Origin: Elusimicrobiota bacterium
Lineage (GTDB): Bacteria; Elusimicrobiota; Elusimicrobia; 2-01-FULL-59-12
Assembly (NCBI GenBank): GCA_041660185.1
Contig: JBAZWU010000011.1
Coordinates: forward strand, 28,883 to 92,882
Direction: 5' to 3'
Length of the DNA stretch: 64,000 nt
How positions within the stretch are numbered: the stretch's first letter is position 1; every line of letters starts with the position of its first letter. Under the pieces are notes generated by a model. The model did no database searches, was not told where the DNA came from, and saw only the letters and a list, made by a program, of their open reading frames with translations. Shown one piece after another: positions 1 to 64,000 of the stretch. The translations under genes were made by a program, and so were the position numbers.

Positions 1-124
1 GGAAGCCGTGAAGAGATTTACGCCGGGCGCTGACACGATAAAAGGCGGGTGGAGTGCCTTTTATGCCACACTCGCCACCCGCTCGTTAAGTGCCCGATAG
101 AGACACGACACCTCGGCCTGACAT

Positions 125-658
125 TTAACGGGGATGTGTCCGTGGCGCGGATGCCGATGACTCGTCCTTGATGATGGCAAAGACCCGCCGGTTCATTTGT
201 TTTTCGGATTTGGTGAGATTGGTCGCACGCGCTGTGACCTGGCCGTACCCTTCTGCTTTCAAGCGATCTCCATCAATTCCGTACGCATCAATCAAGTACT
301 GGCGAACGACATTTGCCCGGGCTTGAGCCAGCTCGAAATCCGCCGGCTTCCCACTCACCCCGTCGGAATGTCCGAAAATATCGGCCGTCGTTTTGGGATG
401 GGCCTTCAGGTAATCCGCAAATTCCTTCAGGTCCCCGGCATACTTTTGAGAGAGGCGGGTGCTCCCGGCATCAAAAAGGATCAGGAGCCGTGTCCCATTT
501 CGATCATTCACATTCCAGTTTTCATTCACGGATTGGTTCATGGCGTCAATCTTCGCCGCGCTATCAACGTTGGCATTCCCCCGAAGGTCTTCGCCCCAGA
601 TGCGCGAGGATACCAAGAGTATCAGAACCAGGATTTCAAAGGCGGCATATCGATTCAT
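125..658 (-). CDS. OmpA family protein (OmpA/MotB-type C-terminal peptidoglycan-binding domain), secreted
   Basis: 177-aa ORF with an N-terminal hydrophobic signal-like segment. The C-terminal region (ILFDAGSTRL...ARANVVRQYL...DRLKAEGYGQ...RRVFAIIKD) matches the OmpA_C-like fold pattern. Stop TAA confirmed at 125-127. Confidence 0.8.
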   Translation of the reverse strand: MNRYAAFEILVLILLVSSRIWGEDLRGNANVDSAAKIDAMNQSVNENWNVNDRNGTRLLILFDAGSTRLSQKYAGDLKEFADYLKAHPKTTADIFGHSDGVSGKPADFELAQARANVVRQYLIDAYGIDGDRLKAEGYGQVTARATNLTKSEKQMNRRVFAIIKDESSASAPRTHPR

Positions 659-725
659 ATTTTTTGCCTCTCTTACTCTTCCATTTCGCGTAAATAAAGT
701 TGCAGGGGTGAATGACTATACTGAT

Positions 726-1631
726 TCATGGGGTATCCTCCGATGGACTTGCCATGCGGATTTCTGGTGTTGGCGAGGCTTGAAACAGATGGTCTGACAG
801 GACGAATTTCAGGCCCGCGCCCCAGATGGTTTCCTTATTCTGATAAAACTGGCCCTCGTAACGGGGCCCCATTTTGAACTGAACGAAATACGAGATGCCC
901 CGCCCCTTTGAAAACGCATCGCCGGTTTTAAATCCGATCTGCGAGATCCAAGTCACATCCCAATTGGAGCGCTCCCATGCTTGGACATCGTTGGCCCAGT
1001 AGGAATGCCAAAAGCTTTTCTCGGAGGTGTTGAAATAGAGTTCACTCCCCCCCTGGATGGCCTTGCGGCCGCTCCAATTGGGTTTGGTATGGATAGCTTG
1101 CTGGTATCCACCGTAGAACCGCAGTGCCTTATAGACTTGCACGGATAGAGTCTCCCGCCAGGCCTCCCATGAATTGCTTTGGCCTACCAAATTGTTCTCG
1201 CGCAGGTAATCGTCCCCTAAATGCGAACTGTCGTGGTAGAACATCGAACGCAAGGAAAACCACTTGATGCGCAGATCCAATGGCACATTGCCGTAAAAAT
1301 CGACGACCTGCAAATTGTGTGAGGAAGTCGCATCAAAACGCGTATTAATGGCCCCTCCCACATTCAGCTGCAGAACCCCCACATCATCGAGCGCCCAACG
1401 GTATAGTCCTAAATAGTCGCCGATATCGATCCGGGCAATCGCTGTGTGCGAAACGGGAAAACCGAGTTGAAACCCGAAATGGGGCTCAGCGGGATCGGCT
1501 TGAAGTGGCGAGAAGAGCTCATGGGCGGTTGGAAAACTTTGCGTTTCATATCCGGCTGCAGAGAAACATGGAATCGTAAGTACAAGGGCTAGGAGAACAA
1601 ATCGAAAGTTCCTCAAGCTACTCCTATTCAT
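726..1631 (-). CDS. hypothetical secreted/outer-membrane protein
   Basis: 301-aa ORF with a clear signal peptide (MNRSSLRNFRFVLLALVLTIPCFSAAG). It is rich in aromatic residues (W/Y), consistent with a beta-rich envelope protein. No family recognised. Confidence 0.5.
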   Translation of the reverse strand: MNRSSLRNFRFVLLALVLTIPCFSAAGYETQSFPTAHELFSPLQADPAEPHFGFQLGFPVSHTAIARIDIGDYLGLYRWALDDVGVLQLNVGGAINTRFDATSSHNLQVVDFYGNVPLDLRIKWFSLRSMFYHDSSHLGDDYLRENNLVGQSNSWEAWRETLSVQVYKALRFYGGYQQAIHTKPNWSGRKAIQGGSELYFNTSEKSFWHSYWANDVQAWERSNWDVTWISQIGFKTGDAFSKGRGISYFVQFKMGPRYEGQFYQNKETIWGAGLKFVLSDHLFQASPTPEIRMASPSEDTP

Positions 1632-1901
1632 ACGGGCTTACGTCCTTGAATAATCCGAATCGCCATCACCACCAGGGCAACAACAAGCAAGAGATGGATG
1701 ACCCCTCCCAACGTATAGGAAGTGACGAACCCGAGAACCCAAAGAATCAGCAAAACAACAAAGATTGCCCATAGCATAAAAACCTCTTACATGGGTATAT
1801 AGTAGGAGTAATTGATCCGGCTGTCTATATCGGAAGAGAGCTATTTTTCGCGTCTGTCATCCTATTAGGGGGAAGTGTAAGGGAAACATCCGTAACGCGC
1901 C

Positions 1902-2324
1902 TTAAATTCTTTCGATGCTGTTGACCAGCCGGGGCTCAGGGTAATAGTGCACGGTCACACGATCGCCGGGGCGCAATTCTAAAAAGTTGATTTGTCGATT
2001 ATGATCGGTGATCGGTGTATTGGTATCCAGGAAAAACTCCATAGTTGTTCCTGCGGTGCCAATGACTGTGATCTTTTGCAGGACCACGTCAGAAGCGATG
2101 ATGGTCCCGGTGATTTCATTCGACTGGACGATCGGACTTCCCTGCTTCAGCATTTGACCCTCATCCCGCGGCGTACCATAAGAACCCTCATATCCCGCCT
2201 GGACATAGCCTGAAGAGATCAGGAACAAACTCCCCCACATCATCATCCAGAATATGTTTCGCATGATGGCATTCCTCCTCATCCAGCCGAGAACGACGGC
2301 AGATACTATCCGGTGGGTTTCCAC
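1902..2324 (-). CDS. hypothetical small secreted protein
   Basis: 140-aa ORF with a hydrophobic N-terminus. No recognisable family. Confidence 0.4.
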   Translation of the reverse strand: METHRIVSAVVLGWMRRNAIMRNIFWMMMWGSLFLISSGYVQAGYEGSYGTPRDEGQMLKQGSPIVQSNEITGTIIASDVVLQKITVIGTAGTTMEFFLDTNTPITDHNRQINFLELRPGDRVTVHYYPEPRLVNSIERI

Positions 2325-2393
2325 ATATTATTTTACCATTTGCCGACGATGCAAAGCGGGTTTTACCGGCTCCCGGCGGGGAGGATTCTGCGG

Positions 2394-5300
2394 TTAGCCG
2401 AGTTCGATGGTGACGCGTTCGAGCTTGCCGTCCCGCAGGGCGCGGGCCAGGCTATCGGGAAGGAAATGGACTGGATAACGGGATTCTTCCCCGTTGACTT
2501 GAACCACCGTGAAAGCGACCGGTCGGACCGCGCCCGGACCAAACGTGTCCCGCCGCTTGGGGTTGTGATAGACCACCCAGCTCCGGTTAAACAGCCGGAA
2601 ACCAAAGGACTGCGGCGGAAATCCATCCCGCTCTTTTTCACTAAAAAACCACCGGGGCAGCGTCGGTTCCGGCTGGAAATGAAGCTCGCCGTTCACCCAC
2701 CGGAACGGCCAGCGTCCGAGCCCCATATGGAGCAGCATGCTGATCCACTCCGCGGTGGCGCCGGTCAACCGGGCGACAAATCCCATGCCGTGCACGCGTT
2801 GATCGCTGAAACGGCTGCTGGCGATAAAAGACGAATTTTCCAGAATGGACCGGCCATAGCGGTGAGGGTTCTGAAAGGCAACCAGGCCGTTGCGCAGATC
2901 CGAGAAGAATTCTTTGGCCAGGCCGCTACGCAGCGTTTCCAACAGGAACTTATACGCCATGTGCAGAAAAATCGATTCATTCTCGAGCCAACCCGGTGAA
3001 AAGATCTTATTGCGGCCGATCTCATAGGATTCCTTGTCGAGCGACACATTCAACCGATACATCTTCAATTTGCGATCAAACAACGCCGACGCGCGAACCG
3101 CCTGATAAATTTTGCGGGCCTGCTGCGGGCTGCGCACCACCCGCAATGCATGAACGGGACCTTCCAAAAAAGGACTGATCGGGATTTGTTTAAACGTCAG
3201 CGCCTTGACGTACTCGACGGGTTTCCCGTCATCCGGTACGGCAGTCGCCGGCAGCATCTTGTAGTCGACGACCTCGTTAATAAAATAGGTGGGACAGAGC
3301 CCGCGCTTCATCACCTTGGCCAGTCCGGTATCCAGAACAGAAGCCACCGCTGATAAAAGCGCCTCTATATCGCTGCGGCTCAGGGGCACCTCATTGCCGC
3401 TGACGCCGAAACGCACACGCTCACGAAACTGTTCCCGCAAGGACGCCAGTGTATCCCATGTTTTAAAAAAGTCGCCCGGCTGGACCAGGGTCAGCGCTTC
3501 ACGAACCGCGTGAAGGAACTCCGCCACCTCCTCGGCGATGGCATGGGTTTCATTGTCGTCCAGAAATTCCGCCAGATGCTCCTGAAGAAATCGGACCCAG
3601 CGGCGCAACTCAAAGGCCTCACTGGTGGAGGACCCTATCAGCCCGGGCAACCCATTCAGCGCATCACACCATCCCGGTCTTTCGGCTTCCATTTCGATGC
3701 CGACACCGAAGGGATCCAGCGTCGCCGCTTTGATCCCGATGAGCCCCAGGATCTTGGCCAGAAGGGAGGTCTGGTAGATCCGGCCGGCTCCATACTGGGT
3801 CCGGACTTTAAAGGGATCGTCTTTGCGCTGATGCAACCGTTTGGTCTTCTCAGGATCCCGGACAACCGCACCCATTTGACGGATTTGCCTGTCCACGCGA
3901 CGAACATATTTCTTGTGGCGGGGCTGCACCACATGATCATTGTCGTAATAGGTGAAATCCCGGCGTTCCACCAGAAGCCACCGCAGCCGGTCCGGATAAA
4001 CCGCATAAAAACTCTCAAGAAAATCCAGGTTATAGGTCCAGTGATCCACCCAATAACCCTCTCCGTGCGCGGCATCCTGAATTTTCTCTGCCTGCGCCAG
4101 AATGTCGAGAAAATGCTCCTGAGCCCCCTGCCGGTTATCCTCTTCATGCGTTAAACGTTCGAAAAGCTCCCCGGGGCTGAATGGCTTGGTTAAAAAATGA
4201 CGCCACCCGGGCCGGATCTTTGGCGGGAAACCCGCTTCAACGGCGTCTAACCGCTCCGAAGGGACATAGAATTTTTCAAACTGGATCATGAGCGGGTTAT
4301 AGCCGTCCAGCTGGATCAGGTTAAAGAAGGTTTCGATATTGGTGGAATCGATCCCCTGGTACAGGAACGTCTCAGACCGGCGGTTTTGATTGACATCCCG
4401 ATAATTGCCGGTCCCCTGGGAAAAATAGGTCGGCGACAGCTCAAAGAAGTTATAGTCCCGTTCCATATCCCCATGCTTGCGCGAGTAATAATGAAACACC
4501 TTGGGGCGCCCCGGGCCGGAGATCTGAAAGGGCTGTCCGCCGCGCAGCATATTATCCAGAAACGCCTGACGGCTGTACGCATCCAGAACGGGAAGGGCGG
4601 AATGAACTGAAAAGGTATCCATCAACCGGCGGATCAAGGCGGAGTTCTCCGTTCGCTTCTGCTCGGCGTAGCCGGAGGACGATCGAACCAGATCCTGAAA
4701 ATTTTTCGCCTGTTCCCATCCATCGGCCTGACCGTAGTACGATTGAATCGTCGTGGACTGGCCGGGATGCAGCGTCATGGACGTCAGGCTGAGGGCGCAG
4801 GCAGACATCGATTCGGTCTGCATGAAGCCATTGGCCCTTCGATTCGACTGAAAAGCGATCGGATGCTGAAAACTGGTGTCCGAGCCGAAGACCTGAACCG
4901 GATCGACCAGAAGAGGCAATAGCTTCCCCTGGGACAACGAAAACGCAAAGAATCCCCCATGGATCCAGTGCACTTCAGGCTTGTCGGACGGTTCGGTTTT
5001 CAATTTAAAAAACGGCAGGCGATCGTCCGCATGGGTCACCTGGGCAAACGCCTCCATGGTGCGGGACATGTGCTTGCACAACCATTCATTCAACCCATAG
5101 GGAACGACGTGGGGCAGGCCGTCCAGCCAATCCCCTTTGATCACCCGGCGGCCGATGTTCTCGACATGGACCAAACGCACCAGAACCGGAAGCGTTTCAT
5201 TCGGGACATTGAAATAGGTGACACGGATTCGCAAGCCCAGCGCGGGATTCGTTTCTTCTATTTCAATTTCCTCCGGCCGAATCCTCAAAAGTTGAAGGGG

Positions 5301-5426
5301 TTTTCCCGAAGCCGACATCTGGAAGGGTTCATAGATCACTTTGGACGGATGCGACCGGAAAAAGCTTCGAAAACCCAAGAGAGGCGTCGTGATATACGCC
5401 TTATTGGCGGGATAAAACTCCAGCAT
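2394..5426 (-). CDS. large (1010 aa) glycoside hydrolase/phosphorylase-like protein, family not resolved (six-hairpin GH / GH94- or GH36-like suspected)
   Basis: Long uninterrupted ORF next to a glycogen-debranching-type gene. Aromatic- and acidic-rich segments are typical of carbohydrate-active enzymes. I cannot assign a family by eye. Confidence 0.45.
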   Translation of the reverse strand: MLEFYPANKAYITTPLLGFRSFFRSHPSKVIYEPFQMSASGKPLQLLRIRPEEIEIEETNPALGLRIRVTYFNVPNETLPVLVRLVHVENIGRRVIKGDWLDGLPHVVPYGLNEWLCKHMSRTMEAFAQVTHADDRLPFFKLKTEPSDKPEVHWIHGGFFAFSLSQGKLLPLLVDPVQVFGSDTSFQHPIAFQSNRRANGFMQTESMSACALSLTSMTLHPGQSTTIQSYYGQADGWEQAKNFQDLVRSSSGYAEQKRTENSALIRRLMDTFSVHSALPVLDAYSRQAFLDNMLRGGQPFQISGPGRPKVFHYYSRKHGDMERDYNFFELSPTYFSQGTGNYRDVNQNRRSETFLYQGIDSTNIETFFNLIQLDGYNPLMIQFEKFYVPSERLDAVEAGFPPKIRPGWRHFLTKPFSPGELFERLTHEEDNRQGAQEHFLDILAQAEKIQDAAHGEGYWVDHWTYNLDFLESFYAVYPDRLRWLLVERRDFTYYDNDHVVQPRHKKYVRRVDRQIRQMGAVVRDPEKTKRLHQRKDDPFKVRTQYGAGRIYQTSLLAKILGLIGIKAATLDPFGVGIEMEAERPGWCDALNGLPGLIGSSTSEAFELRRWVRFLQEHLAEFLDDNETHAIAEEVAEFLHAVREALTLVQPGDFFKTWDTLASLREQFRERVRFGVSGNEVPLSRSDIEALLSAVASVLDTGLAKVMKRGLCPTYFINEVVDYKMLPATAVPDDGKPVEYVKALTFKQIPISPFLEGPVHALRVVRSPQQARKIYQAVRASALFDRKLKMYRLNVSLDKESYEIGRNKIFSPGWLENESIFLHMAYKFLLETLRSGLAKEFFSDLRNGLVAFQNPHRYGRSILENSSFIASSRFSDQRVHGMGFVARLTGATAEWISMLLHMGLGRWPFRWVNGELHFQPEPTLPRWFFSEKERDGFPPQSFGFRLFNRSWVVYHNPKRRDTFGPGAVRPVAFTVVQVNGEESRYPVHFLPDSLARALRDGKLERVTIELG

Positions 5427-5666
5427 GGCCCCGCCTTATTACGGATCCCGAAACTGGAAAGGCACTGCCCCCGGTTGGTATAGAAAACCCACATCGGCTT
5501 GCCGTATTCGCCGGCGATTCCCGGCAGAAAGCTGGAAAAGGCGTGAGCCTGATTGTACTGCTCGATAACAAAGGAGTCCTTCTGAAAGGAAAATTTGGCG
5601 GGCATCGTTCGGCTATTGTATCAGAAAGTGTTTCCCAGGCAAAAAGTACCGTTTAGAAATAGCGGG

Positions 5667-7709
5667 TTAACGCGCGGACGAAACGGACGAGGCGTTGCTG
5701 AGTTCGGCGGAGCGGGCAGCGGAAGGGTTTTTCGTCCCGAGTTCTTCACACATCACACGCAGGACTTCGGCCACGGACCAGGCTTGAGCGGTGCAACCAC
5801 GAGGGTCATGCGGCAAATCCCCATCAAAAATCTCTGAAATGGTCCCCAGGCCGCCTTCCCACAAATGCGTCAGGAGAAGCGCCAGGTGAGCCCGCAGGTG
5901 TGACTGGGTTTTGGCGGATTTGCCGTTGACCTTCTGGTAAGCGGTCAGGAACGGCCCGATCAGCCACGCCCAGACCGTTCCCTGGTGGTAAGCCGCGTCC
6001 CGGCTCCGGGGATCCCCGGTATAACGCGACGCATAACGCGGGTCCTTCGGATCAAGCGTGCGGAGCCCGAACGGCGTTAAAAGCCGCTCTTCGATCAGAG
6101 AAACGATGCGGGCGGCACGGTCCGGACTGACGCTTTCGAAAGGAAGGCTCACGGCAAATATCTGATTCGGACGCAGGCTGGTGTCGCGCTGCTCGCCGTT
6201 GATCACGTCGTAGAGATACCCCTCCTCCTCAAACCAGAACTGCCGGTTGATGGAAGTCCAGACTTTCTCGGCAAGCCCCACCCATGTTTTGGCCTGTTCT
6301 TTGTCTCCCAGACGTGTTCCGATTTGATCCATGATCCGAAGGGCGTTATACCAGAGCGCCTGAATTTCAATCGGTTTTCCGGTGCGGGGGGTCACCACCC
6401 AGTCGTTTATTTTGGCGTCCATCCAGGTGAGTTGGAGCCCGGGCTGGCCGGCATAAATCAGCCCATCCACATCCATGTGGATCTGATAATGCGTCCCGTT
6501 CTGGTAGTTCAGGAGAATCCCTTTCATTGCCTCCCACAGATGGTCGCGGACAAAATCAAAATCCCGTGTGTAGCGCAGAAAATGAAAAACCGCCAGAATA
6601 AACCACAAACTGGCATCGGCCGTATTGTATTCGGGGTTTCCGGAGGAGTCCGGAAAACGGTTCGGAACAAGCCCGTGATTCATCACCTGGGCATACGCCT
6701 GCAGGATGTCGCGCGCCGCCTGATAACGTTCCGTGACGAGCAGAAGTCCCGGCAGCGAGATGAAGGTGTCCCGACCCCAGTCTTCAAACCAGGGATAACC
6801 GGCGATGACGCTTTTCCCGGAAGCGCCTTCGGCGTCATCGATCTGTCGTTTCACCAAAAACTGATCGGCCGCCGAAACCAGGTGATGCGTCACATCGTCG
6901 GTCGCTTCCCATCCGGTCAGGAGCGCCCGCCGGCGGGCTCGTTCGGCGTTCAATAAATAGGTAGTATCAAAATAACCATCCCCTTCGGTCGTCGCGATCA
7001 GGACGGCTTCCTGATTTCCGCGCAACCGGTAGTGAAACGCACCAGCAGACCAGCAATCTTCACGGGATTCCAGCCCGCGCTCTTCTTCGCGGACGTAGGA
7101 CACATCCCGGTACCAGTTGAACCCCGGAACAAATTCGTCCGCGTTATTATGAAAGTAAACGGTCGGGACACCGGGATAAGGCTGCAGCACGCACACCCCG
7201 TTCCGTTTTTCAACCTGAGGCTGGAGCGCGCTGTTTTCCTTATGAATGGCGTGAAAATCACGGACCGTCAACAGGGGCTGGACCACGAGCTCCGCGACCA
7301 CACCGTCCTTATGCATGGTATAGGTAAGTATCGTCGTGTTCTGGCCATGGATCATCACCAGCGATTTTTCAAGGATCAGGGAGCCGAGCCGGTAGGTCCA
7401 GATCGGCCACGGGTCGATACGGAATCCGATCAGATTCTGGTCGCCGCGCGGATCCACCACTTTCGGGTACTGATGGCAGGAAAGATAATAACGGGTCCCG
7501 TTCAGAACCACCCACTCTTCCAGACCGTTGACCATCATCATCCGGCCGACCGGTGGGCGGGTGGCGGCCACTAAAAAACCATGGTAGCGGCGGGTGTTGC
7601 AGCAGAGAACGGTCGACGAAGCAAAACCGCCCAGCCCATTGGTTTCCAGCCACTCCTTGGACAGGGCGGTCTCAAAATCGCCGCAGGTATCTTTATCAAA
7701 AGCAATCAT
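5667..7709 (-). CDS. amylo-alpha-1,6-glucosidase / glycogen debranching enzyme family protein (GDE_N + GDE_C)
   Basis: N-terminus 'LETNGLGGFASSTVLCCNTRRYHGFLVAA' matches the GDE N-terminal domain. 'GYPWFEDWGRDTFISLPGLLL' matches the GDE_C catalytic-domain motif. Confidence 0.8.
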   Translation of the reverse strand: MIAFDKDTCGDFETALSKEWLETNGLGGFASSTVLCCNTRRYHGFLVAATRPPVGRMMMVNGLEEWVVLNGTRYYLSCHQYPKVVDPRGDQNLIGFRIDPWPIWTYRLGSLILEKSLVMIHGQNTTILTYTMHKDGVVAELVVQPLLTVRDFHAIHKENSALQPQVEKRNGVCVLQPYPGVPTVYFHNNADEFVPGFNWYRDVSYVREEERGLESREDCWSAGAFHYRLRGNQEAVLIATTEGDGYFDTTYLLNAERARRRALLTGWEATDDVTHHLVSAADQFLVKRQIDDAEGASGKSVIAGYPWFEDWGRDTFISLPGLLLVTERYQAARDILQAYAQVMNHGLVPNRFPDSSGNPEYNTADASLWFILAVFHFLRYTRDFDFVRDHLWEAMKGILLNYQNGTHYQIHMDVDGLIYAGQPGLQLTWMDAKINDWVVTPRTGKPIEIQALWYNALRIMDQIGTRLGDKEQAKTWVGLAEKVWTSINRQFWFEEEGYLYDVINGEQRDTSLRPNQIFAVSLPFESVSPDRAARIVSLIEERLLTPFGLRTLDPKDPRYASRYTGDPRSRDAAYHQGTVWAWLIGPFLTAYQKVNGKSAKTQSHLRAHLALLLTHLWEGGLGTISEIFDGDLPHDPRGCTAQAWSVAEVLRVMCEELGTKNPSAARSAELSNASSVSSAR

Positions 7710-7762
7710 ATCTGTCGTGAAGTTTACAAAAGTTTTTTCAGCGAGGCGATGTAAAGTTTAAA

Positions 7763-8128
7763 TTAACGCAACGTTTTAGCCAGGAGCATGCGCAAGCCCG
7801 CGAGCATCAGAAGGCCTCCGAATAAACGCTGCAGCCAAAGCTCCGAAAGACGGGCGGCCAGTTTTCCACCCAGCCACCCCCCAACGATAAAACCGGCGCA
7901 GATGATAACGGCCGCGCGCAGGTCAACATTTCCATTCTTGTAGTATGTCCAGGCGGCCAGTATTCCGATGGGCGGGATCATCAGGGCCAGCGTCGTGCCC
8001 TGCGCCCGATGCTGGGTAAAGTGAAAGAAATAGGTCAGGGCCGGAACGATCAGGATCCCCCCACCGATGCCGATCAGCCCGCTGGCGATTCCGGCAACAC
8101 CTCCGAGAAGCAGATACAGACTGACCAT
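7763..8128 (-). CDS. TSUP (TauE/SafE, DUF81) family membrane protein, single 4-TM repeat unit (half-size)
   Basis: 121 aa. Sequence 'GIASGLIGIGGGILIVPALTYFF...' is characteristic of the TauE/SafE repeat. It is only half the usual length. Confidence 0.55.
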   Translation of the reverse strand: MVSLYLLLGGVAGIASGLIGIGGGILIVPALTYFFHFTQHRAQGTTLALMIPPIGILAAWTYYKNGNVDLRAAVIICAGFIVGGWLGGKLAARLSELWLQRLFGGLLMLAGLRMLLAKTLR

Positions 8129-8364
8129 GTAATTATTTTACCTATTTGCTGATGGCGAAGGGGGTGTCCCAGCGCAAAACGGTCAAGTTTTTGCTGAATG
8201 AAACCACAGTCGTCATCCCCCGCGGTTGTTGGCGGGGGATCTCTCCGTCAATGATGGATCCTCCGCCAGTGGCTGCGGAGGATGACGACGTGAGTGACCG
8301 CGGGGATGACGTCAAGGGCGGCTTACGCATCGGATTATTTAGGTGAATGAAGTAAAATATAGAT

Positions 8365-9054
8365 ATGAAAGATGACTCCCTTTTACGGCAGACCCTGCAG
8401 GAAACGAAAATCCTGAGATCGCCTAAACACAACCTGGCGACTTTCGGAACGACGACGTTTCATTATGTGCTTTTATCTTCGGTGACCGATCCCTCGGAAA
8501 CCTGCCGCCTTCGCGAAGGCGATGTCACCGCCCAGCGGCCCAAAATCCTCACCCCGGACCTCTGGCAGAAACGGTTCGAAGGCTTCGGCCAAGACCAGGA
8601 CGCCTACCGCCGGCAGATGGAGCGCCTCTACGGAGAAGCCCTGCGCGCGCTGGAATACACGTTCCGCAACGAGATCCGGAGCACCTCGCTGGAAAAAAGC
8701 CGGGTTACCGAACTGATCGAGCGGGTCTCTCAAGCCATGGCACGGGAGGATAAACCCCGCACCGCGCTGCTCCAGGGACCAGATGAGACCTGGGGGCTTT
8801 CCATCATGAAATTCATTATCGACATGAGCCTGCGCTCTTTCCCCGTAAATGTCCGTGAACTGGAGGAACACGGCCTCTTTAACCCCGCCCGGCGCGAAGA
8901 AGAAAAACAGCGACAGGCCATCGAGCGTCTTTTCAAGGAAGCGCGGCAGGACGTATCTCGCCTTCCCTCGTTGGCCGCGTTTCTGAAGCAGTCTGGGCTT
9001 TTTGCGGAATACGAAGACCGGTTTTTTTCGCTGATCCCGAATCAACCCTTATGA
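8365..9054 (+). CDS. hypothetical protein (co-transcribed with PduO-type adenosyltransferase; ATGA overlap)
   Basis: 229-aa ORF. Its stop overlaps the start of the next gene (9051). No family recognised. Confidence 0.45.
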   Translation: MKDDSLLRQTLQETKILRSPKHNLATFGTTTFHYVLLSSVTDPSETCRLREGDVTAQRPKILTPDLWQKRFEGFGQDQDAYRRQMERLYGEALRALEYTFRNEIRSTSLEKSRVTELIERVSQAMAREDKPRTALLQGPDETWGLSIMKFIIDMSLRSFPVNVRELEEHGLFNPARREEEKQRQAIERLFKEARQDVSRLPSLAAFLKQSGLFAEYEDRFFSLIPNQPL

Positions 9055-9824
9055 CGATCTACACCAAAACCGGCGATGACGGCACCACCGGCCTGCTCGG
9101 AAACGCGCGCATCCGCAAAGATACGCCGCGCATACGGGCCTGCGGATCCGTCGATGAAACCAACGCCGCTCTGGGCGTGATTCTGGCCCATCTCACCTCC
9201 GATTCTCAATTTGTCCGCGGATGGATGGAGGCCATCCAGAGCGACCTGTTTATTATCGGCGCCATTCTCGCGACAGCCCCCTCCGACAAGAGCCGCCATG
9301 CGGTCCTGGCCGAATCCCAGATTCAGGCGTTGGAAACGCACATCGACAAAATGGAAAAAGACCTGCCTCCGCTGAAAAACTTTATTCTGCCGCAGGGAAC
9401 ACCGGCGGCAGCTTTCGCGTACCTGGCGCGGGCTGTGGCGCGGCGCGCGGAAAGAGACGTTGTGGCCCTAGCCGTCGGAGAAACGGTCGCGCCAACAGTG
9501 ATTCCCTATTTAAACCGCCTGTCGGATTTTCTGTTTGTTCTGGCGCGCTGGATCAACAACCGGGAAAGCGGGGCCGAAACCGCGTGGATCAATCCGTCCG
9601 GCACGGCCCTCTCCCCCCAGGACATGACAGGGGACCGATTGAACGCCACCCTGCAGAAACTGGAAGCGGAAAAAGAACGGCGCAAAACGCTCTTTGAGAA
9701 GGCGTCGTCGGATATCCAGAAGAAAAAAGAAATTGCGGACAAACTGTTCCAGCAGAATGTTGATCAGATCAATAAAGACGGCGGGAAAGTCGAAAAACCG
9801 CTCCGGGACATGGACCTGGACTAA
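9051..9824 (+). CDS. PduO-type ATP:cob(I)alamin adenosyltransferase with ~70-aa charged C-terminal extension
   Basis: N-terminus 'MTIYTKTGDDGTTGLLGNARIRKDTPRIRACGSVDETNAALGV' is the canonical PduO/MMAB signature. The C-terminal K/E-rich tail is not typical of this family. Confidence 0.85.
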   Translation: MTIYTKTGDDGTTGLLGNARIRKDTPRIRACGSVDETNAALGVILAHLTSDSQFVRGWMEAIQSDLFIIGAILATAPSDKSRHAVLAESQIQALETHIDKMEKDLPPLKNFILPQGTPAAAFAYLARAVARRAERDVVALAVGETVAPTVIPYLNRLSDFLFVLARWINNRESGAETAWINPSGTALSPQDMTGDRLNATLQKLEAEKERRKTLFEKASSDIQKKKEIADKLFQQNVDQINKDGGKVEKPLRDMDLD

Positions 9825-10561
9825 ATTTTTATCGCCTGCGGAGCCGAACCATCCGAGGGGAAAGCCACCAGAGTTTTGGTATTCAACGGGGTCCATGTTT
9901 GAGAGAGCGCGGGCAACGGTTCCGAACAAACGACAACGCGGGGACCCACCTGGGCCGCAAAAAGCGAGTATATTTCCCCGCGCTCATCGGGAGATTCATT
10001 TTTGGCGAGTTGGCCGTCCCCCACATCCCGGTAAGCCCACAACGTCCTTCCGTCACTCATCAGAAAATTCAAAGAACTGAAGACGAGGTTCGAACGATGA
10101 TTCTGGAGCGTGGCTGCCAGCGCCTGGGTCGTATTCAAAGCGCTCGCGACATGCTCGAGCATCCACAACCCGAATCGTTCGCTGTCCGATCCCCCCTGCA
10201 GTCGCGCCTCCTGCAGCGGAAGTTCCGGCGCATTAAAGAGTTCCCCGTCGTGAGCAAAAACCCAGTCCCGGCAATGAAACGGCTGGGTCTTGCCGATCTC
10301 ACGGGTTTCGTCAGGCGATTTTCGAAAATGAGCGATAAGCACCGGGCTCTGCGTTTTCACCGTGCGTTCCACCGCACGGTCAAACGCTTCCCGGTTTTCG
10401 CCCGCGGATTCCGCCTGGCGGCCGAAATACACCGCCCGTCGGGCGCTGTATCCGGAAATGCCCCACCCGTCAGGATTCCCTTCCTGGCAAAGCGAATAGA
10501 AAACGGACAGCACGTCGCGGCCCGGGAGCGGCGCTCCCACAAGGCCCAACAAACGGCTCAT
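9821..10561 (-). CDS. class II glutamine amidotransferase (YafJ/EgtC-like), N-terminal nucleophile position is Ser not Cys
   Basis: 'MSRLLGLVG...DGWGISGY' aligns to class-II GATase 'MCELLGM...DGWGI'. ATG at 10559-10561 is followed by AGC (Ser), verified in the DNA. Confidence 0.7.
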   Translation of the reverse strand: MSRLLGLVGAPLPGRDVLSVFYSLCQEGNPDGWGISGYSARRAVYFGRQAESAGENREAFDRAVERTVKTQSPVLIAHFRKSPDETREIGKTQPFHCRDWVFAHDGELFNAPELPLQEARLQGGSDSERFGLWMLEHVASALNTTQALAATLQNHRSNLVFSSLNFLMSDGRTLWAYRDVGDGQLAKNESPDERGEIYSLFAAQVGPRVVVCSEPLPALSQTWTPLNTKTLVAFPSDGSAPQAIKI

Positions 10562-10656
10562 CTACGATTCCTCCTGTAACTTAAGTAACAGGTGCCTTGT
10601 AATCCGTCAACGGAAAAATACATTGAATTTTCGGGCTATTCTGGGCACCCTTAACC

Positions 10657-11445
10657 ATGCGCACGGTCCTTTGGCTTCCTTTATTGCTGTGCACCACACT
10701 GGCCTGCGGATCAGAACCTCTCCGCCGGCCAGCCCAGATGGTTTCCGACTACCACGGCACGTTTCCAGACGCTTTTACGCAGCAATTCGATCGAGTACGT
10801 CTTCTGACCCGCCAAGCTCAACTGGAAGTGTCTTCGCGGCTGGGGCTCTTTCAATACCAGGAAGGATTCCATTACCCTATCCGCATTCGCTTCGAGGATA
10901 ACGCACCGGCAGGTCTTGAAAATACGCTCGCCTTCGTGCGGCTGATGCAGAACAGCCAGGGAGAGTTCAGTCAGGAACTGGTCGTCAATTTAAACGAAAC
11001 TCGCCAGGGTGCCATGGATTTTGACCAGGTATTTTTTCATGAGATGACACATGCCGTTCTAAACGATGCTGTGGGCGGCGAAGCCAGCCTGAAAATTCCG
11101 CATTGGATTCAGGAAGGACTGGCGCAGTATGTGTCGAACGAGGGCGAACCCCGGCTTCGAAAAGCCACCGCCGGGCTGACCCGGCTGACGGTGCATGTGC
11201 TTCTGTGCGACCTGAACGGTCCTTACAGCAGCCGGGCCTACCCGCAGTATTACCTCGCTATCAAATACCTTTATGAAAAATACACTAGCAACGCGATTCA
11301 AGCTCTCGTACGCATGCTGATTGACGGCAAACCCTGCCGAGAAGCGCTCCAGGAAACGACCGGCGTCCCCTGGGAGCGGTTCCAGCAGGACCTTCACGAC
11401 TACAGCCTGAACACCCTCAAGGACATCGTCGGCCCACGCTATTAA
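10657..11445 (+). CDS. putative secreted zinc metalloprotease (HEXXH motif)
   Basis: Signal peptide 'MRTVLWLPLLLCTTLACG'. 'FFHEMTHAVLND' contains HExxH. Confidence 0.5.
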   Translation: MRTVLWLPLLLCTTLACGSEPLRRPAQMVSDYHGTFPDAFTQQFDRVRLLTRQAQLEVSSRLGLFQYQEGFHYPIRIRFEDNAPAGLENTLAFVRLMQNSQGEFSQELVVNLNETRQGAMDFDQVFFHEMTHAVLNDAVGGEASLKIPHWIQEGLAQYVSNEGEPRLRKATAGLTRLTVHVLLCDLNGPYSSRAYPQYYLAIKYLYEKYTSNAIQALVRMLIDGKPCREALQETTGVPWERFQQDLHDYSLNTLKDIVGPRY

Positions 11446-11676
11446 AAAATACTTTGGCGGCAGACGCCGGAGGACCGCTCACTCCGCTGCGGGACCCCGG
11501 CCAGGAGCTGGCCGTCGCTCGGGGGATCGGCCTCTCGGCCCTCCAAAACAACGGTCGGGACCTCGATGGCTGGCCTCCCCCCCTCACTGATCCCGCAAGT
11601 CGTTCGCTTGTCTCCCGCCGCCTGCCGCCCATGATTCCTGTTGCAACATTACCCAACAGAGGTAGGAGATATAAAC

Positions 11677-11997
11677 TCAGGCAGCTGTTTTGAAGGATGA
11701 GTTCTTGCGGGGTTGGAAGGTCAGGTCAATGCCTAGAGCCGTCAGCAGTTTGGTGACGCTGAACCACTCGGGGTTTCCATTTTTGGAGAGCATGACATAC
11801 AGATGCCGACGATCGAGTTTTACCGTACGAGAAATATGAGACATGCCCGAATGCGCATCAATAACATCCTTCAGCGCAAGCAGGAAAACGCGTTTATCGG
11901 CATCCTGGTAGGCGGCACGAAGGTAGCCGGCCGCCTGAACCGGGTCCTTTAAAGATTCCTGTAATTCCTTTTCATAACTACGGGCGCGCTTCATACG
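11677..11997 (-). CDS. type II antitoxin, HTH 'addiction module antidote protein' family (HigA-like)
   Basis: The likely start is the internal Met 'MKRARSYEKELQESLKDP'. 'LLALKDVIDAHSGMSHISRTVKLDRRHLYVMLSKNGNPEWFSVTKLLTALGIDL' matches the antidote-family HTH pattern. It overlaps the upstream toxin stop by a few bases. Confidence 0.7.
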   Translation of the reverse strand, partial: RMKRARSYEKELQESLKDPVQAAGYLRAAYQDADKRVFLLALKDVIDAHSGMSHISRTVKLDRRHLYVMLSKNGNPEWFSVTKLLTALGIDLTFQPRKNSSFKTAA

Positions 11998-12341
11998 TTT
12001 GATCTCCGAAAATCTTCCCAATAGTTTTTTGCCAGTCCGATGTCTTTCCGGGCCTGAGTACTTTTGTCTCCCCCGCAGAGCAGCACGATGAGCGTGTTGC
12101 GCCATTCAGCAAAATAGACCCGGTAACCGGGCCCAACATAAAACTTCAGTTCCCAAATTCCGTCCCCGACGGCACCGCATCGGCCCATAAGCCCAAGACG
12201 GACGCGCGCCAAACGGGCCCGCAGAGCATCCACAAAGACCGGATGTTTGAGTGAGTCTCTCCATTCCAGAAAAGGGCACGTTCCATCCTCTTTTTCGTAA
12301 TAGATGATTTGTCGCGGTGTCGGTTCCAGGCCATCTTCCTT
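11991..12341 (-). CDS. type II toxin, RelE/ParE superfamily 'addiction module killer' (HigB-like); no canonical in-frame start codon upstream of a GTG at 12233
   Basis: My translation of the minus strand gives '...IIYYEKEDGTCPFLEWRDSLKHPVFVDALRARLARVRLGLMGRCGAVGDGIWELKFYVGPGYRVYFAEWRNTLIVLLCGGDKSTQARKDIGLAKNYW'. This is the typical family sequence. The frame is open back to a stop at 12342-12344, but with no ATG/GTG/TTG before residue V at 12233. Confidence 0.6.
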   Translation of the reverse strand, partial: KEDGLEPTPRQIIYYEKEDGTCPFLEWRDSLKHPVFVDALRARLARVRLGLMGRCGAVGDGIWELKFYVGPGYRVYFAEWRNTLIVLLCGGDKSTQARKDIGLAKNYWEDFRRSNV

Positions 12342-12431
12342 TCAAATTGTGTGTTATAAACGACAACTCGTCAAGTCGTTTCTGTTCTACTAATTTAGAG
12401 CACTGAACCATCCAAATATTCATTTCCTCGG

Positions 12432-12440
12432 TGCTATAAT
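12432..12440 (+). promoter_or_regulatory. extended -10 promoter element (TGcTATAAT) for ssrA
   Basis: 'tgctataat' ends 10 nt upstream of the tmRNA 5' end (GGGGCUGA at 12450). Confidence 0.45.
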
Positions 12441-12449
12441 CACTTTATT

Positions 12450-12816
12450 GGGGCTGAATAGGTTCGACAGGATTGGACGGAGCGGACAGTCGCAGGCCCT
12501 GGTTGGTCGAATCCAGGTAAAAAGTCGGCCAAAACACAACTGGCGAATACGCCCTCGCTGCCTAAACAACAGCGTGCCCTCGGCTTTTAAGCTGAGGCGC
12601 TCTCTCCGGCCCCGCCTGTGGGCGGAGTCAGAGCGTCATCATGCAGGCTAGGATCGGTTCTCTCGCCCTGAAGAGCTGATCCGAAATCCAGCAGGGCTAG
12701 TTCTTACGAAGGCCGTTCTCAGCCTGAGTAAGGTCGAAACCTAAAAGGGGACTAAGCTTGTAGGGACCCCGCTAGGCTAATCTTGGACCCGGGTGCAATT
12801 CCCGGCAGCTCCACCA
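12450..12816 (+). ncRNA. ssrA: tmRNA (SsrA), about 367 nt, predicted tag peptide GQNTTGEYALAA
   Basis: The 5' end 'GGGGCUGAAUAGGUUCGACAGG' pairs with the 3' end '...GGACCCGGGUGCAAUUCCCGGCAGCUCCACCA' (a tRNA-Ala-like acceptor/T-arm with a G3:U pair). The internal ORF 'GUC GGC CAA AAC ACA ACU GGC GAA UAC GCC CUC GCU GCC UAA' (12527-12565) ends in the YALAA* degradation tag. Confidence 0.9.
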
Positions 12817-12825
12817 CTTCAATAG

Positions 12826-12870
12826 AAAAGCCGGCACTTCTTCGTCAGAGGAGGTGTCGGCTTTGCTTTT
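12826..12870. terminator. intrinsic terminator after ssrA (possibly bidirectional with the convergent pilin-like gene)
   Basis: 'aaaagccggcac' (12826-12837), a 17-nt loop, then 'gtgtcggcttt' and 'gctttt'. This is an 11-bp stem with one G-U pair followed by a T tract. The opposite strand also has a T-rich tail. Confidence 0.5.
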
Positions 12871-12897
12871 GGACCAACTTAAAAAGGAGGGTAAATC

Positions 12898-13209
12898 CTA
12901 CCGATGGGGCGGGACGTACGCGGAAGGAATTCTGCTGATGTATTTTTGTACCAGAGAGTTGATATCCGTTGGATACGTTCCTGCGTTGTCGCTGTAATAA
13001 ATGCTGAGGGCGGAACGGAGCGCTCCAAGGTTGCCTTTGGTCACTCCCTCCTGTGCTTTAGAAACCATATCGGCAAACCGCGGAATCGCGATCGCGCAAA
13101 GAATGGAGATGATCGCGACCACGATCATGAGTTCAATTAATGTGAATCCGGACTGGCAGGGTCTCTGACAACCGTGGAATCCATCGAAACGAGTTAGTCT
13201 AATATCCAA
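12898..13209 (-). CDS. prepilin-type N-terminal cleavage/methylation domain protein (type IV pilin / T2SS pseudopilin-like)
   Basis: 'QSGFTLIELMIVVAIISILCAIAIPRF' is the canonical G|FTLIE prepilin motif plus hydrophobic helix. The leader before G is unusually long in this ORF, so the true start may be internal. Confidence 0.7.
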   Translation of the reverse strand: MDIRLTRFDGFHGCQRPCQSGFTLIELMIVVAIISILCAIAIPRFADMVSKAQEGVTKGNLGALRSALSIYYSDNAGTYPTDINSLVQKYISRIPSAYVPPHR

Positions 13210-13544
13210 GCTTTCCCTTTCCGGTCGGGATGACCGCAGTTGACACCGATATGTCCGAATCGAGGATCAGCGGGATCGTTATAGTAAACCCAACCTCCGG
13301 TGTCATCCATAAAGCCGTAATTACCCGCTTCATTAACCACTTGACTGGATGCTATATGACCAGGGTTGGTACGGCAGCGGTTCGGATAAGTGTAGTAGGG
13401 AGGGGTTTCGGGAGCGCAATCATTAAACCGAATGATGCATCCATCCCCCATCCGGATATCGTATTCACAGGCCATCGAACTCCGGCTGAAAAGACCCAGG
13501 AGGCTCAGTACCCCTACAACAAAGACAATCCTGTTTTTATCCAT
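13194..13544 (-). CDS. hypothetical small secreted cysteine-rich protein
   Basis: 116 aa with a signal-like N-terminus and 7 Cys. No family recognised. Confidence 0.4.
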   Translation of the reverse strand: MDKNRIVFVVGVLSLLGLFSRSSMACEYDIRMGDGCIIRFNDCAPETPPYYTYPNRCRTNPGHIASSQVVNEAGNYGFMDDTGGWVYYNDPADPRFGHIGVNCGHPDRKGKAWILD

Positions 13545-13679
13545 GGCCGTGATCCTCCTTCGAAAGGGTTGCTACCTTAATCAACAACTCTACTATTGTA
13601 TACCCCCAAAATAGGAGTCAGTCAACGGGGGTACTGCTTATCGTTACAATCACAAAGTAGCTGTATAAATCAACGTGTT

Positions 13680-14273
13680 TTATCGTCTTACTTTTTCAAG
13701 ATCCGAGGCCTTCATAACTGCTATTACGCCTTTGCGCATTCGATTGTCGCCGCTCCACGGACCGCCGTTTTCATCATAGGGGATCTCCGCAACGGTATCC
13801 GGGGAAACAAGATATCGGGTGCGAGAAGAACGCTGTCCTTTTAAATAGCGAGTGGGAAAGACTTTCTCTTCTATTTCACTGCGAGTCATACCCGGCCGGA
13901 TCTGCGAAGACCAATCATTGTCGGGTGGGTATGAATTCTTAGGATGCCGTCTTTGATAAGCCCCCCATAAACCGCTCAAGATACCGGCCGCCAGCATCGC
14001 GATAAGAATGAGGCGTTGAAGCCATGTGGTGTTCTCCAGAGTCCCCAAAAGCGTCGAATCATCCAGTTTCTCCGGCAAAGGCGTTTCCTCGGAAACGGAA
14101 GGGACGTCTGTAACTTCAGGAGCGGATGGGTTGTCTTCCGATGGCCTGGCAGAAACCATAAATAACCCTATTTTTTGAAGCTCCGCGGCCAACGCGTGAG
14201 TGTCCTCCGCCGCCAGGTTTCCCTGGACAGTCTTCCCCTGCAGATCCATCGCTGTGTAATGAAATTCGGTCAT
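13680..14273 (-). CDS. hypothetical single-TM protein with GspF/PilC N-terminal-like domain
   Basis: N-terminus 'HYTAMDLQGKTVQGNLAAEDTHALAAELQKIGLFMVS' resembles the cytoplasmic N-domain of T2SS/T4P platform proteins. One TM (LILIAMLAAGILSGLWGAY) follows. Confidence 0.45.
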   Translation of the reverse strand: MTEFHYTAMDLQGKTVQGNLAAEDTHALAAELQKIGLFMVSARPSEDNPSAPEVTDVPSVSEETPLPEKLDDSTLLGTLENTTWLQRLILIAMLAAGILSGLWGAYQRRHPKNSYPPDNDWSSQIRPGMTRSEIEEKVFPTRYLKGQRSSRTRYLVSPDTVAEIPYDENGGPWSGDNRMRKGVIAVMKASDLEKVRR

Positions 14274-14343
14274 TCCAAGATCTCCTCGTTAAGATTAGCC
14301 CACATGAGAGATGATGTCAAGGAAACCGCAACAGCACCGCGCT

Positions 14344-14850
14344 CTATTTCAGTTGAGACAAAACAGCCTGCAGTTCGGCGCTGTGCGTGGCTGGGGTGAC
14401 GGAGCGGTTGATGTAGACCAGCCGGCCTGCTTTGTCGATGATAAAGCTCTGGCGGCTGGCGAATAAAAGCCCCCCCGCGCCGTAGGCTTTGGCGATGGAT
14501 TTGTCGGTGTCCGAGAGCAGCAGGAAGGGCAGCCGGTACTTCTCGATGAATTTCCGGTGAGATTCGATGGAGTCGAAGCTGATGCCGAAGACCGTGGCCT
14601 TGAGGGTGCGGAACGCGGCGAAATCGTCACGCAGGCCGCAGGCTTCCTTAGTGCATCCAGGAGTATCGTCTTTGGGGTAAAAGTAGAGGACGATCGGCGC
14701 ACGGTTTAACCACTCTTCCAGATGGACCTGGGAACCATCGCTCGCCGGAGCCGTAAACTCCGGCGCCAGGGATCCCACCTTCAGTTCCGCTGCTCCTGCT
14801 TTTGAAAAAACCATGAGAACCACCCCCAGCACGATCCCGATCTTGCCCAT
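14344..14850 (-). CDS. peroxiredoxin (Bcp/AhpC-TSA family thiol peroxidase), with signal peptide
   Basis: 'APEFTAPASDGSQVHLEEW...IVLYFYPKDDTPGCTKEACGLRD' contains the peroxidatic TPGC-T-E motif of Bcp-type peroxiredoxins. Confidence 0.85.
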   Translation of the reverse strand: MGKIGIVLGVVLMVFSKAGAAELKVGSLAPEFTAPASDGSQVHLEEWLNRAPIVLYFYPKDDTPGCTKEACGLRDDFAAFRTLKATVFGISFDSIESHRKFIEKYRLPFLLLSDTDKSIAKAYGAGGLLFASRQSFIIDKAGRLVYINRSVTPATHSAELQAVLSQLK

Positions 14851-15081
14851 ATTTCAGTTTAGCACTTCAGAAGCTTACGGGGCTCTTATTTCTTATGGCA
14901 TAAAACCTCATCACATTCTCACATTGGGTCACCCCTTTGATTGTTAATCTCTGAAACCTTGGATGTAAGGTAATTTTTCTTCGGGCGGTTTCGGTTTTTT
15001 CTTAAGATCCTCGACGTCTCGAATCAGCAGTCGAATGTCGGTGTCATGCACCGAGACTTTCCCCTCCAGTTTTTCGACCCT

Positions 15082-15411
15082 TCAAGCAACGCTTTGATGC
15101 GCCAGGATGGCATGGCGCAATTTCACGAAGGCCCTCATGATCGCGATGTTCACTTGAACGGCTCGTTCGCTTTGAAGAACGCTCGATAACATGGCAATGC
15201 CTTGTTCAGTAAAGGCAAGCACCCGCTTCGAATATTTCAGAGTGTGCGTTCTTCCAGAGGATATCCCAATTTGGGATATCCTCATAATTTCGTAGCGACT
15301 GAGCTCGAACATAAAGTCCAGAGGGAATCTATCCCGGTTGCGCATGACAGCCCAGTTCAGAATGCGGGGTTCAACTCCATAAAGGTCAGCCAAATCCGAA
15401 TCCAACATCAC
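15082..15411 (-). CDS. ORF6N (KilA-N-related) domain protein, N-terminus possibly truncated
   Basis: 'MLDSDLADLYGVEPRILNWAVMRNRDRFPLDFMFELSRYE...SERAVQVNIAIMRAFVKLR' matches the ORF6N domain pattern. A stop lies immediately upstream of the GTG start, so the usual first ~10 residues of the domain are missing. Confidence 0.65.
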   Translation of the reverse strand: MMLDSDLADLYGVEPRILNWAVMRNRDRFPLDFMFELSRYEIMRISQIGISSGRTHTLKYSKRVLAFTEQGIAMLSSVLQSERAVQVNIAIMRAFVKLRHAILAHQSVA

Positions 15412-15690
15412 CTACTGTCCCCTAATCCGGTAGATGCGGCTCTGCACGTTCGGCGTTTTTGTTGCGAGGGGGTGCTGCCCTGCGCAGGAGCGCGACGTGA
15501 GGCCTGCGGCTTGGGAGCGAGGGCGGGTCAGCCGAGGGCTGTCTGAGGCGCCAGACTTCTGGCGCCGAGTTCCGCAGGCTGCTCGAGCGGACAAGACGGA
15601 GCTGTCAGGCCGGTTGGAGCGCTCTAGCGCAGGGCGGCACACCGAGTGGACAACCGCCACCGCGCCAATTACATCAGGAGATACTGGGAG

Positions 15691-16158
15691 TTATTTCGAG
15701 CTTTTGACGGCAGGATTCGCAATCGACAGACACCACAAAAAGAAGCTGCTGACGATTCCACCGGTCAAGCAACCGGAAATCAGCGCTCCGCCCAGACGAA
15801 ACCAGGTCGGGAACTGATGAAACTGGACCGGGAATTGGATCAGGCTGCCAATCATCTGCGTCAGGGATCCAACGATCGCGCCCAAAGAGAAACACCGTCC
15901 AAAATCATACGGTTGATGGAAGTACGTCGTACGCCGGGCCAGGAAAACCGACACAGCCCACAACAGCCCGCCTCCGACCAACGTCGCGAGCCAATTTGTT
16001 TCAATCATCCAACCCAGCAACACCAACGGATGCGTTTGGGCGAAGAGTGGTATACCTTTTATCCGCAGAAGTATCCAAAGAATGACATGCCCAAGAACGA
16101 AATAGGTCAGCCAAAAAACAAAAGACCAGAATTTCGAAAAGCGCATGTTAAATGGCAA
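15691..16158 (-). CDS. hypothetical membrane protein
   Basis: 155 aa with 4 predicted TM segments. No family recognised. Confidence 0.45.
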   Translation of the reverse strand: MPFNMRFSKFWSFVFWLTYFVLGHVILWILLRIKGIPLFAQTHPLVLLGWMIETNWLATLVGGGLLWAVSVFLARRTTYFHQPYDFGRCFSLGAIVGSLTQMIGSLIQFPVQFHQFPTWFRLGGALISGCLTGGIVSSFFLWCLSIANPAVKSSK

Positions 16159-16663
16159 CCGTTTCTAGTTTAGTGATGTCGGCGCCGAAGACGGGCACCA
16201 TACCGAGGTAAACGGTGCTGTCCCGGTGGATCCAGCTGTGGGTGCCCCGCTCGTCCTGGAAGAGAATCTCATAACCGTCACCGTCCCGGTAATCCGTCTC
16301 CAGAACGATCGCGACATGATTAATGCGGGACCGACTGTCCCGGAAGAAAAGAAGATTTCCCGGCTGCACCATCGCCAGCGGCACGGTCGCTCGGAGGGTT
16401 TTAGCGTGATACGCCCAGCGCCGGGCCGATCCATAGGTCGTATAGCGCTTGCCGGTCATGAGATACAGTCCGTAACGCGCGAACGCCGCGCAGTGACGGT
16501 GCCGCCCGTTATAGGGATTGTTTATCCGAAGAACATCCGGAGAGAGGGCGACCGCATTCACCCCCGGCTTATCCGCCCCGGCGAGCCGCGAAGCGCTGAT
16601 CGTAAAAATAAGCGAGCCACTGAGGAGAATCCGTCCGGCTTTTTGAATGATCGATATTCTCAT
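16148..16663 (-). CDS. NlpC/P60 (C40) family peptidase-like secreted protein
   Basis: Signal peptide. The motifs 'HCAAFARYGLY' (Cys), 'GNLLFF' and 'INHVAIVL' (His) follow the order of NlpC/P60 catalytic residues. Confidence 0.55.
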   Translation of the reverse strand: MRISIIQKAGRILLSGSLIFTISASRLAGADKPGVNAVALSPDVLRINNPYNGRHRHCAAFARYGLYLMTGKRYTTYGSARRWAYHAKTLRATVPLAMVQPGNLLFFRDSRSRINHVAIVLETDYRDGDGYEILFQDERGTHSWIHRDSTVYLGMVPVFGADITKLETVAI

Positions 16664-16679
16664 GGGATTTCGCGCTCCA

Positions 16680-17534
16680 TCATACCAAAGTAAGTTTTGC
16701 CCCTAAACGGACTCTTCGCTTGTTGATCAAAGGACGGATCGCGCCGAGAAGCAGTAAGGCGGCTCCAAACGTACAAACGACGGTGGCCCCTGTGGGCGTA
16801 TCGAAGCCGTAAGACGCGTAGATCCCGATCAGGCTGACCAGCGTCCCCATGGTCCATCCGAAGGCGAGGCGCGGCCCGACGCGGTCAAAGAAGAGCATGG
16901 CCCCAACCGCCGGCACAATTAAGAAAGAAAATACCAGCAGCACCCCGGCGATGGCCACCGACGACGTCACCACAAACCCGAAGGTGCCGTAGAAGAGAAA
17001 ATCCCACAACCGGCCCTGGTATCCCGTCTCCTCGGCGGTGTCGTGATGGGTGGAAATGGCGAGAAACGGCTTGCGCCAGATCCAATGCAGCAGGCCGACG
17101 AAGGCATAGACGACCGCGATTTTGACCACCTCCAAAGGGGTGACCGCCAGCAGATTGCCGACCAGGATGTATTTGATATGTTCGCCGCCTTCCGGAAGAC
17201 GGTCCATCACCAGGACCGCGGCGGCCGCGCTGACCGCGTAGACAATCCCGATAAAGGCCTCCTGCGGCACTTTGCCGCGCTGCATGCGCACGAAGGCAAA
17301 GATGGCGGCACCCAACAGCGTGAAGCCCAGCGATGTGACGTAGGTGGTCTGGCTGTGGAGATCAAATCCCGACAAGAGCGCGATGGTGGCTCCCAGCGAT
17401 GCGATCTGGGCCAGGGACAGATCGACAAAAATAACACCGCGCTCAACCACGTGAAGCCCCAGGTAAGCATGAATACCGGTAAGCACCAGGCAGGCCAGCG
17501 CCGGCCACAAAAGGATCTGGATAATTTCAGGCAT
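16680..17534 (-). CDS. metal ABC transporter permease (ABC-3 family, ZnuB/MntB-like)
   Basis: 284 aa, polytopic. 'LWPALACLVLTGIHAYLGLHVVERGVIFVDLSLAQIASLGA' is typical of ABC-3 permeases. Confidence 0.85.
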   Translation of the reverse strand: MPEIIQILLWPALACLVLTGIHAYLGLHVVERGVIFVDLSLAQIASLGATIALLSGFDLHSQTTYVTSLGFTLLGAAIFAFVRMQRGKVPQEAFIGIVYAVSAAAAVLVMDRLPEGGEHIKYILVGNLLAVTPLEVVKIAVVYAFVGLLHWIWRKPFLAISTHHDTAEETGYQGRLWDFLFYGTFGFVVTSSVAIAGVLLVFSFLIVPAVGAMLFFDRVGPRLAFGWTMGTLVSLIGIYASYGFDTPTGATVVCTFGAALLLLGAIRPLINKRRVRLGAKLTLV

Positions 17535-18478
17535 CAGGATTTACCTCCGAGCGTGTTCTTGATTAGATTCAGATCGTAATCAAAAAGGTCAAAGTACGTT
17601 TTGATCGACTGGACGCCTCCCACCGATGGCGGAAACAGGAGCATCCGGGCGCCGGTATCGGCCACGATCTTCTGCGGGAGCTTCTCGTCGAAATAGGGCT
17701 CGATCAGGAGGAGCGGAATTTTTTCGCGCTTGACTTGATTGATCAAGTTCTGCACGTGGACCGGAGAAGGCGGGATGCCGGGTTTGGGCTCCACATGATT
17801 GACGATGTCCAGCCCGAACGTCTCCGCGAAGTTGGGCCAGGAGTTGTGGTAGGTGATGACCCGGGTCCCCTTGAAGGAATCCGCCAGGCGGTGCCACTCT
17901 ATTTCTTTCTCGGTCAGACGGTTTTCAAAGACCTTCAGATTCTCCGCATACACCGCACGGTTCGCCGGATCGAGTTCACTCAGCTTGCCGGCGATATGCC
18001 GGGCGATCACGCGCCCGTTCTCCGGGTCTGTCCAGTAATGCGGATTGCCAAAGGGATGAACATCCCCCATCGACCGGTCCACCGTGCCGGCGGACTTCTG
18101 CAGAACATCGCAGCCTTCGGAGGCATCCAGAAAACCCGGATTGCCGGGAAGAATTTTCGTATTGCGGGCATTCTGCAGAAGCGGCGGCAGCCATCCGGTT
18201 TCCAATTCCAGCCCCACCACCATCAACAGATCCGCCCGATTCAGTTTGAGAAGGTAACTCGGCTTGGGATCGACAAAATGCGGGTCCTGATACCCCTTGG
18301 CGATCGCTTGAACATCGATATGGTCCCGGCCGATCTCGCTGGCGAGCGCGGCCAGATCCTGGGTTGTAGTCACCACCTGCAGTTTGGCGGAGGCGAGCGA
18401 CGGTCCGAGCGAAAGAGCCAGTAAACAAATGAGTAATCGTTGAATGAATTTCATAATTGTTTCTCCCTTAAAAAGCAT
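17534..18478 (-). CDS. metal ABC transporter substrate-binding protein (ZnuA/TroA family)
   Basis: Signal peptide. 'DPHFVDPKPSYLL...HPFGNPHYWTDPENG' matches the cluster A-I SBP pattern. The likely true start is the internal 'MKFIQRLL'. Confidence 0.85.
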   Translation of the reverse strand: MLFKGETIMKFIQRLLICLLALSLGPSLASAKLQVVTTTQDLAALASEIGRDHIDVQAIAKGYQDPHFVDPKPSYLLKLNRADLLMVVGLELETGWLPPLLQNARNTKILPGNPGFLDASEGCDVLQKSAGTVDRSMGDVHPFGNPHYWTDPENGRVIARHIAGKLSELDPANRAVYAENLKVFENRLTEKEIEWHRLADSFKGTRVITYHNSWPNFAETFGLDIVNHVEPKPGIPPSPVHVQNLINQVKREKIPLLLIEPYFDEKLPQKIVADTGARMLLFPPSVGGVQSIKTYFDLFDYDLNLIKNTLGGKS

Positions 18479-19631
18479 GGGCCCCGTGAGGGCCGATATT
18501 AAAGGTCACGCGCAACAACCCGAGGTCTTCCTTCAACCCGTCGGAGCGGTTCACATGACTGCCCTGCAGGCTCAGATGACTGAACTCCGTCGGGGAGTAC
18601 GTGAGAAAGACGAGGCCCCCGTATTCATGGAGCGAGCTGTCCGTGGGGAACTGCGAATAATCGTAGCGCCCGCCAGCGGCCCAGCGCTGGGCAAACTGAT
18701 ACTGGAGCCAGCTCATGAGTCCGCGGCTGTCTTGGGTGTCGGACGTGCTGTTGTCATGCTTGTTCCAGAGCGCCTCGGTCTGCCAGATCAACGAACGGTA
18801 GATGGCGCGCGCCGGGTTCTTCCAGCGGAACGTGACATCGACCGAGTACAACTGGCTGTGAAGGGTGTTGGACGAATTCAGCGTAACCGGATCGAGCTGC
18901 TGACCGGAAGGGCCGTAGGCATAACTCCCGCCATAGGAAACGTTGGCCGCGTCCGTCAGGTCAAAGTAGCTGTTGAGCCGCGCGGTATAGAGCAGGTCTC
19001 TGCGCTGCGCGCGGTCAAAGGCCGGGCTGTCCGTGACCTCCGGAGGCCTGAGCGCCTCAAAATCCGCGTTGAGGTAAACCCAGGGATTGGGAATCAACCA
19101 GGACAAACCCGCGCCGGTGCCGGCGAGGCCGTCTTCGCCAAGGTAATTGCGCTCGACCAGGGGCCGTGTGGCGAAGGGCGTATCATGCGGATGCGTACGG
19201 TTAAACGGACCAAAATAGGATCTGAATTTCCCGCCGCGCAATCCCAAACCAGCCGGGAGATGAAACCACGTGACATACCCCTCTTCCAGTTCGGCATTGC
19301 CGTCCGAATCGAAGCTCAGAAAGAAATCTCCCCGCGCCCAGGGGTCGACGATGGCTTGAAAGGCGATTTCCGTTTCTTTCAGCTGAAGCGCCGGCTCGGC
19401 GTCATGCCCGGGGTCGTGCGGATGGCCTGCTTCGCTCTGGAACCAGCCGACCACGCTGAGATTGGGGTTCAAGATATTGGAACTCAGGAGAGCGCCGGAC
19501 GTGCCGGCACTCGGCGGAGCAGCGGCTGCTCCGGACGGACTGCTCAGACCGGGCGGCTCAGACGTCTGGGCCGCGGCCAGGGATGGTCCAGCGGCCAACA
19601 GGATGCAGATCACAATAAACTTCCGATTCAT
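18468..19631 (-). CDS. putative outer-membrane beta-barrel (porin-like) protein
   Basis: 387 aa with signal peptide 'MNRKFIVICILLAAGPSLAAA'. It has alternating aromatic beta-strand-like segments and a C-terminal '...GPHGAHAF' (terminal Phe). It is preferred over the long antisense ORF 18444..19820. Confidence 0.55.
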   Translation of the reverse strand: MNRKFIVICILLAAGPSLAAAQTSEPPGLSSPSGAAAAPPSAGTSGALLSSNILNPNLSVVGWFQSEAGHPHDPGHDAEPALQLKETEIAFQAIVDPWARGDFFLSFDSDGNAELEEGYVTWFHLPAGLGLRGGKFRSYFGPFNRTHPHDTPFATRPLVERNYLGEDGLAGTGAGLSWLIPNPWVYLNADFEALRPPEVTDSPAFDRAQRRDLLYTARLNSYFDLTDAANVSYGGSYAYGPSGQQLDPVTLNSSNTLHSQLYSVDVTFRWKNPARAIYRSLIWQTEALWNKHDNSTSDTQDSRGLMSWLQYQFAQRWAAGGRYDYSQFPTDSSLHEYGGLVFLTYSPTEFSHLSLQGSHVNRSDGLKEDLGLLRVTFNIGPHGAHAF

Positions 19632-19688
19632 AAGACCTCCTCATTTCAGAGAGAGATGCTCCGGACATCTAATGGAACAGCTTGTGTC

Positions 19689-19964
19689 TCAGAAGGAGAG
19701 GGCGGGAGGAGAAAGGCCGTGGGAAACGAAAACGAAGTGAACGTACGAAGAAGGGCCATCAATAAACAGGGAATCCGTAATCACAACTCCCGGAACGATC
19801 CGCTGCGCGACATCCGTTAAAGCGGGCGTCTGATGAGCGATTTTACAGACAACACAATTCGTTTCGGATTGGACCGCCGGGTGGCGGTGGCACATCTGCA
19901 GCGCGGAGGATCCGAGGAATACGGAAAGGATCAGCAACGGCAAAACCCGGGCGCACTTTTTCAT
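19689..19964 (-). CDS. hypothetical small secreted protein (CxxH/CxxC-containing)
   Basis: 91 aa with a signal-like N-terminus. Weak call. Confidence 0.3.
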   Translation of the reverse strand: MKKCARVLPLLILSVFLGSSALQMCHRHPAVQSETNCVVCKIAHQTPALTDVAQRIVPGVVITDSLFIDGPSSYVHFVFVSHGLSPPALSF

Positions 19965-19999
19965 TACGGAGGGATAATAGCCCGGATCAGCGGATCAAG

Positions 20000-20371
20000 T
20001 CAACTTTTGGGAGGAAAGAGGAGTTGCCGGACGTTTTTCACGAGGTCGTCCGGATCGAAGGGTTTGTCCATGTAATGGACGACATTGGGAACCAGTTTGA
20101 AAATCTCGCGCGAACTGCCTTTGGCCGTCAGAACTAAAATTGGAATCCGGCGCATCTCCGGGTCTTTGAAAAGCGCTCCGCTCACGCAGAAGCCGTCCAT
20201 CCCGGGCATCATCACATCCAGAATAATCAGGTCGGGCCACTCCTCACGGGCCATCTCAATCCCGGACTGGCCGTCGCGCGCCACGCTCACGGTGTGCCCC
20301 TCCTTCACCAGGAGGAAGCCCAGCATCCTCAGAATATTGGGGTCATCGTCTATGATCAGAATCTTAGCCAT
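20000..20371 (-). CDS. single-domain response regulator (CheY-like receiver)
   Basis: 'MAKILIIDDDPNILRMLGFLL...DLIILDVMMPGMDGF...ILVLTAKG...YMDKPFDPDDL' contains the canonical D-D...D...T...K receiver residues. Confidence 0.85.
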   Translation of the reverse strand: MAKILIIDDDPNILRMLGFLLVKEGHTVSVARDGQSGIEMAREEWPDLIILDVMMPGMDGFCVSGALFKDPEMRRIPILVLTAKGSSREIFKLVPNVVHYMDKPFDPDDLVKNVRQLLFPPKS

Positions 20372-20428
20372 GAGTCACCTCTCCAGCAGAGATACCTTAA
20401 TAATCTTCAGATTTCAATGGGAATATTG

Positions 20429-20545
20429 CAAAGGGAAAGCCCGCTTCTGTGCCCAACTGGACTTGACCGCCACACGTCGGGCGGTCACCCGCCTGGTTTG
20501 TGGCGGGTGAACCAGTAACCTCAACTTTCGTGCCTTGAACGGTGA
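20429..20545. repeat. degenerate partial duplicate of the 3' half of tRNA-Arg (anticodon arm to 3' end) carrying a 42-nt nested-hairpin insertion in the T-loop; att-site-like scar
   Basis: 'aagcccgcttctgtgcccaactggacttga' (20429-20460) is near-identical to 20554-20585. 'gaaccagtaacctcaac' (20509-20525) repeats 20584-20600. The insert 'ccgccacacgtcgggcggtcacccgcctggtttgtggcgg' forms stems CCGCCACA/TGTGGCGG and GGCGG/CCGCC. Confidence 0.6.
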
Positions 20546-20565
20546 CCAAAAGAGAAGCCCGCTAC

Positions 20566-20639
20566 TGTGCCCAACTGGACTTGAACCAGTAACCTCAACC
20601 TTCGCAGGGTTGCGCTCTATCCAATTGAGCTATGGGCAC
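20566..20639 (-). tRNA. tRNA-Arg (anticodon GCG as read; A20 identity element present; 3' CCA not encoded)
   Basis: The minus-strand sequence is GTGCCCATAGCTCAATTGGATAGAGCGCAACCCTGCGAAGGTTGAGGTTACTGGTTCAAGTCCAGTTGGGCACA. It folds with a 7-bp acceptor stem, a GCTC/GAGC D-stem, a CAACC/GGTTG anticodon stem with loop CUGCGAA, and a 5-bp T-stem. Confidence 0.8.
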
Positions 20640-20702
20640 AGAAGCGGGCCGTGTAACGCGAAGTCCTATTGTATCACAACATCGGAATTTGGACTTTGGA
20701 AG

Positions 20703-21392
20703 TCAGGACAGAACGCCGCGGACGAGAAGACCGAGCAGGACCACCGCCAGATTTCCCAACAACACATGAACCCACGTCCACTGCTTCTGACGGTAATAAT
20801 GAACATAAACCAGCGAACCCATCCAGGGGAACGCGAGCAGAAACCAGGCGCCCGGCAAGAGCAGCAGGCCTACGGCGACCAAGCGCTCGCCGATGTCCTG
20901 ATATTTCCACTCAACGAGAATGCGGGAATCCCCCCACAGATCATTTTCCAGGAAGAAGATCAGCACCGACAAGAAATGCGACAGGAGCACGCCGCAGAGC
21001 ACCGGTAAAATCCAGGGCTGTGTGGGGACCACGGGAGTCGCCGGAGAAAAAGCCAGGATCATCGTCACATGGACCACCTGGTCCCAGAGCATAAACCCGG
21101 TGTTGTCCGGGCTTCCGGCTTCCTGAATCGACCAGATCCGCCACTCATCCTCCAGCCAGTGGAAAAGCGTCAGGAGTCCCACGCAGACCCAACCGTCCAA
21201 CCGGAACCAGCGCGTCTGGACCCACGGCCACGACAGGTAGGGCCACACCAGAATCGTCATGACCACAGGGTGCGTCAGGATGTGAATCAGCATCCCGCCG
21301 TAATTCTTCCGTTTCGAGCTCGCGACCTTGTTGGTCTGGAGCGTGAAATCCGAGATGAAATGCGCTAAGACGAGACGCCAGAAAATATCCAT
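20703..21392 (-). CDS. DUF3307-like membrane protein
   Basis: N-terminus 'LAHFISDFTLQT' matches the H-x3-DF-x-LQ signature of DUF3307. The protein is polytopic. Confidence 0.55.
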   Translation of the reverse strand: MDIFWRLVLAHFISDFTLQTNKVASSKRKNYGGMLIHILTHPVVMTILVWPYLSWPWVQTRWFRLDGWVCVGLLTLFHWLEDEWRIWSIQEAGSPDNTGFMLWDQVVHVTMILAFSPATPVVPTQPWILPVLCGVLLSHFLSVLIFFLENDLWGDSRILVEWKYQDIGERLVAVGLLLLPGAWFLLAFPWMGSLVYVHYYRQKQWTWVHVLLGNLAVVLLGLLVRGVLS

Positions 21393-21393
21393 G

Positions 21394-23457
21394 TTATTTT
21401 GTTTTCACTTCGAAAACCCCGTCCCAATTCTCGGCTGGCGGATCGGCACGGAACGCCTCCACACGCTGAATATACGTTTCACACGCCTTATCATGCCCGA
21501 GGATTTTCAGGACTTCAAGGAATTTCAACCGGGCCGGCTCAAACTCCCGCTGGGCAAACAGCTGAATCGCCTCGTGATACAACGGCAGCGCCTGCTGCCA
21601 GAGCGAACTCAACGACCCTTTCTCACCCAGCAGCTCATAGGTGATGACCGGTTTCGCTTTTCCCGGCACACGGATTTTATCTAGGAACCGCACGTCGAAT
21701 TTGTCCTGGACCAGCTCGTAGGTGAATTCGCTGATCATGATGCAAGTCCCGAACGCCTTATTGGCCCCTTCCAAGCGGGACCCCAGGTTGACGTTGTCGC
21801 CCATCACCGTGTAATCGGATTTCTGCTGTGACCCCATGTTACCGACCACCATGACCCCGGAGTTGACGCCGATCCGGATGCTTAGGGGGTTCAGTCCTTC
21901 GGCTTTCAGTTCCTGATTCAACTGGTTCAGGCGCTGAATGCTTTTCAAAGCACACCGGCAGGTCCGCTCGGCATGATCGGGCTGCTTCACCGGAGCGTTC
22001 CAGAACGCCATGATCCCGTCGCCCATGTACTTGTTGAGGTAGCCGTCGTATTCGAAAATGACCTCGGTCATGCTCGAGAGATACCGGTTCAGGAGCACCA
22101 CCAGTTCGTCCGGATTCATGCGCTCGGAAATGGACGTAAACCCGGCGATATCCGAGAAGAACACGCTCATTTCGCGTCGCTCGCCGACCAGTTTCAGCTT
22201 GGACGGATCCGCCATCAAAGCATCCAGGACCTTCGGGGAGACATACTGCCCGAAGGCGGCTTTCACCCAGCGTTTCTCTTTCTCTTCCGTAAAAAATCGA
22301 TACAGGACCATCGCCACATAACCGAAGGCCAGCGCCGCCAAAGGCCCGGCCATGTCAATGACCAGGTGGCGCGACGCAAAAAACCACTGTGCGACTCCCG
22401 CGTACAGCAATCCCAGGCTGACCACAGCCAGGGCGCCGGCACCGGCTGAAAAACGAACCAGGACCAGGCCGCAGAGCAAGGCGAAGACGCCGATCGCCGC
22501 GTAGGTCCACCTCAGGCCGGCCTGACGGAGGCTGTTGTGCCACAGCAGATTATCGATGACGTTCGCGTGGAGTTCGACCCCGGGCATGTTCTTGGACATC
22601 GGCGTCGGGTAGTGATCGTACGTGCCGGTCGCTTCGGCTCCAACGAGCACCGCTTTCCCGGCAAAGGTTTCCGCCGGGATTTTTCCGGAGAGAACCGCCG
22701 CGTAAGAATAATACGGGAAGGTGTGTTCCTTCCCCGCAAAATTGACCGTCAAGTGACCCCGGGCATCCCGCGGGAGCTCGGAGACGAGTTTTTCCGGCGT
22801 TTCGCCGAGATAATAACCGGCTCCGATCAGGGACAACAGATTAAACCGTTGATCCTGATACCGCAACGTCGGAATGGCGTTTCGCAAAACCCCGTCGTCA
22901 TCGATCACCGCGTTGACGAAGCCGGCCTCGCGCATCGCCTGGAGCAGCTGGGGGAAAGGCGGGGTAAATCCAACGATCCGTTCATTCTTCAAATCAAAAT
23001 AGAGGCTATGGACCACCCAGGGGTGGCGCGCCGTGGCCCGGCTGAGCAGCTTGTCTCCTTCTTTATCGGACGTAAACGGTTCGATAAAAAAAACGTCGAA
23101 GAGAAGCGCCTTGGGCGGGGCTTTAGCCAGGGTTTCAATCAAGCGGGCGTGAATCCGGCGCGGCCAGGGCCATTGATGCAGGTCTTTCAGCGAGGCATCG
23201 TCGATCGCGATGATGGCGACATCCGGATGCGGGGTCCGGCAGCGGCGCAGTTGAAAACGGATATCCTGAGTGGCCCACTCCGCCCGCTGCACACGGCGCG
23301 CCAGAAAATAGTCCAATCGCCGCAGCGGCGAAGACGCGCTAGTGTCCAGATCTATAGAGGGATTATTAAAGTAAGCGCCGCGGCGCTGCTCCAGAAACGC
23401 ACAGAGGGCGGCAATGGCCAGGGTGAGGATTAGGCTGATCCAGCTATTTTTCCGCAT
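21394..23457 (-). CDS. CHASE2 sensor domain-containing class III adenylate/guanylate cyclase
   Basis: A periplasmic CHASE2-like N-region is followed by TMs. The cyclase core is 'VFFSDIAGFTSISERMNPDELVVLLNRYLSSMTEVIFEYDGYLNKYMGDGIMAFWNAP'. A TPR-like C-terminal tail follows. Confidence 0.85.
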   Translation of the reverse strand: MRKNSWISLILTLAIAALCAFLEQRRGAYFNNPSIDLDTSASSPLRRLDYFLARRVQRAEWATQDIRFQLRRCRTPHPDVAIIAIDDASLKDLHQWPWPRRIHARLIETLAKAPPKALLFDVFFIEPFTSDKEGDKLLSRATARHPWVVHSLYFDLKNERIVGFTPPFPQLLQAMREAGFVNAVIDDDGVLRNAIPTLRYQDQRFNLLSLIGAGYYLGETPEKLVSELPRDARGHLTVNFAGKEHTFPYYSYAAVLSGKIPAETFAGKAVLVGAEATGTYDHYPTPMSKNMPGVELHANVIDNLLWHNSLRQAGLRWTYAAIGVFALLCGLVLVRFSAGAGALAVVSLGLLYAGVAQWFFASRHLVIDMAGPLAALAFGYVAMVLYRFFTEEKEKRWVKAAFGQYVSPKVLDALMADPSKLKLVGERREMSVFFSDIAGFTSISERMNPDELVVLLNRYLSSMTEVIFEYDGYLNKYMGDGIMAFWNAPVKQPDHAERTCRCALKSIQRLNQLNQELKAEGLNPLSIRIGVNSGVMVVGNMGSQQKSDYTVMGDNVNLGSRLEGANKAFGTCIMISEFTYELVQDKFDVRFLDKIRVPGKAKPVITYELLGEKGSLSSLWQQALPLYHEAIQLFAQREFEPARLKFLEVLKILGHDKACETYIQRVEAFRADPPAENWDGVFEVKTK

Positions 23458-24736
23458 TCAAACGAAGAAGATGCGGTATTAACCGCGATTTTTCAAGGGA
23501 TTCCTGTGTGCCGGCTTTGAGCGATTTCAGCGTCACTTGGCCCTGCCGGAGCTCGTCTTCGCCCAGGATCAAACAGTGCGTGGAGCCGATGCGGTCGGCG
23601 AGCGTCAGCTGAGCGCCCAGTTTCTTATCGAAAAATCCCCCCTCGACAAGGACCTGTCGCTGGGACAGCTCCGGAGAAAGGCGCAACTCCTGCAGGAGAC
23701 GATAGGCTTCCAGCGCCGAGGAGTCGCCCAGCGCCGCGACGAAGATTTTGACGGGAGCCTGGGAAACCGGAAGACTCTGTTTCGTCTGCGTAGCCCGGAT
23801 CGCTTCAATCGCGCGCTCCACTCCCATCGCAAACCCCAGCGCCGGGACATCCGGACCGCCCAGATCTTTGACCAATCGGTCGTAGCGGCCGCCCGCGGCC
23901 AGCGCATCCTGCGCGCCGAGAAGCGTGGTCGTGACTTCGAACACCGTCCGCGTGTAGTAATCCAGTCCCCGCACCAGGCGCGGCACTACCTCGAAGGGGA
24001 CGCGGGTTTGCCGGGCCAGTTCTTGGACTTTTTCAAAATGCGCGCGGCAGTCGGCGCACCAGAACGTGTCAATCGTCGGGACCTCCGCCAGCGCCGGCCC
24101 GTCAATCTTACAGTCGAGAACCCGCAGCGGGTTTCGCTCCAGGCGGTGTTGGCAGTCTTCACAGAGGGTCGCGCGCCGGCCCTGGAGAAAAGCTATGAGC
24201 GCTTTCAGGTACGGCGGCCGGCAGCCGGCGCAGCCCAGGCTGTTGATTTTCAACCGCAGCTCCGAAAGGTCGAACCGCTGAAAAAGGGTGTGGACCAGAA
24301 GCAAAAGTTCGGCATCCGCGGCCGGCCCCGCATGGCCAAAGGTCTCCGCCCCGATCTGCCAGAACTCGCGGTAACGTCCGGCCTGCGGCCGTTCGGCCCG
24401 GAACATCGGCCCGATATAAAACAGCTTGCAGAATGGACTCGACTGAGATAAATGATGTTCGATAAACGCGCGGACAACACCGGCGGTGCCTTCGGGCCGG
24501 AGCGCCAGTTTTCGCCCGCCGCGGTCTTCGAAAACGTACATCTCTTTCTGGACCACATCGGTGGTGTCGCCGAGGGAGCGCTGAAAGAGTTCGACGGATT
24601 CAAAGGTGGGCGTGCGGATCTCGGAGTAGCCGAAGCGCTCGAACAACTGCAGGGCCGCTGATTCCAGCGTTTGGAACATCGCCGCATCAACCGGAAGGAT
24701 ATCTTTGGTGCCGCGGACCGCCTGGTAGTGGACCAT
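23444..24736 (-). CDS. hisS: histidine--tRNA ligase
   Basis: 'AVRGTKDILPVDAAMFQ...EIRTPTFE...RPEGTAGVVRAF' is the class IIa HisRS signature. The start is placed at the internal Met (MVHYQAVRG), because the ORF's first 26 residues look non-native. Confidence 0.9.
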   Translation of the reverse strand: MVHYQAVRGTKDILPVDAAMFQTLESAALQLFERFGYSEIRTPTFESVELFQRSLGDTTDVVQKEMYVFEDRGGRKLALRPEGTAGVVRAFIEHHLSQSSPFCKLFYIGPMFRAERPQAGRYREFWQIGAETFGHAGPAADAELLLLVHTLFQRFDLSELRLKINSLGCAGCRPPYLKALIAFLQGRRATLCEDCQHRLERNPLRVLDCKIDGPALAEVPTIDTFWCADCRAHFEKVQELARQTRVPFEVVPRLVRGLDYYTRTVFEVTTTLLGAQDALAAGGRYDRLVKDLGGPDVPALGFAMGVERAIEAIRATQTKQSLPVSQAPVKIFVAALGDSSALEAYRLLQELRLSPELSQRQVLVEGGFFDKKLGAQLTLADRIGSTHCLILGEDELRQGQVTLKSLKAGTQESLEKSRLIPHLLRLNAEK

Positions 24737-26740
24737 GAGCAGGATTATATGAAACAAAATGACGATGACGGCCTCTATCTCCTGAAGCGCAATCCGCTCT
24801 TCGGGCCGCTGCATGAGGACGTCCTGTCGGAGCTGGTAGGGTCCCTCAAAAAGTTAAGCCTGGCCAAAGGCGCCGTTCTCTTCCGGGAAGGCGATCCCGG
24901 CAGCAGTCTCTACCTCATCAAAAACGGGCGCGTCCGGATCAGTTCGCTCGATGCCCAGAACAAAGAGCAGACCGTCGCCTATGTCGGCTGGGGCGATGCC
25001 GTCGGAGAACTGGCGCTTCTCACGGGCGAGCCCCATGCGTTCAGTGTCACCTGTGACACCTCCTGCGAATTCCTGACGCTGACGAAGTCCGATTTCGACC
25101 GCATCCTTGAGAAATTTCCGCTCGTGGGCATTCAGTTGTCGCGCGCGCTCTCCAAACGGCTGGCGGTTTCATTTCATCCCAAGAAAGACAAACCCAAAAC
25201 ACCCAGACTCTTCGCCCTGGTCCCGGCGCTCCCCCATGAAGCGCAGGTAATTTTCACGATTAATCTGTCGATTCAGCTGGTGGAACAGACGCGCCGGAAA
25301 GTCATCCTGGTTGACCTGAGCCCGCGCAGCGGAGACATCGCCCGGGCCCTGGGCCTCAACGCGCCACCGGCCGCCGAAGAACTCTCCGGGGAAGACGACC
25401 TGATGAATCCGGACACGCTGAGCCAGTGGGTAATTTCCCATGTGTCCGGACTGGACATTCTGTCGCTGCATCCCCGGTTGTTCAAAGAGCAGGTTTTTGA
25501 AGGGCTGCCGGCTTTTTTAGGTCTGCTGAAAGACCAATATGATTTCATTCTGCTTCTGCCGCCCGTCGAAAAAAGCCCCTTAAGCCAGAAAGTGCTGCGG
25601 GAAGTCGACAAGGCGATTCTGATTCTCTGGGACCAGGCGGCGGACATCGTCACCGCGGTGCGGCTGGCGCTGGCGGATAACCTCGAGGGATCTTCCGCCG
25701 TCCTGTCCACAATTTTGCTGCAGCACCCTTCGGCCGCCAATACCACGCCCGCCGATTTCCGGGTCCCCTGGACGGAAACACTCCATCAGCCTTTTCGAGG
25801 AACCGGCTCGCCTTTTCTGTCGGACCTGGAAGCGGCTTCCACGCTGGCGGCGCTCGCCCGGATCGCGCGGGCGCTCGGCGGCTTGCGCGTGGGACTCGCG
25901 ATGGGATCCGGCGCGGCTTATGGCTATGCCCTGATCGGGCTCCTGAGCGTGTTCGAGAGGGAAGGGATTCCCATCGACATGATGGCCGGCTCGTCGATGG
26001 GAGCGTTGCTGGGGAGCTTTTACTGCGCCGGCATTTCTCTGGAGCGCATCCGAGAAATTTCCCGGGGTATCACCAAACGCTGGCTGTTTCAAAATATCAT
26101 CGGGGATCTAACGATCCCCCACTCGGGGCTGCTGGCCGGCCAGACCCTTAACGCCTTCTTAAGGAGCGTCCTGGGAGACATCGAATTCCATCAACTTCCG
26201 ATTCCCTTTGCCGCGATCGCTACGGACATCCGGTCGGGGCATGAAATCGTTCTTCAGGAAGGACGCGTGACGGACGCGGTCCGGGCGTCCACCTCGCTGC
26301 CGATCATTTTCACCCCGGTGCTCCACAAAGGCCGCTTCCTGGTGGACGGCGGTCTTGTGAATCCGGTCCCCACCTCCACGGTCGCCAGCATGGGAGCGGA
26401 CCTTTTGATTTCCGTCAATCTGACGGCCAAACCCTCGGTGCGGCGCGGGATGGGACGCTACCGGCGCAATATCCCGCTGGCGCCGCGCTCGCCCAGCATG
26501 CTGGAAGTGCTTTTCAAGATGATTTACACCATGCAGTACGAGATCGCCCAGGCGCGTACGGAAATCGCACACGTGGTGATCGCGCCGGATATGCGGGATT
26601 TTCTATGGACGGAATTCTATCGTTCGGAGGAAATTCTGAAAATCGGCGAAGCAGCCGCCGAAAGAGCCGTCCCCAAAATCAAAGCCCTCCTGCCGTTCTT
26701 CTCCAACCACTGCTCGTCCCCGCTGCATCTGAAACCGTAG
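24671..26740 (+). CDS. cyclic-nucleotide-binding domain + patatin-like phospholipase fusion protein
   Basis: The N-terminal cNMP-binding domain has 'GDAVGELALLTGEPHAFSV'. The C-terminus has the patatin 'GLAMGSGAAYGYALIG...MAGSSMGALLGSFYCAG' (GxSxG) and 'LVDGGLVNPVP' (DGG). The true start is likely the internal 'MKQNDDDGLYLLK' (~24749). Confidence 0.8.
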   Translation: MEHRRINRKDIFGAADRLVVDHEQDYMKQNDDDGLYLLKRNPLFGPLHEDVLSELVGSLKKLSLAKGAVLFREGDPGSSLYLIKNGRVRISSLDAQNKEQTVAYVGWGDAVGELALLTGEPHAFSVTCDTSCEFLTLTKSDFDRILEKFPLVGIQLSRALSKRLAVSFHPKKDKPKTPRLFALVPALPHEAQVIFTINLSIQLVEQTRRKVILVDLSPRSGDIARALGLNAPPAAEELSGEDDLMNPDTLSQWVISHVSGLDILSLHPRLFKEQVFEGLPAFLGLLKDQYDFILLLPPVEKSPLSQKVLREVDKAILILWDQAADIVTAVRLALADNLEGSSAVLSTILLQHPSAANTTPADFRVPWTETLHQPFRGTGSPFLSDLEAASTLAALARIARALGGLRVGLAMGSGAAYGYALIGLLSVFEREGIPIDMMAGSSMGALLGSFYCAGISLERIREISRGITKRWLFQNIIGDLTIPHSGLLAGQTLNAFLRSVLGDIEFHQLPIPFAAIATDIRSGHEIVLQEGRVTDAVRASTSLPIIFTPVLHKGRFLVDGGLVNPVPTSTVASMGADLLISVNLTAKPSVRRGMGRYRRNIPLAPRSPSMLEVLFKMIYTMQYEIAQARTEIAHVVIAPDMRDFLWTEFYRSEEILKIGEAAAERAVPKIKALLPFFSNHCSSPLHLKP

Positions 26741-26756
26741 GATCAGCTATTCATTA

Positions 26757-26886
26757 CCCTCACCCCAACCCTCTCCCTCAGCAGGGGGAGGGAGTTTCAG
26801 ATTCTCTGCACGTTTCCTTTCCCTCTCCCTGTTGAGGGAGAGGGAAAGCCGGACGGCCGCAGGCCGGACAGGCGCGGGTGAGGGCA
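26757..26886. repeat. ~130-bp composite palindromic repeat (P/G/E-coding 'GEG' element), copy A, intergenic between convergent genes
   Basis: 'ccctcaccccaaccctctccctcagcagggggagggag' ... 'ccctctccctgttgagggagaggg' ... 'gggtgaggg'. It contains nested hairpins with 10-bp perfect stems. The family recurs at 49348, 58021, 58447 and 59307. Confidence 0.8.
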
Positions 26887-26904
26887 TCATCCCCATGAAA
26901 TAAC

Positions 26905-27744
26905 TTAAGTCGTTAGTTTTCGGAGTTCGCCCAGGTTGAGGGCGTCGGAACCGGGAGGTTCCTTCGGGGTTTCCAGGATGACGGCCACCTCAGCCAGACG
27001 GGGATCGGCCAGCAGCGCCCGGAACGCGTCACGGCCGATATGGCCCTGGCCGATATGCTCATGCAAATCCCGGTGGGTCCCTCTTTCCGCTCTTGAATCA
27101 TTCGCGTGAATGACCTTTAAATTCGACAGACCGATGAGCCGATCGACGTCGTCCAGGGTTTGCCGGACCTCGTCCGCGTTTGAAAAGGGGTAACCGCTCC
27201 CCAGCGTATGCGCCGTATCTAGGCATAATCCGATGCGGCTTTTGTTCTCAATGCCTCTAATCATTTCCGCCACCTGCTCAAAACGGTCGCCCATCCGGCG
27301 GCCGCCGCCCGCCATATTCTCGATCAAAATGACGGTTTTCCCCTCCGTCTGAAGGGCCCGGTTGAGCGCGGTGGTCAACCGTTCCAGCCCGTCCGCCGGG
27401 GTGGAGGACTCCGAATAGGAACCGGGATGAATCACCAGGAAGTCCGTCCGGATGCGCTCGCAGGTTTCCAGATCCGTCAGGAGCGCGTGATAACTCATTT
27501 TGTAGAGCGCCTCGTCGGCGGTGCAGAGGTTCGGCAGATAGGGCGTATGAACCACGAGCGGATGAAGATCCAGACGGAGCCGTTCCTTATGAAAACGATC
27601 GGCGTCTTCCTGACTGATCCGCGCGCCGCGCCAGAGCCGCGGGGAGTGGGTGAAGATCTGCAGCGACTCACACCCGAGCTGTTCGGCTTCTTCAAGAGCC
27701 GTCATAAAACTGTCCCGGATAGAACAATGGACACCGAGTCTCAT
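26905..27744 (-). CDS. nfo: endonuclease IV (AP endonuclease family 2)
   Basis: 'MRLGVHCSIRDSFMTALEEAEQLGCESLQIFTHSPRLWRG...HTPYL.NL...ILIENMAGGG' matches the Nfo TIM-barrel pattern. Confidence 0.85.
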   Translation of the reverse strand: MRLGVHCSIRDSFMTALEEAEQLGCESLQIFTHSPRLWRGARISQEDADRFHKERLRLDLHPLVVHTPYLPNLCTADEALYKMSYHALLTDLETCERIRTDFLVIHPGSYSESSTPADGLERLTTALNRALQTEGKTVILIENMAGGGRRMGDRFEQVAEMIRGIENKSRIGLCLDTAHTLGSGYPFSNADEVRQTLDDVDRLIGLSNLKVIHANDSRAERGTHRDLHEHIGQGHIGRDAFRALLADPRLAEVAVILETPKEPPGSDALNLGELRKLTT

Positions 27745-27792
27745 GCCTCTATCATGGCTTGAATCGCGCCGCGGTGCAACCCGAAATTAGTC

Positions 27793-28230
27793 TTGCAATC
27801 GACCACGCCAAAGGTTATTCTCTGTCCACAGATCATGTCGCCCAAACCCAGCACGGCCAAAGGGAATATTCTTGTCGTGGACGACGAAGCGGTCGTCCGG
27901 AACCTGCTCCTGCGGGCGCTGATATCCGTCGGTTTTGAAGTCCGCGCGGCCGAATCAGGCGAAAAAGCGCTGGAAGAAGCCGGCCAGCACCGTTTTGACC
28001 TGGTTCTTCTGGATATCGCCCTGCCGGGCCTCGACGGGCTTCAGGTTTTGCAGCGCCTCCGGGCCTTGTATCCCGAGTGCCTCGTGATCATGCTGACCGC
28101 CAAAGAAGATCTCGAACTGGCCAGAACCGCGATGACCCTCGGCGCTTGCGACTATCTGACCAAACCCATTGAGATCGATACGATCCGCAAAGTGCTCCGG
28201 ACCCACCTCGCTTTTTCGTCTAACCCTTGA
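27793..28230 (+). CDS. single-domain response regulator (CheY-like receiver)
   Basis: 'GNILVVDDEAVVRNLL...DLVLLDIALPGLDGLQV...VIMLTAKEDLE...CDYLTKP'. The true start is probably the internal Met at ~27835. Confidence 0.8.
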   Translation: MQSTTPKVILCPQIMSPKPSTAKGNILVVDDEAVVRNLLLRALISVGFEVRAAESGEKALEEAGQHRFDLVLLDIALPGLDGLQVLQRLRALYPECLVIMLTAKEDLELARTAMTLGACDYLTKPIEIDTIRKVLRTHLAFSSNP

Positions 28231-30233
28231 ATCCTTTGAATCCTTCGACCACCTCATCGGCTCTCCGGGCTCAATTCCTTAAGCTGTTGGAGGAAACATC
28301 CACCTTCTTTTCGCTGGACAGCCAACCGCACGAGCACGACTCCGGCCGCGTGAATCAAATCCGCTCGTCGGCGCTGACGCTGGCCGGCATGGTCGTGCAT
28401 CCCCACTTCGACCGCTTTCTGGTTTATCTTCTGGGATCCACCGCATCCGACGCGGATTATCCTCTGCAGGCAATCCGGATGTTGTGCCTGGTGGCTTATG
28501 TGTCACGCAATGAACACCTGGCCCCGGAGCAGCGCGAAGAACTGCTGACCGCGGCGTTTCTGGCGGATACCGGGTTTCGCCCGGCCTGGCTGGGACATCA
28601 CGGGACACACTCGGAAGTCGCCATTTACCATTTAAGAACTCCAGGCATCCCCTGGATCACCCCCACGCTCGAACGCCTGATTTCCAATCACCATCAACCG
28701 CTCACGGATCCGTCGCCAAACCGAATTCTCTCCTTGGTCGCGCGCTACCTTGGTCTGGTGTACGGCACCGGCCAGGACGATGTCGGCCATGCCGGAGTGC
28801 TGCCGGCCCGCGCCATCGAAACCCTCATCGAAGAAACGGAGCGGGGCGCTCCCGGCCTGAATCTATTCATGAAGACGCTCTCGGCTTTTCCCCTTGGCAG
28901 CTGGGTCCAGCTGAACGCAGGGGTTGCCGCCCTGGTCATCGGCGGAAACCCGAGCAATCCGTTGCGGCCCCGGGTGGGCCTGTATCGGGCGGAACCGTCC
29001 GGAATCGGGCGATGGTTGGAGCATGACTTGGGCAAAGAGATGACGTTGTACATCTCCCGGGAAATCGTGCCTACGCCCGCTCAATTATCACTGGTTAATA
29101 TCCCTGAAATTTTTCTCCCCGGATGGATGGGCGCTTCCAGCGAAGCCTCGCGGGATATCCGTTTGCCCCCTCCGGAAATCGTGAGCGCGGTGGGAGCCGA
29201 AGGGAATGCCGGGCAGACGCTGCCGTCTTCCATCAAAACAATCGACGATTACCGCTCGCACATTCTGGGCCATGGAAAACCCGCCCCGACGGGACCGGCG
29301 CCTGCCGGAGCCCCGCTGGCGGCAACGGGTTCTCATCCGGCAGCCGATTTGACTCTCTCCTCGACTCTTTCAAAGCAGGACGTGCTGAAATTTTACCGGG
29401 ACGAACTGGCCAAACTACGGGCGGAATGGGAACAAAAGCTCTCAGCCGCCGAGCAGGTCAGCAGCAGCCTAAAAGCGCCGCTGATCGACAGCTACCGGCG
29501 GGAGAACCAGCTCATGGCGACGATTCTGGACCGGATCGATTGGATGGACGCCACCGCCGCCAAAACACCGGAACCGCCTTCCGCCTCACTGGTTCTCGAA
29601 GAAGACGCGCACGGAAGCGTGGTTGACCTGGGATTTGAGACTCCGGCGGCCCCTGCGCCAGTCCCACCCAGACAACCGGAGCCGGAACCCATTTTGCCGC
29701 CCGTCAAGGAAATCGCTATTGACGATGAGTTGCCCACCGGTCTGGAAGAACTTCCTGAAGAAACAACGTCCGGCCTGACACGCGTCGAAACCTATTTCAA
29801 CGAACTCCAGCGGCTCGCCGGCCGGGACCGCGCGGTCCTGGCGCAGCTTCGCGAAAGTCTGCTCAGCATCCGGCAGGCGCTGGAAAACGCGTCTAAGGAC
29901 CCGGCCACGGGCTCACTTCTTTCCTTAATTACCCACTGGCTGCAGAAACTGGACGAAACAGACGCCTCTCTGGCGCAAACCGCTGATCGGATCAGCATCC
30001 TGGCGGAAGGATGGCAGGGGTTGGCTCAAAAACTTCGCGCGCTGCTGGAGGAATCCGGAGAAGACGTCCACCGGTCCTGGAAAGAACCCATCCGTCCGAA
30101 GATGGAGAACACACTGAAGAACCTCTGGAAGGAACTCTCCGTCAGGCACCGGCACGTGGCCGCTCACGCGAAGCTCATCAATCAATTTACTGCTGAGGCC
30201 AGACAGATTAGGGTTTCAAAAACGGCAGGCTGA
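28227..30233 (+). CDS. hypothetical large signalling-associated protein (668 aa), co-transcribed with receiver; N-region weakly HD/HD-GYP-like, C-region low-complexity/coiled-coil
   Basis: Its start overlaps the receiver gene stop. The middle is Pro/Ala-rich. There are C-terminal heptad-like segments. No confident family assignment. Confidence 0.4.
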   Translation: MNPLNPSTTSSALRAQFLKLLEETSTFFSLDSQPHEHDSGRVNQIRSSALTLAGMVVHPHFDRFLVYLLGSTASDADYPLQAIRMLCLVAYVSRNEHLAPEQREELLTAAFLADTGFRPAWLGHHGTHSEVAIYHLRTPGIPWITPTLERLISNHHQPLTDPSPNRILSLVARYLGLVYGTGQDDVGHAGVLPARAIETLIEETERGAPGLNLFMKTLSAFPLGSWVQLNAGVAALVIGGNPSNPLRPRVGLYRAEPSGIGRWLEHDLGKEMTLYISREIVPTPAQLSLVNIPEIFLPGWMGASSEASRDIRLPPPEIVSAVGAEGNAGQTLPSSIKTIDDYRSHILGHGKPAPTGPAPAGAPLAATGSHPAADLTLSSTLSKQDVLKFYRDELAKLRAEWEQKLSAAEQVSSSLKAPLIDSYRRENQLMATILDRIDWMDATAAKTPEPPSASLVLEEDAHGSVVDLGFETPAAPAPVPPRQPEPEPILPPVKEIAIDDELPTGLEELPEETTSGLTRVETYFNELQRLAGRDRAVLAQLRESLLSIRQALENASKDPATGSLLSLITHWLQKLDETDASLAQTADRISILAEGWQGLAQKLRALLEESGEDVHRSWKEPIRPKMENTLKNLWKELSVRHRHVAAHAKLINQFTAEARQIRVSKTAG

Positions 30234-31386
30234 GCAGCTGCGCCATCACTGTACGCGACGTTAAGAACGAAACGACATTCTTCGAGTGCCAATCAAAATT
30301 CGCCTGATGCTGCACCAGCTGATTCACCGATGGATGACCGCACGCCCGGACCAGGCCATCCAGCTTTTTATCGCTGAGGCACTCGAATACCTTGCGCACG
30401 ATCCGTCCCAGCCACAGCTCTTTTCGAAGAACGCTTCGCCAGCGGCGGTTATAGGAGGCCAGGGTCCGTTGATCAAAGCGGCCGAGGGCAAACGCCTTCT
30501 CCAAAGTCTGAGCCGCGGCCGTTGCTCCGACCAGCCCGTAATAAATTCCTCCGCCGGTGGTGGGCTTGACCTGGCCCGCCGCATCCCCGACAAGCAGAAC
30601 GCGCTCAGTTGCGCCGCAGGGAACCGCGTCAATCGGCACCGGACGTTTCTGGACCAGCACATTGTCCCGCCAGATCCGGTCTTTCAGCGCAGGACTTAAC
30701 AGCAGGGTTTCCAGACAATGAGCGGCATGCTGGGTGGCGGTCACGCCGATGCGCAGCCGTCCATTTCCGATTGGCACAACCCAGGCAAAAGACCCCGGCG
30801 CCACCTTGCGCCCGATATAAACCTCCGCTTCCTGCACAAAATTCGATTCTACTTCCGTCTGCGCGCAGATCAAATGGCGCTTCGGCGGTTCAAGACCCAG
30901 CTGTGAATGCAGCCGGTATGAAATACCTCCGGCCACCACGACCGCCTGGCAGCGGACGGACTCTGTCTGGCCGGCCCCCCGCTCGACCGCGAGCGTGACG
31001 CTCTCCGGCTCCCGATGAATCTGCGACACCCGGCTTCCGGTCCACAAGGTGACGCCCGCCTGGCAAGCTCTCTCCGCCAGGATCCGGTCGAAACGCGCCC
31101 GGTCCATAATGAATGCTTTTCCGTCAAACCAGTTTGTGCGCACGCGCGTGCCCAGCGGCGAGACAATCCAAGTCGGCGGTAAACTTGATTGGATCGCCTC
31201 ACGGGGCAGATCCGGGAATCGGTCAAAGGCCTCCTGCCCGAGGATGCCGGTACAGTGGCGGGGCTCGCCGACTTGCTCGTGTTCCTCCAGCAGAAGGACA
31301 CGCAAGCCCTGACGGGCCAGAAGAAACGCGGTCCGGCTTCCCGCCGGTCCGGCTCCGATGATGCCTACATCCCAAACAGGACTCAT
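30208..31386 (-). CDS. geranylgeranyl reductase family FAD-dependent oxidoreductase
   Basis: 'VWDVGIIGAGPAGSRTAFLLARQGLRVLLLE' is a Rossmann GxGxxG FAD motif. The architecture is typical of the GGR/ChlP family. The start is placed at 'MSPVWD'. Confidence 0.75.
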   Translation of the reverse strand: MSPVWDVGIIGAGPAGSRTAFLLARQGLRVLLLEEHEQVGEPRHCTGILGQEAFDRFPDLPREAIQSSLPPTWIVSPLGTRVRTNWFDGKAFIMDRARFDRILAERACQAGVTLWTGSRVSQIHREPESVTLAVERGAGQTESVRCQAVVVAGGISYRLHSQLGLEPPKRHLICAQTEVESNFVQEAEVYIGRKVAPGSFAWVVPIGNGRLRIGVTATQHAAHCLETLLLSPALKDRIWRDNVLVQKRPVPIDAVPCGATERVLLVGDAAGQVKPTTGGGIYYGLVGATAAAQTLEKAFALGRFDQRTLASYNRRWRSVLRKELWLGRIVRKVFECLSDKKLDGLVRACGHPSVNQLVQHQANFDWHSKNVVSFLTSRTVMAQLLSLPFLKP

Positions 31387-31442
31387 CCTAAAACCCTCTT
31401 TTGAAGATCGCACATATCGTCACCCCCGAGCACCACCCTAGC

Positions 31443-31568
31443 CGTCATCCCCGGCAGCCACTGGCCGGGGATCCAAACAGTCTTGACGTCAACGTATAGA
31501 TTCCCCGCCAGTACCCGCGGGGAATGACGAATGATTGGCAGCGCCAGAATCCGCGGGGGATGACGTTT
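31443..31568. repeat. tandem double-hairpin repeat, family 'CGTCATTCCCCGCGG...CCGCGGGGAATGACG', copy 1 (intergenic)
   Basis: 'gtcatccccggcagccactggccggggatcc' ... 'ttccccgccagtacccgcggggaatgacg' ... 'ccgcgggggatgacg'. Related copies are at 33432-33490 and 44037-44127. Confidence 0.75.
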
Positions 31569-31570
31569 TA

Positions 31571-33424
31571 TCATCGGGCCACCCCCACGTTTTCCCACCG
31601 GGCGAAGAGTGAATTCCACCCCGAACGCAGGATGAGAGCGATGTCCAGCCAGAGGCTTTGCCGCTTCACGTAAAGCAGGTCATAACGAAATTTATTCCGG
31701 CGCTTGACATCCCGCGCGGCAAAGACCTGCGCGACGCCCGTGAGCCCGGGACGTAAACGGACCCGCTTCTGGTAACCGGGAATTTTTTCCAGGGAGATCT
31801 CGTCTTTGATCCACCCCCGGGCTTCAATCTCACTCGGCATCAGCGCCCGCGGCCCGACAAAACTCATATCGCCTTTGAGAATGTTCCAAAGCTGCGGAAT
31901 CTCATCCATGGCGGTGCGGCGGCACCACTGGCCGACGCGCGTGATGCGGGGATCCCCTCGGTGCGCCTGGCGGCGGTCGTACTCGGGCAACTCCATTCTG
32001 ACCATCGAGCGGAATTTGAGCGCCAGAAAAGGAATCCCGAACCGTCCCACGCGCTCCTGGCGATAAAAAACCGGGCCGCGATCCTCCAGGACGATGGCCA
32101 GAGGAATCACCAGCCAGAAAGGTAGTGAGACCACAAACCCGGCCATGGCCAGAACGATGTCGAGGCACCGCTTGAGCGGGTATTCGCGGAACAATTCCGC
32201 ATCCGAGCGCAAGGTCTGTTCGAGCAACCCGGGAACGGTGGCCAGTAACCGGTCGCGGCTCGCTTCTTTTTCGATATGGGTTCGCGCGGCCTTTCCCATG
32301 GCAGCCACCCGCTCCGGGGCGCTGGCAAGCTCCAGAATCGCCATTTCGAGAAGCTGGGCATTCCCCGGAGACACCACGACACCGGCTTCGGTTTCTTTCA
32401 CCAGACGGCTGAGCGCTGTTTCAGGAGAAGAAACCGCGATCAGGGGCCGGCCGCACGCCATCTGGTTCAGAATCTTGGAGGACAGGCTCAGGTCCGCCAT
32501 CCGGCGCAGCTCCATCACGATTCCCACGTCCGCGCTGGAAAGGACTTCGGCCAGGCGTTCTTTCGGCTGAAGCGGCAGGAGCGTCACATTCGGGAGCGGA
32601 TGCTCGGACAGACGCTTCTCCAGCGCGGCCCGGTAGTTGCCGTCTCCGATAATGACAAAAGCGATCGAAGGGCGGTCCCGCAGCCCAGCGGCCACGTCAA
32701 TCAGTTCATCCAGCCCCTGATGAATCCCGAGACTGCCCGCGTAAAGCACGACAAATTTTCCCTCCAGTTTGTGTTCCCGGCGGAAAGCGGTTTCCCTGGG
32801 CATTGGTCGCATGGTGTGGGTGTCCACCCAATTCGGCAAGAGCGCCAGGGAAGTGGCGGAGATCTCTTTCGTCTGAACACGATCCCGCATGGGAACGCTG
32901 ATGGTGGAGATGAGGTCCGCCCGACGTAAAATCCAGCGCTCGATTGTCGTCAACACCGCCACCAGCCCCCGGCCGCGCAAAAATCCGACGGCCTGGCCGG
33001 CGTCCACCTGCAGGTCTTGAAGATGCAGCCACAGCCGGCTTTTGTTGAACTGCCGGTGGATAGCGGCGGCCAGCCCTACGCCAAAGGGAGGTGAAACCGC
33101 CAACACCACATCGGCGCGGCAGCGAAAGAGCGCGGGCAGGGAGGTGAGCATGAACGACAATTCGCAGAAGAAACGCCCCAGCGCGGTCTGGCGGGACGGG
33201 ACATAGAGCCATCGCCGCCACACATCCGCGGCTCCGACTTTTTCGTGAACCTGCCACCGTCCCCGGTAACCCTCCCGGATGCGCCACTGCGGATAATACG
33301 GCAGCGCGGTCAGAACCTGAACGGTGTGACCGAGTTTGAGAAGGTGTTCGACGAGCTCGGTGTTGTAGTAGGCGATGCCGATCGAATCAGGATAAAAGGA
33401 ATTGGTGTAGAGAAGAATCTTCAT
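31571..33424 (-). CDS. bifunctional fusion: GT4 (group 1) glycosyltransferase + C-terminal polyprenyl-phosphate sugar-phosphate transferase (WbaP/WcaJ-type 'bacterial sugar transferase' domain)
   Basis: The N-terminal part is 'MKILLYTNSFYPDSIGIAYYNTELVEHL' (GT4 fold), ending about '...GRPLIAVSSPETAL'. The C-terminal part is 'VGRFGIPFLALKFRSM...DEIPQLWNILKGDMSFVGPRALMPSEI...RPGLTGVAQV', the sugar transferase catalytic motif. The start is placed at MKILL; the upstream ORF extension reads through a hairpin repeat. Confidence 0.8.
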   Translation of the reverse strand: MKILLYTNSFYPDSIGIAYYNTELVEHLLKLGHTVQVLTALPYYPQWRIREGYRGRWQVHEKVGAADVWRRWLYVPSRQTALGRFFCELSFMLTSLPALFRCRADVVLAVSPPFGVGLAAAIHRQFNKSRLWLHLQDLQVDAGQAVGFLRGRGLVAVLTTIERWILRRADLISTISVPMRDRVQTKEISATSLALLPNWVDTHTMRPMPRETAFRREHKLEGKFVVLYAGSLGIHQGLDELIDVAAGLRDRPSIAFVIIGDGNYRAALEKRLSEHPLPNVTLLPLQPKERLAEVLSSADVGIVMELRRMADLSLSSKILNQMACGRPLIAVSSPETALSRLVKETEAGVVVSPGNAQLLEMAILELASAPERVAAMGKAARTHIEKEASRDRLLATVPGLLEQTLRSDAELFREYPLKRCLDIVLAMAGFVVSLPFWLVIPLAIVLEDRGPVFYRQERVGRFGIPFLALKFRSMVRMELPEYDRRQAHRGDPRITRVGQWCRRTAMDEIPQLWNILKGDMSFVGPRALMPSEIEARGWIKDEISLEKIPGYQKRVRLRPGLTGVAQVFAARDVKRRNKFRYDLLYVKRQSLWLDIALILRSGWNSLFARWENVGVAR

Positions 33425-33431
33425 AAGAACC

Positions 33432-33490
33432 CCGTCATCCTCCGCGACCGCTGGCGGAGGATTCCCCGCCAGAACCCGCGGGGAATGACG
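33432..33490. repeat. double-hairpin repeat (CGTCATTCCCCGCGG family), copy 2, between carbamoyltransferase stop and GT-fusion start
   Basis: 'ccgtcatcctccgcgaccgctggcggaggattccccgccagaacccgcggggaatgacg'. Confidence 0.75.
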
Positions 33491-35219
33491 CGCGAGAGGG
33501 CTTCTCAATCCAGTAATCGCCGAGCACGAGCAGGTCCATCTGCGTGCGCAAAAAGCAGTCGATCGCTTCCTCGGGACGGCACACGATGGGCTCGTCTTCG
33601 TTGAACGACGTATTGAGAACGACCGGAACGCCCGTGAGGCGCTCAAAAGCGCTGATCAGCTCCCAGTAACGCGGGTGCGTCTGACGATGCACCGTCTGGA
33701 CCCTCGCGGTCCCGTCCACATGTGTAATCGCAGGAACGCTGGCACGACGTTCGGGCTTCACGATGTAATTCATGAGCATGAACGGAGACTCGGCAGGCCC
33801 GTCGAACCACTCACGGCATTTTTCCGCCAGCACCGACGGGGCAAACGGCCGGAACGCTTCCCGGTTCTTGATGCGGGCATTCAAAACGCTCTTCATATTC
33901 GCCCGGCGGGGATCGGCCAGAATGCTGCGGCTCCCCAGCGCGCGCGGCCCGGCTTCCATGCGGCCCTGGAACCAGCCCGTAATTTTTCCGTCGGCGATTG
34001 CCTGCGCGGTCCGGCCGCAAATCTCCGGGTCCTTCTGCACCGCCATACCGCGCTCACGAAGCGCCGCTTCAATCTGCGCGTCGGAATACTGAGGACCCCA
34101 ATACACGTGGTCCATATGAAAACGCGGCGGCGGCTCGGCCTGCGTGTAGGCGTGATAAAGCGCCCCGCCCAGCGACGTTCCCCCGTCTCCCGCATCCGGC
34201 TGAATGTATACCTGCTCGAAGGGGGTTTCTGTCTGAATTTTCCCGTTCATCACGCAGTTCAGCGCGACCCCGCCAGCGAAACACAACCGTTTCTCCCCGG
34301 TCTCGCGGTGCAGGGTGTGCAGCAGATGAAAAAAGAGCTCTTCGGTGACCGCCTGGACCGCAAAGGCCAGGTCTTCGTGCTCCGGGTTCAGCGCGGATTT
34401 CGGCATGCGCGCCGGTCCGAGCAATTGGTTAATCTTGGATGAGAAAAGCGGGCCGTAGGACGGTGTTTTTTCCCAGACCTCAGCGACCGATCCGTTCTGG
34501 TGTTGAAAGTAATCCAGATTGAGAGACAAAAGACCGTTGGCGAGCGGATGGATCAGCCGGCGGACCTCGGGAACCCGGCTGGCCCGGCCATAAGCCGCCA
34601 GCCCCATCACTTTCCCCTCATCCCCGTAATGGGTAAAACCAAGATGCTGGCTGATCGCCGTATACAGAAATCCGAGCGAATGCGGGAAATAGACGCGCTT
34701 CAAGATGCGGATCTGGTTGCCTTCGCCCAAGGCGAGAATAGCGCTGACGCCATCGCCCATCCCGTCGATAGTGAGAATCGCCGCCCGGTCAAAGGACGAC
34801 GCGTAGTATGCACTGGCAACATGGGCGACATGATGTTCCACATGCACGATCGGCAGAGAGATTCCGTTAAAGCCCGGAGCGAACGCTTGAACCAGCGCCT
34901 GCCGCACATCCAGGACGTGCCGGCCCTGCGACAGACGGCTGCGCAAGAAGGACGGTGACAGGATTTTCGGATGGGTCACGACGTGAGCGGCTTTCGCCCA
35001 GAAATTGGCTTTTGGATCTTTTGAAACGGTAATGACGGAGAGATCTTTCGGCTGAAGCCCCGCCTCGCTCAGACAATACCGGATGGCTTTCTCCGGAAAA
35101 CCGGCGCAATGCTTGATCCGGTTAAAGCGTTCTTCCGCGGCAAAAGCCATGAGCTTCCCGTCAACAAGCAGGGCCGCCGAAGCATCTCCGTGGTAAGCGT
35201 TTATCCCAAGGATCTTCAT
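33435..35219 (-). CDS. carbamoyltransferase (NodU/CmcH family)
   Basis: 'MKILGINAYHGDASAALLVDGKLMAFAAEERFNRIKHCAGFPEKAIRYCL' is the canonical NodU/CmcH N-terminus. The C-terminal 'YVxD' region is conserved. Confidence 0.85.
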   Translation of the reverse strand: MKILGINAYHGDASAALLVDGKLMAFAAEERFNRIKHCAGFPEKAIRYCLSEAGLQPKDLSVITVSKDPKANFWAKAAHVVTHPKILSPSFLRSRLSQGRHVLDVRQALVQAFAPGFNGISLPIVHVEHHVAHVASAYYASSFDRAAILTIDGMGDGVSAILALGEGNQIRILKRVYFPHSLGFLYTAISQHLGFTHYGDEGKVMGLAAYGRASRVPEVRRLIHPLANGLLSLNLDYFQHQNGSVAEVWEKTPSYGPLFSSKINQLLGPARMPKSALNPEHEDLAFAVQAVTEELFFHLLHTLHRETGEKRLCFAGGVALNCVMNGKIQTETPFEQVYIQPDAGDGGTSLGGALYHAYTQAEPPPRFHMDHVYWGPQYSDAQIEAALRERGMAVQKDPEICGRTAQAIADGKITGWFQGRMEAGPRALGSRSILADPRRANMKSVLNARIKNREAFRPFAPSVLAEKCREWFDGPAESPFMLMNYIVKPERRASVPAITHVDGTARVQTVHRQTHPRYWELISAFERLTGVPVVLNTSFNEDEPIVCRPEEAIDCFLRTQMDLLVLGDYWIEKPSRASFPAGSGGESSASGRGG

Positions 35220-35272
35220 CGCTTGGGATATAACAGGACAACTGTGCGATTTCCAGCGTTTTTTAAACAAAA

Positions 35273-36937
35273 TTGGTATATTTTTACCTGATGATTTGGA
35301 CAAAAAATAGAGTCGGATTTCTCTTTGTCTTTCTGGGTTTACTTCAAGCCTGGGCGAACCGGTTTTACATGAATTCCGACGGGATCTCCTACATCGAGAT
35401 CGCGCAGGCGTACGCCCGGGGTCAGTGGCAGCAAGCCTTCAACACCTATTGGAGTCCGCTGTACTCCTGGATTCTCGCCATTGTGTTCCGGCTCTTTAAG
35501 CCTTCTTTGTTCTGGGAGTTCCCCCTGGTCCATCTGGTTAATTTTCTGATCTACCTGTTTACGCTGGCCGCTTTCAGCTATCTGCTGAAGCAATTTCTCA
35601 GGTGGCAAGGAGTACAAGAACCTTCCTTGCGCCGGGTTTGGATCTGGCTGGGATATTCACTCTTTCTCTGGTGCGCCTTAAGCGCCGTCAGTCTCTATTT
35701 GGTCAGCCCGGATCTGCTGACGGCCGGCATCATTTTCCTGGCCGCGGGACTCTGGATTCGTCTTCAGCAAGGCGAGACCACCTGGACCCTCTTCGGTTTA
35801 TGGGGTGCGGTTTTAGGGATCGGGTATCTGGCCAAAACCTTCATGTTCATTTTCGGTTTCTTGTGGATCGTCGCCGGCGTCGGCTGGGCGGTCTGGAAAC
35901 GGAATTCCAACATCAACCGCTACAGCGCTGCTTTGGCAGGATTTCTCTTCATCGCCGTTCCTTTCGTCGGAGCGATCTCCAAAGCCAAAGGTCAATGGAC
36001 TCTGGGAGAAGCCGCCCCGATCAATTACGCCTTTCATGTTAACCGGGCGCCAATTCTCCCTTTCTGGCGCGGGGATTTTCCGCCGGGCAGCAAGGGAACG
36101 CATCCCCCCCGCTTGATCATGTCCATGCCGCGCGTTTATGCGTACGACCGGGACATCCCCGCTAGTTATCCCATCTGGTATGACCCCTCTTACTGGATGG
36201 AGGGACTGCGGCCCCGCTATGGCCTGATCGATCACTGGCGCTCGCTGCGGATGCGTTTCAACGACGATACCCACCTGCTTTTGTACTCGCAAGGGAGTCT
36301 ATGGGCGGGAGCTCTGATTCTTCTCTGGGGTGCTAAAAGACGGAAACCCGGAGCGATGCTTCTGCTTCCGGGCCTTTTGGGAGTGGCGATCTTTGCGATA
36401 GTTCTGGTGGAACCCCGTTATATCGGTCCCTTTGTCGTTTTAATCTGGTTCGGCGTATTTTCGGGGATGGAAGTCCCGACGGAAGAGATGGCCCGGAAGT
36501 GGTTCGGCTGCGTGGTATGGGCGATGCTTCTCAACCCGCTGGTCTATGTAGGATATGAAACCGCTAACGCGCTCCAAAGAACGGTACGGCAGACGCTGAC
36601 CTTTCCGCACACCCGGAATCATGCGTACTGGCAGGTCGCGCAAGACCTGCACCAGTTGGGACTCAGGGAACACGACCGCGTGGCCTGCATGTTTGAAAAA
36701 GGTTATGGACAATATTGGGCACATCTCGGGGCGTTTCGCTTGGTGGCAGAAATTCCTTTTCCGGACGATGTGTCGCAAGCCCAACCGCCGCTCATGGCCG
36801 CCATCGCCGATGTCCTGCGGCAGGAAGGGATCCGCGCCATCGTGGCATGGCCTCACGCGGTTTCCCCCCACGTTTTAAAAAACCTTGGCGGTTGGCAAGA
36901 GCTGAAAGACGCCCCTTTTGTCGTTTATCTCCTATGA
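35273..36937 (+). CDS. GT-C fold membrane glycosyltransferase (ArnT/PMT-like), paralogue 1
   Basis: Polytopic N-region with 'NSDGISYIEIAQAYARGQWQQAFNTYWSPLYSW' (D-x-x-Y-x-x-A ... W-x-x-P motif of PMT/ArnT family) and a soluble C-domain. About 40% identical by eye to the next gene. Confidence 0.6.
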   Translation: MVYFYLMIWTKNRVGFLFVFLGLLQAWANRFYMNSDGISYIEIAQAYARGQWQQAFNTYWSPLYSWILAIVFRLFKPSLFWEFPLVHLVNFLIYLFTLAAFSYLLKQFLRWQGVQEPSLRRVWIWLGYSLFLWCALSAVSLYLVSPDLLTAGIIFLAAGLWIRLQQGETTWTLFGLWGAVLGIGYLAKTFMFIFGFLWIVAGVGWAVWKRNSNINRYSAALAGFLFIAVPFVGAISKAKGQWTLGEAAPINYAFHVNRAPILPFWRGDFPPGSKGTHPPRLIMSMPRVYAYDRDIPASYPIWYDPSYWMEGLRPRYGLIDHWRSLRMRFNDDTHLLLYSQGSLWAGALILLWGAKRRKPGAMLLLPGLLGVAIFAIVLVEPRYIGPFVVLIWFGVFSGMEVPTEEMARKWFGCVVWAMLLNPLVYVGYETANALQRTVRQTLTFPHTRNHAYWQVAQDLHQLGLREHDRVACMFEKGYGQYWAHLGAFRLVAEIPFPDDVSQAQPPLMAAIADVLRQEGIRAIVAWPHAVSPHVLKNLGGWQELKDAPFVVYLL

Positions 36938-38592
36938 GACTGAATTTTAGACGAACCTTCTGGCTTCTGGCTGTTCCCCTTGGATTTTTCCAAGCCTGGG
37001 CCCTCCGGTTTAACATGGACCCCGACGGGATTTCTTATCTCGAAGTGGCTCAAGCCTATGCGCAAGGCCGATGGAACGACGCCTTCAACGCCTACTGGAG
37101 CCCGCTCTTTTCATGGATCCTGGCGGTCTTCCTGAAAGTGGTACATCCTTCCTCTTACTGGGAATTTCCGCTGATTCACCTGATCATTTTTTTCATTTAC
37201 CTGTTTGTGCTGGCAAGCTTTGACGACCTGCTCCGGCAGTTCCTGGCCTGGCACAAGACCCCCGCCGCCGATGCGGATCCCGGCTGGCACACGCTTCCGG
37301 AAGCGCTCTGGGAATGGATCGGGTACGCTCTGATTCTCTGGTGCACACTCTGGGCCCTGGGCCTGGCGCAAGCCACACCCAACCTGCTGGTGAGCGGATT
37401 TATTTTTCTGTCGGTCGGAATCGCTTTCCGTCTGCAGCGGGAAAATGTCTCCGGATGGCTTTATGTTTTATCGGGAGTCGTCCTTGGATTCGCTTATTTT
37501 GCCAAAGCCTATGCGTTCCTTTTCGGAGTGGCCTGGATCCTGGGGATGACGGGCGCGGCCTTTCTTCAGCGGCGGCCTATTCGACGTTATGCGCTGACCT
37601 TGGCTGTTTTTATTATCGTAACCGGCCCTTATATAGGCCTGTTGTCCCGGACGAAAAAACACTGGACCTTTGGCGACGCTTCATCCATCAATTACGCGGT
37701 CCATGTCAATCAAGCCCTTCCCTTGCCTTTCTGGACCGGGGATTTCCCGCCTGGCAGCGTGGCCAAACGCCTGGTTCGACAAATCATGAACCATCCGACG
37801 ATTTATGAATTTGATCGAGACATTCCTGCCAGTTTTCCCCTCTGGTATGACCCGGCTTACTGGATGGACGGCTTACGGCCCCGTTTTTCTGTCCGGGATC
37901 ACCTGAGCGCCTGGCGCGGGCATCTGAATGAATACACCCGGCTTCTTTTTTATGAACAGATCAGTCTCTGGACCGGAACGTTGATTCTCTTCGGGATGGC
38001 CCGGCGCTGGAAGCGGCTGATCAAACACGGGTGGCCGCTGCTGGTGCCGGCGCTGATCGGCTTTGGCATCTTCGCTCCGGTGCTGATGGCCAACAGCTAC
38101 ATCGCGCCGTTTATTGTTCTCGGCTGGCTGGGGATTCTGGCTGGGTTGGAATTTCCAACCGATGGGGTCACTTCGCGATGGTTGAGGCGCGTCGCGGGCG
38201 TTATGATCGCTGTCCCGCTTCTGCAAGTCGGTTACCGAATCGTCTCAGTTGTGCCGACGCGTTCAACCCCGTTCCACTGGCAGGTGGCGCAGAAGCTGCA
38301 CGAGTTAGGCCTGCGTCCGGGGGACCGGGTGGCGAGCTTTGACACCGGCTTTGGACAGTTCTGGGCGCATATCGGCGGATTTCGCCTGATCGCTGAAATT
38401 ACCGTTCCTGAGGAAGTGACCCTTATTACTCCGTCGAAGATGACGGAAATCGTTGGGGTCTTACGGGCGAAGGGCATTCGCGCATTCGTGGGACGGCAGG
38501 AACTGATTCCAGAAGACAGCCTCGGCGGCTGGCAACAACTTCACAACACACCTTACGCCGTTTACCTGATCAACCCAACTGAGGGGACGTAG
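36934..38592 (+). CDS. GT-C fold membrane glycosyltransferase (ArnT/PMT-like), paralogue 2 (ATGA overlap with paralogue 1)
   Basis: 'MRLNFRRTFWLLAVPLGFFQAWALRFNMDPDGISYLEVAQAYAQGRWNDAFNAYWSPLFSW' parallels paralogue 1. Its ATG at 36934 overlaps the TGA of the upstream gene. Confidence 0.6.
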   Translation: MRLNFRRTFWLLAVPLGFFQAWALRFNMDPDGISYLEVAQAYAQGRWNDAFNAYWSPLFSWILAVFLKVVHPSSYWEFPLIHLIIFFIYLFVLASFDDLLRQFLAWHKTPAADADPGWHTLPEALWEWIGYALILWCTLWALGLAQATPNLLVSGFIFLSVGIAFRLQRENVSGWLYVLSGVVLGFAYFAKAYAFLFGVAWILGMTGAAFLQRRPIRRYALTLAVFIIVTGPYIGLLSRTKKHWTFGDASSINYAVHVNQALPLPFWTGDFPPGSVAKRLVRQIMNHPTIYEFDRDIPASFPLWYDPAYWMDGLRPRFSVRDHLSAWRGHLNEYTRLLFYEQISLWTGTLILFGMARRWKRLIKHGWPLLVPALIGFGIFAPVLMANSYIAPFIVLGWLGILAGLEFPTDGVTSRWLRRVAGVMIAVPLLQVGYRIVSVVPTRSTPFHWQVAQKLHELGLRPGDRVASFDTGFGQFWAHIGGFRLIAEITVPEEVTLITPSKMTEIVGVLRAKGIRAFVGRQELIPEDSLGGWQQLHNTPYAVYLINPTEGT

Positions 38593-38658
38593 TTGCAACT
38601 TTGCATCGACTACGCCTCTCGTTGGCAAAGACAGCTGCAAAGTTGCAACTACGTCCCC
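38583..38658. repeat. REP pair (BIME-like): 23-bp 'GGGGACGTAGTTGCAACTTTGCA' and its inverted copy separated by 30 bp
   Basis: Forward copy 38583-38605, inverted copy 38636-38658. They sit between convergent gene ends. Confidence 0.85.
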
Positions 38659-39158
38659 TCCCCCAGACCCATCAGATCGACCATCGCTTGTTCGACGAGG
38701 CGGATCATGGGTGAGGGTTCTGTGCTGGGGCTTGGCGGCGGAGGATTATGGCTGGCTTTTCGGATCGCTTCCCGTAAATCAAAAATCTCATAGGCGGGGA
38801 TGACCCGCCCTTCATCGGCCAGTGCGCGGATCAACTGAAGCTGATGGTTATTCACATGCTCGCCATAGCGAGCCAGGCGCGGCACCACAATGGGGACTTT
38901 ACCGAGTGAGATCGCCTGCAGAAGCGTCCCGCAGCCGCCGTGACAGATGATGAGCCGGGCCTCCTTCAGGCACTCGAGAAAACGGTCCGCGGAAAGAAAA
39001 GCTTCGGTCCGGCTGTGACGGGGTTGGAAGTTTTCATTATGGCCCGTCTGCATAAAGACCGGCTCGCCTTGAAAGAGCGGGGTACCGGCCAGCGCGTCGA
39101 CCGCTTCCAACAGCCGGGAGAACCCCTGAGTCGCGTTGCCGACGGTCACAAAGATCAT
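38649..39158 (-). CDS. Alg13-like glycosyltransferase subunit (GT28 C-terminal domain; PssE-like)
   Basis: 'MIFVTVGNATQGFSRLLEAVDAL...LIICHGGCGTLLQAISLGKVPIVVPR...HQLQLIRALADEG' matches the Alg13/MurG-C pattern. The start is placed at MIFVTVG; an earlier in-frame Met at ~39260 is possible. Confidence 0.7.
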   Translation of the reverse strand: MIFVTVGNATQGFSRLLEAVDALAGTPLFQGEPVFMQTGHNENFQPRHSRTEAFLSADRFLECLKEARLIICHGGCGTLLQAISLGKVPIVVPRLARYGEHVNNHQLQLIRALADEGRVIPAYEIFDLREAIRKASHNPPPPSPSTEPSPMIRLVEQAMVDLMGLGEGT

Positions 39159-39240
39159 GGTTCGACTCCGTGGTTCGACAGGCTCACCACTCTGAGCGTA
39201 GTCGAAGAGCTCACCATGACCCTGAGCGATTGTCGAAGGG

Positions 39241-39684
39241 TCACAACAACAACCCTCCATAAACGGCTTTGGGAAAGTAACGTCCAAGCGGTTTCCACTG
39301 ATAAAAAAAGCGGTCAGCCAGATAGTACATGACACGGCCCGTGAGTGAAGGCTCCGTCACCTGAGCCGAAATTTCCACAAAGATAACAGGGATACGGAGC
39401 AGTTTGGCAACCAGCGCAAAAGGCACCGCTGGTCCCGCTCCGGTGCTCAACAGAAGTCCGGGCCGTTCCCGGCGGAGGATGCGCCACGCTTCCCACAGAT
39501 TCACCAAAAATAGCCAGTCTCGCTCGGAATGACGGATGAAACAGGTCTTCCCTTCCATGTCCGGCGGCAGTGTGATCCGGTCGTTGATGACAAAGAAGTG
39601 GTCATCCTTCCCGTAGACGGGACGCAGGCGCCTGGCCTCGGTCAAGTGACCGCCGCACGAAGCGATGATGGCAATTTTTTTCAT
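39241..39684 (-). CDS. Alg14-like glycosyltransferase membrane-anchor subunit (PssD-like)
   Basis: 'MKKIAIIASCGGHLTEARRLRP...LLLSTGAGPAVPFALVAKLLRIPVIFVEI' matches the Alg14 pattern. It pairs with the downstream Alg13-like gene. Confidence 0.7.
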   Translation of the reverse strand: MKKIAIIASCGGHLTEARRLRPVYGKDDHFFVINDRITLPPDMEGKTCFIRHSERDWLFLVNLWEAWRILRRERPGLLLSTGAGPAVPFALVAKLLRIPVIFVEISAQVTEPSLTGRVMYYLADRFFYQWKPLGRYFPKAVYGGLLL

Positions 39685-40292
39685 TACTTTTGAGCCGTTA
39701 AGATCATCGACTTCCAAAAATACGGGAAACGTCCCACTCCCCTGAAGCGAAGATTCTTGAAACCTGCCTTTTGCGCCATCTCCGCCAGCGTGCCTTTCGA
39801 GAAGAATTTAATGTGACCGCCGTCCCAATCCACCCCATGGTGCCGGTCCCAGCCACCCAGAACAGCGAGCGCCAGATTTTTCCAGTAGCCGTGGTAGGGT
39901 GTTGAAAGGATCAGGTGCCCGCCTTCCTCGAGCAGCCGGTAGCTCTGCGCGAAAAACGCCTTCGGGTCAAAGAGATGCTCCACGACCTCCAGCGCCACGA
40001 CACCGTCCACAGGGCCCTTCCAGCGCTCGACGATATCCTCGTCGTAAACCGAGGCCACTTCCAAGCGAAGATCCGGGTGGGACTGGCGGGCTCGCTGGAT
40101 TTCCTCCTCAGAAGCGTCGAACCCCTGGACGGTGTGTCCGGCCGCGCTGTAGCAGGCCGCGCCGTAGCCGTCTCCGCATCCGACATCCACTAAACGCAGA
40201 CCCCGGCCACGTGAAATCCGATTCAGAATTTCCAGAATAACCGGGACCAGGTACTGGTCCGCGTAATGATGTTCGGCTCCGTGCTGACTCAT
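39684..40292 (-). CDS. class I SAM-dependent methyltransferase
   Basis: 'LRLVDVGCGDGYGAACYSAAGHTVQGFDASEEEI' is motif I, followed by an acidic residue. Confidence 0.8.
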   Translation of the reverse strand: MSQHGAEHHYADQYLVPVILEILNRISRGRGLRLVDVGCGDGYGAACYSAAGHTVQGFDASEEEIQRARQSHPDLRLEVASVYDEDIVERWKGPVDGVVALEVVEHLFDPKAFFAQSYRLLEEGGHLILSTPYHGYWKNLALAVLGGWDRHHGVDWDGGHIKFFSKGTLAEMAQKAGFKNLRFRGVGRFPYFWKSMILTAQK

Positions 40293-41443
40293 GACGGCTC
40301 TCCTATCCGGCGCAACTGGTGGCTTGTTTGAAGCGTCCGATATCCGTCCATGACCTGTGCGGCCAGACGCTCCCAGCTGAATTCCTGCCGGACCCAGGCG
40401 CGGCCCCGTTCCCCCATGGGACGACGGTCATTGCGGCGCATTTGTTCCATCGCCTCAAAAAGATAGGTCGGATGATTGGAAACCCAGAACCCGCACCGTT
40501 TCTCCTCCAGGCGCGACCAGGGGGTTCCCGTGCTGGCGATGACCGGCACGCCATGCGCCAGGGCTTCGGCGATCACAATCCCGAAGCTTTCCGAGTGAGA
40601 CGGGACCACGGCGGCATCCGCCCGGGCAAACAACTCTCCCTTTTGCGCGGAAGAAACAGCTCCCAGCCACCGCACGCGCCGCCCCACTCCAAGCTCGACA
40701 GCCAATGCCTTCAGTGCGGCGACGTAATCAGACGTACCGTCCCCGGCAATCGTCAGAGTCCAATTCCCTGTTTCCGGACGATCAAACAGGCGGCAAGCTT
40801 GCAGCAGATTCTCCAATCCCTTGATCGGATTAATCCGGCCAAGATAAACCATTCGAAATTGCCCTTCAGCCGGAACATGACCCGGCGCCTCCGGGATCTC
40901 CACGCCGTTGGGAATAACCAGCGACTCTTTCCCGGGGAAACGCGCCAGACTTTGTTTCTTTTCGTCCTCAGAGGTGAAATGGAACAGGAAATCGGCCGGG
41001 AGCATCCAGCGACAGCCGCCTTCCCACGCGCGTTTCAGACCCACATGCCGGGTGTGTTCCCAGCGCTGCAACGCGCCCCGTGGCGACCACAGGACCGGCT
41101 TACGCATGACTTTCGCCAGCGCCAGTGTCGGTATCACCGGGAAGGAATATACCGCCATGAGATGAACCACATCCGCCCAGCGTAGAATTTCCGGCAAGCG
41201 TCCCAGGAGTTCCAGTGAAATTGATTCCGGCGCTAACCGGCGGCAGTAGCGAACGGGGAAACCGGAAACATCCCGGGTCTCCGCCGCTTTCAGCGTATCG
41301 GAGGGACCGTTGGCATTCGTCGTAAGCACGCGGATCCGGCAACCCTGCCGCGACAGCGCCTGGCAGAGCCGGTAAACAGACTGCGTCGGTCCGCCGTAAA
41401 CCGTGGCCGGGAAGAAGGAGGGAACGATGTGCGCCACGTTCAA
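40289..41443 (-). CDS. glycosyltransferase family 4 (group 1)
   Basis: 'MNVAHIVPSFFPATVYGGPTQSVYRLCQALSRQGCRIRVLT' and a C-terminal 'ESFGIVIAEALAHGVPVIAS' (E-x7-E motif region). Confidence 0.85.
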   Translation of the reverse strand: MNVAHIVPSFFPATVYGGPTQSVYRLCQALSRQGCRIRVLTTNANGPSDTLKAAETRDVSGFPVRYCRRLAPESISLELLGRLPEILRWADVVHLMAVYSFPVIPTLALAKVMRKPVLWSPRGALQRWEHTRHVGLKRAWEGGCRWMLPADFLFHFTSEDEKKQSLARFPGKESLVIPNGVEIPEAPGHVPAEGQFRMVYLGRINPIKGLENLLQACRLFDRPETGNWTLTIAGDGTSDYVAALKALAVELGVGRRVRWLGAVSSAQKGELFARADAAVVPSHSESFGIVIAEALAHGVPVIASTGTPWSRLEEKRCGFWVSNHPTYLFEAMEQMRRNDRRPMGERGRAWVRQEFSWERLAAQVMDGYRTLQTSHQLRRIGEPS

Positions 41444-42921
41444 GGGTTGGCCCTCCGTTCGCGCACCCAGCGCAGCGCCACAATGTAAATGATGATGCTC
41501 TGGAGAATGGAACCAAAGGATGGCGCCAACGCCGTCTCGATATTAATCAGGCTGGTGAGAATAACGGCAAAGATGGCGATGCCGCCTTCGCCGGCGTTCT
41601 CATGATTAAACAGACGTTCCATCGTGGCATAGACCATACCCAGAATCCCCATGATGAACAGCACCCCCAGCGCTCCAAAATTGACGTAGCTTTCAACCAG
41701 GTGCGGCATGCCGATGGAGGTTGTCCCGATGCTGGCCGGGTCCTGTAAGCCGTAGGCCACACCAAAAAATTCGTTCGCCACCTGGGCATTCGGCTTCTTG
41801 GGCCAGATGGCCCGCGGGATTAAGGTGTAAATAAAATAGTCGTACGTTTTCCCTAATTGGAACGGAACATGGCGCGGCGTCATGGTCAACACATGGCCGA
41901 ACAGATGAATACAGTCCGTCCGCTGGATGGAACTTCGGGTACTCGATTGAACGCTCCGGCGGCCGTGCAGCAGGTCATTCCAACTGGTCACAGACAGAGT
42001 CGACCAGATCGCGATGCGGTCAAAGATACTGGTACTGGCCATCCCCTGTTTCCAGACCATATTCCGGTATTCCCCTTTTATCGGCTGGATAAAAGCGAAG
42101 AAAAGGACACCGATCATCGCAAAGTGCCAGGGGAACTTCTTCCGTGCCATCCAGTTAACAGACGTCACGATCAGGATCGGATCCAATAGATTTCGCACGT
42201 TGCCCATCGCCATTCCCAGCATGACCAGGATGGCGAAGATGACGACATAAGCCAGCCGCCCCCACCACCGCAGATTTCCCTTCAGAAAGTACCAGTACAA
42301 CAGGCCAAAACCGAGCAGCGACAATTTAATCATGAGACCGTACACGGCAAACAGGCGCGGCGGAATGACGACGCGTTCAGTCAGGCCAAGCCACAAGAGC
42401 GCGCTGCCGGTGATCCCCATCACGGTGGCGAGCGGCTGCGCCCGGACCGCCTCAAGTGTCAGGCGTACCTTAGGGACCAGAAGATTCAGTATGGAAAAAC
42501 GGAAGAACCAGAAACCGCACTCCAGCGCGATGATTCCCGCAAGCGTCAGCCGCAACGCCCTCTCGGTATATCGCGCGGGGACGATCAGGATCCCCCCTCC
42601 CCAGGAGGATTCGACCAAGGGTTCAGCATAGAAGGCGGGCAGGGCGTAACTGGCCGCATAAACCAGACAGATAATCGGGAACACCGGCACGCCCGGCTGA
42701 CGTTTGGCCAGATGAATGACGCTCGGCAAAAGACAAACCAGCACGACCAGATAGGCCAACCCCTGCTGCACGATCGAGACGTCCGGCCGCGTCACGTAAC
42801 GGAGGATCGGGATTAAAATCAAACTCAACAGAAAATAGCCGAACCAGACCTGGAACGCCCGGCCCTCGATGGGCCGCTGGGGCAGGCGGCTAAAACGGAT
42901 GTTGGTCACGGCATTATTCAC
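41440..42921 (-). CDS. polytopic membrane protein, O-antigen/EPS polymerase-like (Wzy-type) candidate
   Basis: 493 aa with more than 10 TM segments and a larger loop. It sits in the glycan locus between a GT and an amidotransferase. Assigned by context only. Confidence 0.45.
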   Translation of the reverse strand: MNNAVTNIRFSRLPQRPIEGRAFQVWFGYFLLSLILIPILRYVTRPDVSIVQQGLAYLVVLVCLLPSVIHLAKRQPGVPVFPIICLVYAASYALPAFYAEPLVESSWGGGILIVPARYTERALRLTLAGIIALECGFWFFRFSILNLLVPKVRLTLEAVRAQPLATVMGITGSALLWLGLTERVVIPPRLFAVYGLMIKLSLLGFGLLYWYFLKGNLRWWGRLAYVVIFAILVMLGMAMGNVRNLLDPILIVTSVNWMARKKFPWHFAMIGVLFFAFIQPIKGEYRNMVWKQGMASTSIFDRIAIWSTLSVTSWNDLLHGRRSVQSSTRSSIQRTDCIHLFGHVLTMTPRHVPFQLGKTYDYFIYTLIPRAIWPKKPNAQVANEFFGVAYGLQDPASIGTTSIGMPHLVESYVNFGALGVLFIMGILGMVYATMERLFNHENAGEGGIAIFAVILTSLINIETALAPSFGSILQSIIIYIVALRWVRERRANP

Positions 42922-45900
42922 AACACTTCTTTCCTTCCGTCCAGAATGGTTTCAAGACGCTGACGAAAACGCTCAACGGAAAACGTTTGTTCCAAGTGTT
43001 CCCGGCCCGCTTCTCCGAACCGGCTGGCCAGTGCCGCGTCTTTCAACAACAACACCAGAGCCGCGACCAGGGACGATCCCTGGCGGGGTTCCACGAGCAG
43101 CCCGGTCACATCATGAACAACCACTTCCGGAACACCACCGGCCCGCGCGCCCACACAGGGCTTGCCATGCGACATCGCTTCCAGAAAAACGATCCCGAAT
43201 CCTTCGCCTTCGCTCGGCAGGGCGAACACATCGCAGGCCTCGTAATAGGATGGAAGATCGGCTCCGGATACACGGCCGGCAAATATAACCTGTTGATTAA
43301 CTCCACAGCGCCGGGCCAAGGCTTCCAGACGGGAACGGTCAGGACCGTCGCCGACCACCACCAGAAAAGCCGCTGGGACGTCCCGCCGGACATCCGAAAG
43401 ACGTTCGATCATCCAGTCGATATTTTTGTAATGTTCCGCATCCGACAGCCGGGAAACAGTCAGAATCATCGGGCCCTCGGGAAGAGACAACTCCCGCCGT
43501 GTTTTCATGACCACGCGGTTGTTAAAAGCAGGATCGATCGTATCCGGAAAAACATCCCCCTGCTCCGGCGATAGCCCATTGCGCGAGAGCATCTGATCGA
43601 GCGTATACCGGCTGACCGCCAGAATCCGTGACATCTTTCGCAAACCCAGACGGCGCAAAAGCGGCAGCTTCTGCCAGACATCTATTCCATGAGCGATCGC
43701 ATAGGACTGGCTGTTCTTTTTTTGCATCCAGACGAGCGGCGAGAAATGCGCATGGCCAAAGAACGCACCGTCCGCTTTTCGTAAGGAACAAACCGCCTGT
43801 TTGAAGAACCTGAGCCGGCTTCCTCCAAAAGAACGCACGTCGGCACCGGCCAGCCGCCGGGCGGTCGGGGCATCATGCAAGACCAGAAACTGCAGCGCCC
43901 ATCCTCGCTCTTTGGCGATGGCGCGCAAGGCCGCCACCAAAGCTCGATTGAAGGTCGTAATACCGCCCAGCGCTCCAAAGAGATCCGTCAGCAAGACAAC
44001 CCATTGCGGTTTGGGGACAAATCGAAAGGTCCTGAAGTCGTCATTCCCCGCGGCCACTGGCGGGGAATCCAAAATTGTCGTACGGCATTGCTGGATCCCC
44101 GGCCAGTTACCGCCGGGGATGACGTCATTTGATCCGCCATAAAATCGAGCCACAATCACCGTGGCCCAGGCGCGGGACCAGTGCAGGCGGCCGGCGCGAA
44201 CCCCGGCCCAGATGGCTTGCACCGCTTTCCGTTCCAGCGGCGTATGCTCCAGCGCCATGGCTTCGAAATCATCCGCTTTTTGACGGAACCACTCGCCGAA
44301 AGGAAACGTGAAACCTTGCTTCGGGCGATCCCACACCTCCCGCGGAAACTCCGGGCCCATCGCTTCGACCAGAAGCCCTTTGGACTGGCTGGACCGCCGG
44401 ACGTCCGGCGGCAGGCGCAGGATTTCCTCAACCAGACGATGGTCTAGAAACGGCACACGCAGCTCCAGCGAATGGGCCATGCTCATCACATCGCTGTCTT
44501 TCAGCAACTGGTTCTGGAGATAGTGATCGAACTCCAAAAGTCGCAGGCGTTCTTCCTCCGGGAAGCGCTTGAGGACGTCGACCCCTTCAGGAACCCAGCG
44601 CGCGCGTTCGGTATCGCGTACGCTTACACCGAGAAGCCCGGCGATGCGTTCCGGCGGAAAAAGAGCTCGGAAAAGACGATACGGAGAGGCCGGATCCATA
44701 TCCCTCAGACACCAGAGCTTGTCCGCAACACCGGGATGGGACGGACGGCTCAGGGATTCCACCAGGCTCAGCAAAGGACCCCGCACACCCGGCGGCACGC
44801 ACGAAATCCCACGCACAGCAGCGCCGATCCACCGGGCGTGATGGAGATGGCGGTATCCCGAAAACAGCTCGTCCCCCCCCAGTCCGGAGAGGACCACTTT
44901 GAGTCCGGCCTCGTGCGCGGCTTTGGACACGACATAGGTATTGATGCCGTCGAGTGTGGGCTGGTCCATCGCCGCCAGCATCCGGGGCAGTTCGTCTTCA
45001 AACGCCTGCCGGCGCACCCGGATTTCCCGGTGGTCTGTGCCGTACTGGCGCGCCACCAGGCGCGCGTAACGCCCCTCATCGTAGGCGGGTTCATCGAAGA
45101 GGACCGACAACGTCGTGACATGCCCCGGCTGAAGACGGCTGGCCAGCGCCGTCAGTGAAGAGGAATCAATGCCTCCGCTGAGGAAAATTCCAAGCGGGAC
45201 ATCGCTGATCAAGTGCCCTTGAACCGCGTCCAGCAGCTGCCGGCGTGTTTCTTCCACGGCTTCCAGACGGGTGACGGGCCGGACGGGTTGATCCAAAACT
45301 CGAGCCAGGTCCCAGTAGTTTGTGGGTTCCACCGGACCGCGGCCCAACGACAGATAATGTCCGGCTGGAAGACTCCAGACCTTTTGAACGGTGGTTAGAG
45401 GAGCAGGGACCGATCCAAGCTCCAAAAATCGCAGGAGGCTCTCGGCGTTTAGCCGGTCGGGGATAAGCCCGCTGGCTTGCATGGCCCGCACCTCGGAGGC
45501 AAAAAGAATTTTCTCGTGGTCTTGATAGTAGTAAAGCGGTTTAATGCCGAAACGGTCACGGGCCAGAAACAGGCGCGGGCCGGAGCGAGCCGACAGATCC
45601 AAGAGCGCGAAAGCGAACATTCCCCGCAGGTGTTCCAGAAGCCCTTCCATCCCCCACGCTTCATATCCGTGCACCAGGACCTCGGTATCGGTGCGCGAAA
45701 CGAAACGATGGCCCGCGGTTTCCAGTTCCCGGCGCAGATCCTGAAAATTGTAGATTTCCCCGTTGAAAACAACCTGAACGGTCTGGTCTTCATTGGCCAT
45801 CGGTTGGCGGCCGGCGGAGGAGGTGTCCAGAATGGAGAGACGGCGGTGGCCCAGGAGCGCCTGCGGATGGCGGAATAACCCCTGATCGTCAGGGCCGCGG

Positions 45901-45992
45901 TGAAGCTGTGCATCCAGCATCCGCTCGACGCCCTGAATCTCCGGCGGCGCTACAACTCCCTGGGTGCGAAAGAGGCCAGCGATGCCGCACAT
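42918..45992 (-). CDS. fusion protein: asparagine synthetase (glutamine-hydrolysing, AsnB/WbpS-like amidotransferase) + GT4 glycosyltransferase
   Basis: The N-terminus 'MCGIAGLFRTQGV' is a class-II GATase Cys2. 'FLSGGIDSS' is a PP-loop. The C-terminal ~380 aa is 'RFVPKPQWVVLLTDLFGALGGITTF...EGFGIVFLEAMSHGKPCVGARAGGVPEVV' (GT4). The inter-domain linker is encoded by a hairpin repeat. Confidence 0.8.
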   Translation of the reverse strand: MCGIAGLFRTQGVVAPPEIQGVERMLDAQLHRGPDDQGLFRHPQALLGHRRLSILDTSSAGRQPMANEDQTVQVVFNGEIYNFQDLRRELETAGHRFVSRTDTEVLVHGYEAWGMEGLLEHLRGMFAFALLDLSARSGPRLFLARDRFGIKPLYYYQDHEKILFASEVRAMQASGLIPDRLNAESLLRFLELGSVPAPLTTVQKVWSLPAGHYLSLGRGPVEPTNYWDLARVLDQPVRPVTRLEAVEETRRQLLDAVQGHLISDVPLGIFLSGGIDSSSLTALASRLQPGHVTTLSVLFDEPAYDEGRYARLVARQYGTDHREIRVRRQAFEDELPRMLAAMDQPTLDGINTYVVSKAAHEAGLKVVLSGLGGDELFSGYRHLHHARWIGAAVRGISCVPPGVRGPLLSLVESLSRPSHPGVADKLWCLRDMDPASPYRLFRALFPPERIAGLLGVSVRDTERARWVPEGVDVLKRFPEEERLRLLEFDHYLQNQLLKDSDVMSMAHSLELRVPFLDHRLVEEILRLPPDVRRSSQSKGLLVEAMGPEFPREVWDRPKQGFTFPFGEWFRQKADDFEAMALEHTPLERKAVQAIWAGVRAGRLHWSRAWATVIVARFYGGSNDVIPGGNWPGIQQCRTTILDSPPVAAGNDDFRTFRFVPKPQWVVLLTDLFGALGGITTFNRALVAALRAIAKERGWALQFLVLHDAPTARRLAGADVRSFGGSRLRFFKQAVCSLRKADGAFFGHAHFSPLVWMQKKNSQSYAIAHGIDVWQKLPLLRRLGLRKMSRILAVSRYTLDQMLSRNGLSPEQGDVFPDTIDPAFNNRVVMKTRRELSLPEGPMILTVSRLSDAEHYKNIDWMIERLSDVRRDVPAAFLVVVGDGPDRSRLEALARRCGVNQQVIFAGRVSGADLPSYYEACDVFALPSEGEGFGIVFLEAMSHGKPCVGARAGGVPEVVVHDVTGLLVEPRQGSSLVAALVLLLKDAALASRFGEAGREHLEQTFSVERFRQRLETILDGRKEVL
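44037..44127. repeat. double-hairpin repeat (CGTCATTCCCCGCGG family), copy 3, located in-frame inside the AsnB-GT4 fusion as the interdomain linker
   Basis: 'gtcattccccgcggccactggcggggaatcc...ccccggccagttaccgccggggatgacg'. It is translated (minus strand) as '...NDVIPGGNWPGIQQCRTTILDSPPVAAGNDD'. Confidence 0.75.
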
Positions 45993-46000
45993 GGGGGGCC

Positions 46001-47899
46001 TTACTCCGGCTTTGGCTTCGGCGCCGGTGGTTCTTCTTCGTAATGCTTGTAGGCGCCGTAGTAGCCGCCGTAGTCCGCCACGTCGGTTTGGACGATATCG
46101 TTGACCACGACCCCTATGATCTTCGCGTTCGAAGAGATCAGCTGGTTATGCGCCCGGCGCAAGACTTCGCGGCCGGTATGGCCGAAACGGTACACGAGTA
46201 CCACGCCGTCAGCCAGCGGCCCCATAATGGAGGAATCCGCGAACAGGAGTGCGGGCGCGCCGTCCATGATGATCAGTGGAAACCGCTGGCGCATGGCCTG
46301 CATCAACTGTTTCAGGCGGTCCGAACTGAAAAGGGAAATCGGATTGGTCGGCAGTTTGCCGGACGTCAACACATGCAGATTCGTGATCCCCGAAAGATTG
46401 ATGGCCTCCCCGAGATGGGCCGTTCCCCTGGCAATCTGCTCCCAGCGGGCGATGGAGGTCTCCCAGTGCGGAGACGAATAAAAATAATTTGTCAGCCCCG
46501 GCTCCGCCGGCAAACCAAAAAGCTTGGATACCATGGGCTTGCGCAGGTCCGCTTCCACCAGAAGCGTCGGCAGGCCGGCCTGGGCCGCTGCAATGGCGAA
46601 ATTGGCGGCGGTGATGCTTTTCCCCTCCCCGTTGATGGCGCTGGTGAACAGATAAATCTGGCTGTGGCCGCTTTGAACATCCTTCATCAGGTTGTTGCGG
46701 AGCAGATGATGAACCTCTGCGTTGGAAGACTGTGGCGGGAAATGAAGGATCAGGCGCGAACGCATTTCGCCCAACGGATCCGGCTTCCGCAAAACAGGTC
46801 CGGCCGGCTTGTTCGACGAGGTCTGCCGCCGCTCAATATGGGAAATGGCCGCCAGCACCGGCAATTGAAGAAACTGCTCGATCTCCTCGGGAGTTACCAT
46901 CGACGTATCAAAGTGCTGGTGGACCAGCACAACGATCAAGGAGATCAACAACCCGATCAGCAACCCCGCGACTAAATTGAATTTCTTGTTCGGTGATTCG
47001 GGGAGGGTCGGCTCAACCGCTTCATAGACGATGGAAATCGGAGCGATCCGTGCGGACTCAATAATATTGGCGTCTTCCAAACGCTTGGCCAGCATCGTAA
47101 AAAGCTCTTCATTCAAACGCACCTCGCGGGTGATCCGTCCGATATCAATTTCCTGATTGGGCAGCTCCTGCACCTGTTTTTCAAGAGTCCGTATTTCAGC
47201 GTTCAGCTGTTTAACCGTCGGGTGAGACCCGGTGTATTTTTGGAGCAGTTCGGTCCGCCGGCCGCGCAGCTCCATCAGCTTCCCGATCAAATAACTCCCG
47301 GCGGATTGAGGGTCAATCCGCTCCCGCAACCGGCGCAGCCGGTCCTCGGAATCACGGAGTTTTTTGGCCACTTCCTTCAGCTGGGATTCCACAAACTGCT
47401 TGGTCCGGTGCTGCTTGGCGGTGAGGTCCTGGCCGACCACCTTCACCGCGGCATGCGCCAGCGCATTGGCCTCCGTCATCGCTTTGACCGGCACGGGCGA
47501 TACGACCGAAAGAGAAACCATCTGGCGTTCGCGATCCTCATACTGGGCGCGGACTCGTCTTTCAAACGTCACGGTCAATTCATCGAGTTGGGTCCGGCCC
47601 AGGCGAACCCCTGGATTCAGACGGGCCAGAGCGTCCTCAAACACCTGCGGCGAAATTAATTGCTCCACATTGAAGGTTGGCTGAGAGGTCACCAGATTGA
47701 TGGCTCCCTCCATCGTGCGGCTGTTGTCCTCCGACATCTGGACATGCAGGTAGGCATCCGCCCGGTAGAGCGGCGTCACCGAAAAGGTGTAGATGGCCAC
47801 CGCGCTGAAAATGACGGCCCAGCAGACAAAAAACTCCTTCCGCCGCCGGCGGACTAAGTGGAGAAAATCCCGGATCGTCAGTTCTTCTTGAAGTTCCAA
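46001..47899 (-). CDS. polysaccharide co-polymerase / tyrosine autokinase (Wzc/GumC-like: Wzz domain + BY-kinase ATPase)
   Basis: An N-terminal TM plus periplasmic coiled-coil region is followed by a second TM. Then comes 'IYLFTSAINGEGKSITAANFAIAAAQAGLPTLLVEADLRKP' (Walker A) and a C-terminal Tyr-rich tail 'YGGYYGAYKHY'. Confidence 0.8.
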   Translation of the reverse strand: MELQEELTIRDFLHLVRRRRKEFFVCWAVIFSAVAIYTFSVTPLYRADAYLHVQMSEDNSRTMEGAINLVTSQPTFNVEQLISPQVFEDALARLNPGVRLGRTQLDELTVTFERRVRAQYEDRERQMVSLSVVSPVPVKAMTEANALAHAAVKVVGQDLTAKQHRTKQFVESQLKEVAKKLRDSEDRLRRLRERIDPQSAGSYLIGKLMELRGRRTELLQKYTGSHPTVKQLNAEIRTLEKQVQELPNQEIDIGRITREVRLNEELFTMLAKRLEDANIIESARIAPISIVYEAVEPTLPESPNKKFNLVAGLLIGLLISLIVVLVHQHFDTSMVTPEEIEQFLQLPVLAAISHIERRQTSSNKPAGPVLRKPDPLGEMRSRLILHFPPQSSNAEVHHLLRNNLMKDVQSGHSQIYLFTSAINGEGKSITAANFAIAAAQAGLPTLLVEADLRKPMVSKLFGLPAEPGLTNYFYSSPHWETSIARWEQIARGTAHLGEAINLSGITNLHVLTSGKLPTNPISLFSSDRLKQLMQAMRQRFPLIIMDGAPALLFADSSIMGPLADGVVLVYRFGHTGREVLRRAHNQLISSNAKIIGVVVNDIVQTDVADYGGYYGAYKHYEEEPPAPKPKPE

Positions 47900-47902
47900 G
47901 CC

Positions 47903-49234
47903 CTATTTCCTCGTCGCTAAGATCACGGTGGCCACCGTCATGAGGATCATGGTAATGGGCGACAACGCGTTGGCAAAGGCGCTGGCGGCCCAGATGGAGC
48001 GCTGCGGCACGTAGACGACGTCTCCCGGTTGAAGCTTGATATTGCCGTCCGAACGGTTTCGCAGCACGCTATTAAAACGGACAACCGTCATGGTCTGATG
48101 GGGAGGCTCTCCCCGGATAATGGTGATGCGCCGCAGATTGGCGCTATCCTGGAAACCATGGCACAGCGAAACCAGGTCCAGCATGCGCATGTCGTGGATA
48201 TAGTCATAGGAACCGGGTCTCATGACTTGCCCGAAGATCGTAATCCCCGTAGTGCCCCGCGGCACTTCGATGATATCGCCGGCTTCCAGAAGGACATCTT
48301 TACTCGTATCGCCGCTCACCAGAGCTTCTTCAGCGTTCACCAGAATCAGCCGCCGCTCAGCCCCGCTGCGCCGCAGGAGACGGATCTGCCGTTTATTGGC
48401 GCTGGGAAGAAAACCGCCGGCCAGCGCGATCAAGTCGAGCAGCCTCATATTCGGTCGTAACGCGTAGGAGTTCGGCGAACCGACCTGGCCTGAAACACCC
48501 ACCTGCTTATTGCTGGATTGTTTAAGAAAGATGTCCACCTTCGGCGAACTGACATAGCGGGACAACTCCTGCGTGATCTTCCGGCTTAACTCATCCGTGG
48601 ACAGGCCGGCCGCCGGGATCGCGCCGATCAGAGGGATGGAGATTTTGCCGTTTTGGTCCACGACCAGATCACGCGACAGCTCTTCGGCCGGACTGACCGC
48701 AAAATACAGGCTGTCTCCGGACTGCACGAGCTGATCGGACTTGATCAGAGCGGCCGGATCCGGCTTGGCTTGAGAAGGCCGACTGTCTCGCGGAACCAGA
48801 TTGCCTTTTTTCTCCACTTCCACCGTTATCTCACGGCCGCTGCGAACCTGCGAAGGCCAGTCCGCGGCCAGGTCGATCACCACCTGCGAAATCGGCGAGG
48901 GTTTGTCCGTCACAAGACTGGCCTGAAGGGAGGCGACCGCGCCTTTGCCCGGCTGCATGCCGGCGAGCTTTTCCGACAACGCGGTGTCGTAGATGACCAG
49001 AAAAACTTTTGGGAGATTCCGGCCTTTCGGGTCTTTCATGGTGACCGGCTGGCAGGAACCCAGACGGTCGCCGCGGATATGAACCACGGTGCTTCGTTCG
49101 CTGTCGGTAATCTCGATCTGGTCAATCATCCCGGCGCGGGAGCGTGCCTGCAGCTCCGGAACCGGCAACAGATCGCACAACAACAAAACGGTCATTGTAA
49201 CCGTGATTGATTTTTTGGCGGTAATCCAATTCAT
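47903..49234 (-). CDS. polysaccharide export protein (Wza/KpsD-like; Poly_export + SLBB domains)
   Basis: Signal peptide. Repeated 'V.V.G.V..PG...L..G.RLLDLIALAGGF' SLBB-type units are present. Confidence 0.75.
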   Translation of the reverse strand: MNWITAKKSITVTMTVLLLCDLLPVPELQARSRAGMIDQIEITDSERSTVVHIRGDRLGSCQPVTMKDPKGRNLPKVFLVIYDTALSEKLAGMQPGKGAVASLQASLVTDKPSPISQVVIDLAADWPSQVRSGREITVEVEKKGNLVPRDSRPSQAKPDPAALIKSDQLVQSGDSLYFAVSPAEELSRDLVVDQNGKISIPLIGAIPAAGLSTDELSRKITQELSRYVSSPKVDIFLKQSSNKQVGVSGQVGSPNSYALRPNMRLLDLIALAGGFLPSANKRQIRLLRRSGAERRLILVNAEEALVSGDTSKDVLLEAGDIIEVPRGTTGITIFGQVMRPGSYDYIHDMRMLDLVSLCHGFQDSANLRRITIIRGEPPHQTMTVVRFNSVLRNRSDGNIKLQPGDVVYVPQRSIWAASAFANALSPITMILMTVATVILATRK

Positions 49235-49347
49235 TTTGACTGGTTCTCCCCTCTTAACGGCCTAGGGGAAGTCTAAGGGGTGCTTTGGGTTTTCGCAAGG
49301 TAAATTTTTCGCAGGAAACCACTAAATCCGCGGGGATTTGAAGTATA

Positions 49348-49436
49348 CCCTCACCCCTACCCTCCCCCTCCGCAGGGGGAGGGAGCACAACCTATCTTCC
49401 CCCTCTCCCTCAGGAGGGAGAGGGCTGGGGTGAGGG
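49348..49436. repeat. P/G/E-coding palindromic 'GEG' repeat, copy B (intergenic, upstream of wza-like gene)
   Basis: 'ccctcacccctaccctccccctccgcagggggagggag...ccccctctccctcaggagggagagggctggggtgaggg'. Confidence 0.8.
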
Positions 49437-49452
49437 CAGAGTTGAGTTATTC

Positions 49453-49926
49453 TTACGGTTTTTGACTATTAGCAGGCGCGCCAAGGACCTTCATCGGGAT
49501 GACTTTCCCCTTGGGGGGCGATTCATCCGGCTGGCTTTTAGTAATAGGAAGGGGGCCATCATCAAAATATCCATCAAACCGGAAGGTGAAACAGGCCAGC
49601 GTCCCGAGCGCCACACCAAGCCCATCGGCCATCAGATCATTGACACTGGGATTGGAATCCACCAAGAACTCTTTGGCGACTCCGACTCCTAATACGCCGG
49701 TGGCGGCGACCCAGGTCGCCGGTAGTCGAGGGACATTCATCAGTCGCAGGGTTTGCGTCCCGATAAACGTCCCCCCTGCGCCCAGCCAAAAATGTTCCTG
49801 GGAATCCGTCCGGGTGAAAACAAATTTTTTCTCCACATACTCAACAGCCCCGGCATTCGTTCCCCAGAATAAGCACACCGCCAGAAAGCAGGACGGCGCG
49901 CCGCGCCGAACGTTCATCAGCGCCAC
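49453..49926 (-). CDS. hypothetical secreted protein
   Basis: 157 aa with a signal peptide. It is Gly/aromatic-rich. No family recognised. Confidence 0.35.
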   Translation of the reverse strand: MALMNVRRGAPSCFLAVCLFWGTNAGAVEYVEKKFVFTRTDSQEHFWLGAGGTFIGTQTLRLMNVPRLPATWVAATGVLGVGVAKEFLVDSNPSVNDLMADGLGVALGTLACFTFRFDGYFDDGPLPITKSQPDESPPKGKVIPMKVLGAPANSQKP

Positions 49927-52166
49927 TCACTCCGAAGAGCGCTCTGGCCGAAATAGTATTCGCAGCGCGGTTTCCAGTCTTCATTGACCGGAGCACCGGC
50001 GCCCATCGACCGGACAACCGCCCGATCCCCGATATACTCGCGAGCCGCCAGAATCCGCTTCTGGTCTTCCCGGCTGAAGGACGACAGGATGGCTTTTTCC
50101 CGCGCCTCGTTTTTGACCATGGGTTGAAGCGAAGCCAGGCAGAAATGGCTGTACGCCCGCATATAAGGGAATACCGAGGCCAGCGTGTAGGGGATCACAC
50201 GGTGTTCGCTGGACCAGACCATCAGAACTCCCTGAGGGGTGAGACGCCGGCTGGCCAGTTCAAAGAATTGGCGGGAGTAGAGGTTGTTGCTGTACACCGT
50301 GCTGTGGTAGATCGGATCCATTTGAATCGCGTCATATTTTTCCGTCTGGCGGATGAGAAAACGCCGGCCGTCGTCCATGACCAGGCGAAGACGATGATCC
50401 GCCAGCGACGACTGGATCAACGGGATCTTGCGGAGATTCGTCATCAAGGTGTGATTGAGCTCGACCACCACCAGTTCTTCGATTTCCCGCGATCGCAGGA
50501 TGATGTCGCACAATTCTCCGGTACCGTACCCGATCAGGAGAATTTTCCGGGGGTTTGGCGTATAGAGCAGGGTTTCAACCGCTTCCTGCATGAAGTCATA
50601 ATTGGGCCGGCCGCCGTGAACCAAACCGTTGATGTAATTGATCAGCCGTTCCCCTTTCGAATAGGTCACCACGACCCCTTCCCGTCCCTCTTCAATGAAG
50701 CAGGTGCCGTAATCGAAGTTGGGGTGAATCGCCCCGTAGAGCGCTTGCCGTCGCGGGAATAGCCCGGCAGCGACCAGGCCGACCATCACCACGGTCAGCA
50801 CCGCTTTCCCATACGGAAGAGCGATCTGGAACCGCCGGTAAAACGGGAAAATAAACACCAGCCCTCCGGCGATGAAAAGCAGGAGGGTATTTTCCGTTCC
50901 CCAGCGCGGCAGAAAATAAAATCCGGTGACAAGCCCCCCCAGCACATTGCCCAGAATGGTCCAGGCGTATACCCCGCCGACCGTTGAAGCCTCCCGGTTG
51001 GGGTCTCTCAGGCTCAACGCCGACACGAGCGGGAAACTGGCGCCCATCAGGACGGTGGGCAGGAAAATAAATAAGAACGGCCACGTCACGATATCCACCG
51101 TCAAATAGAGATCCCGGGCATACTGCATCCAACTCACAAAATGCGGCCAGTGCGCCGGCGGATGCATCATGTACCCGAACGAAATGGCATGCAGCCATTT
51201 AAACGGCCGGATCCCGCTTAAATGGAAAAATCCCGCAAAGGAAACCAGCATGTAACAGGCGATCGCGAGCTGGATACCGAAGAAAAACCGTTCCCGCTGG
51301 GCCGCTTGCGGATGGCGGGCCAGCATCCCGGACATCCAGAAACTGCCCACCGCCAGTCCCACGAGATACACCGCCAGCACCGTGGCAAACGCGTAGGGCG
51401 ATTCTTTGACGATCACCCCCAGCACCCGGTACCAGATAATCTCATACCCGATGGCAGCAAAACCGGTAAAGAAAACCCACAACCGCACCCACCGCATCGG
51501 GAAGGACGAAGACTCTGCGGCGACCGGTTGAGGCGGACGATCCGTCCGGGACCAGCGCCAGCGGCAGACGAGGATCAGAATCGCCATCACTCCGTTGACG
51601 GCGGCCGCGACAGTCAGCGCCGTATCGAGCCCGCCGAAAGTGATCAACCCATAAGCGGCGGTCAGCGACCCGATGGCCGCACCGATCGTATTGATGAAGT
51701 ACAGATGGCTGATGGTTTGGCCAAAATCCGGCAGGAGTGAACCGTATATTTTGGTGAGCATCGGCAAGGTCATCCCCATGAGCGTCGTCGGGATGAGCAA
51801 GAAGAGACTGACGCAGAGAAACGTGACCGGCAGCGAGCAGCCCGCGCTCACGCGTCCGAGCGCGTCCAAAATCTGAAAACTGGCCAGACCAAAGACGCCG
51901 ATCAGAAGTTCAATCCCGGCATACAAAAACATCCGGTCGCGTTTTTTTTCCGCCAGCCGCCCGCCGATCAACGCCCCGAGGCCCAGCCCTCCCATGAAAA
52001 CGGAAATGATCAGGGTAATGGAGACCGAGCCGACGCCGTAATACAGCGTCAGCAGTCTCTGCCAAACCACTTGATAGATGAGAGCGGTAAATCCGGAGAG
52101 GAAAAAAACAGACGTCAACAGTCTGCTCACGGATATCGGCGGCCGCTGAAGGGGTGCGTTGTCCAT
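49917..52166 (-). CDS. fused membrane (MFS-like multi-TM) / spermidine synthase-family (PABS) protein
   Basis: The N-region is polytopic (~12 TM, 'FFLSGFTALIYQVVWQRLL'). The C-region 'ILLIGYGTGELCDIIL...VVVELNHTLM...RLVMDDGRRFL...YDAIQMDP' matches the spermidine synthase/aminopropyltransferase fold. Confidence 0.7.
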   Translation of the reverse strand: MDNAPLQRPPISVSRLLTSVFFLSGFTALIYQVVWQRLLTLYYGVGSVSITLIISVFMGGLGLGALIGGRLAEKKRDRMFLYAGIELLIGVFGLASFQILDALGRVSAGCSLPVTFLCVSLFLLIPTTLMGMTLPMLTKIYGSLLPDFGQTISHLYFINTIGAAIGSLTAAYGLITFGGLDTALTVAAAVNGVMAILILVCRWRWSRTDRPPQPVAAESSSFPMRWVRLWVFFTGFAAIGYEIIWYRVLGVIVKESPYAFATVLAVYLVGLAVGSFWMSGMLARHPQAAQRERFFFGIQLAIACYMLVSFAGFFHLSGIRPFKWLHAISFGYMMHPPAHWPHFVSWMQYARDLYLTVDIVTWPFLFIFLPTVLMGASFPLVSALSLRDPNREASTVGGVYAWTILGNVLGGLVTGFYFLPRWGTENTLLLFIAGGLVFIFPFYRRFQIALPYGKAVLTVVMVGLVAAGLFPRRQALYGAIHPNFDYGTCFIEEGREGVVVTYSKGERLINYINGLVHGGRPNYDFMQEAVETLLYTPNPRKILLIGYGTGELCDIILRSREIEELVVVELNHTLMTNLRKIPLIQSSLADHRLRLVMDDGRRFLIRQTEKYDAIQMDPIYHSTVYSNNLYSRQFFELASRRLTPQGVLMVWSSEHRVIPYTLASVFPYMRAYSHFCLASLQPMVKNEAREKAILSSFSREDQKRILAAREYIGDRAVVRSMGAGAPVNEDWKPRCEYYFGQSALRSEWR

Positions 52167-52209
52167 AAATGAGACTTGGGTAGTTTAGCACAACATAAAA
52201 AACTTTGCT

Positions 52210-53367
52210 TTGATGTCTTTGGCTATGAAATCCCCTCACAAACCGGCGTTCGAGCTTCAACTCCTATGCAAACTCCTGGCTTTGCGGCCAAGCCAGGAGG
52301 AATGTCTTTCAGACCTCCGCGCACCAGGTTTTTGCTGGGATCTATTCCTTCAGTTGGCGGAGTACCACGGGGTGATCGGATTTCTCTACGAGGCCCTGAC
52401 CGAAACCGGCCTGGCCCGGGAAGTTCCACCCAAGCTCCTGGAAGCGCTGCGGCATTCCACTCTGGTTCTCCTGGAAGAGCACCTGCAGCACAGGAGCGCG
52501 ATCCGGAAAACGCTGGAAACCCTGAACGCGGCCGGGTTGGAATTTATCGTTATTAAAGGGTGGTCACACGCCGAATCACTTCATGGGAACCCCTGCGCCC
52601 GTCCCATCACGGACCTGGACCTTCTCGTACACGACACGAAGGCGGCTCAAGCCCTGCTGAAACAACAGAGACTGCCGGACCCATCGATCGTAGACTGGCA
52701 TATCTATCCCACAAACACGTCGGATCTGCCGTCCCGCATGCGGTGCCTGCAGCTCGACATCCAGACGCTCTGGGCGGATTCGCGCCTCGCCACGATCACA
52801 GACACGCCGGCGCGCGTTCTTTCTCCGGCTGACCAGGTCATCGCCCTGGTGATCGACTTCACGATTTCGCATGGGTTCGGGAGGCTACTCCTTTTAAAGG
52901 AGATCCTGCTTCTGGCTGAAAAAGTCGGATGGGATGCGCTGGTGAAGAGGGCTCAACTATTCCAGGCTGACATTTTGCTGTACTTGACCCTCCGCATGGG
53001 AGAGGAACTTCTGCGATTCCCGGTTCCCCTCGATATTTTAAAAATCTTAGGGACTCGCTTAAGGCAAGAAGAACACTGGCTGGAAAAACGGCTGATTCAA
53101 AATCCGCTTTTTACCCCGGCCCGGTATTTCTGTATTCCGATTCTCCTGCCTTCCTGGGCCGATCGCCTGAGTTTTGCCAAAGAACTGCTCTGGCCTCCCC
53201 CCTATTGGTTCGAGCTCCGCAGCGAAAAACCGTCTCTCTGGCGCCACCTCATCCATGACGCGACGCTTATCGGCAAGGCATGCGCCATTTTATGGAACGT
53301 CAGGGGACGTAGTTGCAACTTTGCAAAAGGTGCCGGAAAAAATCCTTTTTTCCCCAAGACCGGGTAA
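52210..53367 (+). CDS. uncharacterised nucleotidyltransferase family protein (PF14907/NTP_transf_5-like), RiPP-cluster accessory type
   Basis: 'LNAAGLEFIVIKGWSHAESLHGNPCARPITDLDLLVHDTKAAQALLKQQ' matches the IKG...R..DIDLLV...D signature of this family. Confidence 0.65.
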   Translation: MMSLAMKSPHKPAFELQLLCKLLALRPSQEECLSDLRAPGFCWDLFLQLAEYHGVIGFLYEALTETGLAREVPPKLLEALRHSTLVLLEEHLQHRSAIRKTLETLNAAGLEFIVIKGWSHAESLHGNPCARPITDLDLLVHDTKAAQALLKQQRLPDPSIVDWHIYPTNTSDLPSRMRCLQLDIQTLWADSRLATITDTPARVLSPADQVIALVIDFTISHGFGRLLLLKEILLLAEKVGWDALVKRAQLFQADILLYLTLRMGEELLRFPVPLDILKILGTRLRQEEHWLEKRLIQNPLFTPARYFCIPILLPSWADRLSFAKELLWPPPYWFELRSEKPSLWRHLIHDATLIGKACAILWNVRGRSCNFAKGAGKNPFFPKTG

Positions 53368-53423
53368 AACAAGAAATATAGGCCATTTCCTGTCTCGTTG
53401 TGCAAAGTTGCAACTACGTCCCC
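53303..53423. repeat. REP pair: forward 23-bp REP (53303-53325) and inverted copy (53401-53423) with 75-bp spacer
   Basis: Exact matches to GGGGACGTAGTTGCAACTTTGCA and its reverse complement. They sit between the nucleotidyltransferase and ABC ATPase genes. Confidence 0.85.
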
Positions 53424-53446
53424 TGACGTTTTATATACTCAAACGT

Positions 53447-54190
53447 GTGACTTGTTCCATCGACGTACGGGGTGTTTCGAAATCGTTTTTCCCGCGGCTC
53501 TCTTTATTAAAACCCTGGCAGCCGAGGCCCCCCGTCCGCGCGCTCAATCACGTGAACCTCCGGGTGGAAACAGGAACGGTTTTCGCCCTGCTGGGCCCGA
53601 ATGGTTCCGGCAAAACGACCCTCCTCAAAATCATCAGCACGCTTCTGATGCCGGATGCCGGGACGCTTCGCGTGCTGGGTCACGTCCTGCCGGGGCAGGA
53701 GGAACGCGTCAAAACGCGAATCAGTTTCGCCATGGGAGACGAGCGAAGTTTCTACTGGCGCCTGACCGCCCGGCAGAACTTGATGTTTTTTGCTGCGCTC
53801 TATGATCTTTCCCCCCGGCAATCCGAACAAAAGATCGCTGAACTGGGTGACGTGTTCAGCCTGAAAGACTACCTTGACCGCCCCTACGAAGAACTCTCAT
53901 CCGGGATCCGGCAGCGCCTGGCGATCGCGCGATCCTTTCTGAACGACGCGGCCCTCCTGCTGGCCGATGAACCCACCCGCAGCCTCGATGCGGCCGCCAG
54001 AAACGCGCTTCACGGACTTCTTCAAAAACTCGTGCGGGAACACGGAAAAACGATTCTCTTCACAACGCATAATTTTGAGGAAGCCCGACGGGTGGCGGAC
54101 ACGGTAGGGATTTTGAATCAGGGCCGGCTTTGTTACTCCGGAAAATGGAAAGACGGCCTGGAGAGTTACCTCAATGCCCCCGCTTCGTAA
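53447..54190 (+). CDS. ABC transporter ATP-binding protein
   Basis: 'LLGPNGSGKTTLLKII' is Walker A, 'LSSGIRQRLAIARSF' the signature, 'LLLADEPTRSLD' Walker B. A GTG start at 53447 is chosen downstream of the REP; the listed ORF starts earlier inside repeat DNA. Confidence 0.85.
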   Translation: MTCSIDVRGVSKSFFPRLSLLKPWQPRPPVRALNHVNLRVETGTVFALLGPNGSGKTTLLKIISTLLMPDAGTLRVLGHVLPGQEERVKTRISFAMGDERSFYWRLTARQNLMFFAALYDLSPRQSEQKIAELGDVFSLKDYLDRPYEELSSGIRQRLAIARSFLNDAALLLADEPTRSLDAAARNALHGLLQKLVREHGKTILFTTHNFEEARRVADTVGILNQGRLCYSGKWKDGLESYLNAPAS

Positions 54191-54989
54191 ACTCTGGGCT
54201 TTTTCCCTCCGGGACTGGCAGCTCGCCCAGACGTATCGCTTTACTTTTTTGTTTGAGGTGGTCCGCACGCTGATCTTGCTGCTCTCGTTTTATTTCATCG
54301 GCAAATTGGTCCGGAGCAGCGGTGTTCACCCATCCCTGGCTGTATACGGAGGCGATTACTTTCGCTTCGTCCTTTTGGGCATCGTGTTCAGCGGCTTCAT
54401 GTCCACCGCTCTGGGCAGCGTGCGGCAGACGATTGAATTTGAACGGGGGCATGGGACATTGGAAGCCATTTTACTGACCCCCACTCCCCTGATCACGCTC
54501 GTGATCAACAAAACCCTGTGGGATCTCGGCATGGTCACAGCCAAGGCCGTCCTGTATCTCCTGGCAGGAGTTTACTTTTTTCGAGTGGATCTCTCGCACG
54601 TTTATTGGACCAGCACGCTGGTGGCCATCGCTTTGACAGTCAGCACCTTTTTTGGTTTAGGGCTGATCTCCGCCGGTATTCATTTACTCATCCGGGAAGA
54701 CAGCCCTTTGGACCTGATTTTGGAAGGAGCCTCGCGCTTCCTGGGAGGCGTTTATTTCCCGGTGGCGGTTCTTCCCGCGCCTCTTCTCGCGCTGTCCCGC
54801 TGGGTGCCGCTCACCTATGCGCTCGACGCGATCCGAAAATCCATGATTCTTGGAGCTTCGCTTCAAACCATCCGGATGGAACTACTGGTGCTGGCAGGGT
54901 GTTCGATCGTTCTGGTTCCGATCGGCGTGATCTGTTTTCAGAGCGCTTTCAAGACCGCCCGACGCAGGGGAATTCTCAGCTTCGAGTAG
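54174..54989 (+). CDS. ABC-2 type transporter permease
   Basis: 271 aa, 6 TM. Overlaps the ATPase stop. The ABC-2 family topology is typical. Confidence 0.75.
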   Translation: MPPLRKLWAFSLRDWQLAQTYRFTFLFEVVRTLILLLSFYFIGKLVRSSGVHPSLAVYGGDYFRFVLLGIVFSGFMSTALGSVRQTIEFERGHGTLEAILLTPTPLITLVINKTLWDLGMVTAKAVLYLLAGVYFFRVDLSHVYWTSTLVAIALTVSTFFGLGLISAGIHLLIREDSPLDLILEGASRFLGGVYFPVAVLPAPLLALSRWVPLTYALDAIRKSMILGASLQTIRMELLVLAGCSIVLVPIGVICFQSAFKTARRRGILSFE

Positions 54990-55745
54990 GGTTTTACAAA
55001 GAAAGGCCATCGGCGCTGAAGGTTCCCCAGCCTGCTGGAAACCCAGGGACCGGTAAAGTCGGAGGGCAGCTTGATTATCCGATTCCACCGTTAAACAAAG
55101 TTCTCTGACCCCTTGTTGGCGTGCCGTCCGTATCAGCTCCCCTAACAACAAAGTCGCGATTCCGCCGCCGCGGACCCAAGCGCGGACAAGCAGGTCTTTG
55201 ATGTTTTCCTTTTGATTCGGCTTGACGACGAGAAAAACATAACCGGCTTTCCAAGAACCGATAAAGGCCTGAAAAACAAAGGCGCCCTCTTCTTCCATCC
55301 GATTAATCCGGACCCGCGAAGCCAAATAAACCCTGAACAACACACGGTATAAATGGAAAGACTGGACCCAGGACAAAACCCGGATTCCCGCCATTTTCAC
55401 TTGTCGCTTCATCCAGGAAGGCCCGTATCGAATGAACAGAAAAAGGAAATACCGTCTCCGAAGATCTTTTTCAAGGAAAATTCGGCTTCCCCGTTTGACC
55501 ATTTCCAAGCGACCGATCAATTGATCTTCGCGGATCCATTCGATCGCTAGCGGAAGCTCATCTCCTGCTACTCCGAAATAATTTGGCCCAGCCGACAATC
55601 GCCTGATGCACCTCAACCGGTGAGCCACCGGGTTATCGTGTTCCGTCTGGCGATAAAGCAGGATGTCTCCAATTTTGAGGGTGGTTGATGATGAGAAGGC
55701 CCGGACAAAAAGCTCATCGCCCGGGCGAAGGAAGGGCTGCATACT
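54882..55745 (-). CDS. fusion: S24/S26-type (signal-peptidase/LexA-like) serine peptidase domain + GNAT N-acetyltransferase domain
   Basis: The N-region 'GGSMQPFLRPGDELFVRA...IGDILLYRQ' matches the GDSMxPTL..GD box of Ser-Lys dyad peptidases. The C-region 'VRGGGIATLLLGELIRTARQQGVRELCLTVESDNQAALRLYRSLGF' is the GNAT acetyl-CoA binding motif. The start is placed at the internal Met; the ORF's first residues are REP-encoded. Confidence 0.55.
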   Translation of the reverse strand, partial: SMQPFLRPGDELFVRAFSSSTTLKIGDILLYRQTEHDNPVAHRLRCIRRLSAGPNYFGVAGDELPLAIEWIREDQLIGRLEMVKRGSRIFLEKDLRRRYFLFLFIRYGPSWMKRQVKMAGIRVLSWVQSFHLYRVLFRVYLASRVRINRMEEEGAFVFQAFIGSWKAGYVFLVVKPNQKENIKDLLVRAWVRGGGIATLLLGELIRTARQQGVRELCLTVESDNQAALRLYRSLGFQQAGEPSAPMAFLCKTLLEAENSPASGGLESALKTDHADRNQNDRTPCQHQ

Positions 55746-55785
55746 GCCACCCTCGGCCCGGCAGAAAAACGAGCCGGGAGCACTA

Positions 55786-55863
55786 GGGGACGTAGTTGCA
55801 ACTTTGCATAAGGTATTCATATGACACAAGATACCTTTGATGCAAAGTTGCAACTACGTCCCC
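55786..55863. repeat. REP pair: forward REP (55786-55808) and inverted copy (55841-55863) around a palindromic 32-bp spacer
   Basis: Exact 23-bp matches. The spacer 'taaggtattcatatgacacaagatacctttga' is itself an inverted repeat. Confidence 0.85.
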
Positions 55864-55887
55864 TGGCGGTCTTTCGCGACATCTCCG

Positions 55888-56091
55888 TCAGGACGTGGTG
55901 GCGCCGGAATCCCGGGCGGTTGTCACGCTTGCCCGCCGGCAACCGTTGGAGGTCCGACATCCCTTTGTTCCTCTGACAGACAAGCTGGTGCCGCTTCGTG
56001 TGCATGTGCTGAGAATGGCCTGCTCCCGGCGGAGCACAACTTGGGTGATTTGCGGGGACTGATACGGCTTTTTTTCAGTTACAGTCGTCAT
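55888..56091 (-). CDS. candidate RiPP precursor peptide (67 aa: leader MTTVTEKKPYQSPQITQVVLRREQAIL; Cys/Ser/Thr/Arg-rich core)
   Basis: The ATG starts immediately after the TAA of the upstream radical SAM gene. A strong SD 'AGAGGGAGAG' lies 5-14 nt upstream. My translation gives MTTVTEKKPYQSPQITQ... as listed. The core has 3 Cys and 18 Ser/Thr. Confidence 0.5.
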   Translation of the reverse strand: MTTVTEKKPYQSPQITQVVLRREQAILSTCTRSGTSLSVRGTKGCRTSNGCRRASVTTARDSGATTS

Positions 56092-57141
56092 TTAGCTCTC
56101 CCTCTGTGCGATAAACATCGCTTTTTTCTCCGCGACTTCCCGAAAATAGGGCATGCAAGGGGCATCAAATGCTTTTTGGTCCAACCAACCATCCATGCTT
56201 CCCCGATCGCAATGAAACGCGATCGGACAGGATGAGCACGCGTAGGCAGGGCCCGGCTTCTGCGCCGCGACAAACTTCACCAACGTTTGCCAGCCTTTTT
56301 CAACCGACCCCGCCGTCACATCATACGACGGATGATGGATGCAGACACAAAGATTCATCCGGCCATGAGGCGTCAAAGCGGCGTTGCTCTTGCCACAAAG
56401 ACAATCGAACAGTTTCCCGGCGGAACCGCATTTCCCCTCCAAGGATCCGCCGGCCTCTTGCATTGGCTTTCCGCTATTTTCACGCCATATCTCGAAAACC
56501 CTGGCAGGCGACAACCGGTACATCAAGGGTTCTTTTGAACCGTCCACTCTGGGATAGATGTCCGTGCCGATCCGATAGGGCAGTTGACGGGACCGGGCGA
56601 AGTCTTTCATGGGCTCCAGTTCGTGTTCATTCAGCGTCATCAAAACGAGTTTCAGCAGGATGGGGATATGCCTTTCTTTCAGCCAATCAACCCCCTCGAC
56701 AAAATGAGCGTAGGAACCGGGGATGCGCGTCACAGATTCATAACTGTCAGCCGTGGCGCCATAAACGGAAATTTCCACCAGATAAGGATCCAACTCCGCC
56801 ATCTGATCCGCCAGCGCCGGCGTGATCAGAGTGGCGTTCGTAGTGATCGTAATCACCATCCCAAGTGAGCGGGCATACCGCATAATCTCACAGGCATCCC
56901 GCCGGGTGAACACCTCTCCTCCGGTGAAACCGATCCACAGGCATCCCTGAGCCGCCATCTCATCTAACAGTCGGTAAACCTGTTCCGTGGTCAGTTCCTG
57001 TTTCGCTTCGTGGGTTGTGTTATAACAGTGCACGCAGCGCAGGTTGCAGCCGTACGTCAGCTCCACCGTGGCCTGAATCCACTGCGGACGGGCCTTGGCG
57101 TCCTCACTCAGCTGATCGATGAATTGATCAAACTCTTTCAT
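56092..57141 (-). CDS. radical SAM/SPASM domain peptide-modifying enzyme (rSAM-1)
   Basis: 'TYGCNLRCVHCY' is CxxxCxxC. The C-terminal Cys-rich SPASM region is 'CGSAGKLFDCLCGKS...CVCIHH...CSSCPIAFHCDRG'. The start is placed at 'MKEFDQ' (14-nt overlap with the kinase gene). Confidence 0.85.
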   Translation of the reverse strand: MKEFDQFIDQLSEDAKARPQWIQATVELTYGCNLRCVHCYNTTHEAKQELTTEQVYRLLDEMAAQGCLWIGFTGGEVFTRRDACEIMRYARSLGMVITITTNATLITPALADQMAELDPYLVEISVYGATADSYESVTRIPGSYAHFVEGVDWLKERHIPILLKLVLMTLNEHELEPMKDFARSRQLPYRIGTDIYPRVDGSKEPLMYRLSPARVFEIWRENSGKPMQEAGGSLEGKCGSAGKLFDCLCGKSNAALTPHGRMNLCVCIHHPSYDVTAGSVEKGWQTLVKFVAAQKPGPAYACSSCPIAFHCDRGSMDGWLDQKAFDAPCMPYFREVAEKKAMFIAQRES

Positions 57142-58012
57142 AAAGATAACGGACGATACGGTTGTCTTGAGTAAAGCGCAGTTCGCCGCTGGGAACATCC
57201 TTGACCAGGCGGGTCGCTGCCTCCACGAGCCGTGCCATGGCTTCCTGATTCCAAAGAGGCAAATACGCTTCCGTGAAAATCGATTTCAATACGGGCTGAG
57301 GCGGCCGCGGGAGAAACTGATTGTCCGTCGCCTGGACCAGAACTGAAAAACGCTTGAGAAGCGCTGCCCCCTTGGAAACCTGCCGAAGCTCGCCGTGCCA
57401 GGGCGTTCCCGCTACGTGCCAGTGTTTTCCCTCCCGCCAGAGAAGAATACGCTCGTCATTCAGCACCTGAGCGGAAGAATGTGTCCGGAAGAGCCTGGAA
57501 ATCGTGGTCTTGCCGGCGCCGGAGTGACCGATGAATGCCAGCCCCTTGCCCGACAGAGAAACCGCTGCCCCATGCAAAATCATCCCTTTCCTCCGAAGCG
57601 CCAGCCAGCCGGTCAGCCACCATTGGATCAAAGGCTCGGCCACATCTCCCAGGTACCACCCCTTCTGGCGAAGCCCGGGTGACCGGTACGTGAGCGGAAT
57701 CAGATGGAGATCGATTTGATCCCACTTCGGGGTGATGAAACACACCTGCCTGGGCAGAAAATGCATTTGTTCCAGAATTTCCAATCGCACTCTGCCCCTC
57801 TCCTGGTAGACGCGCCATTGATTGGGAAGCTCATAAAGGAAGCGGGGCTTCCCATGCGGCTTGGGCGCATCGGTCCGGACCTGGATGGTCACGGTCGGCG
57901 GGAGAGAATTTCTGTCTTCAAAGACACCGCAAAATTCATGCGGCCAATCATGCGGCGGGGTATCCGCGATAAATCGAATGACGGCAGGGCCGATTTTGAT
58001 AGTGAGCTTCAT
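57128..58012 (-). CDS. HPr kinase/phosphorylase C-terminal-domain-like protein (HprK-related kinase)
   Basis: 'GMILHGAAVSLSGKGLAFIGHSGAGKTT' is a P-loop in the HprK-C context. It overlaps the rSAM-2 stop (ATGA) and the rSAM-1 start. Confidence 0.7.
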   Translation of the reverse strand: MKLTIKIGPAVIRFIADTPPHDWPHEFCGVFEDRNSLPPTVTIQVRTDAPKPHGKPRFLYELPNQWRVYQERGRVRLEILEQMHFLPRQVCFITPKWDQIDLHLIPLTYRSPGLRQKGWYLGDVAEPLIQWWLTGWLALRRKGMILHGAAVSLSGKGLAFIGHSGAGKTTISRLFRTHSSAQVLNDERILLWREGKHWHVAGTPWHGELRQVSKGAALLKRFSVLVQATDNQFLPRPPQPVLKSIFTEAYLPLWNQEAMARLVEAATRLVKDVPSGELRFTQDNRIVRYLYERV

Positions 58013-59274
58013 GACGATGCCCCCTCACCCCTACCCTCCCCCTCAACAGGGGGAGGGAGCGTAAGATTTTTCGCGGATGTATCCCCTCTCCCTGCTGAGG
58101 GAGAGGGGCTGGGGGTGAAGGTCAAGATGCTGGCAGTTTGCCGAGCTTTCGCTACTTCACAGAAATAAGGGACCGGCGCTTCCATGGACCCTGCCTCATG
58201 GATCGCCATCACGGGATTTTTGTCGCAGAACAGATGGGAGGAACAACTCCGGCACGCCGACTCCCCGGTGTAGCGGGCCTGATTGATTTCCTCGGCTGAG
58301 CGCTGGAACGCCTCGGAAACAGGGATCGTTTTCAGATCATACGACGGCCAGGTGGTGAACGTGCAGGGGCGAAACACACCGTACGGACTGACCGTCAATT
58401 GATTGGTCCCGCATCCGCAGCGAAAGAGCCGGTCATCCGGGGGGGGACCCTCACCCCAACCCTCCCCCTCAACAGGGGGAGGGAGTATGAAATCTGCGGG
58501 GGATCCCCCCTCTCCCTGTTGAGGGAGAGGGCAAGCAGGACGACCGCTAGGTCGGACAGGCGCGGGTGAGGGTTTACACTCCTCTGCCACCTCCAGTTCA
58601 GCCACCTCGGCTCCAGATAACCGGTACTGCGTGGAGGAAAGGTCCCCGTTCAAACGCGGGTAAATCGTGGGATAGAGACTGAAATCCACCCCCAATCCTT
58701 CCACGTACGCTCTGATCTCGCCCAATTCCTGACGATTAACGGTCATGGCCTTGGTTTTGATCGCCACCGACAAACGCCGGTCCAGTAACCGGCGGATCCC
58801 TGCCTGAAAACACGCGTAGGAACCCGGCACCTGGGTCACCCGCTCAAAGGTCTCGGCACGAACGCCATGCAAACTCACCTCCAACTGAAAGGGAGGGTCC
58901 TTGGCGAGAAAATCCGCGATCTCGTCCGTGATCGTTGTCCCGTTGGTGAATAACGCGATCAGGAATCCTCTCTCCTTGGCCGCACGATATATATCCTTGA
59001 ATCGCGGATGAAGTACCGCTTCTCCTCCGGTGAGGGTAAGCCAGAGCACGCCGGCGGAGGCCAGGTCGTCAAGAATCCGGATCATTCCCGGCAGCGGCAA
59101 TTCCCGCGACAACGCCGTCGGGGTGTTAAAGGGGTCTGTAAAACAATGGACGCAATGGAGATTACATCGGTAAGTCAGTTCCAACTGTGCCTTGAGAGGA
59201 CTCCGATTTTCGACGCTCCGGGAAAAGACCCGGGCGCTGAACACACTGTACATTTCTTCTTGAAACTTGCTCAT
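58009..59274 (-). CDS. radical SAM/SPASM domain enzyme (rSAM-2) carrying in-frame repeat-encoded P/G/E-rich linker and C-terminal tail
   Basis: 'TYRCNLHCVHCF' is the rSAM motif. SPASM 'CGCGTN...CTFTT...CRSCSSHLFCDK'. The segment 'PLPQQGEGGSPADFILPPPVEGEGWGEGPPP' between the rSAM and SPASM domains and the tail 'LPPPVEGEGRGEGASS' are encoded by the palindromic repeats at 58447-58572 and 58021-58120. Confidence 0.8.
   Translation of the reverse strand: MSKFQEEMYSVFSARVFSRSVENRSPLKAQLELTYRCNLHCVHCFTDPFNTPTALSRELPLPGMIRILDDLASAGVLWLTLTGGEAVLHPRFKDIYRAAKERGFLIALFTNGTTITDEIADFLAKDPPFQLEVSLHGVRAETFERVTQVPGSYACFQAGIRRLLDRRLSVAIKTKAMTVNRQELGEIRAYVEGLGVDFSLYPTIYPRLNGDLSSTQYRLSGAEVAELEVAEECKPSPAPVRPSGRPACPLPQQGEGGSPADFILPPPVEGEGWGEGPPPDDRLFRCGCGTNQLTVSPYGVFRPCTFTTWPSYDLKTIPVSEAFQRSAEEINQARYTGESACRSCSSHLFCDKNPVMAIHEAGSMEAPVPYFCEVAKARQTASILTFTPSPSPSAGRGDTSAKNLTLPPPVEGEGRGEGASS
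58021..58120. repeat. P/G/E-coding palindromic 'GEG' repeat, copy C (overlapping rSAM-2 3' end / HprK-like start)
   Basis: 'cccctcacccctaccctccccctcaacagggggagggag...cccctctccctgctgagggagaggggctgggggtgaagg'. Confidence 0.8.
58447..58572. repeat. P/G/E-coding palindromic 'GEG' repeat, copy D (long variant), inserted in-frame inside rSAM-2
   Basis: 'ccctcaccccaaccctccccctcaacagggggagggag...cccccctctccctgttgagggagagggcaagcaggacgaccgctaggtcggacaggcgcgggtgaggg'. It shares its tail with copy A (26757-26886). Confidence 0.8.
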
Positions 59275-59306
59275 TTCCTAAACCCTCTAACGAACACATC
59301 TACGGA

Positions 59307-59396
59307 ACCCTCATCCGGCCTGCGGCCACCTTCCCTCTCAACAGGGGGAAGGACATTCTCCCTCTCCCTGTTGAGGGAGAGGGGACGGGGGTGAGG
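59307..59396. repeat. P/G/E-coding palindromic 'GEG' repeat, copy E (intergenic between rSAM-3 and rSAM-2)
   Basis: 'ccttccctctcaacagggggaagga...ccctctccctgttgagggagaggggacgggggtgaggg'. Confidence 0.8.
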
Positions 59397-59397
59397 G

Positions 59398-61575
59398 TTA
59401 AATGGTTTGGACAGCACCGATCGCCCGAAGTTCCGACAAATACGTCGCGACGTCCTGTTCGGCAACAGCGGAATCCACTGTAAATGCTTTTCCCAGCAAC
59501 GCTGTCAGTTCCCGGCCCGTACGCCGGCCGTCAATCTGTTCCCACAGGAAAGCGCCGACCTCATTCAACGTATAAAGAGATGGCTCCTGATTCGGCTGCC
59601 GGTTCGCGGGAACCAGAACCATCTCCCCCGCCACCCGGCGGGCCACCATCGTCGGGCACTTTTGAAACCGAAAATCCAGCTGTTCTGTTGAAGCCGCCAT
59701 GATCGTTCCTCCGCTTTTTTTCAGGTTCTGTATGATGCTGTTCCAGTTCTGTCGGGCGGCCGGCCACTCCGGGTCCAACTCCATCAAGCGCTCGTATTCC
59801 CGCAGGGCCGGTTCCCACTGTTTGAGAAATTCTTCCTTGTAAGCGGGCGTAGCATACAACGTTCGATAAGAGGGGTCCAGGGAAATCATCCGCTCCCAGG
59901 CTTCCCGGGCCGACGGGACATCGTTCCGCCCGAGGGCTTCGCAGACTTGCTCATAAACGCGCGCCGCCGAGCCGGCAGGCGGTTGATCCTCGACGAGAGC
60001 AGCGGGATCCAGCAGCGCGCGCTGAATGAGATCGCCGAAATATTTGTACCGCAGCGGCGTGTATCCTTTATTGACCGAGTACGAAAGGGTCACAAAGTCC
60101 GTCGGCAGCTCAACGGCCCGGAGACGCCGGAGAAAGTGACTCGGCTGCAGCCAGGGACCGGCGTAGTCGCTGTCAAAATACGGAAACAATCCAGTCCCGT
60201 CGATGTGGCGAGTCAGGAGATAATCCACATCGATGTCCAGGAGAACCGGTTTTATAAAGCGGGGCAGCGACTCCAGCCGGCACACCGTCAACGGGCATCC
60301 CATCAATAGGAGATGAATCCCTGTCTCGGAAACCCGTAAAGGGCCTGCCGAATCCGGTCTCGCATGAATCATTTCGTTAATCCATTGAATGAGTTTCTGC
60401 CGTTGGTCAGGGGTTTCCCAAAAACCATCAGGGATGACCCAATAAAGCTCGCGGATGAAGCCTTCCCGGATGGCTGGATAAAGGAAATTACCACTGTCCA
60501 TCGCTTTATGCGGAGGATGGTCATCGATCCAGAAAAAATCCAGATGACCGTCCAGATGAATCAGGGTTCGGCCCTGGACTCCAGCGTCTTTCCAGAGGGT
60601 GTAGGCCGTCTCATGATCTTCCATCAGATGGATCGACTTCGAAGGAATCGGATCAGCCGCCGCCAGGGATTTCTTTCGGGGGCAGGGAAAGCTCGGCAGC
60701 GCTTTGTAAAACCCTTCCAGAAAGGAGCCTCGTCTCAAGTCGTAGCTGGCCCGCCGGTTGTTGGAACACAGCTGAAGCTGCCCGTACGCATCGATGTGGA
60801 ATTTGTAGCGTCCCCCCTGACAGGGGAAGTCATCGGGGTATGTGGCGTGGCCGTCACGCTCCCGCTCCGCCCAGAGCTGAGGGTCCTGACGCTCGATGGC
60901 CGCCAGGTCTTTGTCGGACAACTGGAATCGCAGAGGGGCTCCACTGCCGGTCAGATCATCGAGCAGGTGTTCTCCAAACTGAAAAGACACGCCGGGACCG
61001 AAGTCGTCCACATAACGTTTGATCGCCAAAATCTCGTCCCGGTTCAGCGTCGTCCCCACTGTTTTCAACGTCACCGGGATCTGCCGTTCCATCAAAAGCC
61101 GAACCGCCTCCACATTCAGGGGACGTAGTTGCAACTTTGCACAAACAGCATCAGAGATCGCATGAAGGCTGATTTCCACCCGCACGGGAGGCATCCTGGC
61201 CCATTGATCGGCGATCTCGCGCGTGATGAGCGTTCCATTGGAGAAAACCGTAATGAGAAATCCAAAACGGTGAGCGGTTTCATAAATCTCCATGAAATCA
61301 GGCCGGCACAGCGGCTCCCCGCCGGTGAACGTGACTTCCAGGCAACCCGCGGCCTGGATCTCATGGAGAATGCGAAGGATGTCAGCGGTAGGAAGCTCCT
61401 GACGGATCCGCTCCGGCGTATTGAAACAATCCGTATAGCACATGGCACACGTCAGATTGCACCGGCAGGTGAGTTCCCACTGGCCGACCAAAGGAGCGCG
61501 ACCCTGGAGAGAACGGGCCAAGACTTGATCGCCGAAAACCTGCGATGAGCGGGTCGGGAAAGCGGGGATGGCCAT
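59398..61575 (-). CDS. multidomain protein: radical SAM (twitch/SPASM-like) domain + ~300-aa uncharacterised domain + TPR-like segment + C-terminal PqqD-like (RRE) domain (rSAM-3)
   Basis: 'LTCRCNLTCAMCY' is the rSAM cluster motif. The middle has a 'HLDGHLDFFWIDD' metal-site-like motif. The C-terminus 'LYTLNEVGAFLWEQIDGRRTGRELTALLGKAFTVDSAVAEQDVATYLSELRAIGAV' matches the PqqD fold pattern. The start is placed at 'MAIPAF'; the listed ORF starts within a REP. Confidence 0.75.
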   Translation of the reverse strand: MAIPAFPTRSSQVFGDQVLARSLQGRAPLVGQWELTCRCNLTCAMCYTDCFNTPERIRQELPTADILRILHEIQAAGCLEVTFTGGEPLCRPDFMEIYETAHRFGFLITVFSNGTLITREIADQWARMPPVRVEISLHAISDAVCAKLQLRPLNVEAVRLLMERQIPVTLKTVGTTLNRDEILAIKRYVDDFGPGVSFQFGEHLLDDLTGSGAPLRFQLSDKDLAAIERQDPQLWAERERDGHATYPDDFPCQGGRYKFHIDAYGQLQLCSNNRRASYDLRRGSFLEGFYKALPSFPCPRKKSLAAADPIPSKSIHLMEDHETAYTLWKDAGVQGRTLIHLDGHLDFFWIDDHPPHKAMDSGNFLYPAIREGFIRELYWVIPDGFWETPDQRQKLIQWINEMIHARPDSAGPLRVSETGIHLLLMGCPLTVCRLESLPRFIKPVLLDIDVDYLLTRHIDGTGLFPYFDSDYAGPWLQPSHFLRRLRAVELPTDFVTLSYSVNKGYTPLRYKYFGDLIQRALLDPAALVEDQPPAGSAARVYEQVCEALGRNDVPSAREAWERMISLDPSYRTLYATPAYKEEFLKQWEPALREYERLMELDPEWPAARQNWNSIIQNLKKSGGTIMAASTEQLDFRFQKCPTMVARRVAGEMVLVPANRQPNQEPSLYTLNEVGAFLWEQIDGRRTGRELTALLGKAFTVDSAVAEQDVATYLSELRAIGAVQTI
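61119..61141. repeat. single REP copy lying in-frame inside the rSAM-3 coding sequence (encodes ...AKLQLRPL...)
   Basis: Exact 23-bp 'ggggacgtagttgcaactttgca'. Protein length around it appears normal for the rSAM fold. Confidence 0.8.
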
Positions 61576-61592
61576 GCCGTTATCGTAGGACG

Positions 61593-62621
61593 TCAGGGGA
61601 CGTAGTTGCAACTTTGCATATTGAGTCTTTCCTTAAGCTCAAACCGATGGGCCAGGCGCTGACCTCGTTCAAATGCCCTGCTGGCGGTGCTCGTTGATAG
61701 AACGAGTTGCTTCCCCATCCCGGTGACAGATTGCTTAAACCAGACTACTCCGGCATATACCGCCATGGCCTTCGCATCTGACAGCGCGCGCCGCTGACCC
61801 GTTTCGGAAAAGTAATGGGGGTCTTCTCCGGTCAGATCGGCAATAAGATCCAATACCTTTTCAAAATTGATTGATTTTGGAATGGGCGTTTCATCACAAC
61901 CGTCTTTCGCCTTGCGCAGGGTTTCTTCCACAAAAGCACTGTCCCCCAGCAAACGTAGGTCGTACGCGTAGGCTTCACCGCTTCTGATGGCCTGCAGAGC
62001 AGGACCTCCCCCTCCCCAACTACGAATAAGTCCGCCTCCTTCTAACTGGTCCTGTCGTTTCTGACTCCAAGCCTCCATTACAAATAATTCGTAGTTTGCC
62101 CGCGCCTGGCGCAAAGTCGGGCCAAAACGTTCAAGAACTTTCCCGGCAACCTGCCAGGGCCTGTCTAAGGTACCCATCAGAGCCGAGTGGCTTGTCCAAG
62201 GATAGACAGCCAGTTCAGAAGGCGATCGGACAATTCCCGCGCGCACTGGGTTAAGAGCGATATAACGTATCAGCTCCAGAAAATAGGGATCCTCCTGACA
62301 GATGATGTCCTTGTATCGGTTTTGAAACAAATGACCGGCGCGCTGATAGCGCAGGTTAAATGAGACGGCATACCCAGTCAAAAGCTTTTGCATGACCCGA
62401 GAAATGCGCGTGGAAGCCGTCTGGAGCAACAGGTGCAGGTGATTAGGCATGAGCGCCCAGGCGTAACAGAGGGTTTTCGTTTCTTGGAGGATGCGACCTA
62501 ACCGGTCGGCGAATTCGGAGTAATCTCGATTTGATCTAAAAATAGAGCGTTTTTCAATTCCCCTCGCGATTACGTGATGAAAGAGTCCAGGGAAGTCGAT
62601 ACGAGGTAAACGTGGCATCAC
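61593..62621 (-). mobile_element. REP-associated tyrosine transposase (RAYT; IS200/IS605-family Y1 HUH transposase) with ~190-aa C-terminal extension, flanked by inverted REPs (61596-61618 and 62665-62687)
   Basis: 'MPRLPRIDFPGLFHHVIARGIEKRSIFRSNRDYSEFADRL...YAWALMPNHLHLLLQT' contains the HuH motif (HLH) and the Y1 architecture. The REP at its 3' end encodes the C-terminal '...MQSCNYVP'. An inverted REP with 1 mismatch lies 44 bp upstream of the start. Confidence 0.75.
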
Positions 62622-62697
62622 TTACTTAGATAAAGTTTTTGGCGATATATTCGAGGGGGTGCTATGAAAAGTTGCAACTACGTCCCCTGACGTTGGT

Positions 62698-63900
62698 TTA
62701 GCGCATCAGGTTCAGGACGTATTGCTGGCCTTCTTCGAATTGACCGCGATGAACAGGGTTTAAATCCCGGATAAATAGTTCCGCCTGCCATTGTTCAAAA
62801 ATCACGAAGTCAAACACCCGGTTCATGCCGCATTCGATCCCTGTCCCGCGAAAAAGACCGGCCTGCAGGGAAGCCGGGAACCGCTCCAACTGCCGGGGGA
62901 ACCGGGCAGAGCAACGCATGTCGGTTCTCCACAAGTCGTACAAAAACCCTCCGACTCCTTCGAGAAAGGGGTCCCGCTGCGAAGCCGCCAGATGACTGAC
63001 CCGCTCGTCCAACCAGGGGGCCATGCGGGCGAAGCTCGGATCCATGCTGTACCAATAGCGGGCCGACAATCGGCCGGCTGTCCTCAAAAATGAATGGGCC
63101 CTGGGATCATCCGGCAGAGAAGGAATGGCCCGCCGCAATTTGATCAAGTGTTCGGACCGCAGAGGAAATTCCTTCCCTTCCCCAAATGACAACCCCAGGA
63201 ATGCCTGCTCCGAGCAGCGAGGTGAAATTCGATCAAAGACCCGGCCTGTCTCCAAAGCCCTTTTTGGAACCCAGGCGTCCCGCCGCAAGACCGGCTCAGC
63301 CAGAGAGAAGCAGAGATAGTTTTTCCACATGTCCGGCGCCTTCTCCGCCTCTTCGATCAAAATCGCCTCGCCATGGGGCTGAGGATTGTTCCACGCAACG
63401 AACTGCGTGACCGCGGCGGTTAACTCGGCGGCGTCTTCCGGCCCCAGACGTCCGATCAGGCGCTCGTAGTAGCGCCGGCAGGCTTCGCTGGAGGAAGCAA
63501 AAACCGCCGGCAGATACTGGTACGTGTATCCCTTGGCCGTCAGGCAGCGCCCGATGCTGGCTGTCGAGAAAAATGAAATGCTGGACAGGATGCCGCCGCT
63601 GATCAACAAACCCACGACCCACTTTGCGTTCAAACAACTCATCGCCCAGGCCGCCGCCAGGAAGATAAACGGCAGCGCGGGGATCCGGTACCGCATAATA
63701 TCCAACTCCGGACTCGCCGACTGCAGCACGACAACAAAAATAAATAGAGTCAGGACACTCAACCGGATGAGGGGAGGAACAGCTTTTTTCACCCGCCAGA
63801 CCGATAAGGCGGTCATCCCCCCAAACAAAACGCTATAGAGAGCATCCACCCAAAGACGCTGTCGGGAAGGCCACTCTTCGCTGGCAAACGATTTAGCCAA
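62698..63900 (-). CDS. hypothetical membrane-anchored protein
   Basis: 400 aa. N-terminal TMs ('LSVLTLFIFVVVLQ', 'ALPFIFLAAAWAM', 'VVGLLISGGILSSISFF') are followed by a large soluble domain. No family recognised. Confidence 0.4.
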   Translation of the reverse strand: MAKSFASEEWPSRQRLWVDALYSVLFGGMTALSVWRVKKAVPPLIRLSVLTLFIFVVVLQSASPELDIMRYRIPALPFIFLAAAWAMSCLNAKWVVGLLISGGILSSISFFSTASIGRCLTAKGYTYQYLPAVFASSSEACRRYYERLIGRLGPEDAAELTAAVTQFVAWNNPQPHGEAILIEEAEKAPDMWKNYLCFSLAEPVLRRDAWVPKRALETGRVFDRISPRCSEQAFLGLSFGEGKEFPLRSEHLIKLRRAIPSLPDDPRAHSFLRTAGRLSARYWYSMDPSFARMAPWLDERVSHLAASQRDPFLEGVGGFLYDLWRTDMRCSARFPRQLERFPASLQAGLFRGTGIECGMNRVFDFVIFEQWQAELFIRDLNPVHRGQFEEGQQYVLNLMR

Positions 63901-64000
63901 CCGGTAAATACCGCTCTGGCGAAGGTGCGTGAACCCATCAAGAAAATAGTGTCCGCTGAAAAAGGACCAGAGAGACCCTGATTCGCCGATAAATAACCCG

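Follow-up and report, generated by a model that had tools for sequence, protein, structure and literature searches.

What a kinase-like gene contributes to a cluster of radical SAM (rSAM) enzymes is the question raised by this locus. Within the window (the whole 64,000-nucleotide stretch analysed), an open reading frame of 294 codons lies on the minus strand between two rSAM genes, and an earlier note, made from the letters alone, read its product as an HprK-related P-loop kinase, translationally coupled to both neighbours and possibly phosphorylating the Ser/Thr-rich core of an adjacent RiPP precursor.

Organisation of the locus

The genes and gene junctions concerned are as follows.

52210..53367, plus strand: 'uncharacterised nucleotidyltransferase', PF14907 (NTP_transf_5; Pfam E 3.2e-26)
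53174..54989, plus strand: ABC transporter ATPase (ORF 53174-54190, its real start probably lying downstream of 53174) and ABC-2 permease (54174-54989), by family scans
54882..55853, minus strand: S24/S26-type peptidase fused to a GNAT acetyltransferase, by family scans; candidate leader peptidase/N-acetylase
55888..56091, minus strand: precursor peptide, 67 aa, from sequence and homologue family
56092..57141, minus strand: rSAM/SPASM enzyme 1 (rSAM-1), 349 aa, from NCBIfam, Pfam and orthologue alignment
57128..57141, minus strand: 14-nt overlap of kinase 3' end and rSAM-1 start (ATGAAAGAGTTTGA), from sequence and orthologue alignment
57128..58012, minus strand: kinase ORF, 294 aa, ATG start (ORF list); ScmC-family (PF27840) HprK/PEPCK-fold P-loop kinase-like protein (precomputed Pfam, AF2, Foldseek)
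58009..58012, minus strand: ATGA overlap of rSAM-2 stop and kinase start, from sequence
58009..59274, minus strand: rSAM/SPASM enzyme 2 (rSAM-2), 421 aa, from Pfam Radical_SAM and NCBIfam rSAM/SPASM maturase matches
59398..61575, minus strand: rSAM enzyme 3 (rSAM-3), with a middle region of ~330 aa and a C-terminal PqqD domain (RRE), fused; from Pfam and alignment

Both overlaps claimed for the kinase gene are present in the sequence. In 'tcATGAag' the rSAM-2 TGA (58009-58011) shares bases with the kinase ATG (58010-58012), whilst at the other end the kinase stop falls within 'tATGAAAGAGTTTGAtc' and the rSAM-1 ATG is at 57141. The longest rSAM-1 ORF begins at 57198; alignment with five orthologues sets the start at the Met of MKEFDQF, at 57141, which backs the 14-nt figure. 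The rSAM-1 stop directly abuts the start of the 67-aa peptide (TAAATG). For rSAM-3 the likely start is the ATG at 61575, the listed ORF extending to 61611, and its Radical_SAM and PqqD parts are separate genes in orthologues.

Gene tables for orthologous loci have the kinase start overlapped by 1-10 nt by the upstream rSAM gene, and ATGA occurs at the kinase stop in 5 of 11 loci. Gene order nevertheless varies among relatives: in two loci (L011 and L013) the kinase has the peptide gene as its neighbour in place of an rSAM gene, and in another (L008) the kinase is placed after all three rSAM genes. The overlaps favour co-transcription and translational coupling, as had been proposed, but do not establish the stoichiometric co-expression that the earlier note took them to imply. 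A scan of the operon for promoters and terminators was uninformative, returning fewer sites than in shuffled controls.

Fold and catalytic residues of the kinase

Searches of the PDB by sequence only, with the protein or its profile, returned essentially P-loop matches to ABC transporters, with HprK/P at E ~0.03 over residues 137-204; sequence alone was thus inconclusive and the fold was needed. The protein comprises a beta-rich N-terminal domain (residues ~1-105) followed by a C-terminal P-loop domain, and the AlphaFold (AF2) model has a pLDDT of 93.1 and a pTM of 0.89. All 50 listed Foldseek matches of this model in the PDB are PEP carboxykinase (PEPCK) or HprK/P (probability 0.98-1.00, E 6e-6 to 3e-4); among the matches listed, those to PEPCK (E 6e-6) span the whole kinase length, and the HprK/P structures 1knx, 1kkl, 1jb1 and 2qmh match at E 1e-5 to 2e-4. 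By AF2 and Foldseek the C-terminal domain accordingly has the PEPCK/HprK-C fold, in agreement with the HprK-C-type fold claimed for it and with no sign of the loss of fold that would have spoken against the claim.

The catalytic-type residues lie at three positions along the gene.

57449..57457, minus strand: Asp186-Glu187-Arg188 (N-D-E-R; S-D-D-R in the wider family), from homologue alignment
57503..57529, minus strand: Walker A, G162-H-S-G-A-G-K168-T-T170, from sequence and homologue alignment
57572..57574, minus strand: codon of His147, the 'LHG' His ahead of the P-loop, invariant in homologues

Across 26 close homologues no variation occurs at G162, S164, A166, G167, K168 or T170, nor at H147, D186 or R188, and H147, G167, K168 and D186 remain invariant across 78 representatives at 20-45% identity. 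The fourth catalytic position is Glu187 in the window protein and in most of the 26, the wider-family consensus being Asp. An intact Walker A (GxxGxGK[ST]) is thus conserved in the orthologues (all 26 homologues; G167 and K168 in the 78), and the degeneration of the motif that the earlier note had allowed for is not seen.

Family assignment

Precomputed Pfam annotation records PF27840.1 'ScmC' for an identical protein and for most homologues, placing the kinase in that family; a Pfam scan with a copy of the database without the PF27840 model gave no family match. Curated models score it low: 12.4 bits against a cut-off of 240 for HprK (TIGR00679), with no PF07475 match at E<=0.01; 26.2 against 200 for HprK-related kinase B (TIGR04355), over residues 139-204 only; 13.7 against 200 for HprK-related kinase A (TIGR04352); and 12.4 against 125 for the ScmC equivalog (TIGR04249). 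Relatives also match these models, TIGR04249 being hit by 18 of the 26 close homologues (best E 1.3e-5), HprK_rel_B by 25 (best E 5.9e-8), HprK_rel_A by 21 and PEPCK by 22, with sub-threshold Hpr_kinase_C matches in 20 of the 78 representatives. The window protein itself falls far under every curated family cut-off, so that the function proposed for it is drawn from remote homology. The name 'HprK-related kinase' accordingly holds for fold and P-loop, and not for membership of the curated HprK, HprK-related A or HprK-related B families.

Of the NCBIfam families, the HprK-related kinases A and B match best in the stretch from His through P-loop to Asp (residues 139-204; B at E 4e-6), but the match covers just ~65 residues, at 26 bits (B) and 14 bits (A). 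HprK/P and ATP-dependent PEPCK have the fold, Walker A, preceding His and following Asp in common with the window kinase, and differ from it in N-terminal domain, substrate and genomic context. The nearest named cassette is SynChlorMet, in which ScmC (TIGR04249; PF27840) occurs with ScmD, ScmE and ScmF; ScmC is likewise kinase-like, of unassigned function, and accompanied by PqqD and PqqE-like rSAM/SPASM enzymes. The window rSAM enzymes reach 67-73 bits against ScmE/ScmF cut-offs of 400 bits, and the window cassette has three rSAM enzymes where the SynChlorMet cassette, in its TIGRFAMs description, has two. At E<=1e-10 the PF27840-type family comprises no fewer than 10,000 representative clusters, which with few exceptions bear the annotation 'hypothetical', whilst a pattern-limited scan of GTDB species-representative genomes returned two distant relatives only.

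The precursor peptide and the conserved cassette

The 67-aa peptide carries the leader motif KKPYxxPxIxxVxLRxEQAIL, followed by Cys30, Cys45, Cys51 and a C-terminal Ser67 (codon 55891-55893). It belongs to a family in which 229 clusters were found, confirming its conservation as a precursor, and from its first Cys to its end 15 of 38 residues are Ser or Thr, so that the description of the candidate core as Ser/Thr-rich was correct; family-wide, Ser accounts for 16% and Thr for 10% of this part. The core had also been taken as the likely target, and here the homologues point elsewhere. Its sequence is variable, whereas the C-terminal residue is Ser in 119 of 120 homologues read and Thr in the remaining one, with an entropy of 0.07 bit at the last position, compared with 1.5-3.4 bit for positions -2 to -12; the terminal Ser, conserved as in lasso-type precursors, is the better candidate. 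Exactly three Cys are found in 117 of the 120.

A cassette of three rSAM/SPASM enzymes, PqqD, kinase, a precursor of ~65 aa and a PF14907 nucleotidyltransferase is conserved in Elusimicrobiota, Nitrospira and Bdellovibrionota, and all three loci found by starting from the precursor peptide contain the kinase. Judged from this arrangement, the kinase is a fixed, translationally coupled part of a conserved RiPP cassette, which includes, besides the rSAM enzymes, precursor and PF14907 protein, one or two PqqD domains, an ABC exporter and, in many cases, an S24 peptidase. The ABC transporter is kept in most related loci, and S24 peptidases adjoin the cassette in L012, L015 and L001. PF14907 is present in 9 of 9 three-rSAM-type loci examined and missing from the available flanks of single-rSAM relatives; distant single-rSAM kinase clades (L010, L014, L015 and L001) also adjoin peptides with three or four Cys and a C-terminal Ser.

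Comparison with lasso-peptide kinases

The closest functional parallel is with kinases that tailor lasso peptides. Aligned with hhalign, the family profile matches a 'serine kinase' from a lasso cluster on a Paracoccus plasmid at 96.7% probability (E 4e-10, 210 columns, both domains), with D186 aligned to the 'ADD' of that kinase, and the precursor of the same cluster also ends in Ser. On this profile evidence the window kinase is a full-length homologue of the lasso-tailoring kinases. PadeK, ThcoK and PsmK act on the C-terminal Ser of their precursors, which they phosphorylate with otherwise little sequence specificity (PMC9266682, PMC6993621), so that there is precedent for a RiPP being phosphorylated by a homologue of HprK; the earlier note had called Ser/Thr phosphorylation of a RiPP core unusual. 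Their His-Lys-Asp-Asp motif, to the His of which window His147 corresponds, is essential by mutagenesis (PMC9266682), and PsmK D158A/D159A is inactive (PMC6993621). In pseudomycoidin PsmN, an uncharacterised NTP-transferase, attaches a hexose to the phosphate.

The likeness extends to organisation. PadeK, ThcoK, PsmK and SyanK, which are HPr-kinase homologues, are, like the window kinase, two-domain proteins of ~300 aa in which a His/Lys/Asp/acidic catalytic motif accompanies a P-loop domain similar to that of HprK; each kind of cluster encodes an ABC exporter and a leader-recognition domain of PqqD type, and each kind of precursor combines a YxxPx(L/I) motif in the leader with a Ser conserved at the C terminus. 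Lasso clusters, like the window cassette, often include an 'uncharacterised nucleotidyltransferase', PsmN being likened to PF14907 by description only, and a literature search on PF14907 found no link to lasso peptides. The differences are equally clear. Unlike lasso clusters, the window cassette lacks both the lasso cyclase (an asparagine-synthetase homologue) and the B2 protease, and no asparagine-synthetase-like or transglutaminase-like protein occurs in the window cluster or any related locus examined; its class-defining enzymes are instead the three rSAM/SPASM proteins, and its core has three invariant Cys. Identity of the window kinase to the lasso kinase is only ~23%, and the second acidic residue is Glu in the window subfamily.

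Proposed function and alternatives

As a whole, the earlier reading stands as regards fold, Walker A, operon and precursor, and gives way as regards the HprK-related A/B family, novelty, target and stoichiometry. We consider it probable (roughly 0.6), from the conserved sequence features, the structural model and the analogy with lasso peptides, that this member of the HprK/PEPCK-like superfamily acts as an ATP-dependent peptide serine kinase on the precursor C-terminal Ser. In the pathway that we infer, the PqqD domain would bind the YxxPxI...EQAIL leader, the three rSAM/SPASM enzymes would cross-link the three invariant Cys, and the kinase would use ATP to phosphorylate the invariant C-terminal Ser on its hydroxyl. 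The nucleotidyltransferase may then attach a further group to that phosphate, as PsmN does in pseudomycoidin. The absence of PF14907 from the single-rSAM flanks indicates that such a nucleotidyltransferase step would not be universal. The terminal Ser could also be kept for another reason, namely recognition by an rSAM enzyme, the peptidase or the exporter.

Phosphorylation of several Ser/Thr of the core, either as a final modification or as activation for elimination to dehydro-amino acids that react with Cys, would fit the composition of the window peptide and its family, and lasso kinases can add several phosphates (PMC9266682, PMC6993621). That polyphosphorylation, however, sits on one and the same C-terminal Ser (PMC9266682), and in the precursor family the internal Ser/Thr are variable and the terminal Ser alone invariant; scans with Pfam and NCBIfam reveal no lyase or elimination domain among the cluster proteins, and the three rSAM/SPASM enzymes already explain the three Cys cross-links. 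We therefore regard modification at several core positions as improbable. Kinase and nucleotidyltransferase also form the canonical pair for sugar activation, and the two might convert a sugar through its phosphate to an NDP-sugar, as an activated donor for a peptide that is not itself the kinase substrate. The whole-length structural match to PEPCK, a small-molecule kinase, would suit such a role, as would a Bacillus thuringiensis plasmid whose HprK-like, CYTH and PF14907 proteins are encoded amid carrier-protein, decarboxylase and acyl-CoA dehydrogenase-like genes, the ten proteins scanned including nothing of the rSAM, PqqD or lasso kind. We rate this marginally lower still: the kinase occurs without PF14907 in single-rSAM relatives and in pade-type lasso clusters, the invariant terminal Ser follows the kinase and not the nucleotidyltransferase, and the homologous lasso kinases use the precursor peptide directly (PMC9266682, PMC6993621).

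The overlap of the kinase gene with its neighbours on either side might instead reflect a role as scaffold or chaperone, non-catalytic or with ATPase activity alone, in keeping hold of the precursor or linking the rSAM enzymes to one another. No function is assigned to the N-terminal beta domain, and TIGR04249 names ScmC merely as a cassette protein; yet the His, the Walker A Lys and Thr and the Asp stay invariant even between very deeply diverged members, which would not be expected of a mere scaffold, and the gene does not keep its place relative to the rSAM genes, leaving this about one chance in ten by our estimate and the least favoured of the cassette-based readings. That the gene encodes a genuine HPr kinase/phosphorylase of carbon metabolism, lying between rSAM genes by chance, we reject as very improbable indeed. 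Such an enzyme would share the fold and the P-loop region only; the TIGR00679 and PF07475 tests failed, the all-beta, PEPCK-like N-terminal domain is unlike that of HprK, and the tie to an rSAM/PqqD/precursor cassette is conserved across phyla.

Returning to phosphorylation of the C-terminal Ser, we tentatively extend it, with rather less confidence than the assignment of the kinase itself, to a large uncharacterised RiPP class of triply cross-linked three-Cys peptides, products of three rSAM/SPASM enzymes, phosphorylated at the C-terminal Ser by a ScmC-type kinase and then decorated by PF14907. 'ScmC' proteins would then be peptide C-terminal-serine kinases in general, and SynChlorMet-type cassette precursors would fall in the YxxPxI...EQAIL...C...C...C...S family. 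If so, a very large family now named 'ScmC' or 'hypothetical protein' would acquire a testable function, its substrates being the 229 unannotated precursor clusters with their clear signature. The module of kinase, C-terminal Ser and nucleotidyltransferase, known only from lasso peptides, would be a portable unit that also serves rSAM-modified peptides of Nitrospira, Elusimicrobiota and Bdellovibrionota, and a PF27840 protein beside a small ORF with a C-terminal Ser would provide a rule for RiPP genome mining. The combination of kinase and rSAM enzymes appears to be uncharacterised: literature searches found no paper on the kinase family, the cassette or the SynChlorMet cassette, a search combining HprK, SPASM and PqqD returned none with HprK, and two rSAM-RiPP surveys mention no kinase at all, one of them no phosphorylation, nucleotidyltransferase or member of the taxa concerned either, and the other neither Scm nor cassette nor the founding genera.

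Palindromic repeats in the rSAM genes

Repeat copies occur in two of the rSAM genes.

58034..58107, no strand given: palindromic element pair (CCCTCCCCCTGTTGAGGGGGAGGG type), from sequence and alignment

By alignment, a REP copy in rSAM-3 of this metagenome-assembled genome replaces a conserved segment, and the window cluster may therefore be impaired. rSAM-2 holds two private in-frame repeat insertions in all, one of which, revealed by orthologue alignment, makes up its last ~35 codons in the window: the palindromic pair lengthens rSAM-2 in frame at its C terminus, the reading frame running on through it to the ATGA. We rejected the possibility that the ATGA junction is a mere artefact of this insertion, since insertion-free orthologues likewise overlap the kinase start. 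The purine-rich end of the palindromic pair lies just upstream of the kinase start.

Gene organisation

The minus strand of the window carries an operon-like run (rSAM-3/PqqD, rSAM-2, kinase, rSAM-1, a 67-aa ORF and an S24/GNAT fusion), with convergent plus-strand genes beyond it.

Genes of the cassette
59398-61611 (likely start 61575), minus: rSAM-3, middle region and PqqD domain in one ORF
58009-59274, minus: rSAM/SPASM-2
57128-58012, minus: 294-aa kinase ORF
56092-57141, minus: rSAM/SPASM-1
55888-56091, minus: 67-aa precursor ORF
54882-55853, minus: S24-peptidase/GNAT fusion
53174-54989, plus: ABC-2 transporter
52210-53367, plus: PF14907 nucleotidyltransferase

A protein identical to the kinase, from the source Elusimicrobiota MAG, has the NCBI locus tag WC859_09175 and the annotation 'hypothetical protein'. 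Both junctions described in the earlier note are present, i.e. the ATGA joining rSAM-2 and kinase (58009-58012) and the 14-nt overlap of kinase and rSAM-1 (57128-57141); by orthologue alignment, rSAM-1 begins at 57141 and not at the upstream ATG (57198), and the rSAM-1 stop is directly joined to the precursor ATG (TAAATG). This geometry, together with tight junctions that recur in orthologues, supports the translational coupling proposed there, although overlap is no proof of the stoichiometric expression it was taken to imply. Gene order near the kinase differs among relatives (L008, L011, L013).

Fold and family of the kinase

Sequence searches pointed only weakly to an identity for the kinase: no family matched in a scan of our local Pfam copy, the sole NCBIfam match was HprK-related kinase B (26 bits, cut-off 200, residues 139-204), and in PDB sequence searches most matches were to P-loops, HprK/P reaching E ~0.03. 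The predicted structure gives a clear answer. An AlphaFold2 model (alignment input of 26 homologues; pLDDT 93.1, pTM 0.89) pairs a beta-rich domain at the N-terminus with a C-terminal P-loop domain. The 50 PDB matches listed by Foldseek all have probability 0.98-1.00 and are either ATP/GTP PEP carboxykinases, which align over the whole length (E from 6e-6), or HprK/P structures (E between 1e-5 and 2e-4). The model agrees with the HprK-type fold proposed in the earlier note. Nor has the Walker motif degenerated in orthologues: His147, Walker A G162xSxAGKxT170, Asp186 and Arg188 are kept in 26/26 close homologues, and His147, Gly167, Lys168 and Asp186 in all 78 divergent representatives of merely 20-45% identity (consensus H-x14-GxSGAGKST-x15-SDDR).

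The kinase does not belong to the HprK-related kinase A or B families (13.7 and 26.2 bits, cut-offs 200), and a true HprK/P was rejected (HprK model, 12.4 bits, cut-off 240). The precomputed annotation, PF27840 'ScmC', ties the kinase to NCBIfam's SynChlorMet cassette; the TIGR04249 ScmC score is 12.4 bits (cut-off 125), and ScmE/ScmF cut-offs lie far above the scores of all three window rSAM proteins. The kinase is therefore outside every curated NCBIfam family. Its ScmC-like family is very large and essentially without annotation, comprising at least 4,658 90%-identity clusters (E<=1e-3); matching 50%-identity representatives number 22,618, 10,410 and 1,529 at E<=1e-3, 1e-10 and 1e-30, respectively. 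Sub-threshold matches among the 78 sampled representatives were to HprK_rel_B (50), ScmC (23), Hpr_kinase_C (20), HprK_rel_A (12) and PEPCK_ATP (7).

Precursor family and related loci

The 67-aa ORF is a genuine conserved precursor, with Y10, P13, I15, L20, R21, E23, A25, L27, C30, C45, C51 and the C-terminal S67 invariant. A profile search found 229 clusters of 60-84 aa, none annotated. Among 120 homologues read (median pairwise identity 39%), exactly three Cys occur in 117 and the last residue is Ser in 119 and Thr in one, with an entropy of 0.07 bit vs 1.5-3.4 bit at the eleven preceding positions. Cys spacing in these peptides is constrained (C1-C2 14-18, C2-C3 4-12 residues) and, besides the terminal Ser, the tail (-7 to -1) is a semi-conserved D-S-G-x-R-P-S.

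Related loci were found via the kinase (L003/4, L006-L010, L014, L015) and independently via the precursor (L011, Nitrospira; L012; L013, Bdellovibrionota). Common to them is a core of three rSAM genes, PqqD in one or two copies, the kinase and a small ORF. All nine three-rSAM-type loci (window counted, L003/L004 taken as one) encode PF14907; most loci also have an ABC-2 exporter, and some have an S24 peptidase or methyltransferase. In more distant kinase clades with a single rSAM enzyme (L010, L014, L015 and the Nitrospirae genome L001), the kinase likewise has PqqD and a peptide of 3-4 Cys with a terminal Ser as neighbours (C-termini ...CFSIGS, ...CFTQGS, ...CFVIGS and ...CPSPSS).

Several local variations accompany this core. 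In all five orthologous loci aligned (L003, L006, L007, L012, L013) rSAM-3 is a separate gene, whereas in the window it shares one ORF with a middle region of ~330 aa and one PqqD domain; separate PqqD genes number two in L003, L006 and L012 and one in L007 (fused to a TPR protein) and L013. L003/L004 carry four tandem paralogous precursor genes (12097-13143; 65-aa type, all ending ...DSTGSPS) after the rSAM-kinase-rSAM block, with two B12-binding rSAM genes downstream. Directly 3' of the window precursor gene, an S24/S26-type peptidase domain is joined to a GNAT acetyltransferase (54882-55853, minus), which suggests that leader removal is coupled to N-acetylation; the S24 peptidase stands alone in L012, L015 and L001.

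Proposed role of the kinase

We infer kinase activity, its target site and the order of steps as follows: the three invariant Cys would be handled by the three rSAM/SPASM enzymes, the kinase would phosphorylate the invariant C-terminal Ser, and the phosphate may be elaborated by the PF14907 enzyme. A peptide kinase acting on this Ser is the best-supported reading, to which we assign a probability of roughly 0.6, and it is directly testable. Multi-site phosphorylation of the Ser/Thr-rich core, the rival closest to the earlier note, is weakened because internal Ser/Thr positions vary among precursors. A small-molecule kinase supplying the nucleotidyltransferase, and a non-catalytic scaffold, are the other rival explanations. 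On a B. thuringiensis plasmid (L016; pST7-2, CP016196.1 32692-35573), HprK-like, CYTH-domain and PF14907 nucleotidyltransferase genes lie together among carrier-protein, decarboxylase and acyl-CoA dehydrogenase-like genes, and the kinase/PF14907 pairing may therefore also exist outside RiPP clusters.

RiPP phosphorylation is less unusual than had been supposed, since HprK-type enzymes are already known to phosphorylate RiPP precursors: the HPr-kinase homologues PadeK, ThcoK, PsmK and SyanK are encoded in lasso-peptide clusters and need a His-Lys-Asp-Asp motif (PMC9266682, PMC8498205), and in pseudomycoidin PsmN, an 'uncharacterised NTP transferase', afterwards puts a hexose on the phosphoserine (PMC6993621). 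A tblastn search of plasmids with the window kinase led to a lasso cluster of Paracoccus in which the genes run precursor, PqqD, B2, asparagine-synthase homologue, 'serine kinase', ABC transporter. Its 'serine kinase' aligns with the ScmC-like family profile over both domains (hhalign probability 96.7%, E 4e-10, 210 columns). The lasso precursor of this cluster has a terminal Ser, and its YxxPxL leader motif resembles that of the window precursor's family. The kinase family is itself catalogued as ScmC in Pfam and NCBIfam, a name that states no function; new are its pairing with a precursor class of three Cys and three rSAM/SPASM enzymes, the precursor family with its invariant C-terminal Ser, and the consistent PF14907 pairing, on none of which our literature search found a publication.

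Integrity of the window copy

The REP element AGTTGCAACTACGTCC has nine exact copies in the window (38585-38656, 53305-53421, 55788-55861, 61121-61136, 61598-61613, 62670-62685; 0.02 expected), mostly as inverted pairs. Copies sit at cluster gene boundaries and lengthen several listed ORFs ('CKVATTSP', 'GRSCNFA' translations). One copy lies within rSAM-3 (61121-61136), where a conserved 'HGxSxxVFExVTQxPGS' segment is swapped in frame for 'HAISDAVCAKLQLRPLNVE', four residues shorter. The rSAM-3 of this MAG may be impaired, and the window cassette may therefore fall short of full function; alternatively, an assembly or recombination artefact may account for the region. A REP-associated tyrosine transposase gene (61593-62621, minus; NF047646 E 3e-17, Y1_Tnp) has one REP pair on its flanks.

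A ~24-nt palindromic element (CCCTCCCCCTGTTGAGGGGGAGGG type) also has nine copies (0 expected from shuffles), eight arranged as pairs of opposite orientation whose starts are separated by 31-52 nt (58034-58107, 58460-58531, 59329-59383, 26769-26844) and one single (49360-49383). Two pairs form private in-frame insertions in rSAM-2, at 58460-58531 and 58034-58107, the latter supplying its final ~35 codons as far as the ATGA; the encoded stretches, 'PLPQQGEGG...PPPVEGEGWGEG', are missing from 5/5 orthologues.

Follow-up and report, generated by a model that had tools for sequence, protein, structure and literature searches.

A 126-nt segment inside a radical SAM gene (rSAM-2) of an Elusimicrobiota bacterium is most probably (about 85%) a non-autonomous mobile repeat of nested palindromes that transposed in frame into the gene and has been tolerated there as a translated linker. 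The segment belongs to a family of palindromic repeats, the GEG elements, which we located in the window (i.e., the whole 64,000-nt stretch of DNA that was analysed) and in other genomes. The initial annotation had suggested a MITE-like element tolerated as a translated linker. This suggestion is supported by insert-free homologues, a linker of variable length, low pLDDT at the insert and the C-terminal tail, a conserved host gene, and recurrence of the phenomenon in a second Elusimicrobiota metagenome-assembled genome (MAG), JAYWEN01.

Table 1. Genes of the rSAM-2 cassette and GEG elements in the window
Feature	Position	Strand	Remarks
GEG long form, 128 nt	26757-26884	.	Intergenic, between two convergent ORFs
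GEG short form, 89 nt	49348-49436	.	Intergenic, between two minus-strand ORFs
rSAM-1, paralogous radical SAM/SPASM-like gene	56092-57198	-	Without any element
HprK-related/ScmC-like gene, downstream of rSAM-2	57128-58012	-	ATG overlaps rSAM-2 TGA, as in homologous operons
rSAM-2, host gene, 421 aa	58009-59274	-	About 346 aa without the two inserts
GEG short form, ~100 nt	58022-58121	.	In frame at the 3' end of rSAM-2, residues ~385-418
GEG long form, 126 nt	58447-58572 (nhmmer, 58448-58572)	.	In frame in rSAM-2, residues 235-276
GEG element, 90 nt	59308-59397	.	Spacer upstream of rSAM-2
rSAM-3, upstream radical SAM gene with C-terminal PqqD domain	59398-61611	-	Same RiPP-type cassette
RAYT-like (Y1) gene	61593-62621		PF01797, E value 1.2e-9; NF047646, 62.8 bits, under the cut-off of 80

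The host gene was confirmed as one continuous ORF, as originally annotated; an identical protein is present in NCBI (MFA5976317.1, "MAG: radical SAM protein [Elusimicrobiota bacterium]"). Its Radical_SAM domain covers residues 32 to 178 (PF04055; E value, 4.7e-16), and the CX3CX2C cluster motif (C37/C41/C44) is invariant among homologues. The C-terminal domain is Cys rich and SPASM/twitch-like (C286, C288, C304, C341, C344, C350, and C372). The SPASM label given to this domain holds in part. Six of the seven cysteines of the canonical motif (CX9-15GX4C...CX2CX5CX3C...C) were found, as C288-X10-G299-X4-C304, C341-X2-C344-X5-C350, and C372, with P354 in place of the X3C Cys, and the predicted fold resembles those of PqqE, SkfB, SuiB, and anSME; however, Pfam SPASM had no match in rSAM-2 at an E value of ≤0.01. 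The C terminus matches the SCIFF-maturase model (region 336 to 446).

The cassette around rSAM-2 may be of the SynChlorMet type; it has the gene order PqqD-rSAM-ScmC-rSAM of two homologous loci (L024 and L025), in which the ScmC gene is identified by PF27840. However, the middle protein of the window only weakly matches HprK_rel_B (E value, 4e-6), and the ScmE/ScmF scores in the window (67 to 73 bits) are far under the cut-off of 400. The paralogue rSAM-1 served as an internal insert-free comparison. The RAYT-like gene at 61593-62621 is the sole Y1/tyrosine-transposase gene within the window and is flanked by GCAAAGTTGCAACTACGTCCCCT repeats (a perfectly conserved 23-mer family) and not by GEG elements. 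A 29-nt repeat of this second family replaces a conserved motif inside rSAM-3. The cassette is affected by both repeat families, a load that relaxed selection would also produce.

The GEG core motif CTCTCCCTGTTGAGGGAGAGG matched at nine places in the window with at most three mismatches, versus none in 100 shuffles, and a repeat search and an nhmmer profile agreed on exactly five elements. Compared with the ORFs, two of the five lie inside coding sequence, and the three that the initial annotation had placed in intergenic DNA (26757, 49348, and 59307) are indeed intergenic, the third being 59308-59397. The elements are small (89 to 128 nt in the window; 89 to 136 nt when other genomes are included) and contain no transposase ORF. 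Each consists of two inverted modules of 36 nt (CCCTCACCCC-NN-CCCTCYCCCTC-NNNN-GAGGGRGAGGG) separated by a 10- to 35-nt spacer, and is closed by 9- to 10-bp terminal inverted repeats (CCCTCACCCC and GGGGTGAGGG). A closing stem of 9 to 10 bp and two 10-bp hairpins are present in all five window copies, and the long forms have a third, GC-rich hairpin. In the copy at 58447-58572, the closing stem pairs 58448-58456 with 58564-58572, and the hairpins occupy 58460-58483 (A), 58508-58531 (B), and 58541-58554 (C).

As single-stranded DNA, the copies fold better than shuffled controls (z scores, -4.4 to -7.9). The RNA folds of the elements range from -51 to -80 kcal/mol, and in rSAM-2 the internal copy is predicted to give the coding part of the mRNA a hairpin of about -80 kcal/mol. 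An Rfam search of 57900-59500 in E-value mode returned generic miRNA-hairpin matches alone, far under the gathering scores, and no curated family. We also asked whether the three copies near rSAM-2 act as terminators or promoters and rejected this idea; a scan for such sites flagged none in them, and no T tract follows any of them.

The 126-nt repeat is in frame, as first reported, and is one of the five-member family. It contributes 42 codons (PSPAPVRPSGRPACPLPQQGEGGSPADFILPPPVEGEGWGEG), and the P/G/E-rich character ascribed to it is borne out by composition (11 Pro, 8 Gly, and 4 Glu among the 42 residues). Its position between the radical SAM core and the C-terminal Cys cluster was also correctly assigned: it lies in a variable linker that connects the radical SAM barrel to the Cys-rich domain, where it separates a conserved linker Cys (C233) from the CxC motif. 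The span was drawn too long, however. Residues 235 to 276 derive from the repeat, whereas the remainder of the proposed ~235-285 is not repeat derived, the flanking PPPDD being native.

Alignment with 81 homologues (≤58% identical; 340 to 402 aa) showed that all of them lack both inserts. The linker from PRLNG to FxCxCG was 35 to 85 aa long (median, 49 aa) in 73 homologues; it is 73 aa in rSAM-2 and would be 31 aa without the insert. Because it is located in a linker of such widely varying length, the insert is probably read as a disordered loop. This reading agrees with the AlphaFold2 model (82-sequence alignment; mean pLDDT, 87.9; pTM, 0.83), in which pLDDT fell below 50 solely at residues 239 to 265, inside the insert, and 403 to 421, in the tail. 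Both of these regions were modelled as coil, and the flanks of the insert scored above 90. The insert presumably occupies a surface loop.

With the insert removed, the linker is shorter than in any homologue (minimum, 35 aa), the spacing from Cys233 to FxCxCG is 8 aa (homologue median, 18 aa), and K-PPPDDRL alone remains between C233, in an AEEC motif, and FxCxCG. Since the linker without the insert is this short, some codons of the native linker may have disappeared during or after insertion; alternatively, the insertion may have been less simple than cut-and-paste. The best match to rSAM-2 is 58% identical, so that this insertion has no nucleotide-level empty site for comparison.

One homologue, and possibly a second, carries palindromic DNA in the same linker. 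In the first (P0056), an unrelated palindrome of ~115 nt with 24-bp terminal stems (RNA fold, -54.6 kcal/mol) is inserted in frame. Another (P0051) has a 40-aa extension in the linker, encoded with a GC-rich hairpin and a probable outer inverted repeat of 14 to 15 nt, and possibly represents a further unrelated palindrome; the repeat search did not recover its outer terminal repeat, which is gapped and rich in A/T runs. The inter-domain linker of this rSAM family is a permissive site for large insertions.

The second copy in rSAM-2 (58022-58121) sits ~4 codons before the stop and is followed by the native G-A-S-S and the stop codon. The TGA of rSAM-2 overlaps the ATG of the next gene (ATGA, 58009-58012), and the same overlap occurs in homologous operons, at 1237-1240 in L021 and at 7107-7110 in L024, where the next gene is ScmC-like. 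We considered whether this copy was an intergenic element accidentally read through and rejected this view; because the homologous operons share the ATGA overlap, the copy is an in-frame insertion ahead of the native stop. The initial annotation was right that the second insertion preserves the frame and supplies the C-terminal tail, but the element ends at 58121, not at 58120 as given in its range of 58021-58120. The distance from FxCxCG to the C terminus is 138 aa, or 105 aa without the second copy, compared with a homologue median of 107 aa. The spacer that separates the upstream stop from the start of rSAM-2 (59274) is 123 nt long, and 90 nt of it belong to the third copy, at 59308-59397.

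A scan for the 36-nt module in one genome per species identified 20 stretches, 13 of which came from JAYWEN01. Among the remainder are stretches from an Agitococcus MAG, an uncultured MAG (CAYJUC01), and a WOR-3 MAG, in which only half elements occur. In JAYWEN01, six of ~16 copies lie within long ORFs and have long stretches of coding sequence to either side. By Pfam, the host ORFs encode CysN/C (CysN/APS kinase), ferrochelatase, squalene/phytoene synthase (SQS_PSY), DNA polymerase III delta', a ResB-like protein, and Mfd, and in several of these the domain match is interrupted at the element. PDB ferrochelatases align as two blocks flanking the insert, and the Mfd insert is located between the UvrB-interaction and RID domains. 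In an orthologous ferrochelatase with 80% identity over the aligned length, precisely the insert is missing, and the protein is 31 residues shorter; this presence/absence contrast points to a recent gain. The window and the JAYWEN01 loci have no orthologous overlap, so they provide no empty/filled site pair.

These data bear on the possibility that the repeat was mis-threaded into rSAM-2 during metagenome assembly. The MAG is a short-read assembly, the repeat family is multicopy, and the rSAM-2 protein is found on one contig. A contig look-up with the exact rSAM-2 protein gave no entry. A metagenome scan with the window-type motif returned two short contigs, neither from the source organism, and so yielded no independent assembly of the junctions. 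Against an artefact, the sequences on either side of the element are collinear and in frame and are the two proper halves of a single gene; the internal copy has a sequence of its own (long form, unique spacer) that is identical to no other copy; and six genes of an independent MAG, obtained in a different study, contain such insertions. We regard an artefact as extremely improbable. Ranked by weight, relaxed selection or incipient pseudogenization comes first among the alternatives, followed by co-option and then by this unlikely assembly error.

Relaxed selection would mean that rSAM-2 or the whole cassette is becoming a pseudogene, or that the insert killed the enzyme by separating Cys233 from the other cluster ligands. 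Such a history would fit the crowding of three of the five window copies within 1.4 kb around rSAM-2, the RAYT-like gene and its own repeats flanking the cassette, the replaced rSAM-3 motif, and the way in which the insert parts the conserved linker Cys from the CxC motif. However, the 421-codon ORF is intact. All 40 invariant columns are retained, as are 93 of the 98 columns that are ≥90% conserved among the other sequences (homologues range from 86 to 100%), and the five departures are all conservative. Because these highly conserved positions are retained, the rSAM-2 sequence gives no indication of decay. The ATGA overlap, and with it translational coupling to the next gene, is likewise preserved, and the related MAG tolerates in-frame copies of the element in holB, mfd, and hemH, which are normally indispensable. 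On this evidence, decay is an unlikely explanation, and tolerance of the element in an intact gene is preferred.

Tolerance also has to be weighed against co-option, in which the insert would serve as a functional flexible linker or would supply Cys248 as a cluster ligand, with the family acting as a selected source of linker diversity. The MAFFT alignment puts Cys248 in the conserved linker-Cys column, and the other long-form copy has TTC where the internal copy has TGC. However, the native Cys233 is still present, and its AEEC motif fits the acidic-x-C pattern of the homologues. The insert also remains a near-perfect palindrome, 82 to 100% identical to intergenic copies, with no sign of remodelling by protein-level selection, and AlphaFold2 assigns it no structure.

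A further point for co-option is the reading frame. Seven internal copies, rSAM-2 included, are all read in the Pro/Ser/Gly/Glu-rich frame: each starts in codon phase 0 with CCC-TCA, preceded by an NAA or a CTA codon. The length from CCCTCA to GAGGG in these copies is 3n-1, or 3n with one flanking base. Two phases are stop free and only one is used, for which we calculate a binomial chance of ~0.8% if both were equally likely. The bias has simpler causes than co-option, e.g., target preference or tolerance of that peptide, either of which may account for the single phase. Overall, we consider co-option very unlikely. The initial annotation had left open whether the insert was recent or part of a mechanism generating linker diversity; recent insertion is favoured, because nothing shows a benefit of, or selection for, the insert. 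The insert is presumably translated and probably neutral or nearly neutral.

Beyond the seven internal copies, the ~21 copies examined include several C-terminal ones. Copies in L001, L010, and L019 extend C termini, and others directly abut TAA stops, twice in L007 and once in the window, where the copy at 59308-59397 abuts the TAA (59398-59400) of the upstream rSAM/PqqD gene. One tentative extension of the tolerance reading, which we consider possible but doubtful, is that GEG is an Elusimicrobiota counterpart of the Rickettsia "protein-coding palindromes," with a master copy that evolved to be compatible with translation (3n length, no stop, phase 0 after NAA/TAA, and a disordered peptide rich in Pro, Ser, Gly, and Glu). 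If this were true, new insertions into genes would persist in a large share of cases, and GEG would repeatedly furnish conserved proteins of a free-living phylum with new loops, linkers, and C-terminal tails; in rSAM-2, it may even have taken the place of some native linker sequence beside an Fe-S ligand. A profile of eight element-encoded peptides searched against 5.8 billion proteins gave no match at an E value of ≤1e-3, the query being short and of low complexity.

GEG elements are best read, by analogy, as non-autonomous REPIN-like (REP-doublet) or MITE-like elements, and they are presumably mobile. No convincing target-site duplication was found, i.e., no consistent direct repeat among the copies; the flanks, usually (T/A)AA on the 5' side and T(T)(T/A) on the 3' side, resemble an extension of the palindrome rather than a duplication. 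Neither a cognate RAYT flanked by GEG repeats, sought within the window, nor a parent insertion sequence with GEG terminal repeats, sought in the window and loci L001 to L023, was found. A tblastn search of the window and the loci with an IS200 TnpA sequence gave no matches, but this test was too weak, as it also missed the RAYT-like gene that Pfam later found.

We propose that rSAM-2, a gene of the radical SAM peptide-maturase type, received a GEG element by transposition into its coding sequence, at the linker that joins the barrel to the Cys-rich C-terminal domain and whose length already varied widely among homologues. rSAM-2 would have stayed open because its length grew by a multiple of three nucleotides and the element is free of stop codons in the frame used, and the insert would be read as a 42-aa Pro/Gly/Glu-rich loop. 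The second copy would have inserted likewise, close to the stop, with the ATGA overlap preserved. Under this scheme, intragenic insertions would survive if they add 3n nucleotides, offer a stop-free frame, and fall in a tolerant loop or linker.

Several known systems share parts of this behaviour. REPINs and REP sequences are non-autonomous and are mobilised by RAYT transposases (PMC3116915, PMC3337134). Like GEG, REPINs are multicopy and comprise two inverted short palindromic units and a spacer, the whole folding as a hairpin. They are, however, almost wholly extragenic (in P. fluorescens SBW25, genes are overlapped by just 14 of 1,067 16-mers; PMC3116915), whereas GEG elements are often intragenic. 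REP sequences also carry a conserved GTAG or CGTC tag at one end (PMC3733652), whereas no conserved tag of this type was found in the GEG copies, GTAG being present solely in those with the 2-nt spacer TA (49348 and 58022). Moreover, a cognate RAYT is a single-copy gene flanked by the same REPs that it mobilises, whereas the RAYT-like gene of the window is flanked by a different repeat. MITEs such as the 107-bp Correia/NEMIS, the 127-bp ERIC, and YPAL have been found fused in frame to ORFs (PMC2229807). They resemble GEG in small size, terminal inverted repeats, a stop-free frame, and in-frame fusions, and they differ from it in that their TA target duplications are defined or their parent insertion sequences are known; neither feature was found for GEG. 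A limited literature search found no description of such elements in Elusimicrobiota.

The title of one key paper reportedly calls in-frame palindromes "a unique but recurrent feature" of Rickettsia. The closest likeness of GEG is to these Rickettsia palindromic elements (RPEs). RPEs are palindromes of 105 to 150 bp that occur between genes and are also fused in frame in many conserved protein genes (Ogata et al. 2000/2002, as summarised in PMC2229807 and PMC10969869), including 19 protein genes of R. conorii, and one host enzyme (gmk) was shown to be translated and active (PMC2229807, PMC10969869). A 2024 review described in-frame fusions by intragenic MITEs as "not unusual," distinguished RPEs by their frequency, and held it merely "conceivable" that the same process shapes proteins elsewhere (PMC10969869). 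Both families are palindromic repeats of ~90 to 150 bp with terminal inverted repeats and a stable predicted stem-loop. Both are found in intergenic DNA and in frame in unrelated conserved genes, where a conserved frame adds a peptide to the predicted protein. In both, the intragenic fraction is large. RPE inserts appear compatible with the host fold, and the GEG insert may be so too, given the AlphaFold2 model and the variable linker.

The two families differ in host (free-living uncultured Elusimicrobiota versus obligate intracellular Rickettsia) and in structure, with GEG being G+C rich, having two short hairpin modules, and encoding a low-complexity Pro/Gly/Ser/Glu-rich peptide, whereas an RPE forms one long stem. 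One RPE host enzyme is also known to be translated and active, whereas for GEG translation is predicted. No sequence relationship between GEG and RPE is expected, and, the host being Elusimicrobiota, we do not claim membership of the Rickettsia families.

For annotation and structure prediction, P/G/E-rich inserts are to be expected in these genomes, and genes that carry them should not be called broken. The rSAM linker, occupied by at least two unrelated palindromes and possibly a third in different organisms, may be useful for engineering. Because GEG closely resembles the protein-coding palindromes of Rickettsia, we regard it as a new example of a known oddity rather than as a new kind of system or a new mechanism: a different family in a different phylum that behaves like RPE. 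An unrelated family would thus do in Elusimicrobiota what is best documented in Rickettsia, with insertions in one radical SAM maturase gene and in no fewer than six housekeeping genes, and GEG would offer a second natural system for studying how selfish DNA becomes protein sequence.

GEG elements, the palindromic repeat family with two in-frame copies in the radical SAM gene rSAM-2, were found in frame in genes of JAYWEN01, a second Elusimicrobiota MAG, namely, those for CysN/C, ferrochelatase, squalene/phytoene synthase, DNA polymerase III delta' (holB), a ResB-like protein, and Mfd. All six of these in-gene elements were in codon phase 0. In the ferrochelatase homologue P0128, a shorter GEG-like peptide (SPSPPSPSPSLRERVAKPGEGE) was located where the JAYWEN01 ferrochelatase has its insert (alignment A4, columns ~195 to 225); this peptide may stem from a copy that has decayed or from an independent copy.

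In many GEG copies, the start or the end lay 0 to 2 nt from a TAA stop. Nearly all copies were flanked by (T/A)AA on the 5' side and by a T-rich sequence on the 3' side, and TGTAAA preceded the in-gene copies in both rSAM-2 and holB. These results suggest that GEG prefers A-rich targets. The GEG copies showed no clear target duplication. The 36-nt left module of GEG was also present in bacteria of other lineages (the MAG CAYJUC01, an Agitococcus MAG, and a WOR-3 MAG), where it was joined to a different second hairpin or occurred as a lone half element, which suggests a modular superfamily of repeats with a wide distribution.

Palindromic sequences unrelated to GEG were detected in frame in two rSAM-2 homologues from other organisms (P0056 and P0051), in the same inter-domain linker as in rSAM-2. 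The palindrome of P0056, with 24-bp terminal stems, is robust, while that of P0051 is a possible one.

Coordinates of repeats, insertions, and associated genes (window positions unless a locus [L0xx] from another genome is given).
Feature	Position	Strand	Remark
GEG elements in JAYWEN01 genes	L008 1331-1422; L009 2688-2776; L011 3002-3093; L015 4156-4247; L016 570-661; L018 1508-1600		
GEG copies near TAA stops	L007 3984 and 4521; window 59397/59398; L004 3893-3896; L020 5392-5395		
Loci with 36-nt left module	L002, L003, L006, L013; L005, L012; L014, L017		CAYJUC01; Agitococcus MAG; WOR-3 MAG
Non-GEG palindromes, in frame	L021 ~775-890; L025 ~2180-2300		P0056; P0051 (possible)
GCAAAGTTGCAACTACGTCCCCT family	38575-38666, 53291-53435, 55778-55871; also 61118, 61595, 62666		RAYT-associated
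RAYT-associated repeat in rSAM-3	61116-61144		Perfect 29-nt copy, in frame, inside ORF 59398-61611(-)
Y1 transposase domain ORF	61593-62621	-	342 aa; PF01797, E 1.2e-9
Inverted 31-nt repeats flanking Y1 ORF	61590-61620 and 62663-62693		
Third repeat family	8246-8296, 31434-31565, 33433-33490, 44032-44124		~30-nt hairpins
Two adjacent ORFs	35273-36937 and 36715-38592	+	
Matching stretches of adjacent ORFs	35333-35478 vs 36979-37124; 36116-36216 vs 37783-37883		

A second repeat family, with eight perfect copies of the 23-mer GCAAAGTTGCAACTACGTCCCCT and one copy with a single mismatch in the window, brackets the RiPP-type rSAM cassette. One copy lies within the radical SAM core of rSAM-3, the upstream rSAM/PqqD gene, and reads CAKLQLRPL. 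At this position, the homologues have a conserved F-x-x-VTQ-x-PGS motif and rSAM-3 is 4 residues shorter; the repeat looks like a replacement rather than a mere insertion. In the matching database entry, P0241 (681 aa), the start is placed at Met57, so that the CX3CX2C motif is truncated.

Hairpins of a third window family (GATYCCCCGCCAG...CCGCGGGGAATGACG) occurred singly or in inverted pairs. Separately, two adjacent ORFs had 71 to 74% identical DNA stretches in common at a 1.65-kb offset and look like tandem duplicates.

The Y1 ORF, which scored 62.8 bits against the NCBIfam REP-associated tyrosine transposase model (below the cutoff of 80), lies immediately upstream of the rSAM cassette. 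The GCAAAGTTGCAACTACGTCCCCT copies form mostly inverted doublets (spacing, 30 to 75 nt) with a long-hairpin fold (z-scores, -10 to -12) and therefore look like REPINs of this neighboring RAYT. Together with the inverted copies of the second repeat, the Y1 ORF is a classic RAYT-plus-REP arrangement.

Follow-up and report, generated by a model that had tools for sequence, protein, structure and literature searches.

Peptide arginases, a family described only in 2020, convert arginine to ornithine in ribosomal peptides. They are sought-after tools for placing ornithine in such peptides, and their substrate recognition is stated to be unclear (PMC12703449). The characterised PF12640/UPF0489 members, OspR of landornamide (PDB 8BRP), FlmR/OhkR and BipC/PbsE of the biphenomycins, are stand-alone proteins of ~300 residues, and UPF0489 arginases work in RiPP pathways that contain radical SAM (rSAM) enzymes, for example those of the biphenomycins. 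OspR, for which the basis of substrate recognition has been described as unclear, is a homodimer with a dimerisation domain (PMC12703449). The family is marked by the motifs EEH(N/H)EAF, DXHXD and LDIDLDYFSC, and manganese is bound in OspR by H12, D39, H41, D43, D165 and D167 (PMC12703449, PMC10028609), while Glu11 has been proposed to hold the guanidinium group (PMC12703449, PMC10028609). In the enteropeptins, a cysteine located next to an arginine enters thiomorpholine formation before the arginase acts: an rSAM enzyme forms the thiomorpholine at Cys-Arg, followed by the arginase KgrD and then by N-methylation (PMC12703449). KgrD belongs to PF00491 and not to PF12640 (PMC12703449). Acylation and methylation are known as follow-up chemistry on ornithine (PMC12703449).

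The window analysed here, a stretch of 64,000 nucleotides from an Elusimicrobiota bacterium, harbors a gene in which an arginase-like domain is joined to an rSAM enzyme, a TPR-like region and a PqqD-type RiPP recognition element (RRE; Table 1). In contrast to the stand-alone PF12640 enzymes, the arginase-like domain is thus rSAM-fused and followed by TPR and RRE. All elements listed in the original prediction are present where it had placed them, far above chance, and its parsing of one 725-residue protein into rSAM, middle, TPR-like and C-terminal PqqD domains is correct. Translation of this frame starts at the ATG at 61575, which matches the N-termini of the orthologues. A TTG at 61611, giving 737 residues, was rejected as start, as it lies inside a REP copy and the orthologue N-termini fit the ATG. 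The JGI gene call P0001 has the identical sequence but begins at M45 (681 residues), so that the CxxxCxxC motif is cut. The best genome match among the GTDB representatives scanned shows only 45% identity.

Table 1. Features of the fusion gene and of its surroundings in the window.
Feature	Position	Strand	Description or basis
Fusion gene	59398-61575	-	725 aa: rSAM (Twitch-like), peptide-arginase-like domain, TPR, PqqD/RRE
Radical SAM core, residues 34-187	61015-61476	-	PF04055, E 5.8e-22
In-frame REP copy, encodes A146-P152	61119-61141	-	exact 23-mer
Truncated SPASM (Twitch-like) auxiliary-cluster region	60682-60822	-	C252-x12-G-x4-C270 plus C298
Fusion junction, residues 299-316, PRKKSLAAADPIPSKSIH	60628-60681	-	motif spacing compared with relatives
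Peptide-arginase-like (UPF0489/PF12640-related) ureohydrolase domain, residues ~308-530	59986-60654	-	profile, fold, motifs
Short TPR-like helical region, residues ~536-625, about 2-3 repeats	59701-59970	-	weak Pfam matches, predicted helices
PqqD-type RRE, residues 651-721	59413-59625	-	PF05402
RAYT-like transposase gene with inverted REP flanks	61593-62687	-	PF01797 Y1_Tnp, NF047646 REP_Tyr_transpos
rSAM/SPASM enzyme B, 421 aa	58009-59274	-	Pfam, NCBIfam
HprK-related / ScmC-like P-loop protein	57128-58012	-	NCBIfam below cut-off
rSAM/SPASM enzyme C, 368 aa	56092-57198	-	Pfam, NCBIfam, synteny
Candidate 67-aa precursor peptide, MTTVTEKKPYQSPQITQVVLRREQAILSTC...GCRTSNGCRRASVTTARDSGATTS	55888-56091	-	homologous small ORFs at the same cluster position
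Signal-peptidase-I-like (S26/S24) + GNAT acetyltransferase fusion	54882-55853	-	Pfam GNAT, NCBIfam sigpep_I
NTP_transf_5 nucleotidyltransferase	52210-53367	+	Pfam
ABC-2 exporter: ATPase; permease	within 53174-54190; 54174-54989	+	Pfam

The middle domain had been taken for an uncharacterised domain of ~300 residues. This view does not hold: judged from profile, fold and motifs, the domain either belongs to the peptide arginase family (PF12640/UPF0489; OspR, PDB 8BRP) as a divergent member or is related to it. Since a single-sequence phmmer search of the PDB reached OspR at an E-value of 0.011 only, a profile of 13 sequences was needed, which retrieves 8brp_A (OspR) at E 1.1e-12 over most of the domain with the motifs aligned. 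A separate AF2 model of the domain (pLDDT 85.9) has the predicted α/β/α ureohydrolase fold of the PF12640 enzymes; in Foldseek, ranks 1 to 3 are occupied by OspR with a probability of 1.00, followed by agmatinase, arginase and guanidinopropionase. In the full-length AF2 model, the rSAM half displays a pLDDT of 84–98 and residues ~305–670 of only 30–60, because the composite alignment is thin there. The three family motifs can be recognised as MEDHETAY (318–325), HLDGHLD (340–346) and LLDIDVDYLL (445–454), with the second Glu of EEH replaced by Asp. The predicted Mn ligands H321, D342, H344, D346, D447 and D449 align with those of OspR, and the HLDGHLD sequence, suspected from the outset to bind metal, corresponds to the DxHxD manganese motif of peptide arginases. 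Of the 81 related loci, all retain D[IVL]DxD[YFW] and 80 retain HxDxHxD. Location in RiPP clusters with rSAM enzymes and Arg-containing precursors is a further trait common to the PF12640 peptide arginases and the window. An HDAC-like deacetylase identity was rejected, as the ligands form a binuclear site like that of arginases and every fold hit is a ureohydrolase.

On the sequence level the relationship is distant and is detectable via profile or fold alone. PF12640 gives no hit on the window sequence even at E ≤ 10, where Pfam returns only weak TPR and spurious matches, and the NCBIfam peptide-arginase model NF052474 reaches 13.6 of the 350 bits required; nowhere in the arginase-TPR-RRE half does an NCBIfam model exceed its cut-off. 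The homologues P0002, P0008 and L027 barely clear PF12640, with 28.0–29.4 bits against a gathering score of 27. Moreover, the window subfamily lacks the ~58 extra residues which separate the DIDxD and GYTP motifs in OspR. At the position of OspR Glu11 it has Asp or Asn (E-D-H in the window as compared to E-E-H), so that the substrate chemistry could differ from that of OspR. The domain might instead be an active ureohydrolase which does not convert Arg to Orn but acts on another guanidino, amidino or amide group, for instance on a modified Arg, by deacylation or in the processing of the leader, with the peptide still being delivered by RRE and TPR. Apart from the exchanged Glu11 counterpart and the marginal or sub-threshold family scores, the range of chemistries supported by the arginase/deacetylase fold, as reflected in the agmatinase and guanidinopropionase hits, is in line with such an activity; so is a PRMT-like methyltransferase adjoining the arginase-TPR gene in lasso-type clusters, a neighbour that would make methyl-arginine a conceivable substrate. 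We regard this as unlikely: the six ligands conserved across phyla are those of a binuclear Mn site, whereas deacetylases have a mononuclear Zn site; profile and fold searches alike lead to a peptide arginase as the closest solved structure; and Arg is present in every associated core peptide.

C-terminal to the arginase-like domain, the predicted helices of the TPR-like region carry a TPR_2 match at residues 584–603 (E 0.009; 16.5–18.8 bits against a cut-off of 27), and TPR_9 and TPR_14 are likewise below cut-off in the window protein. Over the aligned stretch, homologues show TPR at E-values of 1e-8 to 1e-24. At the extreme C-terminus, where a PqqD/RRE domain had been postulated, PF05402 scores 52.5 bits against a gathering score of 23.4 (E 6.4e-14) and covers positions 1–66 of the 67 in the profile. 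The NCBIfam PqqD chaperone families match this domain as well, all under their cut-offs, and the nearest solved structures are the PqqD chaperone of a lasso peptide and PqqD. Whereas a PqqD/PqqE-type RRE is a small protein or an N-terminal extension of the rSAM enzyme, the RRE in the window occupies the C-terminus of a different enzyme. With the arginase-TPR-PqqD gene joined to an rSAM gene, the RRE forms the C-terminus of the arginase-TPR module. The next rSAM gene follows directly downstream, so that the usual order of PqqD before rSAM is still present.

Comparison with related clusters indicates how this domain order arose. In L001, L002 and L003, a gene for an rSAM enzyme of ~325 residues (rSAM-A) and an arginase-TPR-PqqD gene are neighbouring but separate reading frames in clusters which are otherwise syntenic. 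In L001, the last rSAM motif (FPCP) and the first motif of the arginase module ((E/D)PIxxIH) are separated by a 23-residue tail, a stop codon, intervening genes and an N-terminus of 16 residues; at the junction of the window protein, only ~8 residues lie between the same motifs. The odd domain order can thus be attributed to the fusion of two genes that lie side by side in a conserved RiPP cassette, and motif spacing and orthologue alignment indicate that the 725-residue protein results from a genuine, rare joining of these genes for peptide modification. The exact architecture is indeed very rare: among the best 150 matches from 1.84 billion representatives, both halves are spanned by the self sequence only, and the best 120 rSAM-A orthologues listed all stand alone, with lengths of 280–353 residues. 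Of the atypical domain order that had been claimed, rarity can therefore be retained, but an unusual origin can not, fusion of adjacent cassette genes being an ordinary event. A known family also largely accounts for the fusion, as had been considered; however, that family is a recent one, and no mention of an RRE- or TPR-bearing peptide arginase or of such fusions was found in the peptide-arginase and biphenomycin literature searched. Two further fusions have different arrangements: P0002 (locus L082) displays the reverse order, arginase-TPR-PqqD-rSAM-A, and the Elusimicrobia protein L027 combines a B12-rSAM with UPF0489, TPR and PqqD in one reading frame.

The fused frame is supported by one sequence, P0001, on one contig, and in L002 both genes stand in the same frame with stop codons as the only separation. 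Both observations would be compatible with a sequencing or assembly artefact, the genes being separate in the organism as they are in the relatives. This is highly improbable. The junction lacks ~31 residues of protein tails together with intergenic DNA that are present in relatives and therefore reflects a deletion, not a point error, and the frame is conserved with the orthologues on either side of it.

The N-terminal half fits the rSAM domain originally assigned to it: PF04055 scores 79.1 bits against a cut-off of 29.5, the CxxxCxxC motif is formed by C39, C43 and C46 (61438–61467), invariant in the orthologue alignment, and GGEP is located at residues 85–88. The full SPASM domain of the PqqE/AlbA/anSME type has a seven-cysteine motif, CX9-15GX4C, gap, CX2CX5CX3C, gap, C. 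In the fusion protein, the CX2CX5CX3C block and a PF13186 hit (Pfam) are missing, whereas the 10 orthologues compared all retain C252, C270 and C298, and the auxiliary-cluster region is best described, from its cysteine pattern, as a Twitch-like truncation.

Within the rSAM core lies the in-frame REP copy that had been predicted, an exact match to the 23-mer TGCAAAGTTGCAACTACGTCCCC, which occurs nine times in the window as compared to zero expected from shuffles. Situated within 'CAKLQLRPLN', its product stands after the β4 strand 'EISLHG' in place of a conserved F-x-x-x-T-x-x-x-G-S-x-x-R-C segment, the orthologous sequence being FEGVTRVPGSLARCL. Here ~15 conserved residues are exchanged for ~11 unrelated ones, and the segment, 49 residues long in 119 of 120 orthologues, is shortened by 4 to 45. 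A RAYT-like frame (61593–62621) is located directly upstream of the fusion gene and is bracketed by inverted REP copies at 61596–61618 and 62665–62687. NF047646 scores 62.8 bits on it, below the cut-off of 80, yet palindromic repeats in inverted orientation around a Y1_Tnp gene are present, as in REP/RAYT elements (REPtrons). The intragenic REP represents a small, clean case in which a mobile repeat has overwritten a conserved stretch of an enzyme.

Since the REP has taken the place of conserved core sequence of constant length, the N-terminal rSAM domain may be impaired. Taken further, the fused frame could be decaying or partly inactivated, with the rSAM enzyme killed by the REP, the fusion a by-product of deletion, and the product of the cluster, which is dotted with repeat insertions, lost or made without rSAM-A. 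The RAYT-like gene occupies the site where a promoter would be, two more hairpin-repeat insertions are found in rSAM-B, and the fusion is unique to the window sequence among the best 150 matches, all of which would agree with decay. We nevertheless consider it quite improbable. The three repeat events all leave long in-frame reading frames, those in rSAM-B being confined, in the orthologue alignment, to the variable linker and the C-terminal tail; elsewhere in rSAM-A no invariant residue is lost (CxxxCxxC, GGEP and all three auxiliary cysteines are intact), and the arginase, TPR and RRE parts are free of lesions. AF2 models the REP-encoded stretch with a pLDDT of ~89–95, although this prediction is driven by the alignment, and the independent fusions P0002 and L027 argue that fusion is functionally tolerated.

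The fusion gene is tied to a RiPP cassette that is uncharacterised, has a broad phylogenetic spread and comes with a clear family of precursors. In the window, the cluster comprises three rSAM enzymes, an HprK/ScmC-like protein, the S26-GNAT protein, ABC and NTP_transf_5 genes, and a conserved candidate precursor of 67 residues immediately downstream of rSAM-C. The NTP_transf_5 and ABC-2 exporter genes recur in related clusters. Among the 81 arginase-TPR loci, an rSAM gene is present within 8 kb in 45, a separate PqqD in 37, a ScmC-like gene in 35 and a detectable precursor in 19 (20 loci if L082 is included), the precursor homologues occupying the same cluster position. In this family P13, L20, C30 and C51 are invariant and all members end with Ser. 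The leader is lasso-like (KPYxxPxI), each core contains at least one Arg, and the last Cys is followed by Arg in 16 of 19 sequences, by Lys in two and by Ser in one. Neither the precursor nor the ScmC-like protein has an NCBIfam match above cut-off: for the latter, TIGR04355 HprK_rel_B gives E 4e-6 and TIGR04249 ScmC E 0.07, both below cut-off. Its orthologue in L082 hits PF27840 ScmC, and that of L001 does so weakly.

PqqE-like rSAM/SPASM enzymes, a PqqD-family RRE and an HprK-like ScmC are grouped likewise in the PqqD/PqqE, SynChlorMet (ScmC/D/E/F) and GeoRSP cassettes, the models of which are hit weakly by the window proteins. However, the scores of the window are far below the equivalog cut-offs (SynChlorMet, TIGR04248–04251: ScmE/F 66–73 bits as compared to 400, ScmD 19.7 to 100, ScmC 12.4 to 125), and none of these cassettes has been described with an arginase-TPR protein. 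A literature search with the SynChlorMet/Scm names found only unrelated single-cell papers. Lasso-peptide clusters with PqqD (B1), HPr-kinase-like and PF14907 nucleotidyltransferase genes share with the window the KPYxxPx(L/I) leader, a PqqD (that of the window having a lasso B1 chaperone as its nearest solved relative), an HprK-like protein and NTP_transf_5. The same arginase-TPR subfamily is present there too, with about 15 further genes in lasso loci. In contrast to these, the window cluster lacks both a lasso cyclase and a B2 protease and is equipped with three rSAM enzymes and a core that contains Cys. With the enteropeptin pathway it shares Cys-Arg in the core, rSAM enzymes combined with an enzyme of arginase fold, and a possible tailoring enzyme (GNAT, or a methyltransferase in L001); the precursors, however, are unrelated.

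Taken together, these observations suggest, with moderate confidence, that the gene codes for a multi-functional RiPP maturase which arose by in-frame fusion of two adjacent cassette genes. The first would have encoded a PqqE-like rSAM enzyme of ~325 residues with a truncated Twitch-type auxiliary-cluster region, the second an arginase-TPR-RRE protein, and the intergenic region and both protein tails would have been lost in the fusion. The likely function of the product is RRE-guided hydrolysis of Arg to Orn coupled to rSAM chemistry. In such a mechanism, the C-terminal RRE would bind the KPYxxPxI leader of the candidate precursor, and the central binuclear-Mn ureohydrolase would, as suggested by family and conserved ligands, hydrolyse an Arg of the core to ornithine and urea, the most likely target being the near-invariant Arg after the last Cys (C51-R52). 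Modification of the Cys-containing core, probably by cross-links of the thioether type, would fall to the N-terminal rSAM domain together with the separate rSAM/SPASM enzymes B and C, and the short TPR region may serve as a peptide-binding or scaffolding spacer. S26-GNAT, the HprK/ScmC-like P-loop protein, NTP_transf_5 and the ABC-2 exporter would then tailor, cleave and export the product. By analogy to known acylation and methylation, the GNAT domain in the window and the methyltransferase in L001 are possible tailoring enzymes for ornithine.

Beyond this locus, it is conceivable, though held at less than even confidence, that the arginase-TPR(-RRE) proteins constitute a distinct, widespread and undescribed subfamily of leader-guided peptide arginases shared by lasso clusters and a multi-rSAM RiPP class. 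The fusions would then reveal a physical complex between arginase and rSAM enzyme which acts on Cys-Arg and convergently yields an enteropeptin-like thioether/ornithine motif. The argument for a complex draws on the window fusion and the two independent fusions elsewhere, the rSAM-arginase fusion serving as 'Rosetta-stone' evidence. As a natural arginase-like protein that is joined to an rSAM enzyme and has a built-in RRE and TPR region, the fusion protein offers a defined handle for leader recognition, and the cassette together with the arginase-TPR subfamily of the lasso clusters provides concrete targets for genome mining and expression.

The multi-rSAM class is distributed over uncultured phyla (Acidobacteriota, Omnitrophota, Elusimicrobiota, Nitrospirota and others), and its precursors have the general form KPYxxPxI (leader)...EQAILxxC...C-R...Ser-COOH. 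Within the window, the true start of the S26-GNAT frame is probably downstream of the REP copy at 55786–55808; the counterpart in L001 is a fusion of S24 with a methyltransferase.

The fusion gene, a minus-strand ORF read from its ATG, encodes 725 residues in which every element listed in the original prediction is present by ORF, Pfam and repeat-position analysis (see table), including the PqqD-like segment at the extreme C-terminus and the in-frame REP copy, an exact 23-mer. A TTG start at 61611 was rejected, since this codon lies inside a REP copy and the N-termini of orthologues agree with the ATG. The database protein of identical sequence (P0001, a JGI gene call) comprises 681 residues and begins at M45, which severs the CxxxCxxC motif. 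The closest solved structure to the RRE is a lasso PqqD chaperone.

Features of the window, of the fusion protein and of related genomic loci (window positions unless a locus is named)
Feature	Position	Remark
Fusion gene	59398–61575 (−)	725 aa
Radical_SAM	residues 34–187	Pfam E 5.8e-22, well over gathering score
Arginase motif 1, MEDHETAY	residues 318–325	
Arginase motif 2, HLDGHLD	residues 340–346	
Arginase motif 3, LLDIDVDYLL	residues 445–454	
TPR	residues 584–603	Pfam, sub-threshold
PqqD	residues 651–721	Pfam E 6.4e-14, well over gathering score
REP copy in fusion gene	61119–61141	in frame, encodes A146–P152
RiPP cluster	52210–61575	NTP_transf_5; ABC-2 exporter; S26-like peptidase-GNAT fusion; small ORF; rSAM-C; HprK/ScmC-like P-loop protein; rSAM-B; fusion gene
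Small ORF (candidate precursor)	55888–56091	
Flank below cluster	42918–52166	1024-aa Asn-synthase + GT4 fusion; Wzz/GNVR tyrosine-kinase-like protein; Poly_export/SLBB protein; 749-aa membrane protein with spermine/spermidine-synthase-like domain
REPtron-like unit	61593–62687	
Other inverted REP pairs	38583/38636, 53303/53401, 55786/55841	inside or beside cluster intergenic regions
Second-repeat sites	58034–58107, 58460–58531, 59329–59383; also 26769–26844, 49360–49424	
400-aa ORF	62698–63900	no Pfam match
tmRNA gene	12450–12816 (+)	138.8 bits; unrelated to fusion gene
tRNA gene	20566–20639 (−)	unrelated to fusion gene
NTP_transf_2/HEPN pair	L001 9277–10007	toxin-antitoxin-like
Class B (B12-binding) rSAM + UPF0489 + TPR, Elusimicrobia	L027 8486–11458; L042 8414–11383; L043 8471–11338	~950–990 aa
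Lasso-cluster loci	L012 6139–15894; L004–L009, L014, L016, L017, L020, L025, L031, L063, L073	
Precursor homologues	L001–L003, L015, L019, L022, L027, L033, L036, L037, L042, L043, L051, L058, L061, L067, L075, L080, L082	

The middle domain, previously considered uncharacterised, falls within the peptide arginases, a known family described only recently. The proposed Pfam check gave no match for residues ~300–560 from the window sequence alone, for which phmmer returned only a marginal match to the peptide arginase of PDB 8BRP (E 0.011); PF12640 (UPF0489) is present in homologues of the fusion protein. A profile of 13 middle-domain sequences (A2) matched 8brp_A across the domain with E 1.1e-12 and with the motif blocks aligned. 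AlphaFold2 modelled the domain confidently (mean pLDDT 85.9, pTM 0.87), and for this model Foldseek placed OspR, the landornamide peptide arginase, at ranks 1–3, followed by agmatinases, arginases and guanidinopropionase. PF12640 peptide arginases are defined by EEH(N/H)EAF, DXHXD and LDIDLDYFSC, and the manganese ligands of OspR are H12, D39, H41, D43, D165 and D167 (PMC12703449, PMC10028609). Since all three motifs are matched in the window protein, HLDGHLD, suspected earlier to bind metal, corresponds to the arginase DxHxD manganese motif.

Three differences set the domain apart from OspR. The E-E-H of OspR is replaced by E-D-H, so that Asp or Asn aligns with OspR Glu11, the residue proposed to hold the guanidinium group. 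Moreover, the window domain lacks ~58 residues found in OspR between the DIDxD and GYTP motifs, which are suspected to include the OspR dimerisation element. Finally, scores against the NCBIfam FlmR/OhkR model are far under the cut-off. The domain thus represents a divergent subfamily that lies on the margin of PF12640.

The origin of the domain order is apparent from related loci. The cluster of L001 (a Logan assembly) runs from rSAM-A (326 aa) through an inserted NTP_transf_2/HEPN pair to an arginase-TPR-PqqD protein (P0003, 476 aa), then rSAM-B, a ScmC-like gene, rSAM-C, a 63-aa peptide, an S24 peptidase-methyltransferase and an ABC transporter. The same gene order is found in an Acidobacteria (L002) and an Elusimicrobiota (L003) locus, with rSAM-A and arginase-TPR-PqqD as separate adjoining ORFs. 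In the window, ~8 residues separate FPCP, the last conserved rSAM-A motif, from (E/D)PIxxIH, the first conserved motif of the arginase protein, whereas each L001 protein has its own tail of 16–23 residues, which identifies the window gene as a deletion-type fusion of two neighbours. The RRE is thus the C-terminus of the arginase-TPR module and still lies directly upstream of the next rSAM gene, rSAM-B. The unusual order is accounted for by fusion of adjacent cassette genes; taken jointly, the domain identities and the fusion origin are held with high confidence. As the closest relative, L001, carries the NTP_transf_2/HEPN insertion at this same place, the junction is evidently a rearrangement hotspot.

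Of the 150 top matches drawn from 1.84 billion representatives, the self sequence alone spanned both halves, and each of the 120 best rSAM-A orthologues listed is a stand-alone protein of 280–353 aa. The exact architecture is therefore unique within what was searched, and the literature that could be searched does not mention a peptide-arginase-like enzyme that carries TPR and RRE domains and is joined to an rSAM enzyme, which constitutes the new element. The original observation is confirmed and its interpretation upheld in part. Independent fusions occur nonetheless: the protein P0002 (locus L082) has the opposite order, arginase-TPR-PqqD-rSAM-A, and one Elusimicrobia ORF (L027) joins B12-binding, Radical_SAM, UPF0489, TPR and PqqD domains, an architecture that recurs without PqqD in P0008 and L043. 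The L027/L042/L043 type is an independent rSAM-arginase fusion using another rSAM class; these genes adjoin a PqqE-like rSAM gene, a short precursor of the window's precursor family and a ScmC-like gene. Fusions in both orders argue, in the manner of a Rosetta stone, that rSAM-A and the arginase-RRE module may work together.

The host cluster is a broad, uncharacterised RiPP cassette sharing its toolkit with lasso clusters. Its lower limit lies near 52200, given the exopolysaccharide-type functions of the flank. An arginase profile recovered 81 genome loci, nearly all from uncultured Acidobacteriota, Omnitrophota, Elusimicrobiota, Nitrospirota, Methylomirabilota and Desulfobacterota-like genomes; within 8 kb, 45 of the 81 have an rSAM gene, 37 a separate PqqD gene, 35 a ScmC-like gene, 29 an S26-like gene and 24 NTP_transf_5. 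The small ORF matched no curated family, but has homologues at the equivalent position in 19/81 loci (20 with L082). Their consensus is M..KKPYxxPxIxxVxLxxEQAILxxC...C...C(R), with P13, L20, C30 and C51 invariant. In 16 of 19 the last Cys precedes Arg, while two others have Lys there and the remaining one has Ser. Ser is the C-terminal residue in 19/19 aligned precursors as well as in that of L082. Precursor-bearing clusters encode an HprK/ScmC-like P-loop protein, often together with NTP_transf_5.

The domain identities, the conservation of the catalytic motifs, the origin by fusion and the conservation of both cluster and precursor are shown directly. In a working model built on them, the RRE would bind the precursor leader, the arginase domain would turn an Arg of the core into ornithine and urea, the conserved Arg next to C51 being the likeliest target, and the three rSAM enzymes would cross-link or otherwise alter the Cys-containing core. 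The GNAT (in L001 the methyltransferase) may then modify the newly formed delta-amine, a kind of tailoring known from other ornithine-containing RiPPs (PMC12703449). In the closest precedent, the enteropeptins, thiomorpholine formation followed by an arginase processes a Cys adjoining Arg, which renders the conserved Cys-Arg especially suggestive. The enteropeptin arginase belongs to PF00491 (PMC12703449). On balance, RRE-guided Arg-to-Orn activity is moderately favoured.

Arginase-TPR genes of the window's subfamily also lie inside lasso-peptide clusters at ~15 further loci. One of these (L012) contains PqqD B1, B2 (transglutaminase-like, Transglut_core3), an Asn-synthase-type cyclase, an HprK-like protein, NTP_transf_5 and a PRMT-like arginine methyltransferase, the last found in only some lasso-type loci. 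The 12 candidate lasso precursors recovered have the leader KPYxxPxLxxYG, whose KPYxxPxL part is common to lasso-locus precursors, and an Arg in every core, which suggests lasso peptides that bear ornithine or some other modification of Arg. The B1 RREs of lasso clusters recognise a YxxPxL motif in the leader. In some lasso peptides the C-terminal Ser is phosphorylated by HPr-kinase-like enzymes, and it is further decorated where an HprK/ScmC-like protein is combined with NTP_transf_5; by analogy, such phosphorylation would fit the invariant C-terminal Ser of the window's precursor family.

Two repeat families have entered the cluster. The REP 23-mer TGCAAAGTTGCAACTACGTCCCC has nine copies in the window, where 0 are expected. 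The stretch that leads from the "EISLHG" strand to the following one measures exactly 49 residues in 119/120 rSAM-A orthologues and is conserved at F, T, GS and RC, whereas in the window protein it measures 45, with "CAKLQLRPLN" in place of "FExxTQxPGSxxRC". This REP replacement may impair the N-terminal rSAM domain; all other invariant rSAM-A residues are intact, and AF2 models the REP-encoded stretch confidently, in a prediction that is alignment-driven. Directly upstream, where an operon promoter would be expected, a RAYT-like gene flanked on both sides by inverted REP copies forms a REPtron-like unit; its 342-aa protein combines an N-terminal Y1_Tnp with a ~200-aa C-terminal extension and scores under the NCBIfam cut-off. 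The second family, paired ~24-nt G/C-rich hairpins (CCCTCYCCCT-loop-AGGGRGAGGG), has nine sites in the window against 0 expected. Two in-frame pairs in rSAM-B have added ~33 residues to a variable linker and created a new C-terminal tail ("LPPPVEGEGWGEG"), and one pair lies within the 123-bp gap separating the fusion gene from rSAM-B. That all ORFs are still open after three repeat events suggests that selection may be keeping the cluster genes intact.
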